The position numbers were made by a program, and so were the translations under genes. The notes under the pieces are model-generated. The model saw only the letters and a list, made by a program, of their open reading frames with translations, was not told the DNA's origin and searched no databases. From an uncultured Gemmataceae bacterium (GTDB lineage Bacteria; Planctomycetota; Planctomycetia; Gemmatales; Gemmataceae): 64,000 bases of DNA. The number at the start of each line of letters is the position of its first letter. The first letter of the stretch is position 1. The stretch lies in contig CAVVPN010000001.1 of assembly GCA_963750165.1 (NCBI GenBank), positions 192,001 to 256,000 of the forward strand, read 5' to 3'. Shown here in pieces: positions 1 through 64,000 of the stretch.

Positions 1-59
1 CTCATGGTTTTCCCCAGGTCACCGGCCTCATTACGGGAGTGGGACGGCGGGCCGTCGGT

Positions 60-1040
<981 letters not shown>

Positions 1041-1109
1041 GTGCTTTCTCCTCGTGAACTTGTTTGCAATCGTCTCTGTGTCGCCGCGACCGGGTCGTCG
1101 TGGCAGCGG

Positions 1110-1985
1110 TCACACGGTGGGCTGGTACATCTGGGCAACGGAGACCGTAGGGACGCCGAGTTCGGTGGCGATCGCATCGACCGCGCGCTGGGCTACCTCG
1201 AGGTCTACCCAACCGTCGGAGGTGAAGTAGGGGCCGATGTAGCGCTCGTAGTATCGTTGAGCTTCATCACGGGTCAGCCGGCCGAGGAATGAGGCGATGT
1301 AGTCGATGGCCAACTGGGGACGTTGGGCGATCGTGAGAAGGGCTCGCCGGTTGGCCCGCACCAGCGCCTGTAGCGCCGGGTTGTCGAGCGGGATATGAGC
1401 GGGGTCCACGGCGATTCCCACGGTGGGGATCTGGAAGTGGTCGCCGACCCAGGACAGGACCGAAAAGCCCTCCTCGCGGGCAACCTGTTCGGGCGCTAAT
1501 GTGCTGCCCACGTAGGCCGCATCGATCGAACCTTCGCGAAGGCGCCGCAGATCCATCTGGTAGTCACCCGGGGCTCGTGCGACGCACTGCAGGTCGCGGT
1601 CGGGGTCCAGACCATGCTTGCGCAGTACGATCCGCGCGAAACAACCGGGTGCGGTGCGGGGTGCGTGGACCGCCAGTCGGCGCCCGCGAAGATCCCCCAT
1701 GGATTTCACGTCGCCACGCCCGAGGAACCAGAACAGCGGACGATGCGTGTTGACGGCCAGCACAGTCCATTGGATGCCCTCGGTCAGCCGTGTCAACAAG
1801 GCCCGCCCCAAACCGATGGTTGCGCCACCGCGCAGGCGCTCGTTCGACCACCTGATTCCGTCGCGGACGGCGACGTGGACACCTTCATCCTCGAAATATC
1901 CCTCCTGATCGGCCACGTAGGCGATCAGTTCTTCGTGGATACCGCGTCCAACGTAGGTCAGGTCGATCGTGTGCATCGTCGGCAT
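1110..1985 (-). CDS. ABC transporter substrate-binding protein (NMT1/THI5/SsuA-like)
   Basis: GYFEDEGV, DLRGRRLAV, GLDPDRD and GSIDAA motifs; no obvious signal peptide and no permease gene nearby. Confidence 0.75.
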   Translation of the reverse strand: MPTMHTIDLTYVGRGIHEELIAYVADQEGYFEDEGVHVAVRDGIRWSNERLRGGATIGLGRALLTRLTEGIQWTVLAVNTHRPLFWFLGRGDVKSMGDLRGRRLAVHAPRTAPGCFARIVLRKHGLDPDRDLQCVARAPGDYQMDLRRLREGSIDAAYVGSTLAPEQVAREEGFSVLSWVGDHFQIPTVGIAVDPAHIPLDNPALQALVRANRRALLTIAQRPQLAIDYIASFLGRLTRDEAQRYYERYIGPYFTSDGWVDLEVAQRAVDAIATELGVPTVSVAQMYQPTV

Positions 1986-2027
1986 AGCCTTTCTCCCAAT
2001 CTCGGACAGGGCGCTCGCGCCCTGCCT

Positions 2028-2771
2028 TCAGTCCATTGCAAGGCCGCCGTTGACCGGAAGGTAGTGGCCGGTGGTGAAACCGGAATCCTCACTTGCCACG
2101 AACGCTATCACCTTGGCGATATCGTCAGGACGGACCAGTCGCCCCATCGGCGTGGCCGCGGCGAGTTGGCGCAGCTTCTCAGATGTCAATTGCTCGGTCA
2201 CCCTGGTCCCCTCCACCGTGGCCGGTGCGACGAGGTTGGCCGTGATCCCGTGCGGCGCCAGTTCCAAGGCGACGTAGCAGACGAACTGATTCAGGGCTGC
2301 CTTGGCGGTGCCCATCGTGATCATTCCCTCACGAGGATGACGCGACGGGTTGGCACTGAGATAGATCAGCCGACCATATTTGCGCGAAACCATTCCTGGC
2401 ACAACAGCCTTCGTCATCAGGAACGCGGAGTGCAGTTCGTTGTTTAGCTTGCCGCCAAGCTGCTCCCAGGTCAGCTTCTCGAACGAGGTGATGGCAAACG
2501 GGATCAGCGCGTTATGCACGAGTACGTCCGTCCCACCCCATCGCCGTTTGACTTGATCGGCCATGGCGGCGACGTTGTCAGGCACGGTGACGTCGGCTTT
2601 GATCGCCACGGCTTCGCCGCCAACCGCGGCGATGGTCGCCACCACCTCCTCGGCCTGTGATGCACTGTCGCGGTGGTTGACGACCACCCGGTAGCCGTTT
2701 TTGGCCAGTAACAATGCGCTTGCCGCACCGATTCCCCGGCTAGCTCCCGTGATCAGGGCAACTCGTACCAT
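2028..2771 (-). CDS. SDR family oxidoreductase (FabG-like)
   Basis: TGASRGIG, HNA, TPMGR and TGHYLPVNGG motifs; start placed at MVRVA after an AAGGA RBS; catalytic YxxxK reads MGTAK. Confidence 0.9.
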   Translation of the reverse strand: MVRVALITGASRGIGAASALLLAKNGYRVVVNHRDSASQAEEVVATIAAVGGEAVAIKADVTVPDNVAAMADQVKRRWGGTDVLVHNALIPFAITSFEKLTWEQLGGKLNNELHSAFLMTKAVVPGMVSRKYGRLIYLSANPSRHPREGMITMGTAKAALNQFVCYVALELAPHGITANLVAPATVEGTRVTEQLTSEKLRQLAAATPMGRLVRPDDIAKVIAFVASEDSGFTTGHYLPVNGGLAMD

Positions 2772-2832
2772 TGTCCTTACCTCCTCTTTGGCGGAGATTG
2801 AAAGAACCGACGCTCCCGGCTTGCCTGTTCGT

Positions 2833-4475
2833 TCAAACCCATCCATCCTTCGGCGCCTCGGCACCGAACCAGTGTTCCGAGATCACTTTCTTTCGCGTGT
2901 AGAAAGCAACGGCGTCGGCACCCTGTGCAAAGAGATCGCCGTACATCGAATTCTTCCAGCCGCCGAACGGAAAGAACGCCATCGGCGCCGGCACGCCGAG
3001 ATTGATGCCGAGCATGCCGGCCTGGATGCGCTCGCGGAAGGTGCGAGCCGCAGCGCCGGATTGCGTGAAGAGAGAGGCCGTGTTGCCGTAGCGGCTGCGG
3101 TTTGTCAACGTGATCGCCGCGTCCAGGTCCGGGGCGCGCATCACACTCACCACCGGGCCGAAAATCTCCTCCCGGCCGACGAACGTCTCCGGTGTCACAT
3201 CGTCGAAGACCGTCGGCCCGATGAAGCAGCCGCGCGGCCTGTGGGGAACGGTTTGGGCACGGCCGTCGAGGCGAAGCCGGGCTCCTTCGGCCACCCCGCG
3301 CTCGATCGCAGCCCGGATCCGCTTTTCCTCCTTTGGGTTCACCACGGGACCGAGCGTCGCGGTGTCGCCCAGGCCGTCTCCCAGTTTGAGTTCACGCGCC
3401 GAGCGGATGAAGGCATCGACGACGGAGTCCTGTCGCACTCGATCGCCGACCACCACCAGCACGCTCCCGGCAAGACAGCGCTGTCCCGCAGAGCCGAAGC
3501 ACGACCCAATCAGGGCGGGCAGGGTGCGTTCCAGGTCGGCATCGGGCAGGACGATCAGATGGTTTTTCGCTCCGCCGTGGGGCTTTGCTACGCAACTCGT
3601 TTTTCGCGGTACGCCTCGGTAACGTTCCGTGACGAACGGGACCAACCGCGGGACGAAATTACATTACGTATCAAAGCCCCGCCGTGTGCCTGAACGCGCT
3701 TGCCGTGAGCCGCCGCGGTGCGGTAGACCGACTCCGCCACTGCCGACGTGCCGACGAAGGAAACTGCCTGTACGTGCGGGTTAGTGATGAGCCGTTCGCT
3801 TACTTCCTTGCTCCCCTGCACCACGCCGACGACACCCGGCGGCAAGCCGGCATCAGCGAACAGCTCGATGAGTCGGGTGCCGGTGAGCGGTGCCTTTTCG
3901 GCAGGCTTGAGGAGGAACGTGTTCCCGCAGGCGACGGCGATCGACATCATCCATAGCGGAATCAAGGCCGGGAAATTAAACGGCGGAATGCCGACCACCA
4001 CACCCACAGGTTCGCGGATGGCCTGGCAGTCGACGTCCCGCGAAATGTCGGTCAGCGTCTGTCCCATCAGTTGGGAGGGAATCCCGCAGGCAAATTCGAC
4101 GACGTCAAGCCCGCGCCGCAGCGAACCGCGCGCCTCGCTCAACAGCTTGCCGTTCTCGCGGACGATGCTGTGTGCCACGTCCGAGAAGTACTTTTCCAGC
4201 AGGTCCCGGAACTTGAACAGGACGTGAGCCCGATCCGGCGCCGGAGCGGCGCGCCAGCCAGGGAAGGCGCGGGCGGCCGCAGCGCATGCCTCGTCCACCT
4301 GCTCCGGCGCGGCCTCGCGCACCGGCGCCAGCACCTCGGCCGTGTCCGCCGGATCGCAGACGTCGCGGCTCGTGTTCCCCCGGCCCTCAACCCAGGTTCC
4401 GCCGATCAGGTTCAGCTCGGAAGTCGAACGCGAGGATGTTGCAGGCGACCGATCAGGGGCAGTAATGGTGCTCAT
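2833..4475 (-). pseudogene. mmsA: CoA-acylating methylmalonate-semialdehyde dehydrogenase, interrupted by a MITE
   Basis: PFNFP, GQRCLAG, EEIFGPV and FFPFGGWK motifs; removing the 107-bp insert restores RVQAHGGAKNH. Confidence 0.9.
3579..3680. mobile_element. ~100-bp MITE with terminal inverted repeats and target duplication
   Basis: TIR GGGGCTTTG(C/A)TACG(C/T)AA (15/17 match); flanked by direct repeat GCCGT at 3574-3578 and 3681-3685. Confidence 0.9.
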
Positions 4476-4559
4476 GAAGTCCTCCGATCCATTGTTGAGG
4501 GCCATTTTGGACGGGTCAACGATCCGCACCACCGGGCTTAGGCTTGTCCGCGCCAAGCG

Positions 4560-5705
4560 TTAACCGTACGTGAGATCGGTGCTCTGTCCGACCTCGATGA
4601 TATAACCGTCAGGATCGCGGATGTAGCAGCGAATCTCGCCGTACTTGGCAATCGGTTCCGTGATGAATTCGGCGCCTCGACTCGTCCACAATCTGTAGCA
4701 CGATTGAATATCTGCAACGCGGAAATTCATAAAGCTGTTGATGTGATTGGGGTCGGGGACGCTGAGCGTTACCGTTGGCTTGTCGTGGGTGGGTCCGCCG
4801 CCGACGTTGAGGATGAGCCACGTATTGGCGATCTGAACGTAACCAGGTGCGTTGCCGTCGCCTAAGCTCAGAATGCGGGCGCCGAAAATCTTTTCGTAGT
4901 AGCGAGCCGATCGCTCGATATCGGCGACGGTGAGAAAATACGCGATGCTGATCCCCTCCCGCGGGGGCATCTCATAGCTTTTCTGTTCGACTTGTACGGC
5001 CTTCATTGATGGCCCCTTTCGAGGTTCTCCTTCAACCAGAAGTTTCAGCAGCGTCTCGGCCCCCGCTTTGGACGAGGCCGGATTCTGACCGGTGACAAGC
5101 CTCCCGTCGGTGACGACGAAGGGAACCCAGTTCGCTACCTTTTCGTAAATCCCACCGAGGCGCAGCAGCTCATCTTCCACGAGAAACGGCACGACCTTCG
5201 TGAGGTGGACCGCTTCTTCCTCGCCGTTGGTGAAGCCCGTCACCCGCTTGCCCTTCACGAGCGGCTGGCCCTGGAACTGGACGCGATGGAGCACGCCGGG
5301 CGCGTGGCAGACCGCGGCGACCGGTTTGCCGGAACTGTAGAATTCCTCGATGAGGGCGATGGAACGCGGGTCCTCGGCCAGGTCCCACATCGGGCCGTGG
5401 CCGCCGGGATAGAAGACCGCGTCGTAATCCGAGGCCTTGACGTCGGAGAGCCGCACGGTGTTCGCCAGCACCGCCTGGGCTGCGGGATCTTGCTTGAAAC
5501 GCCGCGTCAACTCGGTCTGCCCCTCGGGCGTGTCGCTGACCGGGTCGAGGGGCGGTTGCCCCCCTTTGGGTGAAGCGACGGTCACGGTCGCTCCGGCGTC
5601 GAGAAAAGTGAAATAGGGCGCGGCGAACTCCTCGAGCCAGAAGCCGGTCTTGCGGCCCGTATCGCCGAGCTTGTCGTGGGAAGTCAGAACCATGAGGATC
5701 TTCAT
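4560..5705 (-). CDS. DJ-1/PfpI (type 1 GATase-like) domain in frame with a VOC/glyoxalase domain; probably two genes (VOC start at 5006)
   Basis: TGFWLEE, GGHGPMWDL, AVCHAP and TGQNP motifs, then LTVADIERSARYY...IRDPDGYIIE; AAAGGGG RBS precedes the ATG at 5006. Confidence 0.85.
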   Translation of the reverse strand: MKILMVLTSHDKLGDTGRKTGFWLEEFAAPYFTFLDAGATVTVASPKGGQPPLDPVSDTPEGQTELTRRFKQDPAAQAVLANTVRLSDVKASDYDAVFYPGGHGPMWDLAEDPRSIALIEEFYSSGKPVAAVCHAPGVLHRVQFQGQPLVKGKRVTGFTNGEEEAVHLTKVVPFLVEDELLRLGGIYEKVANWVPFVVTDGRLVTGQNPASSKAGAETLLKLLVEGEPRKGPSMKAVQVEQKSYEMPPREGISIAYFLTVADIERSARYYEKIFGARILSLGDGNAPGYVQIANTWLILNVGGGPTHDKPTVTLSVPDPNHINSFMNFRVADIQSCYRLWTSRGAEFITEPIAKYGEIRCYIRDPDGYIIEVGQSTDLTYG

Positions 5706-5952
5706 CGTAAGTCTCCTTGTGTTTGTGTCACGAGGTTAAGGCGACTTTCAGTCCGGACGCGGCGCCCGCGGATCCCATAGCGCGAATCTCTTGAACTCGC
5801 TGAATTGAGACCTCGCGTGCAGCTCGAAACTTCAAATCTACAAGCGCCTGGCCCACCAATATGAATGCCGTTTGGAGGACGACCGCACAGAAAATCGGAT
5901 CAATTGCCATATGATCGCACCGCTTTTGTGGCCGCTCTTTCTCGGCCGGTCG

Positions 5953-7321
5953 TCAAACTGCCGTAACCGCTTCCATCAAGGTCCAGAGCCCTTCGGCCAG
6001 TGTCGGGTGGATATAGATCGCCCCCTTCAGAAGCGTGTAAGGGGCGCCCGCGAGCATGACCGCGCCGAGGATCTGCACGACCTCACCCCCCTCCGTGGAC
6101 AGGATGGCCGCGCCGAGGATCCGGTCCGTTTCAGCATCGACCACGAGCTTCATCAGCCCGGCCGTCTCGTCGATCTCGACGGCGCGGGCGACCCACGCCA
6201 TCGGGATCTTGCCGACCTTGAGCCGGCGCCCCCCGCCCGCGCCTCCTTCTCGGTCAGCCCGACACGTCCCAGCTGGGGGTCGGTGAAGACGGCGTAGGGG
6301 ACCGGGCGGTTGTCGGTGGTGAGAGCTTTGCCATCCACCAGGTTGGCATACACGATCTGGTAATCGTTGAAGGAGATGTGTGTGAACGCCGGGCCGCCCT
6401 TCACGTCCCCCAGGGCCCAGACGCCCGGCACGCTCGTCTCCAACCGGTTGTTCACGTGGATGAATCCCCGTTGATCGGTCTGCACGCCGGCCTCTTGCAA
6501 TCCCAGGTCGTCCGTATTGGGTTTGCGGCCGGTGGCGACCAGTAAGTGCGACCCGTGCACCGTCTCCGTGATTCCCGCCGCTACCACACTCACGGCGACC
6601 CCACCCTGCTCCTTCTCGACGCGGGTGGTCGTGGCACTCAGGAGAAAACGGAGGCCCTCGCCCTCCAGGGCTTGTTGCAAGGCTCCGGCGACATCGGCGT
6701 CCTCGTGGGCGAGGATTTGCTGTCCCCGCTCGACGACGGTCACGCGGCTGCCGAACCGGCGGAACATCTGCCCGAATTCCATGCCAATGTAGCCACCGCC
6801 GAGGATGAGCAAGTGCTCCGGCACCTCGGTCAATCGCATGATGCTGGCGTTGTCCAGGAAGTCGATGCCACCCAGGCCTTCCAGGGGCGGAATAACCGGC
6901 CTCGCGCCCGTGTTAATAAAGATGCGCTCGCTCTCGAGCTGTTCTTCGCCGACGCGGACCACATGCGGGCCGATGAAGCGGGCATGCCCGCGGTAGAGGT
7001 GCAGACTCTGCCGCTCCTCGACCTTCCGGTTCAACCCGGCGCGCGACTGTCCCACAACCCGATCCTTGCGGGCGACCACCTTGGGCAGGTCCACACTGAC
7101 CGCGCCGCGCGGACCCCCCATCGGTCGGAGTTGCGCGCGTAATGGGCGACCTGGGCCGAGGCGATCATCGTCTTGGTCGGCGTGCAGCCCGTGTTAATAC
7201 AGGTTCCGCCAAAGTCTCCCTTCTCGACCAGCGCCACGGTCCAGCCGCGGTCGGCCAGTTTCTCCGCCAGCGGGACCCCGGCCTGGCCGGAGCCAATCAC
7301 GATGGCATCATAGTGCGGCAT
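5953..7321 (-). CDS. Pyridine nucleotide-disulfide oxidoreductase (mercuric reductase/RclA-like), two frameshifts (~7110, ~6235)
   Basis: GSGQAG, GGTCINTGCTPTK redox CxxxxC, GGGYIG, ATGRKPN and HPTLAE motifs spread over three frames. Confidence 0.88.
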
Positions 7322-7335
7322 GAGCAACACTCCTT

Positions 7336-8394
7336 TCAAAGGCTCGCAGGAATGGCTTCGTGCGCCGGCAGCATCGCACGGCACCCAGCCCGACCAGGAA
7401 GCACCCTGTCGTTCCCCGAGTGACGCGGTGTGAGATAGGCCACGCTGAAGTACTGGTGTTCGTCCGTCCAGACACGCTCCGCGGCAAAGCCACTTGCCCG
7501 GCCCAGGTCTGCCAGGGCGGGGAGGCTGTATTTGTAGGAGTTCTCGGTGTGGATCGACTCGCCCGCGGCGAACAAGAACGGCACGCCGCCAACACGAACG
7601 ACCTGGTCGCGGCGGCTGACGAGGTGCATTTCGATTCGCCCCTGGGCGGCGTTGTAGAAGGCCCGGTGGGCGAACTGCTCGATGTCGAAGTCGGCGCCCA
7701 GCTCGCGATTGATCCGCACCAGGATGTTGCGGTTGAACGCGGCCGTGACGCCCCGTCGGTCGTTGTAGGCGGCCTCGATCGCGCGCGGATCCTTCCGCAA
7801 ATCGATGCCGAGCAGGAGCCCGCCGCCGCGACCACACAGCCCCATCGTCTGTCGCAGCAAGGCGAGCGCTGCCTCCGGCGTGAAGTTGCCGAGTGTCGAG
7901 CCGGGGAAGTAGACCACCCGTCGGGCGGCACCCTTCCGGCACGCGGGCAGGCCCAACGGGCGCGTGAAGTCGGCGCACAGCGGTAGCACTTCGATGTCCG
8001 GGTATTCTTCGCCCAGCGCCCGGGCCGAGCGGCGCAGGTGCTCGCCCGATACGTCGATGGGCACATAGCCAGCCGGGTCGCGCAACTGGTCGAGGAGGCG
8101 GCGGGTTTTGACGCTGCTGCCACTGCCATACTCGATGAGCAGGCAACGTGGACCCAGCAGCCCGGCCATCTCCGCCGCGTACTGCTCCATGATGGCCAGT
8201 TCGGTGCGCGTCGGGTAATACTCGTCCAGCTCCGTGATCTGCTCGAACAGGGCCGAGCCGACCTCGTCGTAGAAGTACTTGCACGGCAGGTTTTTCTCCG
8301 GGGTAAACAACCCCCGGAGCACGTCGGCACGGAACTGCCCCACGGCATCATTGAAGACATCGACAGGAGGCAATTGCGGGATGGTGTCGATCAT
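7336..8394 (-). CDS. egtD: L-histidine N-alpha-methyltransferase
   Basis: KYFYDEVGSALFEQIT..EYYPTRTE, EYGSGSS, FPGSTLGNF and IHTENSYKY motifs; ATGA overlap with egtB. Confidence 0.95.
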   Translation of the reverse strand: MIDTIPQLPPVDVFNDAVGQFRADVLRGLFTPEKNLPCKYFYDEVGSALFEQITELDEYYPTRTELAIMEQYAAEMAGLLGPRCLLIEYGSGSSVKTRRLLDQLRDPAGYVPIDVSGEHLRRSARALGEEYPDIEVLPLCADFTRPLGLPACRKGAARRVVYFPGSTLGNFTPEAALALLRQTMGLCGRGGGLLLGIDLRKDPRAIEAAYNDRRGVTAAFNRNILVRINRELGADFDIEQFAHRAFYNAAQGRIEMHLVSRRDQVVRVGGVPFLFAAGESIHTENSYKYSLPALADLGRASGFAAERVWTDEHQYFSVAYLTPRHSGNDRVLPGRAGCRAMLPAHEAIPASL

Positions 8395-9749
8395 GCGAGC
8401 TCCTTGGCCAGGCGGATGCCGCTGAACTGCCAGCGCGCGTCCGGAGGGAAGAAATTGCGGTAGGTCTGGCGGGCGTGGCTCCGGGGCGTGGCGCAGGACG
8501 CGCCCCGCAGGACGAACTGGTTGCACATGAATTTGCCGTTGTACTCGCCCAGTGCGCCCGTAAGCGGGCGGTAGCCGGGGTAGCCGGCGTAGGGACTCGC
8601 GGTCCATTGCCACACGTCGCCGTAAAGCTGGTAAAGCGGTCCGGGGTCGTCCGCCGCACTCGATGCCGCGGGGTGAAAGTGGCCCCCCTCCACGAAGTGC
8701 CCTCCGAGTGGCACGCCGGAGGCGGCCGTTTCCCACTCCGCCTCGGTGGGCAGCCGGGCGCCGGCCCAGCGCGCAAAGGCGTCCGCCTCGTAGTAACTGA
8801 CGTGACAGACCGGCTCGTCCGGACGGATACGCCGTGGCCCTGCCAGCGTGGTCATGGACCACTCCCCGCCCTGCTCCGCCCAGTAGAGCGGAGCCTCCAA
8901 CCCCTGGGCCTGCCGGGCGGCCCAGCCGTCGGACAGCCACAACTCGGGCCGGTCGTATCCGCCGTCGTTGATGAAGGCCAGGTACTCGGCGTTGGTCACC
9001 AACCGGCTTGCCAGTTGAAAGCCGTTCAGCCAGGTCCGGTGGCGCGGCGACTCGTTGTCGAACGCAAAGCCGCTGCCGTCGTGCCCGATCCAGGCCAGCC
9101 CCGCGGGAAAGGCCAGCCAGTTCTGGCGGGGAGGCGCGCCAATCTCCAAGAGTGCCTCCCGGTAGACAGGATGGAGCGGGTTGGCGGCCCAGGCGTGTTT
9201 GAGGTCGGTGAGGACCAACTCCTGGTGCTGCTGTTCGTGATGGAGGCCCAGCAAGACCGTCGTTGCGATTTTCCCCAGGGTCTCAGTACCCGCCGCCCGG
9301 AGGAGCTGAGCCATGTGCTTGTCCACGTAAGCACGGTACCCGAACACTTCCACCACCGTGGGGCGGGACAGTAGCCCCCGCTGCGAGCGCGGCCAGCGCG
9401 GCCCCACGCTCTGGTAATATGAGTTGAAAAGGGATCGAAACCGGGGATGGAAAAGCCGATAACCCGGCAGGTGCGGCACAAGCAAGAACGTTTCAAAAAA
9501 CCACGTCGTATGGGCCAGGTGCCACTTCACCGGGCTTGCATCCGGCATGGACTGGATGACATAGTCGTCCGACGCCAACGGCTCGCACAGTGCTTCCGTA
9601 CAGTGGCGGACGGTTCGATAGGATTCCGCCAGGGCGGCGCTGTCCGCCGTGGCTGAGACGGCCTGCGACACCACAGGCTTTGGTGGAGAGACCGCCAGCC
9701 TGGTGTCGGGGCCTGCTTCCGCCTCATGGATCGAGGACAAGCTATTCAT
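8391..9749 (-). CDS. egtB: Ergothioneine biosynthesis sulfoxide synthase
   Basis: SPVKWHLAHTTWFFE, FNSYY, HEQQHQEL iron motif, FGE-like domain, EYNGKFM and RNFF. Confidence 0.95.
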   Translation of the reverse strand: MNSLSSIHEAEAGPDTRLAVSPPKPVVSQAVSATADSAALAESYRTVRHCTEALCEPLASDDYVIQSMPDASPVKWHLAHTTWFFETFLLVPHLPGYRLFHPRFRSLFNSYYQSVGPRWPRSQRGLLSRPTVVEVFGYRAYVDKHMAQLLRAAGTETLGKIATTVLLGLHHEQQHQELVLTDLKHAWAANPLHPVYREALLEIGAPPRQNWLAFPAGLAWIGHDGSGFAFDNESPRHRTWLNGFQLASRLVTNAEYLAFINDGGYDRPELWLSDGWAARQAQGLEAPLYWAEQGGEWSMTTLAGPRRIRPDEPVCHVSYYEADAFARWAGARLPTEAEWETAASGVPLGGHFVEGGHFHPAASSAADDPGPLYQLYGDVWQWTASPYAGYPGYRPLTGALGEYNGKFMCNQFVLRGASCATPRSHARQTYRNFFPPDARWQFSGIRLAKELA

Positions 9750-10207
9750 TGGCAATCCCCTCCTGTTTCTGCTTTCACCATTCGACTCAGAACCACATTC
9801 AAGGCCTCGGCCTCGCCGTCGCTCAGGTAGCTTCCGAAGTGCTCCGCGATGGCTCGGACGAACACTGCTCTCGCCCGCCTCAACTCGTCCCGCCCCCGAT
9901 CCGTCAGGACGGCGCACGATCCTCGCCGGTCCCGAGCCTCCCCCTCCCGACGCAACACCCCCGCCCTCTCCAGCCGGTTCGCCAACCGGGTCACCCCACT
10001 CCGGGTGAGGTGCACGGCTTTGGCCAGCTCGCTCAGCCGGAGGCGGTTGCCGGGGGCCTCGTGGAGCAAGCGCAACACGTTGTAAGAGTCGAGAGGCAGA
10101 GAAGTCGCCGCCGCCAGTTCGCGGCCGACCCGCTGCACCAGGAGCGCATGAGCGGCCATGAACGTCCACCACCCCGCCAGCCTGGCGTCCTCGGCTTCTG
10201 TGGTCAC
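9746..10207 (-). CDS. MarR family transcriptional regulator
   Basis: LSELAKAVHLTRSGVTRLANRLE wHTH and DRRG..AVLT motif; stop overlaps the egtB start. Confidence 0.9.
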   Translation of the reverse strand: MTTEAEDARLAGWWTFMAAHALLVQRVGRELAAATSLPLDSYNVLRLLHEAPGNRLRLSELAKAVHLTRSGVTRLANRLERAGVLRREGEARDRRGSCAVLTDRGRDELRRARAVFVRAIAEHFGSYLSDGEAEALNVVLSRMVKAETGGDCQ

Positions 10208-10560
10208 GGTTCGCCCCTCAAGAGGCTTCGCGAAATGGTTGACTGGGCAACTACCGCGCCTACACTACCTATGCTCGCCCGCGGCCCGGAATTCCCCACC
10301 GGGCGAACTGGGACGTTAAATCCACAGGCGATGGGGCCATCCATCGGGGCGAGAAGCGCCGGTCCCCAGCCTACCTCTCCTTCGTCCATCCAGTTGACGG
10401 CCGTTGCCACCACCGAGCCACGGGCAAGGAAAGCCGCCCACTACCTTCAATGCCGTTTGGCCGGCGGACGCACAGAAAACTCAAGAAAATGGCCGAAGTT
10501 CTGGCGCGGCGGGCCTGAGCGGCAGGGCAGCCGGTCGCGATGAAGGCAGGGGATCGATAG

Positions 10561-11140
10561 ATGCCACCAGACCCCTCATTTGACGAACTCATCCGCCGGG
10601 TGGGCAGCGGCGATGAACAGGCGGCAGCCCGGCTCGTGCGGGACTTCGAGCCGGTCGTTCGCCGGGTACTGCGCGCCCGTCTCCGGGCCCCCCGCGCGGC
10701 ACGAATTCGATTCCCTGGATATTTGTCAGTCGGTGTTCGCCATCTTCTTCGTGCGCGTAGCCGCTGGCCAGTACGACCTGAAAGAGCCCGACGACCTGAT
10801 CAAGTTGCTGCTGACCATGACCCGCAACAAGGTGGCCGAAAAAATGCGGCGGCAGCACCGCCTGCGCCGCGACAGTCGCCGCACCGTAGGCGGGGTCGAA
10901 GAGCTGGCCCTGGCGAGCCAGGATCCGACTCCGAGCAGTGTGGTTGCGGGCAAGGAGTTGCTCGAACAGGTGCGGCAGCGCCTGAGCGAAGAAGAGCGCC
11001 ATCTGGTTGAGCTGCGCGGCCAGGGCCTCAGCTGGGAAGAAGTCGCTGCTTCCCAGGGCGGCACGGCCGGGGCGCGGCGCAACCAGTTGGCCCGTGCCCT
11101 CGACCGGGTCACCGTGGAGTTGCGAATCGACGAGATCTGA
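10561..11140 (+). CDS. ECF RNA polymerase sigma factor (planctomycete type), frameshift at ~10690
   Basis: GDEQAAARLV..., DSLDICQSVF, region 4 LSEEERHLVELRGQGLSWEEVA; split over two frames. Confidence 0.85.
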
Positions 11141-11213
11141 TTGGAGAGTTCCGAAATCCCAAGAGGGTACATGCCGTCCGTTGCGGGTTTCGGCTTTTCA
11201 AAGGGGGAAAGCG

Positions 11214-14200
11214 ATGTCCGACACGCCGGATCGTCCTTCTGATTTGTCCCGCATCTTCGACGAGTTTCTCGTCAGGCGCCAGCGCGGCGAGTCGCCGAGC
11301 CTGGATGAGTACTGCCAGCGCTTCCCCGATCTCGCGGGGCAGCTGCGGCTGCATGTCGGACTCTACGACGCCCTGGACCCGGTCGGGCCGGCAAGGGACG
11401 ATCCCGCCTCCGGGCCTGGAGAGGATGCGCCTGGCGTCGCCCTGCTCTCGGGGCTGAAAACGGGCCCGCCGGACGACGCGCTCCCAGGGCCGCATACTGC
11501 CGGCCTGCCGCATGTCCCGGGCTACGAGGTGGAGACAGTGCTCGGTTGCGGTGGCATGGGCGTCGTCTACAAGGCCCGGCACCTGGCCCTCAAGCGCACC
11601 GTCGCTCTCAAGATGGTCGCGAGGGGCCATCCCCACCCTGCCGAGCAGGCACGCTTCCGGGCGGAGGCTGAAGCCGTCGCCCGACTACAGCATCCGAATA
11701 TCGTTCAGATTCACGAAATTGGCGAAGCGGACGGACGGCCGTTTTTCGCACTGGAATACGTCGCGGGCGGCTCGCTGGCCGAGCGGTTGGCTGGGCAGTT
11801 CATGCCTCCGTTGGCTGCGGCACGGTTGGTGGCGACGCTGGCTGAGGCCATGCACCTGGCCCACAGCCGCAACCTGGTTCACCGCGACCTGAAGCCCGCG
11901 AACGTGCTTCTGGTCGGCGGGGGCGACAGGCCGGTCGATCAGTGCCAGCCGAAAGTGACCGACTTCGGCCTGGTGCGGCAGCTGGACGCCGACTCCGGTC
12001 AGACCTGTGATGGCATGGTGCTGGGGACGCCCAGCTACATGGCGCCTGAGCAGGCCGAGGGTCGGGCTGGTTCCGCCGGTCCCGCCGCTGATGTGTATGC
12101 GTTAGGTGCCATCCTCTACGAATGCCTGACCGGGCGGCCACCCTTCAAGGGAGCGACAGCGCAGGAGACCCTGGAGCAGGTCCGTAGCCGAGAGCCTGCC
12201 CCCTTGACCTCCCTGAATCCGCAGACGCCGCGCGACCTGGAGACAATCTGCCTGAAATGCCTGCGGAAGGAACCTGAGCGGCGTTACGCCAGTGCCCGGG
12301 AATTGGCCGACGACCTGGGACGCTTCGTGCGCGGTGAGCCAGTGGCGGCGCGTCCGGTCGGGCGCCTGGAGAGAGTCGCCAAGTGGATACGCCGCAACCC
12401 GACGGTCGCCAGCCTCTCGGCCGTGGCGGCGCTGGCGCTCGTGGCAGGCACTGTCGTGTCCCTGGTGTTCGGCGTCGAGGCGAGCCGACAGGCGGATGAT
12501 GCACGCCAAAAGGCGGATGAACTGGGGCAGCAGACGATCCAACTCCAGGCCCAGACCCATGCGGCACAGGAGAACGCTCGGCTTGCCAAGGAGAACGAGA
12601 AAAAAATAGGCCAGGTGCTGGTGTCGGGGCTGTTGATCCCTATCGGCCGCAACCCGCACCAACTCACATTCCCCCTTGATGTCATCGAGGGGAGCGCCCT
12701 GCGCGAGCTCAGGGCGATTTCTCCCGAGCTTCGCGTGCAGTTCCTGGAGACAGCACTGCGTGACCGCGACAGGGCGCGGCGTGTCGGGCGCCGGGCGGAC
12801 TGGATTGTTCAGGCGATCGTCGGGGGCGACCGCGCCTTGCGCGGCAACGTGGCATCTCTGGTCGTCCGGCGTATTCAGGAGCCGGACGCGCCGCCGGAAG
12901 CGCGGTTCGCCTGTGCCCGCCTCGGAGTGGCAGTGAACGTCACGGATCGCGTGTGGGCGGAGCATGCAGCGGACGCACTCCTGGTTGTGCTGCGCGACCC
13001 GCAGACCGATAAAGCCGATTTCCCCTTGTTGGCCGAAGCGCTCGCTGCCGTGTGCGAACACCTGGCGCCCAATCAGGCCGCCGACCGTGCGGCGGCTGGG
13101 CTGGACATCTTCCTCGGACCGCTGCGAAACTCCCAGGGCAAGGTGGAGGACGACAAGGCACTCGGTCGAGCCATCGTGGCGATTAGCCCGCGGTTGGACA
13201 CGGCGACGGCAGCCCGTGCGGCCGAAACGCTGACGGGCCTCCTTTGCCACCCCAAGAGCGTCCCGTTCAAGTCGCCTCCCCTCGCCACCGCACTGGTTGC
13301 GGTCTGCCAGCGATTGCCCGCCGCGGATGCCGCCGCCCACATCAACCGGTCGGTGGATTTCCTCATCGCCGGGCGCAAGACCACAAAAGCAATCGAGAGA
13401 TCGAACTACATCTTCCTAACGATGGCCCTGGACCCGATGTGCGAAGGCCTTGATGCGCCCCGGGCGTCTCGCGTGGCTAACGCGATCGTCGCCATTCTCG
13501 GCGACCGTCAAATGGTCGGCGACTACAAGCTCGAATACATTCGTTCGGGCCACATCACCGTTCTCACCAAGGCGGCCAAGTGCCTGGATCCGCCCGGCGG
13601 CCTGCAAGCGGCCGAGGATTTGGTTCTCGTCCTGCGCAAGGCAAACAGCATCGTAATGACCAAGGACGAACTAAGAGCGGCTATGGTGACGCTGTGCGGG
13701 CGTTTGGATACGGCCGGCTCGGCGCGTGTGGCGGAAGCCATGACCGCTGCCGTTCGAGATCCGAAGACCACCATGCTGGCGCGTACCGTTTATGCCGATG
13801 CCTTTGCGGTAATTGCCGTCAAGCTCACGCCAGCGCAGGTTGCTTCGCTCGAAAGAACGCTGGTTGATTCACTGTTGGCCGACATGAACGATGCGAAGTC
13901 GCTGCCCTTCTCGGGACTTACGGTAAAAGCACTGGGGACGACCAGCGGCCGCCCCGGCGCGACAAGTGCCCCCCGCGTCGCCGAAGCCCTTGGCGCGGCC
14001 ATTAGCGATTCACTGACTCCGCTTTCAACCCTCGACACGCTAGCGGCGGCTCTCACGGAGGTCTGCGCCCAACTGCCGCCACGGGAAGCCTCGACTCGCG
14101 TGAACCGGACCCTGGACGTGCTAGAATCCCTCTGGAAAGCCAGGACGGCGCCCAGGGACCGGGCGTCGATCGCCGCGGCACAGATGGCCCTGTGGAAGCA

Positions 14201-14771
14201 CCTCGACCGTGCCGACGCCGATGCCCGGGCACTGCAGGCGGCGGCGTACCTCGTTGGCGCGCTGCGGGATCCCAAAACCCCAACACAGGATATCTTCGCC
14301 CTCGCACTCGCGCTGTCAGCCGTCTATGACCACATCGATCCTTCCGAGCGGTGCCGGCATGCAACCGCCGGCGCGGACGCCCTCGTCGCTGCGCTCCGAA
14401 ATGCCAAGAACGAAACGGTCTCATCCGTTCGCCTGTCGCAAGTGCTCGCCACGATATCGGTCCATCTGGACCAACCCGGCGTCGTCCGGATCGTCGACGC
14501 GATGATCGCCCTTATGGACGATCCCAGTGTTCAACCCAGCCCTTCGGGACTGGTTCCGTCGACGCGTTTGGACCGATTCGTGCCGTATGAGCCGCTGCTC
14601 AAGAAAGTTGCCGTTCGTCTCGACGAACGCGACCTTCAGCGGCTGCTGGCCCATCCGATCGCGGTAGGTGATCTGCAGCGCACCTTCCTTGACGCTTTGC
14701 CCGGAGCGCAGAAGCACTCCTTCCGAAACGCCTGGCACTACCTCGATTGGACCAAATCGAACGGAAACTGA
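11214..14771 (+). CDS. Hanks-type Ser/Thr kinase with TM segment and long helical-repeat C-terminus
   Basis: GCGGMGVVY, ALK, HRDLKPAN, DFG and GTPSYMAPE motifs; hydrophobic segment after RRNP; Ala/Leu-rich HEAT-like repeats. Confidence 0.92.
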   Translation: MSDTPDRPSDLSRIFDEFLVRRQRGESPSLDEYCQRFPDLAGQLRLHVGLYDALDPVGPARDDPASGPGEDAPGVALLSGLKTGPPDDALPGPHTAGLPHVPGYEVETVLGCGGMGVVYKARHLALKRTVALKMVARGHPHPAEQARFRAEAEAVARLQHPNIVQIHEIGEADGRPFFALEYVAGGSLAERLAGQFMPPLAAARLVATLAEAMHLAHSRNLVHRDLKPANVLLVGGGDRPVDQCQPKVTDFGLVRQLDADSGQTCDGMVLGTPSYMAPEQAEGRAGSAGPAADVYALGAILYECLTGRPPFKGATAQETLEQVRSREPAPLTSLNPQTPRDLETICLKCLRKEPERRYASARELADDLGRFVRGEPVAARPVGRLERVAKWIRRNPTVASLSAVAALALVAGTVVSLVFGVEASRQADDARQKADELGQQTIQLQAQTHAAQENARLAKENEKKIGQVLVSGLLIPIGRNPHQLTFPLDVIEGSALRELRAISPELRVQFLETALRDRDRARRVGRRADWIVQAIVGGDRALRGNVASLVVRRIQEPDAPPEARFACARLGVAVNVTDRVWAEHAADALLVVLRDPQTDKADFPLLAEALAAVCEHLAPNQAADRAAAGLDIFLGPLRNSQGKVEDDKALGRAIVAISPRLDTATAARAAETLTGLLCHPKSVPFKSPPLATALVAVCQRLPAADAAAHINRSVDFLIAGRKTTKAIERSNYIFLTMALDPMCEGLDAPRASRVANAIVAILGDRQMVGDYKLEYIRSGHITVLTKAAKCLDPPGGLQAAEDLVLVLRKANSIVMTKDELRAAMVTLCGRLDTAGSARVAEAMTAAVRDPKTTMLARTVYADAFAVIAVKLTPAQVASLERTLVDSLLADMNDAKSLPFSGLTVKALGTTSGRPGATSAPRVAEALGAAISDSLTPLSTLDTLAAALTEVCAQLPPREASTRVNRTLDVLESLWKARTAPRDRASIAAAQMALWKHLDRADADARALQAAAYLVGALRDPKTPTQDIFALALALSAVYDHIDPSERCRHATAGADALVAALRNAKNETVSSVRLSQVLATISVHLDQPGVVRIVDAMIALMDDPSVQPSPSGLVPSTRLDRFVPYEPLLKKVAVRLDERDLQRLLAHPIAVGDLQRTFLDALPGAQKHSFRNAWHYLDWTKSNGN

Positions 14772-14891
14772 ACCGACGCGCCGCTGCCGGGGTCGAACCG
14801 CTGACTTTCGGCAACAGTCGAGTAGCTTGTGATGATAATCTGTGGCATCACCATCCTGTTTCGAGTGTCGCCTTTTCCGGGGAGGATAGCC

Positions 14892-17500
14892 ATGTCCGAC
14901 ACGCCGGGCGATTTGTGCCGAAGTCCGGAATCTTCGGCGGAGGGCCCCGTGGCGTGGTTGTCCGCCCTGTGGCGACAGGGTCAGGAGCCTGACCTGAAGG
15001 AGTTCCTGGCCGGAGCCGGTCTGCTCAACGCCGCAGAACTGACGGACGTGCTCTGCACCGACCAGCGCCAGCGGTGGTTGTACGGCCAGCGCCCCGAGGT
15101 CGAGGCCTACCTCGCGCTCCACGGCTCCTTCCACCCCGGTGCGGAACCCGCCATTGACCTGGTCTTTGGCGAGTTTCTGGCGCGACGCGAGCTGGGCGAG
15201 TCCCCGACCCTGGACGAGTATTGCCGGCGCTTCCCGAAACTCGCGGGGCAGCTTCGTCTACACATCGATCTCTTCGACGCCCTGGGGTCGGTCGGGCAGG
15301 CAAGGGACGACCCCGCCTCCGGGTTTGGGGAGGATTCCTCCAAAGCCTCCCACGCGGCTCAAACGCCTGCCGTCGCTGCGGAAGGCGGGGGGCAGAGCAC
15401 GGATGTCGGAGAACGGTTGGCGGCCGGTCTCTCTCCCCTCTCTCGGTTTTCTCCTGCCGTTTTCCCGGAGTTGCCGGGCTACGAAATCCTGGGCGAGGCT
15501 GGCCGCGGTGGCATGGGCATCGTCTACAAGGCGCGCCAGCTCAGCTTGCAGCGTCTGGTAGCAATCAAGATGGTTCTTTTTGGGGGGGAGGGGACGAGCA
15601 GATCGCAGCACGATTTCACCAGGAGTTCCTCCTGGCTGGCCGGCTGGCCCACCCAAATCTGGTGGTGGCCTACGACGCGGGCGCAGTCACCGGGCTTCCC
15701 TACTTCGTCATGGAATTCGTCGATGTTGCCGGCCTTGACGGACTCGTGAGGCAGCGGGGGCCGTTACCCGTGGCGGAGGCTTGCGAGGTAGTTCGGCAGG
15801 CGGCCCTCGGGTTGCAGCACATCCATGAGCACGGCCTGGTCCACCGCGATGTCAAGCCGTCCAACCTGATGCTCACGCCCTCCGGTCAGGTGAAGCTGCT
15901 CGACCTGGGCCTGGCGCGGCTGGTGAACGAGCAGGGTCGGGAAGGACAGATCACCACGTCCGGGCAGTTCCTGGGCACTCTCGACTACATTGCCCCCGAA
16001 CAGTGCGACAACAGCCACGCGGTCGATATTCGCGCGGACATTTATAGTTTGGGCTGCACGCTGTACCACCTCCTGGAGGGAAGGCCGCCCTTCGCCGCCC
16101 CGGACTTTTCATCTCCTTATCAGAAGCTTAAGGCCCATGCCGAGGTATCGGCGCCGCCGATCCGCCAACGCCGGCTGGACGTCCCAGAGCAACTGGCAAC
16201 GGTCCTGGCGCGGATGCTGGCCAAGGATCGCGATGGCCGGTTCGCCACCCCCGCGGAAATCGTCGCGGCCTTGCATCCATTTGCAGCAGGCGCGGACCTC
16301 CCGAGTCTGTTTCGCACTGAAGGCGCGCGGCTTCCACCGATGGCCCTGACCGTTCGCACGAGCAGTCTGCCACTATCTGTGGGAGTGTTGCATTCATTCT
16401 CGGGGACGATGGTCCTCAGCGAGGGCCCCGTAGCCGATGCCACGCTCCTGGCAATCGAGGAAGTCAATCAGCGAGGGGGAATCCGGGGAAAGAAACTCGA
16501 GGCCTTCGTTTGCGATTGCCGGTCGGATGAGCCAACGTTTGCGCGCGAGGCCGAGCGGTTGATCACCCAGGAGAAGGTCTGCGCCCTGTTCGGTTGCTGG
16601 ACCTCCGCCAGCCGAAAGGCGCTCCTCCCCGTCCTCGAGCGACACGACCATCTACTTGTTTACCCGGTGCAGTACGAGGGCCTCGAACAATCCCCTAACG
16701 TCGTTTACACCGGCGCTACCCCCAATCAGCAGATGCACCCGGCCGTTCGCTGGGCCTTCGACTCCCTGGGTGCCCGCCGGTTCTTCCTCCTGGGATGGGA
16801 TTCCGTCTACTCGCACGCGGCGCACGCCGTTATTCGGGAGGAGCTCACGGCACTCGGCGGCCAGATCGCCGGGGAGGAGTACCTCCTGCCCGCGAGCCCC
16901 GAAGTCTCCGGGGTGGTACGGCGAATCCTCGAAACCCAGCCGGACGTGATCCTGAACACCGTGGTCGGCGATCGCAACATCCCGCTCTGCCGCACACTGC
17001 GAGCGGCCGGGGCGACGCCTGGCAAGCTGCCAACGATTTACTTCAGCGTGGGCGAGGTCGAACTGCGGCATTTCGCGGATCGGGAGATAGTCGGGGACTA
17101 CGCCGCCTGGAATTACTTTCAGAGCCTTGACCGGCCGCAGAACAAGAGGTTTGTCAGCCGCTTCCGACAGCGATACGGCCCGCAGCGTGTCCTCTCCGAC
17201 CCGATGGAAGCGGCCTATCTGGGGGTCCACCTCTGGGCGCAGGCTGCAGAGTCGGCGGGCGGCGGCGACGCACGTGCGATTCGGGAGGCCCTCCGGAACC
17301 AAAGTTTCGACGCGCCGGGGGGAGTCGTGCGGATCGATCCCGACAACCAGCACACCTGGAAGACCGCCCGGATTGGCCGGGTGGTCGATGGAGGGCAATT
17401 CGAGTCAATCTGGACTTCGGAGACCACAATACGACCGGTTCCTTTTCCCAACTCTCGGCCCGCCGCCGCGTGGCACGTCCTGCTGGCCGAACTTTTCTAG
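14892..17500 (+). CDS. Ser/Thr kinase fused to an UrtA/AmiC-type ligand-binding domain, frameshift at ~15590
   Basis: GRGGMGIVY, HRDVKPSN, DLG and YIAPE motifs, then VGVLHSFSGTM, FGCWTSASRK, YPVQYEGLE, AAWNYFQS. Confidence 0.88.
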
Positions 17501-17547
17501 AGATGGGACGGGAACTGGTCCAATCCTCATGCCGAAGGGATGTCGTT

Positions 17548-18389
17548 ATGAACCGCTTCGTGGGTAATCTCACTGAGATCTGGCGCTATCCCGTCAAGTC
17601 CATGCTCGGCGAGCAGATGAGCGAGTTGGCGATCGGAGTCGGTGGCGGAATCGGCGACCGCGCCTGGGCGCTCCGCGACCTTGAAAGCGGTCGGATCGCG
17701 AGCGCCAAGAAATACGCCCGGCTGCTCGAATTCCGCGCGACCTACGAAGTCGCACCGACCAATGATGGTCCCGGCCGCGTGCGGATCGAGGCCCCGGGTG
17801 GTCGGGTCATTTACCCCGACGAGGCCGGGGCGTCCGAGGAGATCTCCGCCGAGATCGGCAAGCCTTTGCGTCTGGAGCGCGCCCGAGCGCATCGTCGCGA
17901 AAAGACGGGGATCGACCCGGCCACGGTCTTCGGCGACGTGCCCGTCGAGAATCTGAAACCCGAATACACGGCCCAAACTCTCCCAGACTACTTCGAATTG
18001 ATGGAGGGCACGTTCTTCGAGGTGGCCGCGGTTCACGTGCTTGCGAGCGGCTCGGTCGAACACCTGCGCCAACTGCAACCGGGGGCAGCGATCGACCGGC
18101 GCCGCTTTCGGCCAAGCCTCTACATCGAGACCGGGGCCGAGTGGACTGGCTTCGTCGAAGACGAGTGGCTGGGGGCACTCTTGCGGTCGGTGCGACTTTG
18201 CGGATCGACAGCATGCAGCCCGCCCTCGGGTGCGTGACAACGACCCTGGCACAAGGTGACCTTCCCCGGGATCTCAGCGTGCTCCGGACCAGCGCGAGAC
18301 ACCATGGGGGCTGCGTGGGCGTCTTCGGCGCGGTCCAGGCCCCCGGTGGTTTGGTCCGAATTGGCGACTCCGTATCGCTGAGCAAGTAA
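17548..18389 (+). CDS. MOSC domain protein, frameshift at ~18175
   Basis: IWRYPVKSMLGE, GDRAWA and DRRRFRP motifs; C-terminal C..TT and CVGVFG...VRIGD in another frame. Confidence 0.85.
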
Positions 18390-18510
18390 AACGCGTGTGT
18401 ACGGAGTTTTTCAATTCCGTGTGCGGTCTACAGCCAAACGGCATTCAGGAAGGTGAAAAGCAACTCAGGGCAGATGTCCGGCAGCGCAGCCCAAACGAAG
18501 GGAGGCTGAG

Positions 18511-18894
18511 ATGAATGATCCGCAAATCCGCGCAGCCCTGGAACGACACTGGACCGCCTCCGCTGCGGGCAATCAGGACGCGGAACACGAGATCTATAAC
18601 GACGATGCGGTCCTCGAGTATCCACAGTCCGGGGAGCGGATCCGCGGACGGCACAACGTGCAAGCCCAACGCAGCCAGCATCCGGCCAGACCGTCGGGCT
18701 TTGTCGTCCGGCGGATCGTCGGTGGGGGTGACCTCTGGGTCACCGAGTTGGTGATCGCCTATGACGGGCGTCCCTTCAACACGGTGAGCATCATGGAGTT
18801 CCAGGCAGGCAAGGTAGTGCGCGAGACGCAGTACTTCGCAGAGCCGTTCGAGCCCCCGGCGTGGCGGGCGCGGTGGGTGGAACGGATGACGTGA
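18511..18894 (+). CDS. NTF2/SnoaL-like protein
   Basis: DAVLEYPQSGERIRGR...RETQYFAEPF; GGAGG RBS. Confidence 0.85.
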   Translation: MNDPQIRAALERHWTASAAGNQDAEHEIYNDDAVLEYPQSGERIRGRHNVQAQRSQHPARPSGFVVRRIVGGGDLWVTELVIAYDGRPFNTVSIMEFQAGKVVRETQYFAEPFEPPAWRARWVERMT

Positions 18895-18945
18895 GCCCCC
18901 CTTCGAGTACAAGTTGGACCAGTTTCGTAACCGGGTTGAACGTTC

Positions 18946-19080
18946 CAGCTGCTCGACGGATGTAGTGACCGGACGGCCAGTAAGCTGGGTATCAACACAC
19001 GCGCACTCCAGCATAAGATTCGCGAGTACGGGTTGGATGACCCCCTGCACCAGGCGCCTCGGTCGCGAGAAGTCCAGTGA
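18946..19080 (+). pseudogene. Remnant of a Fis-type HTH (C-terminus of a sigma54-activator-like regulator)
   Basis: Manual translation RTASKLGINTRALQHKIREYGL; no start or upstream domains. Confidence 0.55.
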
Positions 19081-19113
19081 TTTAGCACCTCGCCCGGTGG
19101 GGAGTAGTCAACT

Positions 19114-19710
19114 GTGAAAGACGCAATTTCAAGGAGGTCAAGATCGTCCTTCAAGAAACTCCCTCGGTCGTTTTTCCGGCGACCCGCGACGGGAGTGGCC
19201 CACGCGTTGATCGGAAAGATCCTCGTGCGCCATATTCACGGGAAGGCATTTCAGGCGCGTGTGGTGGAGACTGAAGCGTATCTCGGCCCTCACGATCTGG
19301 CATCGCACGCCTCCAAAGGGCGGACGCGGCGAACCGAAGTCTTGTTTGGCCCCGCAGGACGGGCCTACGTGTACTTGATCTACGGGATGTATGAGATGCT
19401 GAACGTCGTGGCCGGACGTGTGGGAGAAGCCCAAGCGGTCCTCATCCGCGCCGCCAAGCCGCTTAACGGTTGGAAGGCCGATCTCTCGGGGCCCGGTCGG
19501 CTTACTCGGGCATTTCAGATCACCCGCTCGGAGTACGGCCTGGACTTGACTGGAGACGAACTTTATTTCCTGGACGACCCAGCGTATCAGGCGCGGGTGG
19601 TTTCCGCGAAACGGGTCGGAATCGACTACGCCAGAGAATGGAAGGATGCTCCACTTCGCTTTCTCGATGCAGAGCACTTGGCGCGATTGTCTTGCAAAGG
19701 AACGGCATGA
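19114..19710 (+). CDS. mpg: DNA-3-methyladenine glycosylase (Mpg/AAG family)
   Basis: VETEAYLG.DLASHA, AYVYLIYGMY, AVLIRA, GPGRL and RVGI motifs. Confidence 0.93.
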   Translation: MKDAISRRSRSSFKKLPRSFFRRPATGVAHALIGKILVRHIHGKAFQARVVETEAYLGPHDLASHASKGRTRRTEVLFGPAGRAYVYLIYGMYEMLNVVAGRVGEAQAVLIRAAKPLNGWKADLSGPGRLTRAFQITRSEYGLDLTGDELYFLDDPAYQARVVSAKRVGIDYAREWKDAPLRFLDAEHLARLSCKGTA

Positions 19711-20123
19711 CAGAGAGACCTAATGATGTGCTGGCGCAGATCGGCCCGGACACCTCTTTGCACGGTCCTTCGTGCCGCAAGCATGATTATGTGGTAATCG
19801 GCAAGCAAAACGGACCCGCATCGGCGAGCAAAATGGACCCACCTGGGTTCAGGGGTTCACTGCCGAGAGCAGGGGTTGTGAACCAGCCCCCGGGCATTGC
19901 TCTTGTTCTGTCTGAGCGCGGTTGCTACCTTTCGGCCGCCGGGTGAAACGGAGTCGGGCTCTGCGGGGACGCAACCCGACAAGGGATAGCCCGGCCGATG
20001 GTGTGCCGATGGCACTGGGCCCCTCGCTCCACGTTGGTGGGCGAGCGGGCCGCCACCGTCATCGGACACCGGAGTTATGCCTCCCAAAATCCACCTCCCC
20101 ATCTCCGGCGGCTGCATGGTTGC

Positions 20124-20897
20124 TCACTCGCCCTTCCTGCTCTTCTTGCTTTTCATCGACTCCCGGAAGCGGAAGCTTTCGCCATTCATCTCGAAGATGT
20201 GGCAGCGGTGCGTCAGCCGGTCCAGCAGCGCCGCCGTCATGCGCTCCCCCTGGAATACCTGGCCCCAGTCGCTGAACGCCAGGTTGCTCGTCACCAACAG
20301 GCTCTTGCGCTCGTAGCGGTCGGCGAACACCTGGAACAGCAGCTCGGCGCCCACGCGACTGAACGACAGGTAACCCAGCTCATCGCAGATCAGCAGGTCG
20401 GTGCGGTCCAGCTGGGCCAGCACGCGGTCGAGCTGGTACTGCTTCTGCGCCTCCTCCAGGCGCGTCACCAGCGCCGCCGCCGTGCAGAAGCGCACGCGCT
20501 TGCACTGCCGACACGCGGCCAGGCCCAGGGCGATGGCGCAGTGCGTCTTGCCGGTGCCGGGGCTGCCGATGAGGCAGACGTTGGCCCGCTGCTCGATCCA
20601 CTCGCCGCGCGCCAGCTCCAGCACCTTGGGCTTGCTCAGGGCCGGCACGGCGGTGAAGTCGAAGGTGTCGAAGTCCTTGTGGACCGGGAAGTCGGCCTGG
20701 CGGATGCGTGCCTGCACGGCGTTGCTGGCGCGGGCCGCGACCTCCAGTTCCGTCAGGCGCAGCAGGTATTGCTCGTAGCCCTCATTGGCCTGGGCCGCCT
20801 CGCGGGCCAGCTTCTCGAACTCGGCGTGCATCGTGGGCAGCCGCAGTTGCTTGAGGTTGCTCTTGAGCAGCAGTTGGGTGTTGGCGTTCGCGGTCAT
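20124..20897 (-). CDS. istB: IS21 helper ATPase
   Basis: GSPGTGKT Walker A, DELGY, TSNL and LLDRLTH motifs. Confidence 0.95.
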   Translation of the reverse strand: MTANANTQLLLKSNLKQLRLPTMHAEFEKLAREAAQANEGYEQYLLRLTELEVAARASNAVQARIRQADFPVHKDFDTFDFTAVPALSKPKVLELARGEWIEQRANVCLIGSPGTGKTHCAIALGLAACRQCKRVRFCTAAALVTRLEEAQKQYQLDRVLAQLDRTDLLICDELGYLSFSRVGAELLFQVFADRYERKSLLVTSNLAFSDWGQVFQGERMTAALLDRLTHRCHIFEMNGESFRFRESMKSKKSRKGE

Positions 20898-22414
20898 TGT
20901 CCTCTTCTCCTCGGGTAAGTAGTTGGTCGAACCGGCCCAGGTCGGGCCGGGGGACCTGGTACTGACGTAGGGGTGTCACTGACGAGTGACAGTGGGCTGT
21001 CACTGTTTCCGCGGCCGGGCGTGCCTCGGCCAGCCGCGCCACCGCGGCGATGATGCGTTCGGCCTGCACGGGCTCTTGCAGCAGGCCCTGCTCCACGGCC
21101 TGTTGCACGCGCCCCAGCGGGTGGTCGGCCAGCAGTTGCAGCACGCGGATGTAGTGGCGCGCCCCGGCCCGCGCGCCGTGCCGCTTCTCCAGGGCCTCGC
21201 GCAGCGCGCGAACGACGCGGGCAAGACCCAGTCCTTCAGGACCGGGGCGTGATCCAGCGCCGCCGGCCGCCGCCCCAGCGCGGCCAGGTAGTGCAACGGG
21301 TCCAGCAGTTGCTCGTCCCGACCGTAACTGCGCGGGTGCCGCGCCACGACCCGGCCGCCGGCTACCACCTCGACGCGCTCGACGTAGCCCTTGACGGTCA
21401 CCGCCTGGTAGGCGCAGGTGCGCGGCACGCTGTAGCGGTTGTGGTCGAAGCGCACCGTCTGGTACTTGTCCACCTGGGCCGGCTGCGTGATGCAGGCGTC
21501 GAAGGGCCGGGGCGGCAGCGGCAGCGCCTCGGCCCGGTCGCGCCCGAAGCGCTGGCCGATGGAGTCGGCGCGGCCGGCCACGGTGCGGCTGGCCTCGCGC
21601 AGGCAGCGCTCGCGCAGGGTGAGGTTGAGCGCCGCCAGGTCGGCGACCTGCGGCACCGGCGTGGCCCACTGCCGTTGCAGCACGCGCACCCGGGTCTCGG
21701 CGTAGGGCTTCTCGTTGCCGCGCGCCGGCATGCAGAACAGCGGGTCGAAGGTGTAGTGGCTGGCCAGGGCGGCGTAGCGCTCGTTGGGCCGGCGCTCGCG
21801 GCCCCGGAAGATCTGGCGGACCACGGTGGTCGGGTTGTCCCACCAGACTTCGTGGGGCACACAGCCGAAGAAGGCGAAGGCTTCGACCAGGCCGGCCAGG
21901 ATGGCCTCGGTGCGCTCGGTGGGCATGGCCATCACGAACGGGTAGTTGGAGTAGGCCCAAGCGGTGACGAGCACGGGCACGAGGCGGCGACCGTCGGGAA
22001 AATCGACGTGGATGTGCCCGAAGTCACACTCCAGGCGCTGCCCGGGATCGTGTGCCAGTGGGATGAAGGTCTCGCGGCGGTCGCGGCGCTGTTGGCCGAC
22101 GTAGCGGCGGACCTGGTCGTATCCGCCCTGGTAGCCGTGCTCGGCGCCCAAACGGCGGAAGATCTGCATGGCGGTGTGGCGCTGCTTGGGAGGCGCTTCC
22201 TCATCGGCGGCGAGGATGGCGTCGATGGCAGCGCGAAAGGGGCCGAGGACGGGGGCCGCAGGGGGCCGGGTGCGCGTGTAGGGCCTGGGCTGGGCCTCGC
22301 GGAGGATCTGCCGCACCTTGCGCGCGAGTGGTGGAAGGTGCGGGCGATGTCTCGGATACTCATGCCGTCGCGGAAGGCGCGGCGAATCTGGCCGTAGTCG
22401 TCCACCGTCAGCAT
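20782..22414 (-). CDS. istA: IS21 transposase with frameshifts (~22320, ~21210); 3' end approximate
   Basis: N-terminal HTH, ECDFG, WWDN, GNEKPYAE and NRYSVP motifs over three frames. Confidence 0.88.
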
Positions 22415-22672
22415 CCTTGCCTCCGTTCTCCAAAAGCTCGGCTCTTCCGTTTTTAGGTGCGAAACACTGGATTTTCTGTGAACGGACGATCACGTGCCCC
22501 ACGATTTTTCCAGGGAAAATTGAGAATCGGGCCGATAACCCGCACCTAAAAACGGAAGAGCCAAAAGCTCCAGGTTGTGGAGCCTCCAGTAGAACGGCAG
22601 CGGCTGGGGTGGGTCCATTTTACTCGCCGATCTCGGGCTTACAGGTGGGTCCATTTTGCGCGCCGATAACCA

Positions 22673-23478
22673 CTCGACGACAGCCAGGTACAGCCAACCC
22701 TCCCGGGTCGGGATGTAGGTGATGTCCGCCACCCACGCCTCGTTGGCCGCGGCGGGGTTGAACTGCCGATCCAGGAGGTTCGCGGCCACGGGCAGGTCGT
22801 GGTTGGAGTCGGTCGTGCAGCGGAACTTGCGGGCCGTCTTGGCCCGGAGGTCGTGGTCGTGCATGAGCCGGGCCACGGTGTTGACGCAGCAGTCCTGGCC
22901 CCGGGCGACCAGCTCGGCGTGGATGCGCGGGCTGCCGTAGCGGGCCTTGACCTCGGCGTGGATGGCGCGGATTTCCACGAGGAGGGTGTCGCGGCGCCGG
23001 GCGCGGTCGCTGGCGGGGCGGTCGCGCCAGGCGTAGTAGCCGGCGGTCGAGACCTCCAGGGTTTCGCAGAGCAGGCGCACGGGCCACTGGCCGCGGTGTT
23101 CCTCGATGAAGCGGAAGGTCATGTCGCCTCCCTGGCGAAGAACGCCGTCGCTTTTTTTAGGATGTCGCGCTCCGCCAGGAGCCGCTGGTTCTCGGCCCGG
23201 AGGCGGCGGTTCTCTTCCTCGAAGGGGGAGAGCTTGCCCTGGCCGGGGAAGGCCTGGCCGCCCTTGGCCTCCAGCGCCTGCTTCCAGGAGCGGAGCAGGG
23301 TCTCGTGGATGCCGAGGGAGCGTGCGGCCTCGGCGACGGAGTAGCCCTGCTCAGTGACGAGCTTGACGGCCTCGAGCTTGAACTCCGGGGTGTAGGTACG
23401 TCGGGTTCTGGCCATGATGGACCTCCTCAGGAGAGTTTACACTCTTAACTGGGTGTCCACCATTCGTGGGGAGGTTCA
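22673..23478 (-). mobile_element. IS3-family element copy 1, truncated in orfB by IS21
   Basis: IRL TGAACCTCCCCACGAA; matches copy 2 up to ...GTCGTCGAG, then the IS21 end begins; orfA at 23119-23415 is intact. Confidence 0.93.
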
Positions 23479-23510
23479 ACGATCCGATGCAAGGTAATAG
23501 GAGGATCTCG

Positions 23511-23927
23511 ATGAGCATCGAAAAGAATGTCGAGATTGTGAAGAGTTTTCTCGCGGCAATCGGCCGCCGCGATAAGCAAGGGTTGCTGGCGTTGTCTGCC
23601 GAAGATATTGAGTGGATCATTCCGGGCGAGGACTGGCCGCTGGCCGGCACGCACCGCGGGCACGCGGGATTGGCGGCTGTGCTTCAGAAGGCTAACGAGA
23701 CGGTGGAAACGTCGTTCCCGGAGCCCCCCGAGTTCATCGCGCAGGGAGACCGGGTTCTGGTCGTCGGCTTCGCTACGGGGAGAGTCAAAGCCACGAATAA
23801 GCCGTTCAAGGACGATTGGGTCTTCGACGTTACCGTTCGAGATGGGAAAGTGACGAAGATCCGGGAGTATATCGACACGCAGGCACTGGCGCGGGCCTCC
23901 AAGATGGACGCGAGCCACCAGCCCTGA
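23511..23927 (+). CDS. NTF2/SnoaL (ketosteroid isomerase-like) protein
   Basis: LLALSAEDIEWIIPG, FIAQGDRV and IREYIDT motifs; AGGAGG RBS. Confidence 0.88.
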   Translation: MSIEKNVEIVKSFLAAIGRRDKQGLLALSAEDIEWIIPGEDWPLAGTHRGHAGLAAVLQKANETVETSFPEPPEFIAQGDRVLVVGFATGRVKATNKPFKDDWVFDVTVRDGKVTKIREYIDTQALARASKMDASHQP

Positions 23928-25011
23928 CCCATCGAGACCAAGCCCTCGACTCGAGCCCGAAATAGTTCGCTTCGCCTTGCACCCGGGTAGGCGGCCGCCG
24001 ACCTAGAACAGGCAGGCTGATCGGCCTGCATCTCGGGGCCAGCCACCAGAAGGAGCTGGACAACCCTTTTCACTCGGCTGAATGGAAGAGTGTGCGCGGG
24101 CCTGCGCTGGCAGCACACATGTCAAACAACAGAGTTGATCCATAAGAACGACTGATCGCCTTAGCGATAAAAGCGGAAAGCCGGCCGCAGAATGCGTCCG
24201 TTGAGCTAAACAATCCCCTCTGGAGATTAGACAATGTCAACGACCAGCATCGCAAAGGCGCTGACCGTGCTTCAAGGCATCGGAAACAGGGACCAGGACC
24301 TTGCAGTCAAGTACATGCACCCAACGAAATTCACTCAACACAACCCGCTCGTGTCCGACGGCATTGCCGGAGTGAAGGAGTGGATTCGTCGGCTTCCGCG
24401 TGAGAAGAGCCCTCTCAAGACGGTTCGAGCCTTTCAGGATGGGTCCTACGTCATCGCCAATACGGAGGGAGACATCCTCGGTCAGAATGTCTTCTTCGAC
24501 ATCTTCAGGCTGGAGGACGACTTGATCGTCGAGCAGTGGACCTTTTCGACAAAAGCCGCCCCTCCCAATAAAAGCGGGCACACTCAGACCGATGGGCCAA
24601 CGGAAGCAAACCACGAACAGGATACAGAAAAGAGCAAGTCGATCATTCGGGATTACTACGAGACGGTTCACGTCTCTGGAGACCATAGCAAAATCCCGCA
24701 ATTCAGTGCCGAGCACTGCATCCGCCACGAGCCCGGCGTCAGCGACGGACTCGCGGTGTTTTTACGTGACCTCAAGGCTGCCACTGAACACGGAAAGGCC
24801 TCCAGAAGCATCGATGAGATCAAGCTCCTGTTGGGACAGGGAGACTTCGTTTTTGTAGCCGCCAAGGGAACGGTTAAGGGTGCGCCTTGCGCCTATATCG
24901 ACCTATACCGAGTTGAAGGCGACAAGATCGCTGAGCACTGGGGATTTCTGAACCTCCCCACGAATGGTGGACACCCAGTTAAGAGTGTAAACTCTCCTGA
25001 GGAGGTCCATC

Positions 25012-25308
25012 ATGGCCAGAACCCGACGTACCTACACCCCGGAGTTCAAGCTCGAGGCCGTCAAGCTCGTCACTGAGCAGGGCTACTCCGTCGCCGAGGC
25101 CGCACGCTCCCTCGGCATCCACGAGACCCTGCTCCGCTCCTGGAAGCAGGCGCTGGAGGCCAAGGGCGGCCAGGCCTTCCCCGGCCAGGGCAAGCTCTCC
25201 CCCTTCGAGGAAGAGAACCGCCGCCTCCGGGCCGAGAACCAGCGGCTCCTGGCGGAGCGCGACATCCTAAAAAAAGCGACGGCGTTCTTCGCCAGGGAGG
25301 CGACATGA
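25012..25308 (+). CDS. IS3 transposase OrfA
   Basis: RRTYTPEFKLEAV HTH and ILKKATAFF. Confidence 0.93.
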   Translation: MARTRRTYTPEFKLEAVKLVTEQGYSVAEAARSLGIHETLLRSWKQALEAKGGQAFPGQGKLSPFEEENRRLRAENQRLLAERDILKKATAFFAREAT

Positions 25309-26159
25309 CCTTCCGCTTCATCGAGGAACACCGCGGCCAGTGGCCCGTGCGCCTGCTCTGCGAAACCCTGGAGGTCTCGACCGCCGGCTACTACGCCTGG
25401 CGCGACCGCCCCGCCAGCGACCGCGCCCGGCGCCGCGACACCCTCCTCGTGGAAATCCGCGCCATCCACGCCGAGGTCAAGGCCCGCTACGGCAGCCCGC
25501 GCATCCACGCCGAGCTGGTCGCCCGGGGCCAGGACTGCTGCGTCAACACCGTGGCCCGGCTCATGCACGACCACGACCTCCGGGCCAAGACGGCCCGCAA
25601 GTTCCGCTGCACGACCGACTCCAACCACGACCTGCCCGTGGCCGCGAACCTCCTGGATCGGCAGTTCAACCCCGCCGCGGCCAACGAGGCGTGGGTGGCG
25701 GACATCACCTACATCCCGACCCGGGAGGGTTGGCTGTACCTGGCTGTCGTCGAGGACCTGTACTCGCGGCGGGTGGTGGGCTGGTCGATGGCCGACCACC
25801 TGGAGAGCCGGCTGGTCGTCGATGCCCTGGAGCTGGCGGTGCAGCGCCGGCTGCCGGGGGAGGGGTTGCTGGCCCACTCCGACCGGGGCAGCCAGTACGC
25901 CAGCGACCACTACCAACGCCTCCTGGGCAAGCACGGCATCACCTGCAGCATGAGCCGCCGGGCCGACTGCTGGGACAATGCCCCAATGGAGAGCTTCTTC
26001 GCCTCCTTGAAGAAGGAACTGGTGCACGACGCCGACTTCGCCACCCGGGCGGAGGCGCGGGCGGCGCTCGTCGAGTACATCGAGGTCTTCTACAACACGC
26101 GGCGCCGGCACTCGTCGCTGGGGTACGTGTCCCCGGCCGAGTATGAACAGTCCGAATAA
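25305..26159 (+). CDS. IS3 transposase OrfB (DDE)
   Basis: WVADITY, HSDRGSQY and DNAPMESFF motifs. Confidence 0.95.
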   Translation: MTFRFIEEHRGQWPVRLLCETLEVSTAGYYAWRDRPASDRARRRDTLLVEIRAIHAEVKARYGSPRIHAELVARGQDCCVNTVARLMHDHDLRAKTARKFRCTTDSNHDLPVAANLLDRQFNPAAANEAWVADITYIPTREGWLYLAVVEDLYSRRVVGWSMADHLESRLVVDALELAVQRRLPGEGLLAHSDRGSQYASDHYQRLLGKHGITCSMSRRADCWDNAPMESFFASLKKELVHDADFATRAEARAALVEYIEVFYNTRRRHSSLGYVSPAEYEQSE

Positions 26160-26346
26160 CCGTTAACCCCGTGTCCACTTTTCGTGGGGAACTCCATTCA
26201 CGAAGAGATTCCCCCGCCCGAGCAACGGAGAAACACAAACGGAGTGCTTTAACTTGGATCTGGCGCGTCGCCTTTAAGAGCAATGTTTGGCAGTTAAATA
26301 GCAGGAGGACTGACATTGTTGGGGATTTCAAAAGGAGAGTATTCAT

Positions 26347-27087
26347 ATGGCGAAGCTGGGCGGTAAGGTGGCGCTGGTAACGGGCGCGGCACGGGGCATC
26401 GGGGCGGCCATCGCTCGGCGACTGGCCGCCGACGGAGCCAAGGTCGTCGTCAACTACTCGAAGAGTGAAGGCCCGGCCAAGGAGGTGGTCACGGCCATTA
26501 CGAAGGCCGGCGGTGAGGCGATCGCGATCAAGGCGGATGTGAGCAGGCCGGGCGAGATCCCCGGCCTGTTCGCCGAGGTCAAGAAGGCGTTCGGCCGGCT
26601 CGATATCCTGGTCAACAATGCCGGCATCATGGAGCGGGGGCCGATCACGGAGGTGACGGCCGAGCACGTCGATAAGCACTTCGGGCTGAACGTCCGAGGC
26701 CTGGTGCTGTGTACGGTCGAGGCGATCAAGCTGCTGCGCAAGGGCGGCCGGATCATCAACGTGTCGAGCAACATCACCCGGATGGCCGTCCCTGGGTCGA
26801 GCGTGTACACGGCCACCAAGGGGGCGATCGACATGCTGACCCAGGTGTGGGCCACCGAACTCGGCCCGCGAGAGATCACGGTGAACGCCATCAGCCCGGG
26901 GGCGACCGACACCGACATGAACGCCGGCATGAGCCCGGCCGAGAAGGAGCAGACGGTGCGGATGACCCCGCTCGGCCGGCTGGGCACCGCCGAGGAGGTC
27001 GCCGACGCGGCCGCGTTCCTGGCGAGCGACGACGCCCGGTGGGTGACCGGCGAGCGGCTCGCAGCCTCCGGCGGGCTGCGGGGCTGA
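26347..27087 (+). CDS. SDR family oxidoreductase
   Basis: [12 protein letters not shown] and YTATK motifs. Confidence 0.93.
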
Positions 27088-27121
27088 GGTCGTCCCCGTG
27101 AGCTCTCGACGGGAGAACTTG

Positions 27122-27496
27122 ATGGCCCACGAACCCACGGCCGAAGCCCGGCGACTGGCCGAGGACGCCCGCCGCGACCAGAACTGGAAGCGGTGGGGGC
27201 CGTACCTGAGCGAGCGGCAGTGGGCCACCGTCCGCGAGGACTACTCCCCGGACGGAAGCCTGTGGGACAGCTTCCCGTACGAGCACTCGCTCGGCCGGGC
27301 GTACCGCTGGGGCGAGGACGGGCTGCTCGGGGTCACCGACCGGGAGTGCCGGCTGTGCTTCGCCGTGGCCCTGTGGAACGGGACCGACCCGCACCTGAAG
27401 GAGCGGCTGTTCGGGCTGACCAGCCCGGAGGGCAACCACTCCGAGGACGTGAAAGAGGTGTACTTCTACGAGGACGCGGTCCCGACCCACAGCTAG
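27122..27496 (+). pseudogene. N-terminal fragment of an MGH1/GH63-like glucosidase
   Basis: [28 protein letters not shown] and LKERLFGL motifs; stops after ~124 aa, far shorter than the family norm. Confidence 0.8.
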
Positions 27497-27592
27497 CTTT
27501 CGTCAGAAAGTGCAGAATAGGGTGTCAACCGCAATCCATCGGTTCCGGATGCATCATGCTTGGACCGCGGCGGTGGTCAAGGGCCATTAGCG

Positions 27593-28186
27593 ATGAGAAA
27601 GTCGAGAGTCGAAGCGGCGAAGACGCGGGAGCGGATCGTGGCCGCAGCGGCGGCGGAGTTTCGCCGTCACGGGATCGCGGCGACCGGCCTCATCGACCTG
27701 ATGAAGGCTGCCGGCCTGACCCACGGCGGGTTCTACAAGCACTTCGCCTCTAAGGGCCAGCTCGTCGCCGAGGCGTGTGCGGCCGCCCTTACGCCGTCCG
27801 AGCTGGCCGCCCTTTTGCCGCCAAAGGCGGCCGCGACGAAGAAGGGTCGGGAGGGCCTCAAGGCCAGGGCCGCTGCATACCTGTCGGCCGGCCACCGAGA
27901 CAACCCACAAGCCGGATGCCCGTTCGCCGCGCTCGGGAGCGAGCTGGCCCGCGCCGACGACGAGACCCGGGCGACGCTGACGGCCGGGCTTCTGCGGGGG
28001 ATCGACGTGTTCGCCGGGCACTTCGACAACGTCCGGCCCGACGAGGCGAGGCGGCGGGCGATCGTTATGGCGTCGCTCATGACCGGGGCTCTGACACTGG
28101 CTCGAGTGGTGGACGATCCGGAGCTCTCGAACACGATCCTGCGCACCGCCGTGGAAGCCGTCACCCGCTTATACGCCGAGGAGTGA
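27593..28186 (+). CDS. TetR/AcrR family regulator
   Basis: LMKAAGLTHGGFYKHFASK HTH; HRDNP..GCP C-terminal domain. Confidence 0.92.
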   Translation: MRKSRVEAAKTRERIVAAAAAEFRRHGIAATGLIDLMKAAGLTHGGFYKHFASKGQLVAEACAAALTPSELAALLPPKAAATKKGREGLKARAAAYLSAGHRDNPQAGCPFAALGSELARADDETRATLTAGLLRGIDVFAGHFDNVRPDEARRRAIVMASLMTGALTLARVVDDPELSNTILRTAVEAVTRLYAEE

Positions 28187-28655
28187 CCCGCCGCCGAATC
28201 CCCCCAGCCGCGGGCAGTCCGATGAGGTGGTCCTTGACCGTTTCCTCGAAGGCCGTCTCGCTCAGGGAGCGTGTGCCGGCTCGCTCCTCCAGCAGCACCA
28301 GCCGCTTTTCCCCTGCCTCCGGGTGAAGCCGTAGTCGCCCGCCCCGCGGAGTTACGCAAGAGAATCGGCTAGGCGCGGTGGGGCACAGCGCCTCCCTCTG
28401 GCGGGCGGCCCGCGACCGAAAAACCACACTGCGGCTGTCCGGGCCTTGCGCGCTCCGGTCCGCAACACCGAAGTAAGTTTCCGTCGTAGCGCTGGGTGCT
28501 GAGGTCACATCGACACGCGCAGGCAAGCCGATCCCGATTGCGTGCGTCGGGCCGCAACACCGGAGCATCGAGCACGCGATTGGGCGCGTGGCTACAGCAG
28601 GTTTTTTAGGTGGTGGACCACATAAGAAGTCGAATGAAGAAGTGCTGTCACGGGG

Positions 28656-28964
28656 TCAGCGCGTACACCGCCGTGGGTTTCGCCACCGCTGGGATGAAGG
28701 CGTCCCGGTGCCGACCGCGATCCTTGACAGCGCCCAGTGGACGGCCTCTCGGACGGCCGAATTACCGTCCCCTCCAAGTGCGTTCAGGGCAGGGACGGCG
28801 GCCGCGGCGGCCGGTCCCATCGATCCCAGGCCCCTGGCCGCCTTTTTGCGGATGCGGGGGTTGCTGTTCTCCAGGCCGGCGAGATAGGCGCGCAGCAGCT
28901 TCTCTTGGAGGGCCTCGATGCTCGGGGAAAGCTCGGGGGGCGGTCGGACATGGTTGGGCTTCAT
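28656..28964 (-). CDS. Small HEAT-repeat protein
   Basis: NPRIRKKAARGLG..GPAA..AVPAL...VREAVHWAL. Confidence 0.6.
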   Translation of the reverse strand: MKPNHVRPPPELSPSIEALQEKLLRAYLAGLENSNPRIRKKAARGLGSMGPAAAAAVPALNALGGDGNSAVREAVHWALSRIAVGTGTPSSQRWRNPRRCTR

Positions 28965-29189
28965 GGCAGCACCGTAGCACGGTGCGCCAGGCTTGTGAAA
29001 GGCTCCGCCGACGACCAAGGGGACCCGGATGCTATCGCTGTTTCCCTGTGGGTTTCACCCGGAGTGGGCTGTAAACATGGGTTGCGACAAGGAGGCCCGG
29101 CGGGCACCGGAGCCGATACCTTCGCGGTCGCCTTGCTATTGCCCGAGACTTGCGTTAAGCAGAACGGGCGTCATAACAAGGAGGTGTTC

Positions 29190-29465
29190 TTGAGCAAGAA
29201 CAAACCGGTCCATGAAATCCGCCTGGGTCGGGTCCGGGCTGCCATCTGGCAGAATGAGACCGAGGCCGGCGTCCGCCATAACGTCACCTTCACGAGGCTG
29301 TACAAAGACGGCGACCAGTGGAAGGACTCAGCCAGCTTCGGCCGCGACGACCTGCCGCTCCTGGAAAAGCTTGCGGACGCGGCCCACACCTGGCTGTACC
29401 GTGGCGGGGCCGATCCCCAGCCCCAGGAAGAATGCACCGAGCAAACCGGCCCCTTGGCCGGGTAA
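29190..29465 (+). CDS. Conserved small protein, possibly PC4-like ssDNA-binding
   Basis: AAGGAGG RBS and TTG start; KPVHEIRLG.VRAAIW.N...RLYKDGDQWK.S.SF pattern. Confidence 0.6.
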   Translation: MSKNKPVHEIRLGRVRAAIWQNETEAGVRHNVTFTRLYKDGDQWKDSASFGRDDLPLLEKLADAAHTWLYRGGADPQPQEECTEQTGPLAG

Positions 29466-29475
29466 GAGGCCCGGC

Positions 29476-29662
29476 CTACTGGTCGCCGTTGCTCCCGTCC
29501 CCGTTCCTCTTCTGGCTGATGAGCTTTGCCCCGCGTTCGGAGTAGAGCCGCTTCCGGAACTCCTCGCGCAGCTCGTCCAGGTCGTTCGTCGCCTTTTCCT
29601 CGTCCTCCCAGTTCGCCGGCGGGGCAGACTGGGCCAGGATGAGTTCGGTGTTCTTGTCCATC
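29476..29662 (-). CDS. Small hypothetical protein
   Basis: GAGGAAGGA RBS before MDKNTE; charged helical sequence. Confidence 0.5.
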
Positions 29663-29755
29663 GCGATCCTTCCTCTTACTTCACGCCTCACTTGCATGGT
29701 AAGCCGCGGCGCTATCTAACTTCATGGTAGGATACAAGTTTTTTGAGGGTGCAGA

Positions 29756-30403
29756 TCACGTCTGCCCCTTGAGCCGGCGGATTGCCGCCCCCACAATCGC
29801 GTCGCGGCGCTTCCGGCTCCTCCAGTCGTTGGAACGCTCGAAGGAGCGGTCGGAGGGCCGGGCTTCGTACACCACACGACAGCCGTTCACTATCCCGGCC
29901 AGATGGCCGTCTTCGGTCAGAAACTCGGGCGGGAACGGCGCGATGATCGGCATGGGCAGCACGATGTCGTGCTGCGGCCGGTCGGCCTGGTCCAGTGTCA
30001 GGTCGATCAGCACCTGGTCGGCCAGGTTCACCACCAGGTGCCCCGGCCACTTCCCGGGTTCCGGGTCACCGAAACCCACGGCGAGGGAGTAGCAGCCGTT
30101 GGGGAACCAGTCCCGTTCGGCCTCCTCGAGCGTGGGCATCCCTTCGCGCTCGATCCGCTCGGTCATGGCCGGGTTGAACACGGTGGCGATGACACTCAAG
30201 GGCCGGGCGGTCAGGCGGAAGTAGTCCAGCACGTCGATCAGGATGGCGGTGGCCGCGATGCAGCAATCGGGCCGGTAGAGTGTGCCGATGCGCATCTCGT
30301 CGCGAACGACTTCGCAGAGGTGAGCCAGGAACGGTCGGGCAGGGCCGGTGACCTTTCCCAGGTGGGTCAACGGGACGTGTTCATGAGTCTTCTCCGGCTC
30401 CAC
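29756..30403 (-). CDS. Hypothetical protein with a putative Cys-His-Asp (transglutaminase/papain-like) triad
   Basis: DCCIAAT...GHLVV...LIDLT motif order. Confidence 0.55.
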   Translation of the reverse strand: MEPEKTHEHVPLTHLGKVTGPARPFLAHLCEVVRDEMRIGTLYRPDCCIAATAILIDVLDYFRLTARPLSVIATVFNPAMTERIEREGMPTLEEAERDWFPNGCYSLAVGFGDPEPGKWPGHLVVNLADQVLIDLTLDQADRPQHDIVLPMPIIAPFPPEFLTEDGHLAGIVNGCRVVYEARPSDRSFERSNDWRSRKRRDAIVGAAIRRLKGQT

Positions 30404-30562
30404 GCCGTTACCCTAGCACCTCGGAGCAGGTGTCACTAGCCGTCATTGACGTCGTGTCACTCATGGTTGCGAATCGGAACAATTACAATCTGGCCCGAAA
30501 GCCGGAGCCCAATTCCGCCGTTGACGTCCGCCGTACGGTCGCAGGAGGCGGTTGTGGCCGAC

Positions 30563-31453
30563 TCAGTAACCTCTTGCCTTTGGCCACCCGTACTGCTCGC
30601 AGCGATCCTGCCTACGGACGACCGCCGGGATCGGGCTGCCGTCGCGATACGACAACGGGAAGTCCTCGCGCCAGCGATTCAGCTCATCGCCGCCCAAGTC
30701 GTTGGACTCGAATAGCGGTTTGATGTTGCCCTTGTAGAACGCCGGCGTGCCGCTGGCGTCCATCACCTCCAGCAGTTTGCGGATATGCGTGACGTCGGGC
30801 TGGAAGTACTTCTTGCCGCTGCTGGCGGCGCCGATCACGATCCAGTCCAGTGGGTGATCCGTCCCGATCACGGCCGTCAGGTCCCACGACACCGGCTCGG
30901 CGCTCATCCAGACGATGTTGCCCGTTCGCTTCTTCACCTCCCACAGCACGTCCAGGCTCCGCCGCAGCATGGCCTCCTGCTGGCTCCGCGACAGCTGGTT
31001 GCCCATGAAGAAATCGGGCGGCGAGCTGACACCGACCCACTGGTTAGGCGGCATGTCGTCGGTGTACTTCAGCAGCTGCGGCGCGGCCTTCGTCAGCGAC
31101 TGGTACGTGTGGTGCGGGGCCTTCTTCATCTCGCCTAAGACGGCTCTGACATGCTCGGCGGGCACGTTGACCTCGAACAGGTCCGACATCGAGTCGCAGA
31201 AGATCAGTAGCGGCGTCTTGCCGGCCGCCAGCTTCGGCAACTCCTCCGGCCGCCAATAATGGTGCTCGAAGCCGTGCGGGTAAGCACGCTTGGCGACACC
31301 GTGCTCGGCCAGCATCTTCGCGTAGCAGCCGGCCACCGTGCCGTCGGGCATCTTCCACTTGCACTCGTGCATGCAGCCGCCCAGCACGTTGCGCGTTTCG
31401 TCGCACCACTCGATGCCGCGGCCGTCGGTCGCGGGCTTGAATTGCACGGTCAT
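30563..31453 (-). CDS. DUF5131 (phage Gp37/Gp68-like) protein, divergent
   Basis: IEWCDET.N..GGC..C...CYA, SMSDLF, HTYQSLTK, SAEP and DWIVIG motifs; AAGGAG RBS. Confidence 0.85.
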   Translation of the reverse strand: MTVQFKPATDGRGIEWCDETRNVLGGCMHECKWKMPDGTVAGCYAKMLAEHGVAKRAYPHGFEHHYWRPEELPKLAAGKTPLLIFCDSMSDLFEVNVPAEHVRAVLGEMKKAPHHTYQSLTKAAPQLLKYTDDMPPNQWVGVSSPPDFFMGNQLSRSQQEAMLRRSLDVLWEVKKRTGNIVWMSAEPVSWDLTAVIGTDHPLDWIVIGAASSGKKYFQPDVTHIRKLLEVMDASGTPAFYKGNIKPLFESNDLGGDELNRWREDFPLSYRDGSPIPAVVRRQDRCEQYGWPKARGY

Positions 31454-31624
31454 GGTTACACTCCTTATGTGAAAATCCAAGGCTGTTTTGATTACTGTCG
31501 TCAACCACGCTCGTCCACATAGATCGTGGTTAGTATCGCGCACACCGTATCCCTGCCCACACCAAGGTCCGTCACGCCGCATTCTGGCGCCGGCGCCGTA
31601 CGCATGGGCCGCGACATCCTCCCC

Positions 31625-31787
31625 AGCATCTCCTCCACGTCCGCACGTCCAGCGTCCGGCCCATCGCCTGCTTGCTCTTCCCACCGCATTGCTTGCAGAA
31701 GAAGGCGACCATCTGGACCTGTCAAGGGTCGCGGACGGAGCTGAACCAATGCTACTCTGCCCGCTGGGCGGCAGGACCGCTCTCGCC
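31625..31787 (-). pseudogene. Degenerate C-terminus of a second, canonical DUF5131 gene
   Basis: Manual translation GESGPAAQRAE*HWFSSVRDP*QVQMVAFFCKQCGGKSKQAMGRTLDVRTW. Confidence 0.7.
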
Positions 31788-33137
31788 GCAGGCGGTGCCC
31801 CGGTAGATACGCGCTAGGGTGCAAGCCGCTCGGTGCGTCGCGTTGGCATCAAGCTGTCCTCATCATACTTCTCGTGACTCCTGGTCGTGGCGTTGGTCCT
31901 GGCTCCCGCTTCCGTTGGCCGTCACCGCTCGACCGCGCCGCCCGAAGCCGCCGCCGTTGAAACCGTCCTTGCCGACCAGCACCAGACCCGCGCTTGCCCC
32001 CTCGCCGAACCCCCTCCCTACCCTTGCATCTCAGGGCAAAGGCAGCAGGTCGTGCTTCCCAGGAAACCATCCTGCCGTGCCAGAACTCCGGGATTCTGAG
32101 CGGTGGGTCGTCATCCGGGGGTAAGGACGGCTTCAGGTTTTGGCTGCGCCACTGCGTTCCCCGGCTGGATAAGTTGGACTCGAACAACAAAGTGCAGAGG
32201 CCGGCAAATGCAACTTGCTCATGGCGCTCTCTCACCCGCCCCCGCGCGAAGCATTCTAACTGCCCGAGGAAAACGCCCAAAAACGCAGCTTTCCGGTCCG
32301 CAGGGTTGGCTGCCATTTCTTCGTGAAAGGCTTGAACTTACGTCACCAGCGACTCGGTCGTGCCACCAGGGCGGCGCTATCGCCCCTGCGGATAGGCTGG
32401 CTAAACGCCAGAGACATTGCTTGGAGTGAACCTGAAGAACGGTTGGAAAATTCGTCGGTCCACGGAAAACTGCTTCCTCGCGGGGCTCCATGCCGGGAGC
32501 GTCGGCATCGTGCCGAACGGGATTTTCGGAGGCATGTACTCCGGTGTTCGATGGGCGGAAGAAGGCTGGTCCCTGGTCCGCTTCGACAAGGAGTGAGTGA
32601 CGGGGTGTTTGCGCGGCACACCCGGTCAAAGCCGAAACCGTCGTGAGCAACCGTACGTAAAAGTGTGGCCCCAGCAGACTCGTTTTGGGTCTGCCGGGGC
32701 CGGGTGCCGTCCATCGACGCACCGTCGGCTCGGTTATCCCTTGGTCTGGTTGCGTCCCCGCAGAGCCAGCCTCTGTTTCACCGAGCAACTACCACGATAC
32801 CGATTCTCCGCACCGCTGCACAAGAGCGCCACGCTTCGCCGCCAGTTCCTTGCGCCGGACGACTCCCGGTGATAGAACCGGGCCGACTTCGCCATTCCTG
32901 ACCGGAGTAGACACCTGCCGTCCCGCCCCTGGATGAGAGAGGCACAGCCCCTCCCGCCCAGGAGGCAGGCGGCGCCATGCGAAGGTTCTCCCAGGTTTTC
33001 CGTTCCCCGCTGGCCGCTCCCCTCAAGCCACCGCCGCTTTTCACGGGCACGCGGGCGCCGGGTCGTGCAGACAGTTCCGCCGAGATGCCTGCACGGCCCG
33101 GTAATTCCGCTAACCCGTTGCGAAAGGAGAACGGCTG

Positions 33138-33477
33138 ATGGCACACCCCCACTCCGCGCTCGCCGACTACCTTGCCAGGCTCAAGGCCGGCGAGGCGGTT
33201 CCGCTCCCCCCCAGGCGGGGAGGAATGGGCCGAGCACGTCCGGCGCATCTCCGCCGAAGGGCAGATCGCCGAGGTGTCGGAAGAGCAGTACGACTACTGG
33301 CTCGAAGTCCTGCCCCCGCACTGGATGAACGGCTCGCACTTCTGCTTTGCCGAGGGCGCCGAGGCCTTCCGGCTCTTCTGGCATGACCGAACGACCGGCC
33401 GCTACCTCGCCCGCCAGTTCTCCTGGGACGAGACCCTGCGCTTCTGTGAGTTGGCCGGCATTCCGCGGCCTTACTGA
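33138..33477 (+). CDS. DUF1419-like protein, frameshift at ~33210
   Basis: GAAAGGAG RBS; EVSEEQYDYWLEVLPPHWM motif resembles DUF1419 proteins of plasmids and ICEs. Confidence 0.55.
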
Positions 33478-33714
33478 GGCCCGACAGTCCCGGAGAAAAT
33501 GCAGCATCCGATACGTCATCCACGTTACGACCCTGCGCGAACCGATCCGCTTCTTCGCCAAGGGCCGGACCCGCGAGGAGACCCGCGCCGAGGCACTGGC
33601 CTTCATCTACGCCTGGCCCCTGAAGGCCAAGAACCAACCCTGCGGCTTCCGCATCGAGGAGAGCCGCTGGCTCTTCCCCGACATCCCACCCACGACGAAA
33701 GGAGACCATCCCAG

Positions 33715-33927
33715 ATGATCGTTGACCGCAAAGACGGCTCGTGCCGTTCCTGCGGCGGCACGCTCCGCGTGATCGACGCCGACGACGCGACCCTGACGGT
33801 GAACTGCCTGGACTGTCAGGACACCTACGAGGTAGAGACCGACGCCTTCGGCGATGGTTGCATGACCTACTACCTGGGTTTTCTGGCAGAGGCCCTCCGG
33901 CACAGGCAGAAAGGAGCAAACCCATGA
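33715..33927 (+). CDS. Small zinc-ribbon protein
   Basis: CRSC...CLDC; AAAGGAG RBS. Confidence 0.65.
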   Translation: MIVDRKDGSCRSCGGTLRVIDADDATLTVNCLDCQDTYEVETDAFGDGCMTYYLGFLAEALRHRQKGANP

Positions 33928-33987
33928 TGCACGCACGCCGCTGGTGCATTGACGAGCCCGAGGACGCCGATTGGAAAGGAGAACGAC

Positions 33988-34347
33988 GTGAATGACGCGC
34001 CTCACGGTCCGGAGCGCGGCCCCTCCGACGAGTTGCGGTACGAGTCCGAGAACCTCGACCGCGAGCTTGCCCAGGTGGAACTGGCCGATATCGTCCGGCT
34101 CAAGAAGCCTTACGGCTTGAAAATCGACCGGCAGAAGGGGCCGTTCGGGTTCGGCATCGTGGCCGAAATCCTGACGGTGCTCCCTGACGGCCGCACGCGC
34201 AACGTGAGCCTGTATCTCTACGACCCGGAGCGGAAGGAGATCTTCCTTGGGCCGAATGGGGTGCCTGAGTTCGTGGACTGCCACTGCTCGGAGATCGAAC
34301 TGTACAAGCGGGCAACGGACATGGGTTACGGCCCGCTGCTGGAGTGA
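33988..34347 (+). CDS. Hypothetical protein
   Basis: AAAGGAG RBS before GTG; protein-like composition. Confidence 0.6.
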   Translation: MNDAPHGPERGPSDELRYESENLDRELAQVELADIVRLKKPYGLKIDRQKGPFGFGIVAEILTVLPDGRTRNVSLYLYDPERKEIFLGPNGVPEFVDCHCSEIELYKRATDMGYGPLLE

Positions 34348-34698
34348 ACGAGGGGGCGGCGCCGGCAAGAAGCGGCCCGCCCCATTCCGGCATTCTGCAA
34401 AGGTTACATGGCGCCGCTCCTCTCTTCGTCTGCTTCCCTCCACCGAAATGGGCTGACAACCACAACAGTCCAGCAACGCGCTGCCGGGAACGTATCGAAT
34501 CGTCGGACCAGGCGGATCGGAATGGCCCCCCGAAAAGCGGCGCGCTGTGCGGGTGATTTTGGGATCGTCACCACCCGGAAAACCGCCGGTTGCCGGGAGC
34601 AAGAAAGTGTTTCAGGAGGAGCGTGACCGCCACGACCACCAGTGTGGGCAGCGGATACTTGCAGGCCAGCCACCCGGCGCCCAGGAAGAACAAAGCCG

Positions 34699-35493
34699 TC
34701 ATCGCGTTTCCTCCTCCCGGAAGGTGAGCGAGGGAGACACCAGACCAGTCGCAGTCCGGCCGTGCGGCTCGCGGCACTCCTCCGCTCGTGTTTCCCCCTC
34801 CCGACTCGAACTCGTTGTCTCCTCGGCCGCGTCGAACGGCTTCACGATACGGCGCTGGTAACGGAGCACCGTCGGCGGCAGCGACTCCTCCCCCGCCCGC
34901 CGCCGTGCGTCGTTTAGCAGGCGGAGGACGTTCAGCATCTGCTGGCGAACGCGCGCATAGGGCTCGAACGGTACGGTGTAAAGCTCGCGGCTCAGAGTTT
35001 CCGCCGGCCTGCGGACCGCCCTTTCCAAAAAATACGCCTTCAAGTCCCGGTACGCCTCCTGGCCGATCTGGACCCGTGAGTGCCACTTGTCGTCCGGCTC
35101 CGGCGGGTCGTCCGTCCCTGCCCTGGGCTTGAAATCCCCTTGTTTGTACGTGATGGAGTAACCTGAAAAGTGAAGCGGCAGCCTGCGGATGTCGCGGACC
35201 CGCTCCCCTTCCTCCTCGAAAAAACGGTGTTTGCCGTGGGTGGCGAGGAGGACGAAGAGACGCCCGTGGCGAAGGTAATGCAGGTTGGCGAGGCCGGCAA
35301 GTTTCCGCCGCGCCCGCGTCTGGCGCGAGATGGCGATGCCGTACTTTTCCTGGAGCTTCCCGTCCACGGCCCGCGGATCCTTGCCCGTGGGCACCCAGCC
35401 GCTGACGTAGAACCAGTAGCCGTGGGGCAGGTAGCAACAGGCCAGTTGCTGGACGAACCCCTCGACCGTCGTTGCTTCGCAGCGGTAGTGCAT
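34699..35493 (-). CDS. Conserved basic hypothetical protein (candidate DNA-binding/replication protein)
   Basis: MHYRCEA...HGYWFYVSG...RRKLAGLANLHY...PFEPYARVRQQ; Arg/Tyr-rich. Confidence 0.6.
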   Translation of the reverse strand: MHYRCEATTVEGFVQQLACCYLPHGYWFYVSGWVPTGKDPRAVDGKLQEKYGIAISRQTRARRKLAGLANLHYLRHGRLFVLLATHGKHRFFEEEGERVRDIRRLPLHFSGYSITYKQGDFKPRAGTDDPPEPDDKWHSRVQIGQEAYRDLKAYFLERAVRRPAETLSRELYTVPFEPYARVRQQMLNVLRLLNDARRRAGEESLPPTVLRYQRRIVKPFDAAEETTSSSREGETRAEECREPHGRTATGLVSPSLTFREEETR

Positions 35494-35760
35494 ACGGTGA
35501 AAAGACCATTCCTTCCCCGGCGTGGCGGAAGGCGGGGTTGTTTGTTGACGGCCAACCCCACGCCGATGAAAACCGTTTTCCCCGAAAGGCGCAAGGGTCG
35601 GTCCGGGCGTCGTACCCTTCCCAAACACGCAAGCTCCGACCCAGGAAAAACCTCCCTGCCACCTTGAAAACCTCTCCCTCGAAACGGTTCTCGGCGGGCC
35701 GCCACTATATTCCAAGTGCGACCGCGCCGAATTTATACGCGTACCGTCTGCGAACCTCAT

Positions 35761-35802
35761 GGCGGACGGCGGCGTGTCCCAGGGACACGCCGCCTGTCCG
35801 CC
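35761..35802. repeat. Near-perfect 42-bp palindrome
   Basis: GGCGGACGGCGGCGTGTCCC-A-GGGACACGCCGCC(T)GTCCGCC. Confidence 0.9.
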
Positions 35803-37038
35803 GCCAATTTGCCGCCACAGGAGGCCTTTTCTCCCGAAAAAGTCTCCTGTGACCGCTTCGCCTCCCGCCAAGGAATGCGGCGCGAGGCCCCGTACCAAGG
35901 GAGCCTCGCGCCCGATCTTCCGAACGCTCAAAAAGCCAGTCAGCCCTTTCGTCGTGGCAAATGTGTCCGGCACCACCCGTTGACACGCCAGCGGGTCGCG
36001 ACTGCCTTGCCGCACGCACCGCCCGGTTCCACCCCTGGCTCCCGCCAAAGGCATCCCCGGCTGTCTACTCAGGCCCCACTCCCAGACTCCAGCATTTCAA
36101 GCACGTGGGGAACCAAGCCCACGCACCGGCGACCAGGCCGGCCGCTGGAGCCCTTCCCGCGTTAGCCATCTCCTTCGTCTTCTGGGTCACGTGGCTATCG
36201 GGCGTTACCCCGAGGACCTCTGGCCGTATGTCCGGGCTCCCGCCGCGGCATAGTTTCGGCAAGGCCGTTTCTTACCCGGCTTCGCCATTTCGGGGGACAG
36301 AATATAGAAGCTCCTCCCTTACCCTTCGGCCAGGGTCGTTCGCCGTCACCACGGGCCGCTGTCGGCCTGCAGATGACATTCTCGGCGTCGTCTCCCAGAA
36401 AACTCACCGGCAAGCCCTTACGGGCCTTTCATGGTTGAGCTTTTCACGTCTCCGCGTTTAACGGAGTACACGGGTCAGTCTTACCCGTTTCCTGCTGTTG
36501 CCAGGCAGGAAGCTCCCCACGCCGGCCAACGTTCCACGAACCTCGCGTAGCGAGGCCCGAGGCCCGCGGGCGGATTTGCGGCCTGCCAGGCAGGACCGCG
36601 CACCAGCTTTGCAAGATGGCGGCTTTGGCGCACGCGCCAAAGGATGTCCGCGTCGCCCACATTCAGTACGAACGCATAGGATAGAACGCTGAGATTGCTC
36701 TTCTGGGAAACAAAGCCAGGAAGGATTACTTCAGCGAGCCTCCTTCGAGCACGGACAAGCCACTCTCGCGGCAATCCGGCTCTACCGGCACAGCACGTGA
36801 CGGCTGGTTAGTGCCATCCTCTTAGCCTGGTTGGTGGCCAGGTTTACCGAGCGTGCTGCGCGAACGGAAGACCGTGGTCAAAGCGTTTACGTCATTGACG
36901 ACCGGCAGGACCTATCCTCGCCCTGCGGTGCGGACGATAGCGCAGGAGGGGCGGAAGAACCACGACGATTCAGCCGTGCCGGCCAGACCCCCCGCCGGCG
37001 CGGGCGGGCGCCCGGTCGGAATAACACCGGCGGGCCAA

Positions 37039-37085
37039 CTACCTCGCTACCTCGCTACTCCACTACCCACCACACTACCGGTAGC
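37039..37085. repeat. CTAC-core repeats with 8-bp period (centromere-like)
   Basis: CTAC at 37039, 37047, 37055, 37063 and 37075; inverted GTAG at 37081. Confidence 0.7.
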
Positions 37086-37207
37086 GCGGCAGCGCACCGG
37101 ACCCGCCACGCCGTGTCGGATCCCCCTTGCGGTCGTCGTGCGGATCGTCTTACCCTGCCCCCAGGGTACAGGATGAACCCCGATCACCCGACGAACCGAG
37201 GCGCCCC

Positions 37208-38047
37208 ATGACCGACTATCTCGCCCACTTCGGCCTCAGCAAGGCCCCGTTCTCGACGACGCCGGACCCAGCCTTCGCCTTCGCGACCCGCGAGCACCGG
37301 CAGGCACTGGCCAAGATCGCCTACTACACCGAGGAGCGGCGCGGGATGTTCCTCTTGTTGGGTGAAGTGGGCACGGGGAAAACCACCATTTCGCAGTTGA
37401 CCAGCAACCGCTGGCGCTCCGAGCCGGGTCGGTTCGTCGCCGCGCACGTGACCGACCCCTCGCCGCGGACGCCGGCTGCCTTCCTGCGTCTCGTGCTGGC
37501 CTCCTTCGGCTTGCCGACCATGCGCAACCTCCTCGACCTCAAGGCGGCCTTCCGGCGGTTCCTCGTCGAACAGTACCGGGCCGGCCGCACCGTCGTGTTG
37601 CTCATCGACGAGGCCCAGACCATCCAGTCGGTCAACCTCGACACGCTCCAGGCGATGGCGAACGAGCAGACGCAGACCGCCAAGCTCCTTCAGGTCGTCC
37701 TGCTCGCCCAGCCGAACTTCGAGTACAAGCTCACGCAGAAACCCGCGCTCCGCTCGCGCATCGCCGGCGGCACCACGCTCAATTCCCTCACGCCGGACGA
37801 GGGAGTGGACCTCCTGCGCCACCGGATGGGCGTGGCGGGCGGCGACTTCGACCGCATCTTCCCACTGCCGACCCACAAGACGCTGTACAACGCGACGAAC
37901 GGTGTACCGCGGGACCTGTGCGTACTCTGCGACGCCGCCCTGTTTAATGCCCTGGCCCTGAACCGCTCTGCCGTCGATCCCGAATGTCTCGACCTGGCCC
38001 TCACGGACCTGTCGTTCAAGGGCTGGCAAAGGCAGCAGGCCGCCTAA
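37208..38047 (+). CDS. ExeA-family AAA ATPase (stand-alone)
   Basis: Y..HFGL...PFS.TPDP, GEVGTGKT, LIDEAQ and GVPR motifs. Confidence 0.9.
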   Translation: MTDYLAHFGLSKAPFSTTPDPAFAFATREHRQALAKIAYYTEERRGMFLLLGEVGTGKTTISQLTSNRWRSEPGRFVAAHVTDPSPRTPAAFLRLVLASFGLPTMRNLLDLKAAFRRFLVEQYRAGRTVVLLIDEAQTIQSVNLDTLQAMANEQTQTAKLLQVVLLAQPNFEYKLTQKPALRSRIAGGTTLNSLTPDEGVDLLRHRMGVAGGDFDRIFPLPTHKTLYNATNGVPRDLCVLCDAALFNALALNRSAVDPECLDLALTDLSFKGWQRQQAA

Positions 38048-38068
38048 ATCCCATTTCCGCCGGACACC

Positions 38069-38617
38069 ATGACCCGCAAGACCGCAAGCCTCGCCTACCC
38101 CGCCGACCCCCTCGCCGCGATCCGCGAGCTCCAGGAACTGGACGCGCGGCCGGCCGATGGCCAGGGCGGAGCCGGTGGCCGGGCCTCGGAACCCGGTCCC
38201 ACGCCGGCCCCGCGCCCTCTGCCCCCGCCCGAAGCCGCCGCGCCACCGCCAATGTCAGCTACCAGTAGCGCGGTAGCGAACGCTGGCGGTAGCGATGGAA
38301 GTAGCGCTACCAGCAGCGCAGAAGGTGGCGTTCTCCGTCCACGGCCCGGAAGGCCTGCCGGCCGACCGCGTGTCGAATCGGCAAGACATGAAACGGGCGG
38401 GAATCGGGACCCGATCGCGGAGGCGGTGCGGGAGATGCTCTCCGGGCCGTACGTGTCCGACCCAAGGAAGGGACCGTTCACGGTCTCCACGGTGAAGATC
38501 CCCACCGAGGTCTGGGACCGGCTCGGCTGGCTGTCGGCGTGGGCGGGGCGACCCAAGCAAGAGATCATCGCCGACGCGCTGAGGGAACATTTCGTGAAAA
38601 TCCTCAAGGACAGGTGA
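38069..38617 (+). CDS. Protein with a disordered N-terminus and C-terminal RHH-like domain (ParG-like)
   Basis: STVKIPTEVWDRL...GRPKQEIIADALREHF strand-helix-helix pattern. Confidence 0.65.
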   Translation: MTRKTASLAYPADPLAAIRELQELDARPADGQGGAGGRASEPGPTPAPRPLPPPEAAAPPPMSATSSAVANAGGSDGSSATSSAEGGVLRPRPGRPAGRPRVESARHETGGNRDPIAEAVREMLSGPYVSDPRKGPFTVSTVKIPTEVWDRLGWLSAWAGRPKQEIIADALREHFVKILKDR

Positions 38618-38624
38618 GGGGGCC

Positions 38625-39746
38625 GTGTCACGGGCACTAATACCGAACAGCACGCAGGTTCCGGACGTCATCCTCGACCGCTGGATGGCCGAGTTGTCCG
38701 GGGCGGAGTTCAAGGTGCTCTTGTACATCGCCCGCCGCACCTACGGCTTCGGGAAAGACGCGGACGACATCAGCCTCAACCAACTGGCCCGCGGCATCCG
38801 CCGCCGGGACGGCAGCTGGCTCGACCGAGGAACCGGGCTGTCCCGGTCCGGGGTGAAGTCGGCGTGCAGCTCGCTCATCACGAAAGGGCTGGTCATCCGC
38901 TCGGCGAACGTTGGCAAGGACGGCAAGGAACCCGAGGAAAGCACCTATCGGCTGAATCTGTACGCTCCTCTCCCGGAGCGGGTAGGCCAGAAAAAAGCCT
39001 ACCCGGGCCAGAAAAAAGCCCACGTAGGCCGGAACGGAACCGGAGGTAGGCCGGAAATCGCCCCAGGGGTAGGCCAAAAACTGGCCCCACAAGAAACAGA
39101 TCAAGAAACAGGCCAACACCCAGCAGCAGTGGGGGCCGAGGAGCCGGAAGGGGAGGGGTCGGAGAATGCTGCTGCGTTTCTCGTCGAGGAGCTGGTCTCG
39201 CACGGGGTCGGGCGGGCCGCCGCGGAACAACTCTCCCGTAACAAACCGGCCGTGTGTCGGCGCTGCCTGGAGTACCTGCCCTACGCGAAGGTGCGGACGA
39301 CGCCCGGGGCCTGGCTCGCCAACGCCATCCGCGCGGAGTACGGCCCGCCGGAAGGATACCTCAAACAGCAGGTGACAGGGCCGGACAGCATCTCGAACAC
39401 GGGCACGCCCAAGAAACGACGGATAAGGCCGGCAGGGGACTCCCATGCCGCGATCACCGCCCGCTTGAGGGACGCCTACGAGTTGCTTGAGAAAACGCGG
39501 CCTGACGCAATTACGGCCTTTATGGCGTACCTCGCGGCGGAGCAGAGCCGGGCCAGGCGGTTCGCCGCCAAGTTATCGCTCCGCCGGAGGGAGGAATACC
39601 TGGCGACGTTCGATTCCGAGGAGCATCGCCTGCGCGGGTTCGCCCACTGGGTCGAGTCCGAGGGCCGGGCTTTCGTCGCGCCGGAAGCGAGGGGGGACCT
39701 GGCCCCGCGTGGCCCCGGACAGGCGGCCAGTTCTCCGGCGCCTTGA
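38625..39746 (+). CDS. Replication initiator with a phage O-like N-terminal HTH
   Basis: PN.TQVP..ILD...LSGAEFKVLLYIARRTYGF.K..D.ISL.Q motif; internal iteron-like repeats. Confidence 0.8.
   Translation: MSRALIPNSTQVPDVILDRWMAELSGAEFKVLLYIARRTYGFGKDADDISLNQLARGIRRRDGSWLDRGTGLSRSGVKSACSSLITKGLVIRSANVGKDGKEPEESTYRLNLYAPLPERVGQKKAYPGQKKAHVGRNGTGGRPEIAPGVGQKLAPQETDQETGQHPAAVGAEEPEGEGSENAAAFLVEELVSHGVGRAAAEQLSRNKPAVCRRCLEYLPYAKVRTTPGAWLANAIRAEYGPPEGYLKQQVTGPDSISNTGTPKKRRIRPAGDSHAAITARLRDAYELLEKTRPDAITAFMAYLAAEQSRARRFAAKLSLRRREEYLATFDSEEHRLRGFAHWVESEGRAFVAPEARGDLAPRGPGQAASSPAP
38981..39080 (+). repeat. Five iteron-like repeats within rep (putative oriV)
   Basis: GTAGGCC(A/G)GAA-like cores with GGCC at 38985, 39006, 39027, 39049 and 39072 (spacing 21, 21, 22, 23); followed by CAAGAAACAG x2. 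Confidence 0.75.
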
Positions 39747-39878
39747 CGAGACCGAGACAGATCGTCCGCTCCGGCGCCCCACGCCACCTCCCGGCCTCCC
39801 CCTAGCGGCGGTTGAACCCTGCTGCCCATGATGTCAAAACGACCGACCGTTTCAGGATCAGCTCGGGGCTGTGGAAAA

Positions 39879-40060
39879 GTGTCCCACCGACTCGCGGGCC
39901 AGCTAATGGAGATCGTTTCCAGGTGTCCCACCGAGAGCCTTGGCCGGGATGGTAGACGGAATGTTCGCCAAGGGAGCCGCGGCGTTAGGAAAGTCGCTGA
40001 AACGCTGTTCCTGGTGGGACACCTCAGATCCGAACGCCCGCAGGCCGGGTGTCCCACCAG
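39879..40060. repeat. GTGTCCCACC repeat cluster
   Basis: Direct copies at 39879, 39923 and 40049, inverted copy at 40013; perfect 13-bp IR at 40011-40023 / 40048-40060. Confidence 0.8.
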
Positions 40061-40264
40061 CGACACACCGGTGGGAAGGGGGACCGTCAAGCCTACAAAG
40101 CGTCGGCTTCCAGCACTGACTGCCGACCACCATTCGGCGGACGTGAACGTGAGACTCCCGTTGTCCGTTATCGGTTTGCGCCACCCTGCAGGACTCCGGG
40201 TCAGGGCTCAAGGCTTTCCTCCGGGCCGAAAATGGTGCAGAACCAGTGGGTGACCGGAGGAGGA

Positions 40265-43200
40265 TGACAAGTCTTCAGCACACGCAATCACCCCAGGGCG
40301 ACCGAGAACAACCGGAGCCTGCCCCTGTGGCCCCGGATTCTGGGCCGTTGCTCAGAGCTGACTTCTTGATGGAACTCGAGCGGAAAAGCTCCGGCCTTGC
40401 GACCGACCCGAGAACGCTCAAGACAGGGCACGCGGCGGACCCCCGCTTGGTGCGGGCGGACGGCACCCCCAACGTGCCGGAGGCCGGGGAGGTCATGGAG
40501 CGGGAGACACCGGTTTTCTCGTCGTTCGCGACCAGAGCACGAACGCCGCCTTCGTCGCACCAACCCTTGCTGCCGTTCCCCGACCCAGACGACGCGCCGG
40601 AGTCTCCCCACAACGATCCCTCTGACACCGAAGAAACCCAAAATGCAGTACAAGACGATGGTCCTCGAACTCCTGCAGCAGCACTCGGAGATTCACGAGC
40701 AGCTCCGCAGCCAACGGATGTTGCTGCCGACGCTGGAACTCCTGGCGAGGCAGCTGAAGAACAGTCACGAAGCCTGGAAAGGTCGCCTTTCTCTGGCGAA
40801 GCCGGGCAGCGACCGGAGCCAGACCGAGAGCGAGGCCTTGGAGATCGCCCTAAAGGAACTGGAGGACTGTTTGACCTCACGATCTCCTTCGGGCGAAGAC
40901 GGTCCGCTGTCACTAGACGCAGCAATGGCGTTCATCCGCGGCCACCTTCCGCCCGCGTAAAGGCGTCACGAGATCAGCCGACGCTGTTTGACTCGCTTAC
41001 CGAGGAACAGTCTCCGGGACCGGAGGAAACAGCGCCGCCCGTGGTCCCGGCAATGCCCGCGGCTGCCGAAGCCCTTGACCCTCCTGGTCTGTATGCCTCC
41101 GGTGACGAACAGCCACCGCCCACCACATCCTTCACCATCGCCGGCGGCGAAAAAGCCAAGGCCCGCGACATCCTCGCCGCCATCCGCGCCGTCAAGACCA
41201 TCGACCGCGAGCGGCGGCCCGCCAGGCCGGAGGAGCGGCAGGCGCTCGCAAGCTTTGCGGGCTTCGGCCCCGTCGCCCTCTCCATCTTTCCCGACCCCGG
41301 CACCGGCCGCTACAAGGACGCCACCTGGCAGGCATTCGGGGAGGAGCTGAAGACGCTGCTTTCGCCCGAGGAATACGTCAGCGCCCGCCGCACCACCTTC
41401 AACGCCTTTTACACGTCCCCGACTGTCATCGCGGCCATGCACGAGGCCATCGATCGCCTGGGAATTCCTGGGAACGCCACGCTCCTTGAACCGGGCTGCG
41501 GCGCGGGCCATTTCATGAGCCAGGGCCGGCGCGGGCTGCGCTACATCGGCGTCGAGTTGGACCGCGTCTCCGGGCGCATCGCCCAGCTGCTCCACCCCGA
41601 CCAGGACATCCGCATCGAGAACTTTCGCGACACACGCCTGCCCGAGGGAATGATCGACGCCGTGATCGGCAACCCTCCCTTCGCCGACGTACGGCTCGAC
41701 TTCCACGGCCTGCGTCTTGCCTTGCACGACTTCTTCCTCGCCAAGGGGATGGACGCGCTGAAACACGGCGGCGTCGTCGCCCTGGTCACCAGCCATTTCA
41801 CGCTCGACAAGCAGAACGCCAGTCTGCGCGAGCACCTGGCCGAGCGGGCGGATTTCCTGGGGGCCATTCGCCTGCCGTCCGACGCCTTCAAGCGGCAGGG
41901 CACAAGCGTCGTCACGGACCTCGTGTTCTTTCGCAAGCGGGCCCCCGGCGAACCGGCCAACCACGCGGACCCGGCCTGGCTCGAGACCGAACCCATCGAC
42001 ATCGACGGCGTCGCCATCCCGATCAACCGCTACTTCCGGAATTGTCCCGAGATGGTGCTGGGCAGCTTCAGCCGCAAGGACCGCCTTTACGACGACGGCT
42101 ACAGCCTCGCCTCGAACGGCGACCTGGCGGAGCAACTCCGCGAAGCGATCCGCAATCTGCCCGAGGGCGTGGCTTCCGCCGTGCCCTCCCCTGAGCAGGT
42201 GCTCGCCCCGTCGAACACTGTCCCGCCATCGCTGCCGCATGTCACGGAAGGCAGCTTCTTCGTCGGCGACGATCGCACCATCCGCCAGTCCCTGGACGGG
42301 CGGTCGGTGCCGGTCACGTACGGAGGGAAAACCCTGCACGCTGGCGGCACGCTCAGCGCCAAGCGCCTGGCCGCCCTAGTCGGCTTACGCGATCGCGCCC
42401 GCCGCGTTTTGCAATCCCAGAACGAAGGTTGGCCCGAAGCGGACCGCAACGACGCACGCCGGGAACTGAACTGGACCTATGACCGATTCACCCTCGCCTA
42501 CGGCCCGATCAACAAGACCACCTTTGGGGAGACTGCCGACGGGAGCCTGATTCGTCGCATGCCCAACCTGGTGAAGTTCCGCGAGGACCCGGACGCGATG
42601 CTGGTCCTGTCCCTGGAAGACTACGACGAGGTCACGGGGCAGGCCACGAAAGCCGCCATCATGACCAGAGACGTGGTCGGCAGGAACCCGCCCATCACGT
42701 CGGTCCGGAGTGCCGAGGAAGGGTTGCTCGTCTCGCTCGACCAGCGCGGCGCGGTCGATCTGCCGTTCATCGTCACGCTCTACGGCCAGCCCGAGGAGAA
42801 GGTTGTTGCCGAACTGGGCGACCTGATCTTCCACGACCCGAAGTCCCGGACCTGGCAGACGGCCGACGCCTATCTCTCGGGCAACGTGCGGGCTAAGCTC
42901 GCCGCCGCCGAGCAGGCCGGCCCTGCATACGCGCGCAACGCCGAGGCCCTGCGGGCCGTACAGCCCGAGGACTTGCTGCCTGGCGACATCGACGCCAACC
43001 TGGGGGCGCCGTGGGTCCCCGAGAGCGACATTCAGGCGTTCGCAGCCGATCTCTTCCGTGTCACGCCGCCTTCGATCCAGGTCGGGCACTTGCAGAAGGA
43101 CGCGGTCTGGAGCCTCGACGCCGACTACGCCGCCCGGCAGTCCGTCGCCGCGACTTCCGAGTACGGCACGCCCCGCGCCAACGGCACCGGCCTCCTCGAA

Positions 43201-46124
43201 ATGGCCCTGAACATGAAGACGCCGACGATCTACGACACCGTCACCCGCGGCGACCGCGAGGAGCGCGTGCTCAACCGGGAGGCCACACTGGCCGCCCGAG
43301 AGAAGCAAAAGCAAATCAAGGAGCGCTTTCGCGCCTGGCTGTTCGCCGACCCCGAGCGCACGGAGCGCCTCGTGCGGCTATACAACGACGCCTTCAACGC
43401 GTTACGCCCACGGCTGTTCGACGGCGCGCACCTCGACTTCCCCGCCATGAACCAGACCATCCAACTCAGGCCCCACCAGAAGGACGCCGTCTGGCGCGGC
43501 ATGAGTTCCGGCAACATGCTGCTCGCCCACGCCGTCGGCGCCGGCAAGACCTTCACAATGGCCGCCACCAGCATGAAGATGAAGCAGGCCGGCCTAATCG
43601 CCAAGCCGATGTACGTCGTGCCCAACCACCTGTTGGAGCAGTTTGCCCGCGAGTTTATGCAGCTCTATCCGAACGCCCGGCTGCTCGTCGCCACCAAGGA
43701 GGACCTGACGCGCCAGCGCCGCAAGCACCTGACCGCCAAGATCGCCAGCGGCGAGTGGGACGGCATCATCATCACGCACAGTTCGTTCGAGCGAATCGGC
43801 ATGTCCCGCGCTTACCAGGAGAAATTCCTGGGCGAGCAGATCGAGGAATACAACCAGTTGCTCACCTGCGGCGCCAGCAGAGATGCGACCAGGAACCACC
43901 GCAACCTCATCAAGACCATCGAGAAGCAGAAGGCGGCGCGTGAGGAGAAGCTGAAAGACCTGCTGGCCGAGGACAAGAAAGACGACGGACTGGTCTTTGA
44001 CGAGCTGGGCGCCGATTACCTGTTCATCGACGAGGCCCAGTATTACAAGAACCTGGAGACGCCAACCAAGATGGAGCGCGTCGCGGGTATCCAGACCGGC
44101 GGCAGCGAACGCGCCTTCGACCTGTACATGAAGGCCCGCTACCTGCATCAGCAACACCCCGGCCATGGCGTCACGTTTGCCACCGGCACGCCCATCAGCA
44201 ACACCATGTGTGAGATGTACACGCTGCAGCGCTTCCTCGACCCCGAGGGGCTCAAGAGCCGTGGGATCGAGCATTTTGACGGCTGGGCGGCCACGTTCGG
44301 CGAGGTCGTGGACACCATGGAAATCTCCCCGGACGGCAAGACCCTGAAGCCACGCAGCCGCTTCGCCAGGTTCGTGAACCTGCCGGAGCTGCAGATGATG
44401 TTCCGCGCCTTCGCCGACGTGCAGACGGCCGAGATGCTCGACCTGCCAAGGCCCCGGCTGGAAACCGGCAAGGCCCTCGTCGTTGCCTGCCCGATGTCGG
44501 AGGAGCAGGGCGCCCTCCAGCAGGAGCTGGTGGCCCGCTACGAACGGCTGCGGACGCAGAAGGTGGACCCGCGGGAAGATAACGCCCTGGCCATCACGAC
44601 CGACGGCCGCAAGCTCGCCCTCGACGCCCGGATGCTTGCCGGCGATGCGCCGGATTTCCCCGGCTCGAAGGTCAACGCGCTGGTCGAGAACGTCACGGCC
44701 GTGTGGGAGCGAACCGCGGCGACACGCGCGACACAGATGGTCTTCTGCGATATGGGCGTCCACCCGACGCCCTGGGGCTACTCGGCCTACGAGGAGATCC
44801 TCCGTAAACTGACCGCCCGAGGCATCCCCCGGCGCAGGTCGCCGCCATCGGCGACGCCGACAGCGACGCCAAGAAACGAGCCCTCTTCGACAAGGTCCGC
44901 AGCGGCCAGGTCCGGGTGCTGCTGGGCAGCACGCAGAAGATGGGCACCGGCACCAACGTCCAGAAACGCCTGGCGGCGCTGCACCACCTCGACGCCCCCT
45001 GGAAGCCGGCCGAGGTCGAACAGCGCGAGGGCCGCATCCTCCGCCAGGGCAACGACAACGAGGAAGTGGCGGTCTATCGTTACGTAACTACCGGTTCCTT
45101 TGACAGTTACATGTGGCAGGCGCTCGAAACCAAGGCCCGGTTTATCGCGCAGCTCATGGCCGGCGACAACGCCGTCCGCCGTGCCGAGGATGTCGGCGGC
45201 CAGGAACTCTCCTACGCGGAGGTGAAAGCGATCGCCTCGGGCAACCCGGCGGTACTGACCCTCGCCGAGGCCGACGCCGAGTTGCAGCGACTGTCGATCC
45301 TCAAGAGGAATCACGCCGACGAGCAGTACCTCGCCCGCCGCAGCGTGCGCGATCTGCCCGCGACCATCGGCGTGCTGTCGGAACGTCTGGCTGGCCTCAT
45401 GGCCGACCTGGTCACTGCCACGGCTCATGCCGCCGACCCCATCATCATCGGCAGGCGTCCTTGCTCCCGCGAGGACGCGACGGCCGTCCTCGGCGAGTGC
45501 CTGGAGTCGATCCCGGAGTGGGTCCACGAGACGCGGCGCATCTCCCTGGGCGTGTATCGCGGCCTGCGCTTCGGCCTCGTGCTTCATCCGCAATTTCCCC
45601 CCGACGTGTATCTCGAGGGGGCAACAACGCGCCAGTCCATGCTCTCACGGGAACACCACGGACCGCGGGCCATTCTGAATGCTGCGGAGCGCCTGGCCAA
45701 TGCCTACGGCTCTGAATGCGCCCGCGTTCGGCAAGACCTGGCCATCGCGGAAGCCCAACTGCGCGACTACCAGGCGCGCCTCGGCACGCCCTTTCTCCAC
45801 GAGTCCTACCTGTCCCAGCTGACGGCCCTACGTGACCAGCTCAAGACCGGCCTTTCCGGTGCGCCTCCGGAACCTGGTGCCGAAGCGGTACCAAGGATTT
45901 CCGAACTCGCCGAGCAGATCAATGCGCTTAAGGCGGCGCACACCATCGAGACGACGACCCAACGCGTCGGCAAACACCGTTCCTCCGCGGAGGAGCCCGT
46001 CACTGCGCGAATCCGCCGCCGATCGGAAGCGCTTCCCTCCCCTGATCCAGCGACGGAGTTCGACGACGACGCATCGAGAGTAGAGGCATCTCTCGTCCTT
46101 CGCCTTGCCCGCGACGGCCCATGA
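40265..46124 (+). CDS. DarB-like N6-adenine methyltransferase-SNF2 helicase, frameshift at ~44830; true start uncertain (possibly after 40960)
   Basis: AFYT, LEPGCGAG and IGNPPF (MTase); HAVGAGKT, IDEAQ, ATGTPISN, GTNVQ and QREGR (SF2 helicase). Confidence 0.9.
40643..40960 (+). CDS. Helical hypothetical protein overlapping the helicase ORF in another frame
   Basis: MQYKTMVLELLQQ...ESEALEIAL; more protein-like than the Pro/Arg-rich helicase-frame translation here. Confidence 0.65.
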   Translation: MQYKTMVLELLQQHSEIHEQLRSQRMLLPTLELLARQLKNSHEAWKGRLSLAKPGSDRSQTESEALEIALKELEDCLTSRSPSGEDGPLSLDAAMAFIRGHLPPA

Positions 46125-46803
46125 GCCTAGCAGAGCAAGGGATCCACCTGGTCAGCACCGACGAGAAGACGGGCATGCAGGCGCTGGAGCGATTGCACCC
46201 CGACCTGCCGCCGGGCCCGGGGCGCGTGCAGCGCCGGGAGCACGAGTACCAGCGGCACGGGACGCTGTGCCTGACGGCCAACCTGGAGATCTGGTGCGGT
46301 TGGGTGATCGCGCCGACGCTGGGGCCGACGCGCACGGAGGCCGACTTCCTGGCCCACGTGCAGCAGACGGTGGCCACCGACCCTTTGGCGGGCTGGGTGT
46401 TCATCGTGGACAACCTGAACACGCACCAGTCGGAGAGCCTGGTGGTGTGGGTGGCCCAGGTCTGCAGCGTCCCGGGCGAACTGGGGGTCAAGGGCAAGCA
46501 GGGGGTGCTGAAGTCGCAAGCGAGCCGTGCGGCCTTCCTGTCGGACCAGGGCCACCGCATCCGCTTTGTGTACACGCCCAAGCACACCTCGTGGCTCAAC
46601 CAGGTGGAGATTTGGTTCAGCATCCTGGTGCGGAAATTGCTCCGCCGCGCCAGCTTCACGTCGGTGGACGATCTCAAGGCCCGGGTCTTGGCGTTCATTG
46701 ACTACTTCAACCAAACGATGGCCAAACCCATCCGCCGGCTTTACTCGGCGGTGCCGAAACCACCGGACGGAACCGGTTAGAGATTTCTGCCGCCGTGTAC
46801 TAG
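46121..46803 (+). mobile_element. IS630-family remnant (DDE half plus right end)
   Basis: STDEKTGMQA, EYQRHGT, DNLNTH and TPKHTSWLNQVEIWF motifs; ends GTGTACTAG; N-terminal HTH absent. Confidence 0.85.
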
Positions 46804-46826
46804 TTGGTGGAAATCCGGCTGCCCGG

Positions 46827-47345
46827 TCACTGCCGCACTTCCGCCGTGTCCAACAAGCGGCGCATGGTCTGCACCGCTTTCAACGTCCGGCCTGTCCGCT
46901 CAGCCACTTCCTCTTCAGGCAGCGTTTCCAGCCACAGCAATTCTTCGTCGGTCCAAATCCTGACCTTCCGAGGCGAGTGTTTCCGGCGACCGTTCAAGTT
47001 CGTGAGGGCCGCATCGTGGATGATCCGCCGGCTGCCTTCGGCATCCATGCGCTTGACCCCCAGGCCAGCCCGCCACTTGATGACGGTCCCATAACAGGTA
47101 CCCCACCAATGGGCAACAGCAAGCGCCGACTCATGATGAATCGCACGAGCCAACTCATCCTCGACCAGGAAGCCTTTGCCGGCGGCCCGCGTTCCAGCGA
47201 AGTAGCAGAGGGGCCAGGGGATAGGGCCTATCGACCAGTCGTATACCGTCACTTCACGGTTTCGGAACAGGCACCATGCGCGGTCCCGCACCTTCACGGC
47301 CGGGGGTTTGTACGGGCCGAACAGGAGTGCCGTTTTGTCGTCCAT
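46827..47345 (-). CDS. Hypothetical protein with C-terminal HTH-like motif
   Basis: LLFGPYKPP...WTDEEL...EVAERTGRTLKAV. Confidence 0.6.
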   Translation of the reverse strand: MDDKTALLFGPYKPPAVKVRDRAWCLFRNREVTVYDWSIGPIPWPLCYFAGTRAAGKGFLVEDELARAIHHESALAVAHWWGTCYGTVIKWRAGLGVKRMDAEGSRRIIHDAALTNLNGRRKHSPRKVRIWTDEELLWLETLPEEEVAERTGRTLKAVQTMRRLLDTAEVRQ

Positions 47346-47452
47346 GCGGAGATTATCGCGCGCGGGCGGTGCGGCAGCAAGGGTCTGACCGCCCGGGACG
47401 GATTCCGGAGCCAAGCCAGAACGCAATACTGCCGAACCAGTTCCCAGCGAGA

Positions 47453-47830
47453 TTATTCCGAGCAGCGAAGTTCTGAGCAGAGGTGCTTCAACGCCTGAAC
47501 TGCCTGCTCGACCTCCGGAATCCAGGCTTCTTTCGCCACAACAATTCGCCGGTGCAAATCCCGAAGGTGGGGGACGGCTTCGAGCCTGATCTCGATGGGG
47601 CAGTCGGAGAGCGGAAGAAAGTCTTGGACGTTGTCACCATCGAGATAGGCATGGCAGAGCCGCCACTTGCCCTGGCACTCGACAAAGCCAATCATGTCTG
47701 GCACGTTCGACCGGCCGACGTATCGCCCGTGCTCATCCTGTTCGGGGCCATAGGATACCCAGAAAGCGTGAGAACCACTGCCCGCGAAAGAGGGCCCGGC
47801 ATAATCGATTTGCAAAATTTCGCAGGGCAC
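47453..47830 (-). CDS. Hypothetical protein, probably 5'-truncated
   Basis: Protein-like ORF whose start overlaps the integrase remnant on the opposite strand. Confidence 0.45.
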   Translation of the reverse strand: MPCEILQIDYAGPSFAGSGSHAFWVSYGPEQDEHGRYVGRSNVPDMIGFVECQGKWRLCHAYLDGDNVQDFLPLSDCPIEIRLEAVPHLRDLHRRIVVAKEAWIPEVEQAVQALKHLCSELRCSE

Positions 47831-47911
47831 TCCGACCCAAGAACAACCCTGACCTACATCAGGAACCGGGGCCGGCCCAGCAGGTCACCTGCCTACGTTC
47901 TCAAGTATTGA
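47801..47911 (+). pseudogene. C-terminal remnant of a tyrosine recombinase
   Basis: LQNFAGHSDPRTTLTY box II motif with the catalytic Tyr. Confidence 0.7.
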
Positions 47912-47929
47912 CCGGCCCGCCGCGCCCTA

Positions 47930-48454
47930 TTACCGCCCCTTACCCTGTTCCTCCGCCCGGTCGATCATAGCGAAAAGCGGTGTTTCTTCGGCATAGCGCT
48001 GCTCGGCGCGCTCGGCCTTGTTCCGCTCCCGAACCACCCGAGCCGCGGCCAGAGCCTCGGCGCTTTTTGGTTCATACCGCTCCAACGCTGACCAGACCAG
48101 ACTGTATCGAGGGGCCGGGACCAGCGTCCCCTTGATCTCCAGCAGCCGCGTCGGATGCTGTTCGTGGAGCAGATCGCCAAACATTTCTTCCTCGTTCTTG
48201 CCCTGTTTAACCGTGCCGTCAGGCATCTTGCGGAGGTAGACCGAATTTTCAGTCAGCCGATCTTCCCCACGGTAGACTTTGTACGCTGTGGCGACGGGCT
48301 CCGCTTTCACGGTCCTGTGGTAGTCGCTGTCGATCAGGGATAACTTCATCCACGGTGTCCAACCGCCGCCGAGGGTGCCCAAAGCCAGGATGAACGCTTT
48401 GTCGAATTCCGCGTTCTGCCGGTCGGCAACAGCTTGCCGCATCTCGGCGTTGTG
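47930..48454 (-). pseudogene. Hypothetical protein, 5' end cut by IS3 copy 3
   Basis: Frame stays open up to the IS3 boundary (HNAEMRQ...). Confidence 0.5.
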
Positions 48455-49702
48455 TGAACCTCCCCACGAATGGTGGACACCCAGTTAAGAGTGTAAACTC
48501 TCCTGAGGAGGTCCATCATGGCCAGAACCCGACGTACCTACACCCCGGAGTTCAAGCTCGAGGCCGTCAAGCTCGTCACTGAGCAGGGCTACTCCGTCGC
48601 CGAGGCCGCACGCTCCCTCGGCATCCACGAGACCCTGCTCCGCTCCTGGAAGCAGGCGCTGGAGGCCAAGGGCGGCCAGGCCTTCCCCGGCCAGGGCAAG
48701 CTCTCCCCCTTCGAGGAAGAGAACCGCCGCCTCCGGGCCGAGAACCAGCGGCTCCTGGCGGAGCGCGACATCCTAAAAAAAGCGACGGCGTTCTTCGCCA
48801 GGGAGGCGACATGACCTTCCGCTTCATCGAGGAACACCGCGGCCAGTGGCCCGTGCGCCTGCTCTGCGAAACCCTGGAGGTCTCGACCGCCGGCTACTAC
48901 GCCTGGCGCGACCGCCCCGCCAGCGACCGCGCCCGGCGCCGCGACACCCTCCTCGTGGAAATCCGCGCCATCCACGCCGAGGTCAAGGCCCGCTACGGCA
49001 GCCCGCGCATCCACGCCGAGCTGGTCGCCCGGGGCCAGGACTGCTGCGTCAACACCGTGGCCCGGCTCATGCACGACCACGACCTCCGGGCCAAGACGGC
49101 CCGCAAGTTCCGCTGCACGACCGACTCCAACCACGACCTGCCCGTGGCCGCGAACCTCCTGGATCGGCAGTTCAACCCCGCCGCGGCCAACGAGGCGTGG
49201 GTGGCGGACATCACCTACATCCCGACCCGGGAGGGTTGGCTGTACCTGGCTGTCGTCGAGGACCTGTACTCGCGGCGGGTGGTGGGCTGGTCGATGGCCG
49301 ACCACCTGGAGAGCCGGCTGGTCGTCGATGCCCTGGAGCTGGCGGTGCAGCGCCGGCTGCCGGGGGAGGGGTTGCTGGCCCACTCCGACCGGGGCAGCCA
49401 GTATGCCAGCGACCATTACCAACGCCTCCTGGGCAAGCACGGCATCACCTGCAGCATGAGCCGCCGGGCCGACTGCTGGGACAATGCCCCAATGGAGAGC
49501 TTCTTCGCCTCCTTGAAGAAGGAACTGGTGCACGACGCCGACTTCGCCACCCGGGCGGAGGCGCGGGCGGCGCTCGTCGAGTACATCGAGGTCTTCTACA
49601 ACACGCGGCGCCGGCACTCGTCGCTGGGGTACGTGTCCCCGGCCGAGTATGAACAGTCCGAATAACCGTTAACCCCGTGTCCACTTTTCGTGGGGAACTC
49701 CA
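48455..49702 (+). mobile_element. IS3-family element copy 3 (orfA 48518-48814, orfB 48811-49665)
   Basis: Near-identical to copy 2 (two silent substitutions seen); no TSD. Confidence 0.95.
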
Positions 49703-49833
49703 CAGCACTGTCGCATGGGGCGCATTCGAGCAAGCAAAAAGGGAAGCGGGCGAGGCCCGCACAAGTGCTGGGCCATCGCCCACGAAGAGTTGCTCCGCTA
49801 TCAGCGAGACGGTCTCTTGCCGCTCAAGCTCGC

Positions 49834-51165
49834 TTAACCGAACACGCCCTCAAGTGCTGCCCGCTGCACCGACGGGAACAAGTGCCGGTAGCGCTTCCGC
49901 TGCTCCTCTGTCGAGTGACCGACCCACTCGTCAATGAGTCGCTGGTCAATACCCTTGCTCGCACAGGCCGAGATGAACGAGTGACGCATCGCGTGGAGGC
50001 CCCGGATCTTGTCCCATTTCGTTCCGGCCAGGACGCGCTTGAAGTGGTCGTGGCACTCGTCTCGCGTCACCGCCGTGGTCGCCACACCACCGCGGCCCTT
50101 GACCGTCGCGAGCCGACCTTTAAGCGACGAGGGCCGCACATCTTCGTTCTGGTGACCTGTCGTCCGGCTCCGCTTCTTGCTTCGCATCACCTCGCCGTGC
50201 TGGCAGAACATGGCTCCGCCGCCGGGATGACCGGCCAGGTAGTCCTTTAGCACGGTCGCCAGAGCCGAAGTGAGCGGGACACGCCGCGTGGTCCGCTGCC
50301 CCCTGGTCCGCTTCTTCTCTCGGATCATGATCGTGTCGCCGGCGAAATCGACGTCGGTCACCTGGACCCGGAGGATCTCTGACCGCCGAGCGCCCGTATG
50401 GACGGCAAAGCAAAAGAGCGGATGTACCCAAGGATGGGTGGCCCGCTCTTTGACGAGCGCAAGCAGCTCCTGCAACTCGGCCGGTTGGAGGTAGAGCGCA
50501 TCCCACAGCTCGGCGATTTTTTTATCTGTGAGGCCGCCGGCCGCGATTCGCCTTACGATCTCCGCATAAGTCTGAAACGGTGGCTTCTCCTCGCCCTTGG
50601 GGTAGCGAAGTCCCTTGGAGGGAAACGCCCCCTTGGTGATCTTCATCGGCCCGCCCCAATTCCACGCGGCCCGGAATGTGGCGATCTCCTTCCGGAGTGT
50701 CACTGGCGAGAGACCGGCCGCCGCACGCTTATCGACGTGGCCCTGAAGGTCCGCGAGCGTGAGACGATCGAGAGGGTACTTGTCGCCCAGGCTTCGGCAG
50801 AAATGGTTCAGGTGCATCCTGGACGTGTCGAGCGAGTTCGCCTCGACCGTGCCGTTCGAGTGGGTGGTGATGTAACGGTCGCGAAGATTGCTGAGCGTAT
50901 TGGTCCGCACGATGGGCAGCGGAACGGCCGGGGTCTCGCCCTCGCCCCGAAGAGCCGCCAGCCGCTGCCGGACGAACGCCACGATGTCCGCGTCTTCGGG
51001 AACGTGGACCTCGCCGCGCTTCACCCGGTCCAGGATGCCGGTGACAATACCGGCGGTTTCTTCCGCATCTTCTTGGTTAACGTCACCGAGCGGGAAATTG
51101 CGTCGTTTCCCGTGCCAGTAGAACTGGCAATAGAAGTGATCTTCCTTCGTCCAAACCGACGCCAT
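49834..51165 (-). CDS. Tyrosine recombinase/integrase
   Basis: HTGARRSE, HAMRHSF and VGH...RY catalytic motifs; GAAAGGGG RBS. Confidence 0.93.
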   Translation of the reverse strand: MASVWTKEDHFYCQFYWHGKRRNFPLGDVNQEDAEETAGIVTGILDRVKRGEVHVPEDADIVAFVRQRLAALRGEGETPAVPLPIVRTNTLSNLRDRYITTHSNGTVEANSLDTSRMHLNHFCRSLGDKYPLDRLTLADLQGHVDKRAAAGLSPVTLRKEIATFRAAWNWGGPMKITKGAFPSKGLRYPKGEEKPPFQTYAEIVRRIAAGGLTDKKIAELWDALYLQPAELQELLALVKERATHPWVHPLFCFAVHTGARRSEILRVQVTDVDFAGDTIMIREKKRTRGQRTTRRVPLTSALATVLKDYLAGHPGGGAMFCQHGEVMRSKKRSRTTGHQNEDVRPSSLKGRLATVKGRGGVATTAVTRDECHDHFKRVLAGTKWDKIRGLHAMRHSFISACASKGIDQRLIDEWVGHSTEEQRKRYRHLFPSVQRAALEGVFG

Positions 51166-52054
51166 GACTTGCCCCCTTTCTGGGTGGGGCAACACGACTG
51201 CTATACGACTCCCGCAATCGCCAACCTTTAGCCAACCGCTATTATAGCGGGAGCAAGAAGAAGATGTTTCTGATTAGTCATAAATTGTGGTGGGGGTTGA
51301 GATAGCGTCTGCTTATTTGCTTGCGATTTTCGGTTGGCTGTCGCAAGCCCCTCAACCTGGCTTGAGTGCCAGGTTGCCACATCGTATTGACGTTGATGTG
51401 ATGCTGCAACTTGTTAAAGATCAGATGTTTACAGACGATTTCGCCATCGCCTGTATTATACTGGCGTAGTGGTCGCATTGCCAGTGTTTTTACCAAATTT
51501 TTACCATTTCTCTTTGCCGCTGGCGAAGCAGGTTTTGCTACTGATCGCCGTCCGCTGTGCCGTCGATCCGGTGGTTACAGGTTTGAGTTCCGTCATTATC
51601 AATTAACATAAATATTTACATATCAATGACTTTTGTTTTTTCAATTTAGGAATTGCACTGCATCCCAAGCTTTGGGGATAATTGGCGGGTGGCGTTGAGA
51701 CCGTATTGGGGCCGGTGTCTGGACTGGACAATATTCTTTCTGGGCATTTGAACATTCTGGCAGCCCGGTCAGCCTCGCTTAGGGATATTTGAGGATAAAA
51801 AGTCACCTCTTGGCTACCGACTCCGCGCCGTCCCACCATTCTTCGATGCCACTTGCTCGGCCGGCTTCTCCGCGAAGAAATCTGTCTTCTTCGGTCGCTT
51901 TTTCGGCGTGCCGACCGCGTTGCGCCGGAAGCCCCCTCTCTTGCGGTCGGCTTCCGTCTCGTCCAAGCATCCATGTGACTTTCGCCTTCTACCCACTCGA
52001 CCGAGACGAGAAAATTGCGCCCATATGACACAATTTCCTGCCAAAATTAGAATT

Positions 52055-52120
52055 TTTTTCGCGAAAAACGAGTTCGAGGCGACCCCAGCCGTATAATATA
52101 CTGGAAGAGTGTATACGGCT
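52055..52120 (+). promoter_or_regulatory. Putative CBASS promoter/operator
   Basis: Palindrome TTTTTCGCGAAAAA (52055-52068); TATAAT at 52092 inside IR AGCCGTATA-N16-TATACGGCT. Confidence 0.45.
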
Positions 52121-52206
52121 CTTTGTGGTTGAAAATGCGCATTCCGGCGCAAAACATTCACCTTTTCGGAGCCACTCAACCACTCTCGGTCTTTTCGGGA
52201 GGTTCT

Positions 52207-53292
52207 ATGGGCGAGGAGCGGCCGTTCCGGGTCTTGAGCCTCGACGGAGGGGGGATGCGCGGCACCTACACCGCCACTTACCTTGACCGATTAGCCTCTG
52301 ATTTCGCAAAACGCCGTGGGGTCAAGGCGATCGACCTGGGCGCCGCGTTCGACCTCATTGTCGGGACCAGCACAGGCGGAATCATCGCCTGCGCACTTGC
52401 CGCCGGCGTCCCCCTTCCCGACGTCGTGCATTTTTACCGCAAGCACGGACCGTCCATCTTTCGACTAAAGCTCCCTACCGGCCTTTTTGGGGTCATTTGG
52501 CAAAGGTGGAGGCGCCCAAAAGCGCTTGCTGCAGGTGCAACGGCAATGCGAGAGGCATTGAAGGAATGTCTTGGTGACGTGACCGTGGGGCAGATCTACC
52601 AGAAGCGAAAGATTGCACTCGCCATCACGTCAGTCGAGATGAGCCAGCACCATAGTTGGGTGTTCAAAACGCAGCACCTCCCGACCTCCAACGGGCGTGA
52701 CAACGACTACAGTCTGGTCGATGTTTGCTTGGCGACGAGCGCGGCCCCAATTTACCGTTCGATGGCGGCCGTTGACAGGCCCGGTGGGGGCGGATTCAAC
52801 GTTTTCGTCGATGGAGGGCTGTGGGCGAACAACCCAGTCCTCGTCGGGCTCATCGACGCCCTTGAAATGACCTCACCGGGTAGGAAGATCGAAATCTATT
52901 GCATCGGCACTTGCCCGCTTCCAGCCGGGGAGCAAATCGGTCGTAACGACGTCCACCGGGGGCTCGGCGGTTGGCAATTCGGCGGCGCCGCGGCAGGCGT
53001 TTCGATTTCCGCACAGGAGTTCGCATACGACAACATGGCGCGCATGCTCTCGAAGCACCTGAACAGGCCCTGCGACATCCTGCGCTTCCCCCGCGACAAA
53101 ACGCCCGCCGCCCTGATGCCGTACCTCGGATTGGACAACACAACTGAGAAGGCGGCCGACGCCCTCGTCGGCCAAGCACAAATCGACGCCGACATGACCA
53201 ACAGCCGCCTCTGGAAGACCGAATCTCTGGAAGGGCGTCTCATCACCGAACTGTTTTCGGCGGCACCCCCGCGAGCGGACGCGCCTGCCTGA
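52207..53292 (+). CDS. capV: CBASS patatin-like phospholipase effector
   Basis: DGGGMRG, GTSTG and DGGLWANNP motifs; directly upstream of the CD-NTase. Confidence 0.92.
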   Translation: MGEERPFRVLSLDGGGMRGTYTATYLDRLASDFAKRRGVKAIDLGAAFDLIVGTSTGGIIACALAAGVPLPDVVHFYRKHGPSIFRLKLPTGLFGVIWQRWRRPKALAAGATAMREALKECLGDVTVGQIYQKRKIALAITSVEMSQHHSWVFKTQHLPTSNGRDNDYSLVDVCLATSAAPIYRSMAAVDRPGGGGFNVFVDGGLWANNPVLVGLIDALEMTSPGRKIEIYCIGTCPLPAGEQIGRNDVHRGLGGWQFGGAAAGVSISAQEFAYDNMARMLSKHLNRPCDILRFPRDKTPAALMPYLGLDNTTEKAADALVGQAQIDADMTNSRLWKTESLEGRLITELFSAAPPRADAPA

Positions 53293-53316
53293 ATATGCCA
53301 CTTTACTGAGGTTAAT

Positions 53317-54387
53317 ATGATCGATTGTTCCGGCGACGTGCTGGCCTACCACGACAATGAAATCACGCTCGGGAAGGCTGAGCAGGACAACATGAGGGAG
53401 CGGCGGAACGCAAACCGGACCCGCCTGAAAAAAGGGCTGGAGAAGGCGAAAAAGCCCGCCCCTGTACTCTTCAAGAGCCAGGGGTCTTACGCGATGAAGA
53501 CCATGACGCAGCACGACGACAACAAGTACGACATCGACGACGGCGTGTACTTTCTCAAGGAGGATCTCGTCGGCCCTCGTGGTGCCGACATGTCTGCGTT
53601 AGAGGCGAGGCAGATGGTCCGTGATGCCGTGGACGATGGCAGCTTCAAGACGCCCCCTGAGGTCAAGAAGAACTGCGTCCGGGTCCACTACGAGGAAGGC
53701 TATCACGTCGATCTGCCGGTCTACCGCCTGGTCACCACTAAAAACAACTTCGGCCAGGAGGAGCAGCACGCAGATCTGGCAAGTTCCGAATGGAAGCGAT
53801 CCGACGCTCGGGACGTCACCGCCTGGTTCAGTAGCGAGAACAAGCGTCAGAGCCCAGACACCACTAACGGGCGCCAACTCCGGCGAGTGACTCGCGAGAT
53901 CAAAAAGTATGCACGAAGTCGGCCGAGTTGGGAGCCGCAGATCCTGAGCGGCTTTGGCATCACCAAACTTGTGACTGAGTGCTACAGGAAGGATACCGAC
54001 CGCGAGGATAGGGCACTTTACGAAACCATGAAGGCTATTCGGGACCGGCTGACGTGGAACCTCGTCGTGTTGCATCCAGTCACCCGGGGAGACACGATTA
54101 CAAAAGGAGACGACGACCCCAAGGCTCGGTTCCTCCGCGACAGGCTTACCGATGCCCTGGACTGGCTTGCCCCCACCCTCAAGCACGATTGTACCCGAAA
54201 AGAGGCCCTCAAGTGCTGGGATAAGGTGTTCAGCACCACTTTCTTCAGTGACCGCTACAAGGAGGACGACGGTGACGGCGGTGGCGGGCCAAAGGGAGGC
54301 GGTTCCGGTGCCCTCTCGGCCGGCCTTTTCGGCCAGGGCAGTTCACCTCCGCCGGTGCGCAAGGAGGGTGGCGGGCGGTATGCCTGA
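53317..54387 (+). CDS. CBASS cGAS/DncV-like nucleotidyltransferase (CD-NTase)
   Basis: QGSYAMKT...DIDDG...CVRVHY...HVDLPVY; Gly-rich tail ending GGGRYA. Confidence 0.92.
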   Translation: MIDCSGDVLAYHDNEITLGKAEQDNMRERRNANRTRLKKGLEKAKKPAPVLFKSQGSYAMKTMTQHDDNKYDIDDGVYFLKEDLVGPRGADMSALEARQMVRDAVDDGSFKTPPEVKKNCVRVHYEEGYHVDLPVYRLVTTKNNFGQEEQHADLASSEWKRSDARDVTAWFSSENKRQSPDTTNGRQLRRVTREIKKYARSRPSWEPQILSGFGITKLVTECYRKDTDREDRALYETMKAIRDRLTWNLVVLHPVTRGDTITKGDDDPKARFLRDRLTDALDWLAPTLKHDCTRKEALKCWDKVFSTTFFSDRYKEDDGDGGGGPKGGGSGALSAGLFGQGSSPPPVRKEGGGRYA

Positions 54388-56188
54388 TAACGTCCAACAT
54401 TGGCGGCCGGAATCTCAACGAAGGCTGGCGGTGGCGGCGGTCGAATCTTGGCTGGCGAGTCTCCCGGTGGGAGTACTGCAGCTCGGTGCCGACGCACTAC
54501 GCCTTTTCTCGCACAATGAACCGCTTGCGGGATGGCGGCTGAACGTTGACTTCGGGGACCGGCTAAGGCGACTCGACCTGATCCTGCCCGCTGGTTTCCC
54601 ACGAGTGCCGCCGAAGGTGGTTTTGGTTGACCGCCCCCCATTTCTGACCTGGCCTCACGTTGAGGAGGATGGAGTCCTGTGCCTGCTGCCCGACAGCGCC
54701 GAGGTGGACTTTACGCGCCCGGGTGACTTGGCCGCCCACGTGATGTCACTGGCTTGTGAACTCGTCCAGGATTTGGTAGCTGGCCGAAGGGTTGACGACT
54801 TTCGGGCTGAGTTCAACTCCTACTGGGAAAGAAAGGTAACGTCCGGCGCGCCGAGAATACGAAGCATCATCAAGCCGGCTCCCCCGAGCCGATTCGTCGC
54901 AGTCTGGCGGGGGCGACTGTATCATCTTCTCGGAGAGACGGAGGGGGAAATCGTTGGTTGGCTTGGCCGCAGGTTCCAGTCAGGCGCTGCGGAACCGGGA
55001 ACCGAGCCCGGCATTCTCCTGTGGCTTGACAAGGCACTCCTGCCCAACGAATACCCTCACAACGCTGCTGACGTTCGCCGGATTGCCAAGGCGTGCGGCG
55101 GCGCAGAGTTGCTTGAAAAACTGGTCGGTGAAGGTGCCGAACGGGTCATTGTCGTGATGGTCGCGCCTTCGCGCAACGGCCCGTGTCTGGCCGGGGTCAC
55201 CATCAACCCGCCAGCCCCGCACGTCCGCCATGCCATGCCGCTAGTGCGAGGATTTCGCCCGGGCAAAGTGCCTCGGCAATTGCTGTTAGCCCGTTACCTG
55301 GGAGGGACGCAGGTGCTCCGATCCACTGTCGAACGCGCGGACGCCCCATGGGTTCACGGCCGTGGCGAGGATCCCAGGTTTGCCAAACTGCACACGGCCA
55401 TCGTCGCCGTGCTCGGGTGCGGTTCCGTCGGTGCTCCCGTCGCAGCCCAATTGGCCGCCGCCGGAGTCGGCCGTCTACTCCTGATCGACCCTGAAAAGCT
55501 GAAGTGGGCCAACGTCGGGCGTCATCCTTTGGGGGCCCCGGAGGTCGGCAAGTGCAAGTCTAGCGCCTTGGCAGACCGGATTGGTGCCAACTACCCCCAC
55601 GCCCTTGCCATAGAAAGCCTGCCATGCCGGTGGCAAGACGCGGGACCGGAAGGGTTGGCTTTGTTGGCCAAGGCCGACCTGGTCATCAGTACAATGGGCG
55701 ATTGGGCTTCCGAGGGTGCCCTTAACGAGTGGCATCTCGCCAACCGAAAAGGCATTATCATGTACGGATGGACGGAGGCCCATGCTTGTGCAGGGCACGC
55801 CCTGGCTATCCGACCGGACTGGGGTTGTCTCCAATGCGGATTTTCGCACGACGGGTTGCCTTTTCTGCGCGTCACCGACTGGCCGCTAGGCGCTACGGTG
55901 CGTCAAGAACCCGCTTGCGGGGCGGTATATCAGCCGTACGGGCCTGTCGAACTCGGCCACGTGGTTTCAGTGATCGCCGAACTCGCTCTTGATTGTCTGC
56001 TTGGCAACGTGACGAAGGCCACGCACCGCATCTGGGCGGCGCGGCGATCCCTACTAGAAAAGGCGGGCGGGGTGTGGACGCCTGAGTGGGCTTCCATTAC
56101 AGTCGGCCGGAGTGAAGGAGGCTTCGTGGAGGAAAGGGAGTGGCCTCGGTCCCACTCCTGTGTCGAATGCGCTGCGGGGGCCGCGTGA
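54380..56188 (+). CDS. cap2: CBASS Cap2 E2-E1 (ThiF) fusion
   Basis: E2 motif WPHVEEDGVLCL; E1 motifs GCGSVG, N..RH and EPACG; CLQC/CVEC zinc sites. Confidence 0.92.
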   Translation: MPDNVQHWRPESQRRLAVAAVESWLASLPVGVLQLGADALRLFSHNEPLAGWRLNVDFGDRLRRLDLILPAGFPRVPPKVVLVDRPPFLTWPHVEEDGVLCLLPDSAEVDFTRPGDLAAHVMSLACELVQDLVAGRRVDDFRAEFNSYWERKVTSGAPRIRSIIKPAPPSRFVAVWRGRLYHLLGETEGEIVGWLGRRFQSGAAEPGTEPGILLWLDKALLPNEYPHNAADVRRIAKACGGAELLEKLVGEGAERVIVVMVAPSRNGPCLAGVTINPPAPHVRHAMPLVRGFRPGKVPRQLLLARYLGGTQVLRSTVERADAPWVHGRGEDPRFAKLHTAIVAVLGCGSVGAPVAAQLAAAGVGRLLLIDPEKLKWANVGRHPLGAPEVGKCKSSALADRIGANYPHALAIESLPCRWQDAGPEGLALLAKADLVISTMGDWASEGALNEWHLANRKGIIMYGWTEAHACAGHALAIRPDWGCLQCGFSHDGLPFLRVTDWPLGATVRQEPACGAVYQPYGPVELGHVVSVIAELALDCLLGNVTKATHRIWAARRSLLEKAGGVWTPEWASITVGRSEGGFVEEREWPRSHSCVECAAGAA

Positions 56189-56679
56189 TCAATTACCCGA
56201 TCGGGTCGTCCGGCCAAGTCATCGCCCTGACCGGCGCCGTGCTCGCCCGATTCGCCGAATGCCGACAACTCCGCCGCTCTGAGAAAGAGGCGGGGGGCCA
56301 ACTCTTCGCGCAGTTCAGCGGTTCGACAATCCAGGTAGAGGAAGCAACTGGCCCCAGGGAAAGTGACCGGCGCACCCGCACTTCATATGAACCGGATCGT
56401 AGCGCGGAGCAGGCCGAAATAATGGACCGGCATGCCCGAGGGCTACATTACGTAGGCGATTGGCACACTCATCCAGAAGCTCGCCCGTCGCCTTCCCCAA
56501 GAGATCGCAAGAGCATCGCTGAGTGCTTCATCAAGTCTGCCCACAGCCTAAATGGCTTTTTGCTGGTCATCGTGGGCCAGAGCGACCCGCCCCTTGGTCT
56601 CCTCGTATCAATCCACGATGGAAACACTCTCCATCAACTTGCACCCCAAACCGATGGAGCCGCTGAGACAATCCGTTAG
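56185..56679 (+). CDS. cap3: CBASS Cap3 JAB/MPN isopeptidase
   Basis: EAGGQL...GDWHTHP...PS..D JAMM motif; GTGA overlap with cap2. Confidence 0.92.
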   Translation: MINYPIGSSGQVIALTGAVLARFAECRQLRRSEKEAGGQLFAQFSGSTIQVEEATGPRESDRRTRTSYEPDRSAEQAEIMDRHARGLHYVGDWHTHPEARPSPSPRDRKSIAECFIKSAHSLNGFLLVIVGQSDPPLGLLVSIHDGNTLHQLAPQTDGAAETIR

Positions 56680-56691
56680 TTCACGACGACT

Positions 56692-58110
56692 TTACCTCCC
56701 TCGTCCCTCAACCGCCTTGGCCGCGTTGCTCGCCGTGCGCAGCGCGTATTTCTCCCCCTCTTCCTGCGCCTTGCTGCTTTCCTGCATCAGGCGGGCCGCG
56801 GTCTCCTCGACGCTCCAGCCCCAGTCAATCGCCAGCAGGCAAAAGGTGAAATCCGCCTTGCTTCGATCCGGCCGCCCGTCCTTCCAGGCCTTCGGGTGTT
56901 CCAGGCATTGCCGATAGCTCGGCCAGCCGCGAGTATCGAGCCGCCTGGGGCGGTGAATCTCTTTCGCAGTGAATTTCTCCTGTGGCGCGACCAGGCCGAG
57001 GGCTTCCAGTTCGGCCTGCGTCACCCCCCTGCCAGGACTGATGCAAACCGTCTCGACGCGCGGGAACGCGGGCGCGTACTTCTGCTTGAAATTAATGCTG
57101 CCGCTGACGCGCACGGCGCCCGATGCGGTCAGGTCAGCCCCTGCCCCTTTCCGCAGCCGCCGGGCGAAATCGGCGCCTCCGTCGGCCACGGCCACCCATG
57201 CCTGGTAGTTGCCGGGACTGGTGCGCAGCACCAGGAACGACACCGGTCGCAACCGCTCTGCCCCGTTCTCGCCGAGGTCGTCGAGTTGGATCAGCGTGGC
57301 GCCGGCGGAACGCGGGCGGACGATGACGTTGTGCTGCCGCTCGGCGGCCTCCTGGAGGATGGCGGGCATGGCGGATCGCAGCTGGTCGAGCGGGCGGTTT
57401 CCTCGGAAGCCGACCTTCGCGCCGGCGGCATCGGTGAAGGTGAGGTCAAACCGCCCGGCGCCGACGCTGGCGAAGGCGTCGAGCATCTCCCGCGCTGGCG
57501 CCCCGGCCCGTGTTTCTTCCCCCACTGACCGCGGCATTTGTTCTTTACTGATTTCGGCCGCCTGATCCTCCGCGGAACTGCCGGAGCGCCCACCGCCGTC
57601 AGCGCCCTGGGGACTCGTATCGCTGTCTGCCAGGCTCCACCAATCGAGGGTAGGCGACATTCCATGGTTTTCGCGGTATTCCTGGAGGATGAGTAGGAAC
57701 TGCTCATGCAGCGCGTCGCGGCTGTCTCCGCGTGCAGTGGGGTCATATCCGGAAGATTTGTCGAGCTGGTACACCCACGGTTTTCCCGGCTCATGCGGCC
57801 GCCATGTCCAGCCGAGTTCCTTGAACGGGTCGGTCAACTCCCTGCCCGGGTTCGGGTCAACGCCCTCCGGCGCCGTGAACACCACCTGCACCTGGGCGAA
57901 GCGGCGGTCGCGGCGGAAGTGGGCATAGCGGCCGTTGCCGATGTCGATGATGTCTTCGCTGGCGACCTGCGGCAAGCGCCTGGTCCAACGGCGACGGTGA
58001 GATTGTTGCTGGCCTTCGGTCTGGGCTGCCTCCTCCGCCTCGCGGACATCGGGTAGCGTTAGGTCGGCGCCTCGCTCCTCCCCGGTATTCTCAAGCGACG
58101 TGTCAGTCAC
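56692..58110 (-). CDS. RepB-type (RSF1010-like) DNA primase domain protein with extra N-terminal domain
   Basis: IQLDDL, LRTSPGNYQAW, GAD..ASGA.R..GS.N.K and DRS.ADF motifs. Confidence 0.8.
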   Translation of the reverse strand: MTDTSLENTGEERGADLTLPDVREAEEAAQTEGQQQSHRRRWTRRLPQVASEDIIDIGNGRYAHFRRDRRFAQVQVVFTAPEGVDPNPGRELTDPFKELGWTWRPHEPGKPWVYQLDKSSGYDPTARGDSRDALHEQFLLILQEYRENHGMSPTLDWWSLADSDTSPQGADGGGRSGSSAEDQAAEISKEQMPRSVGEETRAGAPAREMLDAFASVGAGRFDLTFTDAAGAKVGFRGNRPLDQLRSAMPAILQEAAERQHNVIVRPRSAGATLIQLDDLGENGAERLRPVSFLVLRTSPGNYQAWVAVADGGADFARRLRKGAGADLTASGAVRVSGSINFKQKYAPAFPRVETVCISPGRGVTQAELEALGLVAPQEKFTAKEIHRPRRLDTRGWPSYRQCLEHPKAWKDGRPDRSKADFTFCLLAIDWGWSVEETAARLMQESSKAQEEGEKYALRTASNAAKAVEGRGR

Positions 58111-58295
58111 CGGCCGACATGATGCCTGGCGTCAGTGGGAATTTCGTCGCAGAATTTCGGTCTGCCTTGTGCCATGCTGGCCCCATTTGCCTGAAGCGAA
58201 ACGGCTCAGCTATAGTCCTGGGAGGGGGCGTTGTCAAAGCGTCTGTCCGACGCGGAGACGGATTACTGCGCCCGAAATGGCAGAGCCATGCTGCC

Positions 58296-61280
58296 TTAGC
58301 GTTCCAAGCGCACCCGGAGACGGCGCGCCCTCTCTTGGAACGCACGCTCCCCGCCTTCAAGAATGTCGCAGACCGCCTTGCGAATATGAGCGCTTTCAAG
58401 CCCGCCCGAGAGATAGCTGATGGGCGGCAACTCGCCCGGTGGATGCGGCCCTACTTGCGCAACGATGATCTGGTCAGCATCCGTGTTAACAACTAAGTTG
58501 GCATTGTGCGTGACCATAATCACCTGACGTTTGTTCTTGGCTTCCAGGAACAGGCTCACGAGTTCATCGAAGATCGACTTGGGGTCTAGGTTTTCTTCGG
58601 GCTGGTCAATGATAAGGGGCCGATCATCAGCGTCATCGAGCGCGAGGTATAGAAGCAACAGAACGATGCCACGTGTGCCCGGCGATAGCTTACGAATATC
58701 AACGCCGTCGTAATCGATGCTGTATTGGATGCCGATGTGTTCGGTGCCAAAGAGCCACTTTGCAAACCGCTTGGACCATGCTCGATAGTTCGCTTGGTCT
58801 GCCTTGGATACGGGCGAGCACTCCAACAATGCTTCTTGGTTCTCAGCACGGAAATTCGCCATGGCGGCGCTGACGGTCTGGGGATCGCCGGTCTCCCAGG
58901 CGGCTTTCAGCGCTGCGTCCGCCAGTTGACGTAGCGTACCGCGCCCTTTGAATGGGCCTTTCTGACGAAGGTCGAGAAGTTGTTCTCCGGCGTCAGCCCA
59001 GCAACCAATATCCGCGACCCGGGCAACTGAAAGTGAAAGCTTTTTTAGAGTACCTTCGGCCTTGCCGAGACGAGTCATCAGCGGATTGTAGAGTTCGGTT
59101 ACGACGGCTTGTTCCGCCATGATGGCATCGAAGACGCGCAGATATGCGGCTTCGCGTTCCTGGACCAACGTTTTGACCCGCTCCTTTGCGCCTTCGCAGT
59201 CAGTTAGCTTCTCTGTAAGTCGATTGAGGGCTGCATTTTCGTCGGTGATGCGTTTCGACAATACGGAGAACTTATTCGCCGTGTCTCGGTCCACGCTCAC
59301 AAGTTTCTCAAGTCGCGTAATCTCGGCTTGCAACACGACCAAGGGCATGTTGTCCAGCGGATCCTCGTCTGCGATCAGAGCGACTCTTGGGTCTGTCGCG
59401 GGCGGTGGCGGCGTGCCCCTCCATTCCTTCGCGCTCGCTCGTGCATTCGCAAGATGCTCTGTTAGGGAAGTATCGACATTACCCTTGTAGTCCAGGAGAA
59501 ACGGTGCCCACTCTTCGGCGTTGAGGCCGCTGGACTTGTGCCTCTCCTGCGATTGCCTCAATGCTTCGGGCGCTTGATGAGTTCGAACATTGCTGACCTC
59601 GTCTTTGAGACTTAGGAGCGACTGCTCCTGCGCGTTGAAGTAACGGAGAAATCCCCGCACCTTTTCAGCGGCAGCGGTGAGCTCACCCAACCGCTCTACC
59701 CTCGCTTCGCTGCCCTTCGCGACGAGCTTCGACCGGTCATTCGTGTACCCGGCGATTAGTTTTGTTTTTTCCGCGATTTGCTTCTTCAAATGGGCGACGA
59801 GCATTTGCTTTTCGAGATCAGTGCCAATCCGTTCGGAGAGGTCGGCCAAAGCGTTTTCTTCTCGGCCGCGCGCCTCCCGAAATCGCATCGCTCTCATCTC
59901 AAGCAATTCGTCGAAGTTGACCGCGCCATCCCGGTCACACAGCGGATGGGCTTCAAAAATGACCCGCTCTATCTCCCGCAGGAGGGCATCCGTCATCCCG
60001 TGGGCGGAACACAATTCCTCTACGAATTGTTGGGATAGGTATCGCGCGCGTGGATATTCCGCCGAGAAACCTTCATCGGAACGGTCAAGGCGACGCTCGC
60101 TGTGGTCACCGGCCTGCCATTTCAGCGATACCGAAGCCCCATGCAGGAGGTCTTGCGCTCGGGTCAAAAAGGAAGCGGGGCTAAGCCGCTCCGAGGTCGC
60201 GTCGCATCCCAGCGCGATCACGTCGGCTAACGCTGTTTTTCCCGATCCTCTTGCTCCAATGATCGCGACAAGGCCGGGATTGAGTTCCACGGTGGGTGTT
60301 GCGGCCCAAGCCGCATTCTTGATTTCGACCGCTGCGATGATTTGCGAAGGAGTTGCACGGACCGGCGGCTTATCGCCAACAAACGCTCGCCCAGCAGGGT
60401 CGATGCAGGCTTGTCGGAGTGTATCAAATACGAGGGCTCCTTTGATCCACGAGTAACGATCCCCATCCGGGACGCCCACGGTTCGCTCCTCGTGCGCGTC
60501 ACTCCCATGCATGCATGGCTTTAATCCGCCGTAGCGCAGTCGCACGACATCCTCAGCTAAGGTGCGTCGGCCAAGCCAAAAGTCACGCTGCATGGAACTG
60601 CTGGCAAAGATTACGTGTGCGAACTTCTCTACTTCCTGCCGCAGCGTCGCGTCGGCTGCATCGCGGACACCAGAAGTCCCGTCTGTTTCGCTGCCAGCGA
60701 CGGCGATCAGGATATTTTGCTGAATCCAAGCGCTGCCGAGGTAGGCTTGCTTTAACTGGTCAAAAGAAACCTTGAATTGCGAGGACCCCCGCTCAAGCGC
60801 GGCAACGGGGTCGGTGAGCTTGGAATCGAACCGCTGACCAAGCCGGATGAGGTCGTCTTTGTTGCAGCAGAAAGAGTCGTTATACGCGCTGAAGGTCAGG
60901 CGCGCGAGAAATCGCCTCAGTTCTGCCAGGTGATCCGGGTGCTCGGGGCTGACGAGAAGATGGAGATTGACCCATTTGCCTTTGACGGTTCCGATGCCGA
61001 GGCGCATCTCGATGTTAAGAAAAATCAGATCACAGTCCGGAAGCCGCCCGTTTCGTTTCGCCTCACAGACGCGCTCATAACTTTCGGTGCTGTAGTAGTC
61101 GGTGACCCCGATTGCCCGTATCGCAGGCGTCGCCGTCTCCAATGCTTTGAGGTAGCGGTCCCAGCTATCGGCACCCTTGAACTGATCGTTCAGAACCGTC
61201 CCAGGCGCATGAACGTGGGGCTCCCACCGATACCAGCGGGCGCCGGAATTCAACTCTTGGCGTTGTTGTCCATCTTCCAT
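58296..61280 (-). CDS. PHP domain-ABC/SMC-like ATPase fusion (TrlF/Ppl-like defence protein)
   Basis: HVHAP, TDY and GSDAH PHP motifs; GARGSGKT, coiled coil, LSPG, IIDQPEENLD and VTHN. Confidence 0.88.
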   Translation of the reverse strand: MEDGQQRQELNSGARWYRWEPHVHAPGTVLNDQFKGADSWDRYLKALETATPAIRAIGVTDYYSTESYERVCEAKRNGRLPDCDLIFLNIEMRLGIGTVKGKWVNLHLLVSPEHPDHLAELRRFLARLTFSAYNDSFCCNKDDLIRLGQRFDSKLTDPVAALERGSSQFKVSFDQLKQAYLGSAWIQQNILIAVAGSETDGTSGVRDAADATLRQEVEKFAHVIFASSSMQRDFWLGRRTLAEDVVRLRYGGLKPCMHGSDAHEERTVGVPDGDRYSWIKGALVFDTLRQACIDPAGRAFVGDKPPVRATPSQIIAAVEIKNAAWAATPTVELNPGLVAIIGARGSGKTALADVIALGCDATSERLSPASFLTRAQDLLHGASVSLKWQAGDHSERRLDRSDEGFSAEYPRARYLSQQFVEELCSAHGMTDALLREIERVIFEAHPLCDRDGAVNFDELLEMRAMRFREARGREENALADLSERIGTDLEKQMLVAHLKKQIAEKTKLIAGYTNDRSKLVAKGSEARVERLGELTAAAEKVRGFLRYFNAQEQSLLSLKDEVSNVRTHQAPEALRQSQERHKSSGLNAEEWAPFLLDYKGNVDTSLTEHLANARASAKEWRGTPPPPATDPRVALIADEDPLDNMPLVVLQAEITRLEKLVSVDRDTANKFSVLSKRITDENAALNRLTEKLTDCEGAKERVKTLVQEREAAYLRVFDAIMAEQAVVTELYNPLMTRLGKAEGTLKKLSLSVARVADIGCWADAGEQLLDLRQKGPFKGRGTLRQLADAALKAAWETGDPQTVSAAMANFRAENQEALLECSPVSKADQANYRAWSKRFAKWLFGTEHIGIQYSIDYDGVDIRKLSPGTRGIVLLLLYLALDDADDRPLIIDQPEENLDPKSIFDELVSLFLEAKNKRQVIMVTHNANLVVNTDADQIIVAQVGPHPPGELPPISYLSGGLESAHIRKAVCDILEGGERAFQERARRLRVRLER

Positions 61281-61499
61281 GTGCGACCTTACTAAGAAAA
61301 TCCTTGGCGAACCAAGAAATATGCATCGGCCGATGCGTAGGCAATCTGGCGTAAGCGTTTTGGGTCGTTTAAGTGGGACGCCAACTCCAGCAGCGTGGTT
61401 CGCGCCGTTGCACTACGTTTGAGCCGAGTCAATCATCAATTTTGTCTGATTCGGGCAACTGCGATCTTTTGCGTGTTTCAATTGTTGACGAAAAAGGTG

Positions 61500-64000
61500 C
61501 TAATCCTCCTCAAACCCATAATCCGTAAACTTCAGCGTCCGGCAATTCTCCGTCACGTCCCGTACCAGCTTGTCACCGGCTCCGTCGGCAAGTTCGGCGT
61601 GAATCTCGATGGTGATTTCGACATTCGATCCAACCATGCCGGTCAGGTGCTGGATGACTTCCTCCGCGATCCGCGAGGCGTCGCGCCCCAACCGCATCGG
61701 ATCGACTTTCACAGAACCGTGGAAGCGGCGCGGTTTTGTCGGCTCTGGTATCGTCCGTTGTTTGCCGGTCGTTCCCTGATTTTCAGTCCCGGAAACGGGT
61801 GCGCCGCCGCCGGTGACTGCCGAGGTGGCAGCCGCGGCCGTCCCGTCCGTGGTGGTTTGTGCCGCTGCGGCTTCCTTCTCCTGGGCAAACTGAGCCGCCG
61901 CTGCCTCCGGTTTCACCAGCAGGCTGCGGTCATCGACGAGGACGCGAGTAGCCTGGCCGGCGCGAAGGCCCTGGTAGCGTTTCCGCTGCTCGTCCCACCC
62001 TTCGGCATAGGCGAAGGTTTCGCCCCAAACCAGGCTGGAAACACCTTCCTGGATTGCCGCAATCAAAACCTGTTCGTCCCGCAGGCGCGGCAGGTAGAGG
62101 TAACGGGCCATGTACTCGGTCAGCTGTTTGATGTTGACGTGATTGCCGGTCCAGAGCGGTACGCGGTCAAGTTCTGTTCGCAGGCGCACTGCCCCCATCT
62201 GCACCAACAGCGATTCTTCGTTCTTGAGCTTCTTGGCCGCACGGGTGGCAAGGCGGTCCTGGCCTTGGAGCTTCAGGTCGGTCCAGGTGATGTCGCCCTT
62301 GGGGTCTGGTTGCCCGGGGACCAGAAGCCATTGGTATGCCTCAGTGATCCGCAAATCAACGGCTTCGTCGGCATTCTTCCGCTTCGTTTCAGCCTGGCGA
62401 ATCTGGAACTGGTCCAGGTTGAGCGTCGCCCGGTCGTCCGAAATGGATGACCATGCCAGGAATTGGCGGATTGCTTGCTCCAGTTCACGCAGGCGATTGG
62501 CGTCCCCAGCCAGGAACACGAGCGTGTTCTTGAAGTTGCGGGGGGAGCTTCCGCGGGTGTCGAGGATCACCGCCGCTTCTTTCCGAGCAGCACTGTTTGC
62601 ATCCCGGTTCGCATGGGGAAACTCCGGGCCCAGGATCACCAGTCGCGCTTCCTGCTCGTCTGGCACGTCGCTGCTGGGGACACAAGCATGGAGCCTGGAG
62701 AAATCCGATTTGGTGCGGGCCTCTTCTCGAAGGCGTTTGACGATCTCGTCGTTCACCTGGTCGTCGGTAAGCTGGCCGCCGCGGTCGTCAGCGAGCCGGG
62801 TAACGGTCGGTTGCGACGAGTACCAGTAACGCTTGCCGTCCACGTAGAGGTAGGTGGCGCTGTCCGTCAGCCGTCGCAGGCCGTCACCGAAGGTGGCCAC
62901 GGCCTCACCGGGTTGCACGCAGCCGAGCTTTACCTGGCGCTCGTCAATGCCGCGATGCGCAGCGCGCGTGGTCGGTGCCGACCCCATGTAAATCGTTCGG
63001 GCTACACGCCGGCAGGCTGAGTACCTGCCCAGGTTTGGGTTGTCGCGGTCCAGTTTGAGCGGCAGAGAATTGCCCCCGTCCACGTCCTTTTCGATCACCG
63101 GCACCCAGTGGTCATCCAAATATCGAGTCAGCTCGAATTGCACCAACTGGTCGTCCACGGGTACGTTGCCCGGCATGATGAGGACGGCTCCGTCCTGCCG
63201 TTCCCAGAGCGAATGGATGACAGCAGCCATGAGCCGCAGCACGCCGCGCGTGCGTTGGAACTTGTCGAGCGTGGACCAGTCGTTGTACAGCCGGTCGAAC
63301 AATTCCGGGTGAATGGGGTAGGACATTTTGAGTCGGCGTTCATAATCCGCCTCGCGGCACTCCGATGGGAATTCTTGCTGCTGCGCACCGTACAACTCGA
63401 CGAACGCGCGGGCCACGGCATCGCGGGCGATGAACTGATCTCCCGAGAGCGGTTGGAAGAGGCGCCGACGGACGATCTCGAAGCCCTCGTCCGGGCTGGC
63501 GGGCCGCCAGGATGCCTCCACGCGGCCGATGGCGTTCTTGAGCCGGGCCAGCGCTTCGCGGCCCCTCTCTCCGCCGACTTCAATATCGGTGACACCGCGG
63601 TCTGCCTTCTGGTGCGGGCTTTCGGAAGCCGGGATGCTGACCACCAGCAGCGTGTTCTTGGCCGCCTTCACGGCTTCGCTGAGTCCCTGAGCAAACGTAA
63701 AGTGCGTTTCAAAAGTGCCGGCCGGCAGGTCGGCCGTCGCATGCAGCTGCCGAGCGTAGGCGACCCATTCATCGATCAGGATCAGGCAAGGGCCGTACTT
63801 GTTGAAGAGTTCCTTGAGGGTGGTTCCGGGATTCGTTGCTTTCTCGTCGTCTTCCTTGACGAGCTTGTAGCCCTCCTTGCCGCCCAGTTGCCAGGCGATC
63901 TCGCCCCAAATCGTGCGGACGACGGTGCCGTCCGGTTTCTTGTGCGGCTTCCCTGGTGAAATCTGCGTCCCAACGAAGACGGCGCGGCGGACATTTTTCG
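61500..64000 (-). CDS. DUF499 AAA+ ATPase, 5' end outside the window
   Basis: TIWGEIAWQLG, LIDEWVAY, YPIHPE and FQRTRGVLR motifs; frame open to the window edge. Confidence 0.9.
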   Translation of the reverse strand, partial: KNVRRAVFVGTQISPGKPHKKPDGTVVRTIWGEIAWQLGGKEGYKLVKEDDEKATNPGTTLKELFNKYGPCLILIDEWVAYARQLHATADLPAGTFETHFTFAQGLSEAVKAAKNTLLVVSIPASESPHQKADRGVTDIEVGGERGREALARLKNAIGRVEASWRPASPDEGFEIVRRRLFQPLSGDQFIARDAVARAFVELYGAQQQEFPSECREADYERRLKMSYPIHPELFDRLYNDWSTLDKFQRTRGVLRLMAAVIHSLWERQDGAVLIMPGNVPVDDQLVQFELTRYLDDHWVPVIEKDVDGGNSLPLKLDRDNPNLGRYSACRRVARTIYMGSAPTTRAAHRGIDERQVKLGCVQPGEAVATFGDGLRRLTDSATYLYVDGKRYWYSSQPTVTRLADDRGGQLTDDQVNDEIVKRLREEARTKSDFSRLHACVPSSDVPDEQEARLVILGPEFPHANRDANSAARKEAAVILDTRGSSPRNFKNTLVFLAGDANRLRELEQAIRQFLAWSSISDDRATLNLDQFQIRQAETKRKNADEAVDLRITEAYQWLLVPGQPDPKGDITWTDLKLQGQDRLATRAAKKLKNEESLLVQMGAVRLRTELDRVPLWTGNHVNIKQLTEYMARYLYLPRLRDEQVLIAAIQEGVSSLVWGETFAYAEGWDEQRKRYQGLRAGQATRVLVDDRSLLVKPEAAAAQFAQEKEAAAAQTTTDGTAAAATSAVTGGGAPVSGTENQGTTGKQRTIPEPTKPRRFHGSVKVDPMRLGRDASRIAEEVIQHLTGMVGSNVEITIEIHAELADGAGDKLVRDVTENCRTLKFTDYGFEED

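Follow-up and report, generated by a model that had tools for sequence, protein, structure and literature searches.

A ParA-like slot occupied by an AAA+ ATPase: a candidate partition module on an integrative element of Gemmataceae

What could an ExeA-type ATPase do in a cassette that also encodes a small RHH protein and a replication initiator? The question is raised by three same-strand ORFs in a 64,000-nucleotide stretch of DNA from an uncultured Gemmataceae bacterium (hereafter the window; positions 192001-256000 of contig C1 in a 9.6-Mb genome), which an initial annotation had described as a tight unit of an ExeA-like ATPase, an RHH-like protein and an O-like Rep. The ORFs and their domain matches bore out this unit (Table 1). 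The layout of the three genes gives the appearance of co-transcription. We found no secretion or transposase families among the adjacent ORFs scanned, as the initial annotation had stated for T2SS and transposase genes, and the closest IS-like ORFs are located >6 kb from the cassette. The setting required an amendment: the host of the cassette is an integrative element, with a backbone that comprises a divergent ORF (zero Pfam or NCBIfam matches), a methylase-helicase gene and a tyrosine integrase; homologs of the latter are encoded next to tRNA-Leu genes. The possible att core has no left-hand counterpart in the window. Among the related loci (designated by L numbers), integrases are close to the cassette at four, and no transposase adjoins it in the window or at the 15 loci listed.

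Table 1 Features of the cassette and its host element (positions in the window)
Feature	Position	Strand	Remarks
Backbone ORF, no known family	34702..36054	-	Divergent from the cassette; common to sister elements
Upstream array, candidate operator/centromere	37039..37084	+	CTAC boxes with 8-nt period, plus one inverted box
Sigma70-like promoter candidate	37127..37156	+	-35 TTGCGG, -10 TACCCT; inferred from conservation
Imperfect palindrome 3' of the -10 (5' hairpin or operator)	37161..37182	+	Conserved; degenerate in the window copy
Stand-alone ExeA-family AAA+ ATPase, proposed partition motor	37208..38047	+	279 aa; predicted initiator-clade fold
Adaptor, proposed centromere-binding protein (predicted)	38069..38617	+	N-terminal helix peptide aa 1-25, low-complexity linker, C-terminal RHH aa 135-182
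Intragenic array in the RHH gene, best-conserved candidate centromere	38258..38310		Six boxes, both orientations
Rep, phage-O-type N-terminal domain	38625..39746	+	Phage_rep_O E 3.6e-8
Candidate replication origin within rep	38980..39113	+	Four GTAGGCC iterons, then A-rich direct repeats
Methylase-helicase gene (SNF2/ResIII) of the backbone	40246..46124	+	Read in two frames
Tyrosine integrase of the host element	49834..51195	-	PF00589 E 4e-19; homologs adjoin tRNA-Leu genes
Possible att core (weak)	51349..51361	+	13 bp matching the tRNA-Leu anticodon arm

The candidate promoter is supported by a TTG and a -10-like hexamer that line up across 13/13 upstream regions; a strict-consensus promoter scan returned zero sites. 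The stems of the palindrome are clean in L087, L088, L095, L109 and L110. Promoter and palindrome, the iterons in rep, the integrative-element setting and the exchange with ParA described below are features beyond those of the initial annotation.

The ATPase matched the Pfam family AAA_22 (E 3e-19) and, weakly, TniB (E 0.006), with no match to AAA_31 or CbiA. Its nearest sequence family is ExeA/GspA (30-37% identity), and on TIGR03015, the ExeA/PEP-CTERM model, it reached 157.6 bits against a cut-off of 324.5. The source databases name the ATPases of this clade ExeA-type or 'general secretion pathway protein A'. The Walker A motif is classical, the arginine-finger and sensor-II positions are invariant, and the catalytic positions are unchanged in 60 homologs; the nearest named homologs are labelled Gemmataceae and others Acidimicrobiales, Armatimonadota and Acidobacteriota. 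The structural model (pLDDT 92), compared by Foldseek only, has a fold matching ORC/Cdc6, TnsC and MuB, not ParA (TM 0.72/0.77 with 7plh and 0.63/0.70 with 8xvb). The best matches by E-value were ORC2/Cdc6 initiators, and Cdc6/Orc1 was the sole PDB sequence match under E 0.01. A fold match to StnY provided no further lead.

A quick, midpoint-rooted tree of 72 rows, with TnsC and MuB left out, set 40 clade members apart from 32 ordinary ExeA sequences (support 100) as a separate long-branch clade. Four basic residues between Walker A and Walker B (R94, R106, K112 and R116) are 97-100% conserved in this clade and not in ordinary ExeA. TnsC touches the DNA backbone via K103 and T121 (10.1101/2021.05.25.445634), and by analogy the basic residues of the ATPase may be equivalent to these two. 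The window clade is distinguished from its closest sequence family, the ExeA/GspA and PEP-CTERM ATPases, by its tree position, its own invariant basic residues and a score below the NCBIfam cut-off, and also by its surroundings: in place of the secretion/EPS neighbourhood that would mark an ExeA/GspA or PEP-CTERM ATPase, it is accompanied by RHH, Rep, integrase and relaxase genes.

The 182-aa ORF that follows has no Pfam family. Its residues 135-182 are predicted to adopt an RHH fold (VIA Z 7.0, rmsd 1.1 A, 48 aligned), in line with the RHH-like call made previously, and the lower-Z matches include omega, ParG and pCXC100 ParB; CopG and plasmid copy-control proteins are also among the RHH matches. 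Because the domain is short, its Foldseek E-values are all >1, and the middle region of the model is of low confidence. Homologs (37 matches; 98 at 50% clustering) conserve the N-terminal peptide and the C-terminal domain, with a variable linker between them. R19 is invariant in the 37 close homologs (A1), but not in the wider alignment.

Are the two proteins a pair? Searched separately, the ATPase and the RHH protein each had 8 loci among 252 genomes of the family; both sets fell in the same 7 genomes, and the two genes were adjacent in 8/8, with an O-like Rep next in all. Metagenomes provided 14 further RHH loci; upstream DNA was available in 10 of them, and the ATPase was present in 10/10. 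The downstream gene encodes an O-like Rep in 8/14, an HTH/DnaA_N protein in L093 and an ORF of no family in L096, L097 and L099 (length 529 aa in L099, resemblance to Rep judged by eye only), and two loci end too soon. Wherever the sequence reaches far enough, the cassette is always followed by a Rep-like gene. As a negative control, 80 ordinary ExeA loci were taken from an ATPase-alignment scan of genome contigs flooded by ordinary ExeA, and RHH or Rep genes accompanied 0/80. The survey of neighbourhoods that the initial annotation had proposed for RHH/rep co-conservation thus found the pair strictly linked and ahead of a rep gene, although the O-like type is not universal (L093, L096/97/99).

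Among 72,556 plasmid records, no member of the family turned up (best matches were distant ExeA-type proteins with 27-35% identity); Rep had a single match there, in another context (AAA then DnaB genes), and two divergent RHH proteins had none. Neither ATPase nor RHH was found in viral contigs. Given this absence from the plasmid records and viral contigs searched, there is no known free replicon depending on the module. The ATPase clade was also missing in samples of 400 other genomes of its own phylum and 401 from each of two other phyla (1,202 genomes outside the own-family search). We took the Atlas label 'putative stability/partitioning determinant' (score 0.92) as no more than a lead.

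Sister elements carrying different genes at the same position offer a more informative comparison. L132 and L108 are 78% and 81% identical on the upstream side, and 85% identical across 3265 nt on the downstream side. The slot between contains the array, the ATPase and the RHH gene in L108, and a ParA (AAA_31 E 1e-33), a 186-aa partner and one further ORF in L132; the match restarts two bases ahead of the rep start codon in both. The L132-type Rep, placed behind ParA and its partner in a genome without any AAA+ clade member, is 56% identical to the window Rep. Similarly, C3, a paralog in the same genome as the window, has 91-94% identity to the latter up to ~36926 and 86% from 40643, and its slot holds RepA (PF10134), ParA (AAA_31) and a 141-aa partner, then cargo. 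When compared with 181 genomes, the window Rep gave 9 match rows, 3 of which were AAA+ loci; the other 6 rows corresponded to 5 loci, with ParA next to rep in 4 and a contig edge in 1. Using the C3 ParA as sole tblastn query, we detected no ParA on contig C1 or in AAA+ loci. The ParA partners of L132, L136 and C3 had no family match. L134 shows the order HTH-ParA, a distant relative of the window RHH family (E 1e-5 and probability 83 in hhalign; E 5e-10 in phmmer) and a Rep-like gene; the gene of the RHH relative holds tandem repeats of another unit, L134 has no upstream array, and part of the similarity may derive from low-complexity repeats.

At L095, a ParA-like fragment and a small partner, without Pfam match, are visible by eye upstream of the cassette, so that this locus may carry a ParA pair besides it. 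Downstream of rep, L089 and L108 encode an orphan protein homologous to the ParA partner of C3; as the ParA versions L132 and L136 encode it there as well, we treated it as backbone. The AAA+ gene, the RHH gene and the arrays lie exactly where sister elements carry a ParA cassette, which makes a segregation system with an unfamiliar type of motor likely. The suggestion of the initial annotation that the ATPase fills the motor slot thereby gains comparative support from gene order.

A partition system also needs a site, and both sets of repeats noticed previously were recovered. Upstream, CTAC boxes start at 37039, 37047, 37055 and 37063, which gives the 8-nt period, then at 37075; one more, at 37081, is inverted. 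Counted on both strands, the motif [GA]CTAC is found 6 times within 190 nt, compared with 1.0 in dinucleotide shuffles (p 0.003). Within the RHH gene it also occurs 6 times, against 0.2 expected from synonymous-codon resampling with the protein fixed (p 0.002). Both clusters (6 copies/55 nt) rank among the six densest windows of the 9.6-Mb genome, the other four being, by eye, short-period coding repeats. Across loci, the two arrays have in common the consensus (G/T)CGCTAC and an inverted 6-nt spacing; boxes are mainly 8 nt apart upstream (11 cases) and mainly 12, 24 or 8 nt apart in the gene. The description was amended in one respect, as the intragenic array is the better conserved: it is significant in 14/17 locus rows (L089 duplicates L088; the exceptions are L096, L098 and L112), against 7/13 loci for the upstream array (the window (W), L087, L088, L095, L097, L108 and L111; without significance in L092, L106, L109, L110, L112 and L113).

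Does the adaptor read these repeats? The protein sequence of its linker is largely the translation of the DNA array, and we used protein linkers as a proxy for the DNA. Controlling for the tree of the remaining core as well as for the N-terminus, 3-mer similarity between linkers tracked the predicted beta strand of the RHH domain (partial r 0.39 for n=66 and 0.55 for n=40 family members, dereplicated at 80% and 65% core identity, respectively; permutation p 0.002; related sequences are not independent). It did not track the N-terminus (r 0.01 and -0.13). Over 14 sliding core windows, the one containing the strand reached 0.335; values fell to 0.20 and 0.16 in the two windows overlapping it and did not exceed 0.13 elsewhere. 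Residues 139, 141 and 143, which by analogy with Arc and CopG we take to face the major groove, gave 0.42-0.49 versus 0.17-0.30 for residues 138, 140 and 142. These values indirectly suggest that the predicted DNA-reading strand of the adaptor co-varies with the intragenic repeats.

The rep gene contains repeats of its own, which lie just past the N-terminal domain and are present there in 15/15 O-like Rep rows listed, with a different unit in L111 and L113. In lambda O, the origin is located inside the initiator gene, and the window rep shows the same arrangement. An O-type initiator with internal iterons is indeed what the window Rep has in common with the lambdoid pair of O and helicase loader. 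However, the lambdoid loader gene is placed directly 3' of the initiator and inherited with it, whereas the window ATPase gene is upstream and exchanged independently of rep. An alternative role for the cassette would be replication control, with the RHH protein as a CopG-like rep repressor or roadblock and the ATPase as an initiator-clade helper assisting Rep in origin opening or helicase loading. The leading ORC2/Cdc6 fold matches, the Cdc6/Orc1 sequence match, the apparent co-transcription of the trio, the location of the intragenic array ~310-370 nt ahead of rep and the presence of CopG and copy-control proteins among the RHH matches would all fit such a role. Nevertheless, we consider it unlikely: the related L132-type Rep does with ParA and a partner in a genome devoid of the AAA+ clade, in L093 and L096/97/99 the genes that come after the pair are unrelated, and a plain repressor would have no use for the conserved N-terminal peptide.

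The best reading, which we regard as probable, is that the integrative element carries a type-Ib-like partition module driven by an AAA+ motor. In type Ib systems (TP228 ParF-ParG-parH/OF; pSM19035 delta-omega), an ATPase gene precedes that of a small adaptor combining a flexible N-terminus with an RHH domain at its C-terminus, as predicted here. TP228 parH/OF contains ParG tetramer boxes with 4-bp spacers, direct and inverted, in two clusters (PMC3130281); the window arrays likewise combine boxes and 4-bp spacers in two clusters, but without AT richness in the spacers. ATPase activation in type Ib proceeds via the flexible N-terminus of the adaptor (PMC5016525). The type Ib repeat array upstream of the operon is also present in the window, whose better-conserved array is found instead in the adaptor gene. 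The main difference lies in the motor, of the deviant-Walker-A ParA/MinD class in type Ib and an AAA+ protein with classical Walker A in the window. As the module would work alike but differs in the very component that defines the type, we do not count it as a type Ib member. By Pfam and fold its motor also departs from the actin-like and tubulin-like ones of type II (ParM) and type III (TubZ). The repABC operons have an ATPase-adaptor-initiator order and sites inside the operon, with RepA and RepB being ParA and ParB; the window shares the order and the internal sites, its pair being AAA+/RHH combined with an O-type Rep.

Partition of an integrative element has a precedent in SrpMRC of SXT/R391 ICEs, a partition locus stabilising the excised element (PMC4489591), with an actin-type motor in contrast to the AAA+ one proposed here. 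Another combination of repeats, DNA-binding protein and ATPase is R388 StbABC, in which StbB is required for transfer and dispensable for stability (PMC3098194). By extension, the RHH protein alone might tether the element for stability and the ATPase might position it for conjugative transfer, not segregation. At three loci (L092, L109 and L110), a TrwC relaxase gene and the cassette are indeed divergently oriented, as are MOB and stbABC in R388. Yet the backbone ORF or other genes occupy that place at the remaining loci with upstream sequence, StbB is ParA/MinD-like whereas the window ATPase is AAA+, and it is always a Rep-like gene that follows the cassette where the sequence reaches. We judge this second alternative to be quite improbable.

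In an ATP-dependent manner, MuB and TnsC assemble into filaments on non-specific DNA, which a DNA-anchored partner disassembles (PMC3894238, PMC7350765, 10.1101/2021.05.25.445634), and the disassembly of TnsC filaments has been likened by its authors to the process driving plasmid partition (10.1101/2021.05.25.445634). According to its model, the window ATPase shares with TnsC (Tn7/CAST) and MuB a stand-alone initiator-clade AAA+ module; TnsC and MuB are encoded with their cognate DDE transposase, whereas its partner is an RHH protein with no transposase nearby. That the ATPase selects integration targets or confers immunity in the manner of TnsC/MuB, or that it is a secretion ATPase of ExeA type whose linkage to the cassette is fortuitous, is very hard to sustain despite the TnsC and MuB folds, the weak TniB match and the ExeA-type source names, in view of the transposase-free loci listed, the TIGR03015 score, the separate long-branch clade and the exchange with ParA in sister elements.

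Within the partition reading, RHH dimers would load side by side on the CTAC boxes in their own gene, the putative centromere, most likely coating the arrays as ParG does on parH and OF. Upstream boxes, where present, would act ahead of the promoter as operator and second RHH site. The ATPase with ATP would polymerise on non-specific DNA through the clade-specific residues R94, R106, K112 and R116, a filament proposed by comparison with those shown for TnsC and MuB, and the RHH protein, through its conserved N-terminal peptide, would set off ATP hydrolysis and ATPase disassembly. Rep would replicate the excised circle from the internal origin, and the circle would trail the ATPase as the latter retreats, much as in ratchets of the ParA or MuB kind. 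We give this specific filament-ratchet version of partition about an even chance. We lend as much belief as doubt to the wider proposal of a fourth motor class, in which a TnsC/MuB-like AAA+ filament on the nucleoid is chased by an RHH adaptor whose centromere lies inside its own coding sequence and co-evolves with the recognition strand, ParA modules and the motor-adaptor pair can replace one another on the same elements, and a single adaptor family works with either motor.

Partition systems are classed by motor into Walker-type ParA, actin and tubulin types, and a motor-less type IV has been proposed (PMC5016525). We encountered no description of an ExeA/AAA+-RHH partition module in the literature searched, whose coverage excludes most subscription papers, and the accessible portions of PMC12704722 and PMC2950902 contain nothing further on such a module. 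A survey of planctomycete plasmids names only ParA/ParB type I systems in its accessible text, from which 'ExeA' is absent, though its supplementary tables could list such genes (10.1101/2024.01.22.576637). If true, an AAA+ partition motor would constitute an additional motor class. The analogy between MuB/TnsC target immunity and the ParA ratchet would become open to testing on a natural example, since one element is available in near-isogenic ParA and AAA+ forms. A clade currently annotated as 'general secretion pathway protein A' would be reassigned, and a replicon-plus-stability cassette would be on offer for planctomycetes.

The slot that holds either the AAA+ cassette or ParA with its partner is embedded in shared backbone genes (coordinates of all features in the table below). 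In the window, the C3 paralog, three further AAA+ cassette loci (L087, L088 and L113) and two sister elements carrying ParA (L132 and L136), one backbone ORF lies divergent from the rep/par slot. Between rep and the downstream genes, an orphan homolog of the C3 ParA partner occurs in ParA versions and AAA+ versions alike (L108, L089, L132, L135 and L136). The methylase-helicase runs on in a second frame, which suggests a frameshift, and the genome also encodes an ordinary ExeA paralog (L003, 31% identity).

Features around the rep/par slot, in its relatives and elsewhere in the genome
Feature	Location	Strand
Ergothioneine-gene-like ORFs	window 7336-10172	-
Backbone ORF without family match	window 34702-36054	-
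Palindrome after the -10	window 37161-37182	
Second frame of methylase-helicase	window 44916-45087	
CBASS-like operon	window 52123-56188	
Defence-like ORFs	window 56692-63671	-
Stretch between tRNA-Leu copies	G000:C1:169800-300755	
Five-copy box cluster	G000:C11:701820-701880	
ExeA paralog	G000:C12:335852-336556	
C3 paralog cargo	L001:9100-17300	
Orphan ParA-partner homolog	L089:4190-4575	
Orphan ParA-partner homolog	L108:9200-9603	
ParA-like fragment and partner	L095:2-563	
ParA-linked adaptor gene	L134:6880-7542	-

Directly after the -10 of the cassette, a palindrome is conserved between loci, with arm changes that, by eye, preserve pairing; it may form a 5' hairpin or serve as a second operator. 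Five copies of the cassette box motif also lie on contig C11 just upstream of a tRNA-Ser that adjoins integrase-like DNA, possibly as an unlinked site or by chance.

The window belongs to a 131-kb stretch flanked by a tRNA-Leu pair (copies 91% identical, with shared tails). With its several integrases, its TrwC homolog and another helicase, this stretch may be an array of islands in tandem. In the CBASS-like operon, which also encodes a ThiF/E1-domain protein, the patatin phospholipase scores above and the CD-NTase just below the NCBIfam cut-off. Judged by eye, ORFs of methyltransferase and sulfoxide-synthase-like type are similar to ergothioneine genes, and three other ORFs have the appearance of defence genes: one Primase/Rep-like (no NCBIfam match), one encoding an ATPase of 994 aa and one of 723 aa. 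The cargo of the C3 paralog comprises a sigma-70 factor, an IrrE/ImmA peptidase and a ThiF protein, together with DUF5677 and a weak match to TIR.

Upstream of the AAA+ cassette of L095, we recognised by eye a fragment that resembles the C-terminal part of ParA, together with a partner of 103 aa, both lacking Pfam matches, so that two partition systems possibly stand together there. At L134, a ParA locus with a distant RHH relative, tandem repeats are densely arrayed within the adaptor gene, and no clear array was found upstream of parA; a centromere within the adaptor gene may be a general arrangement.
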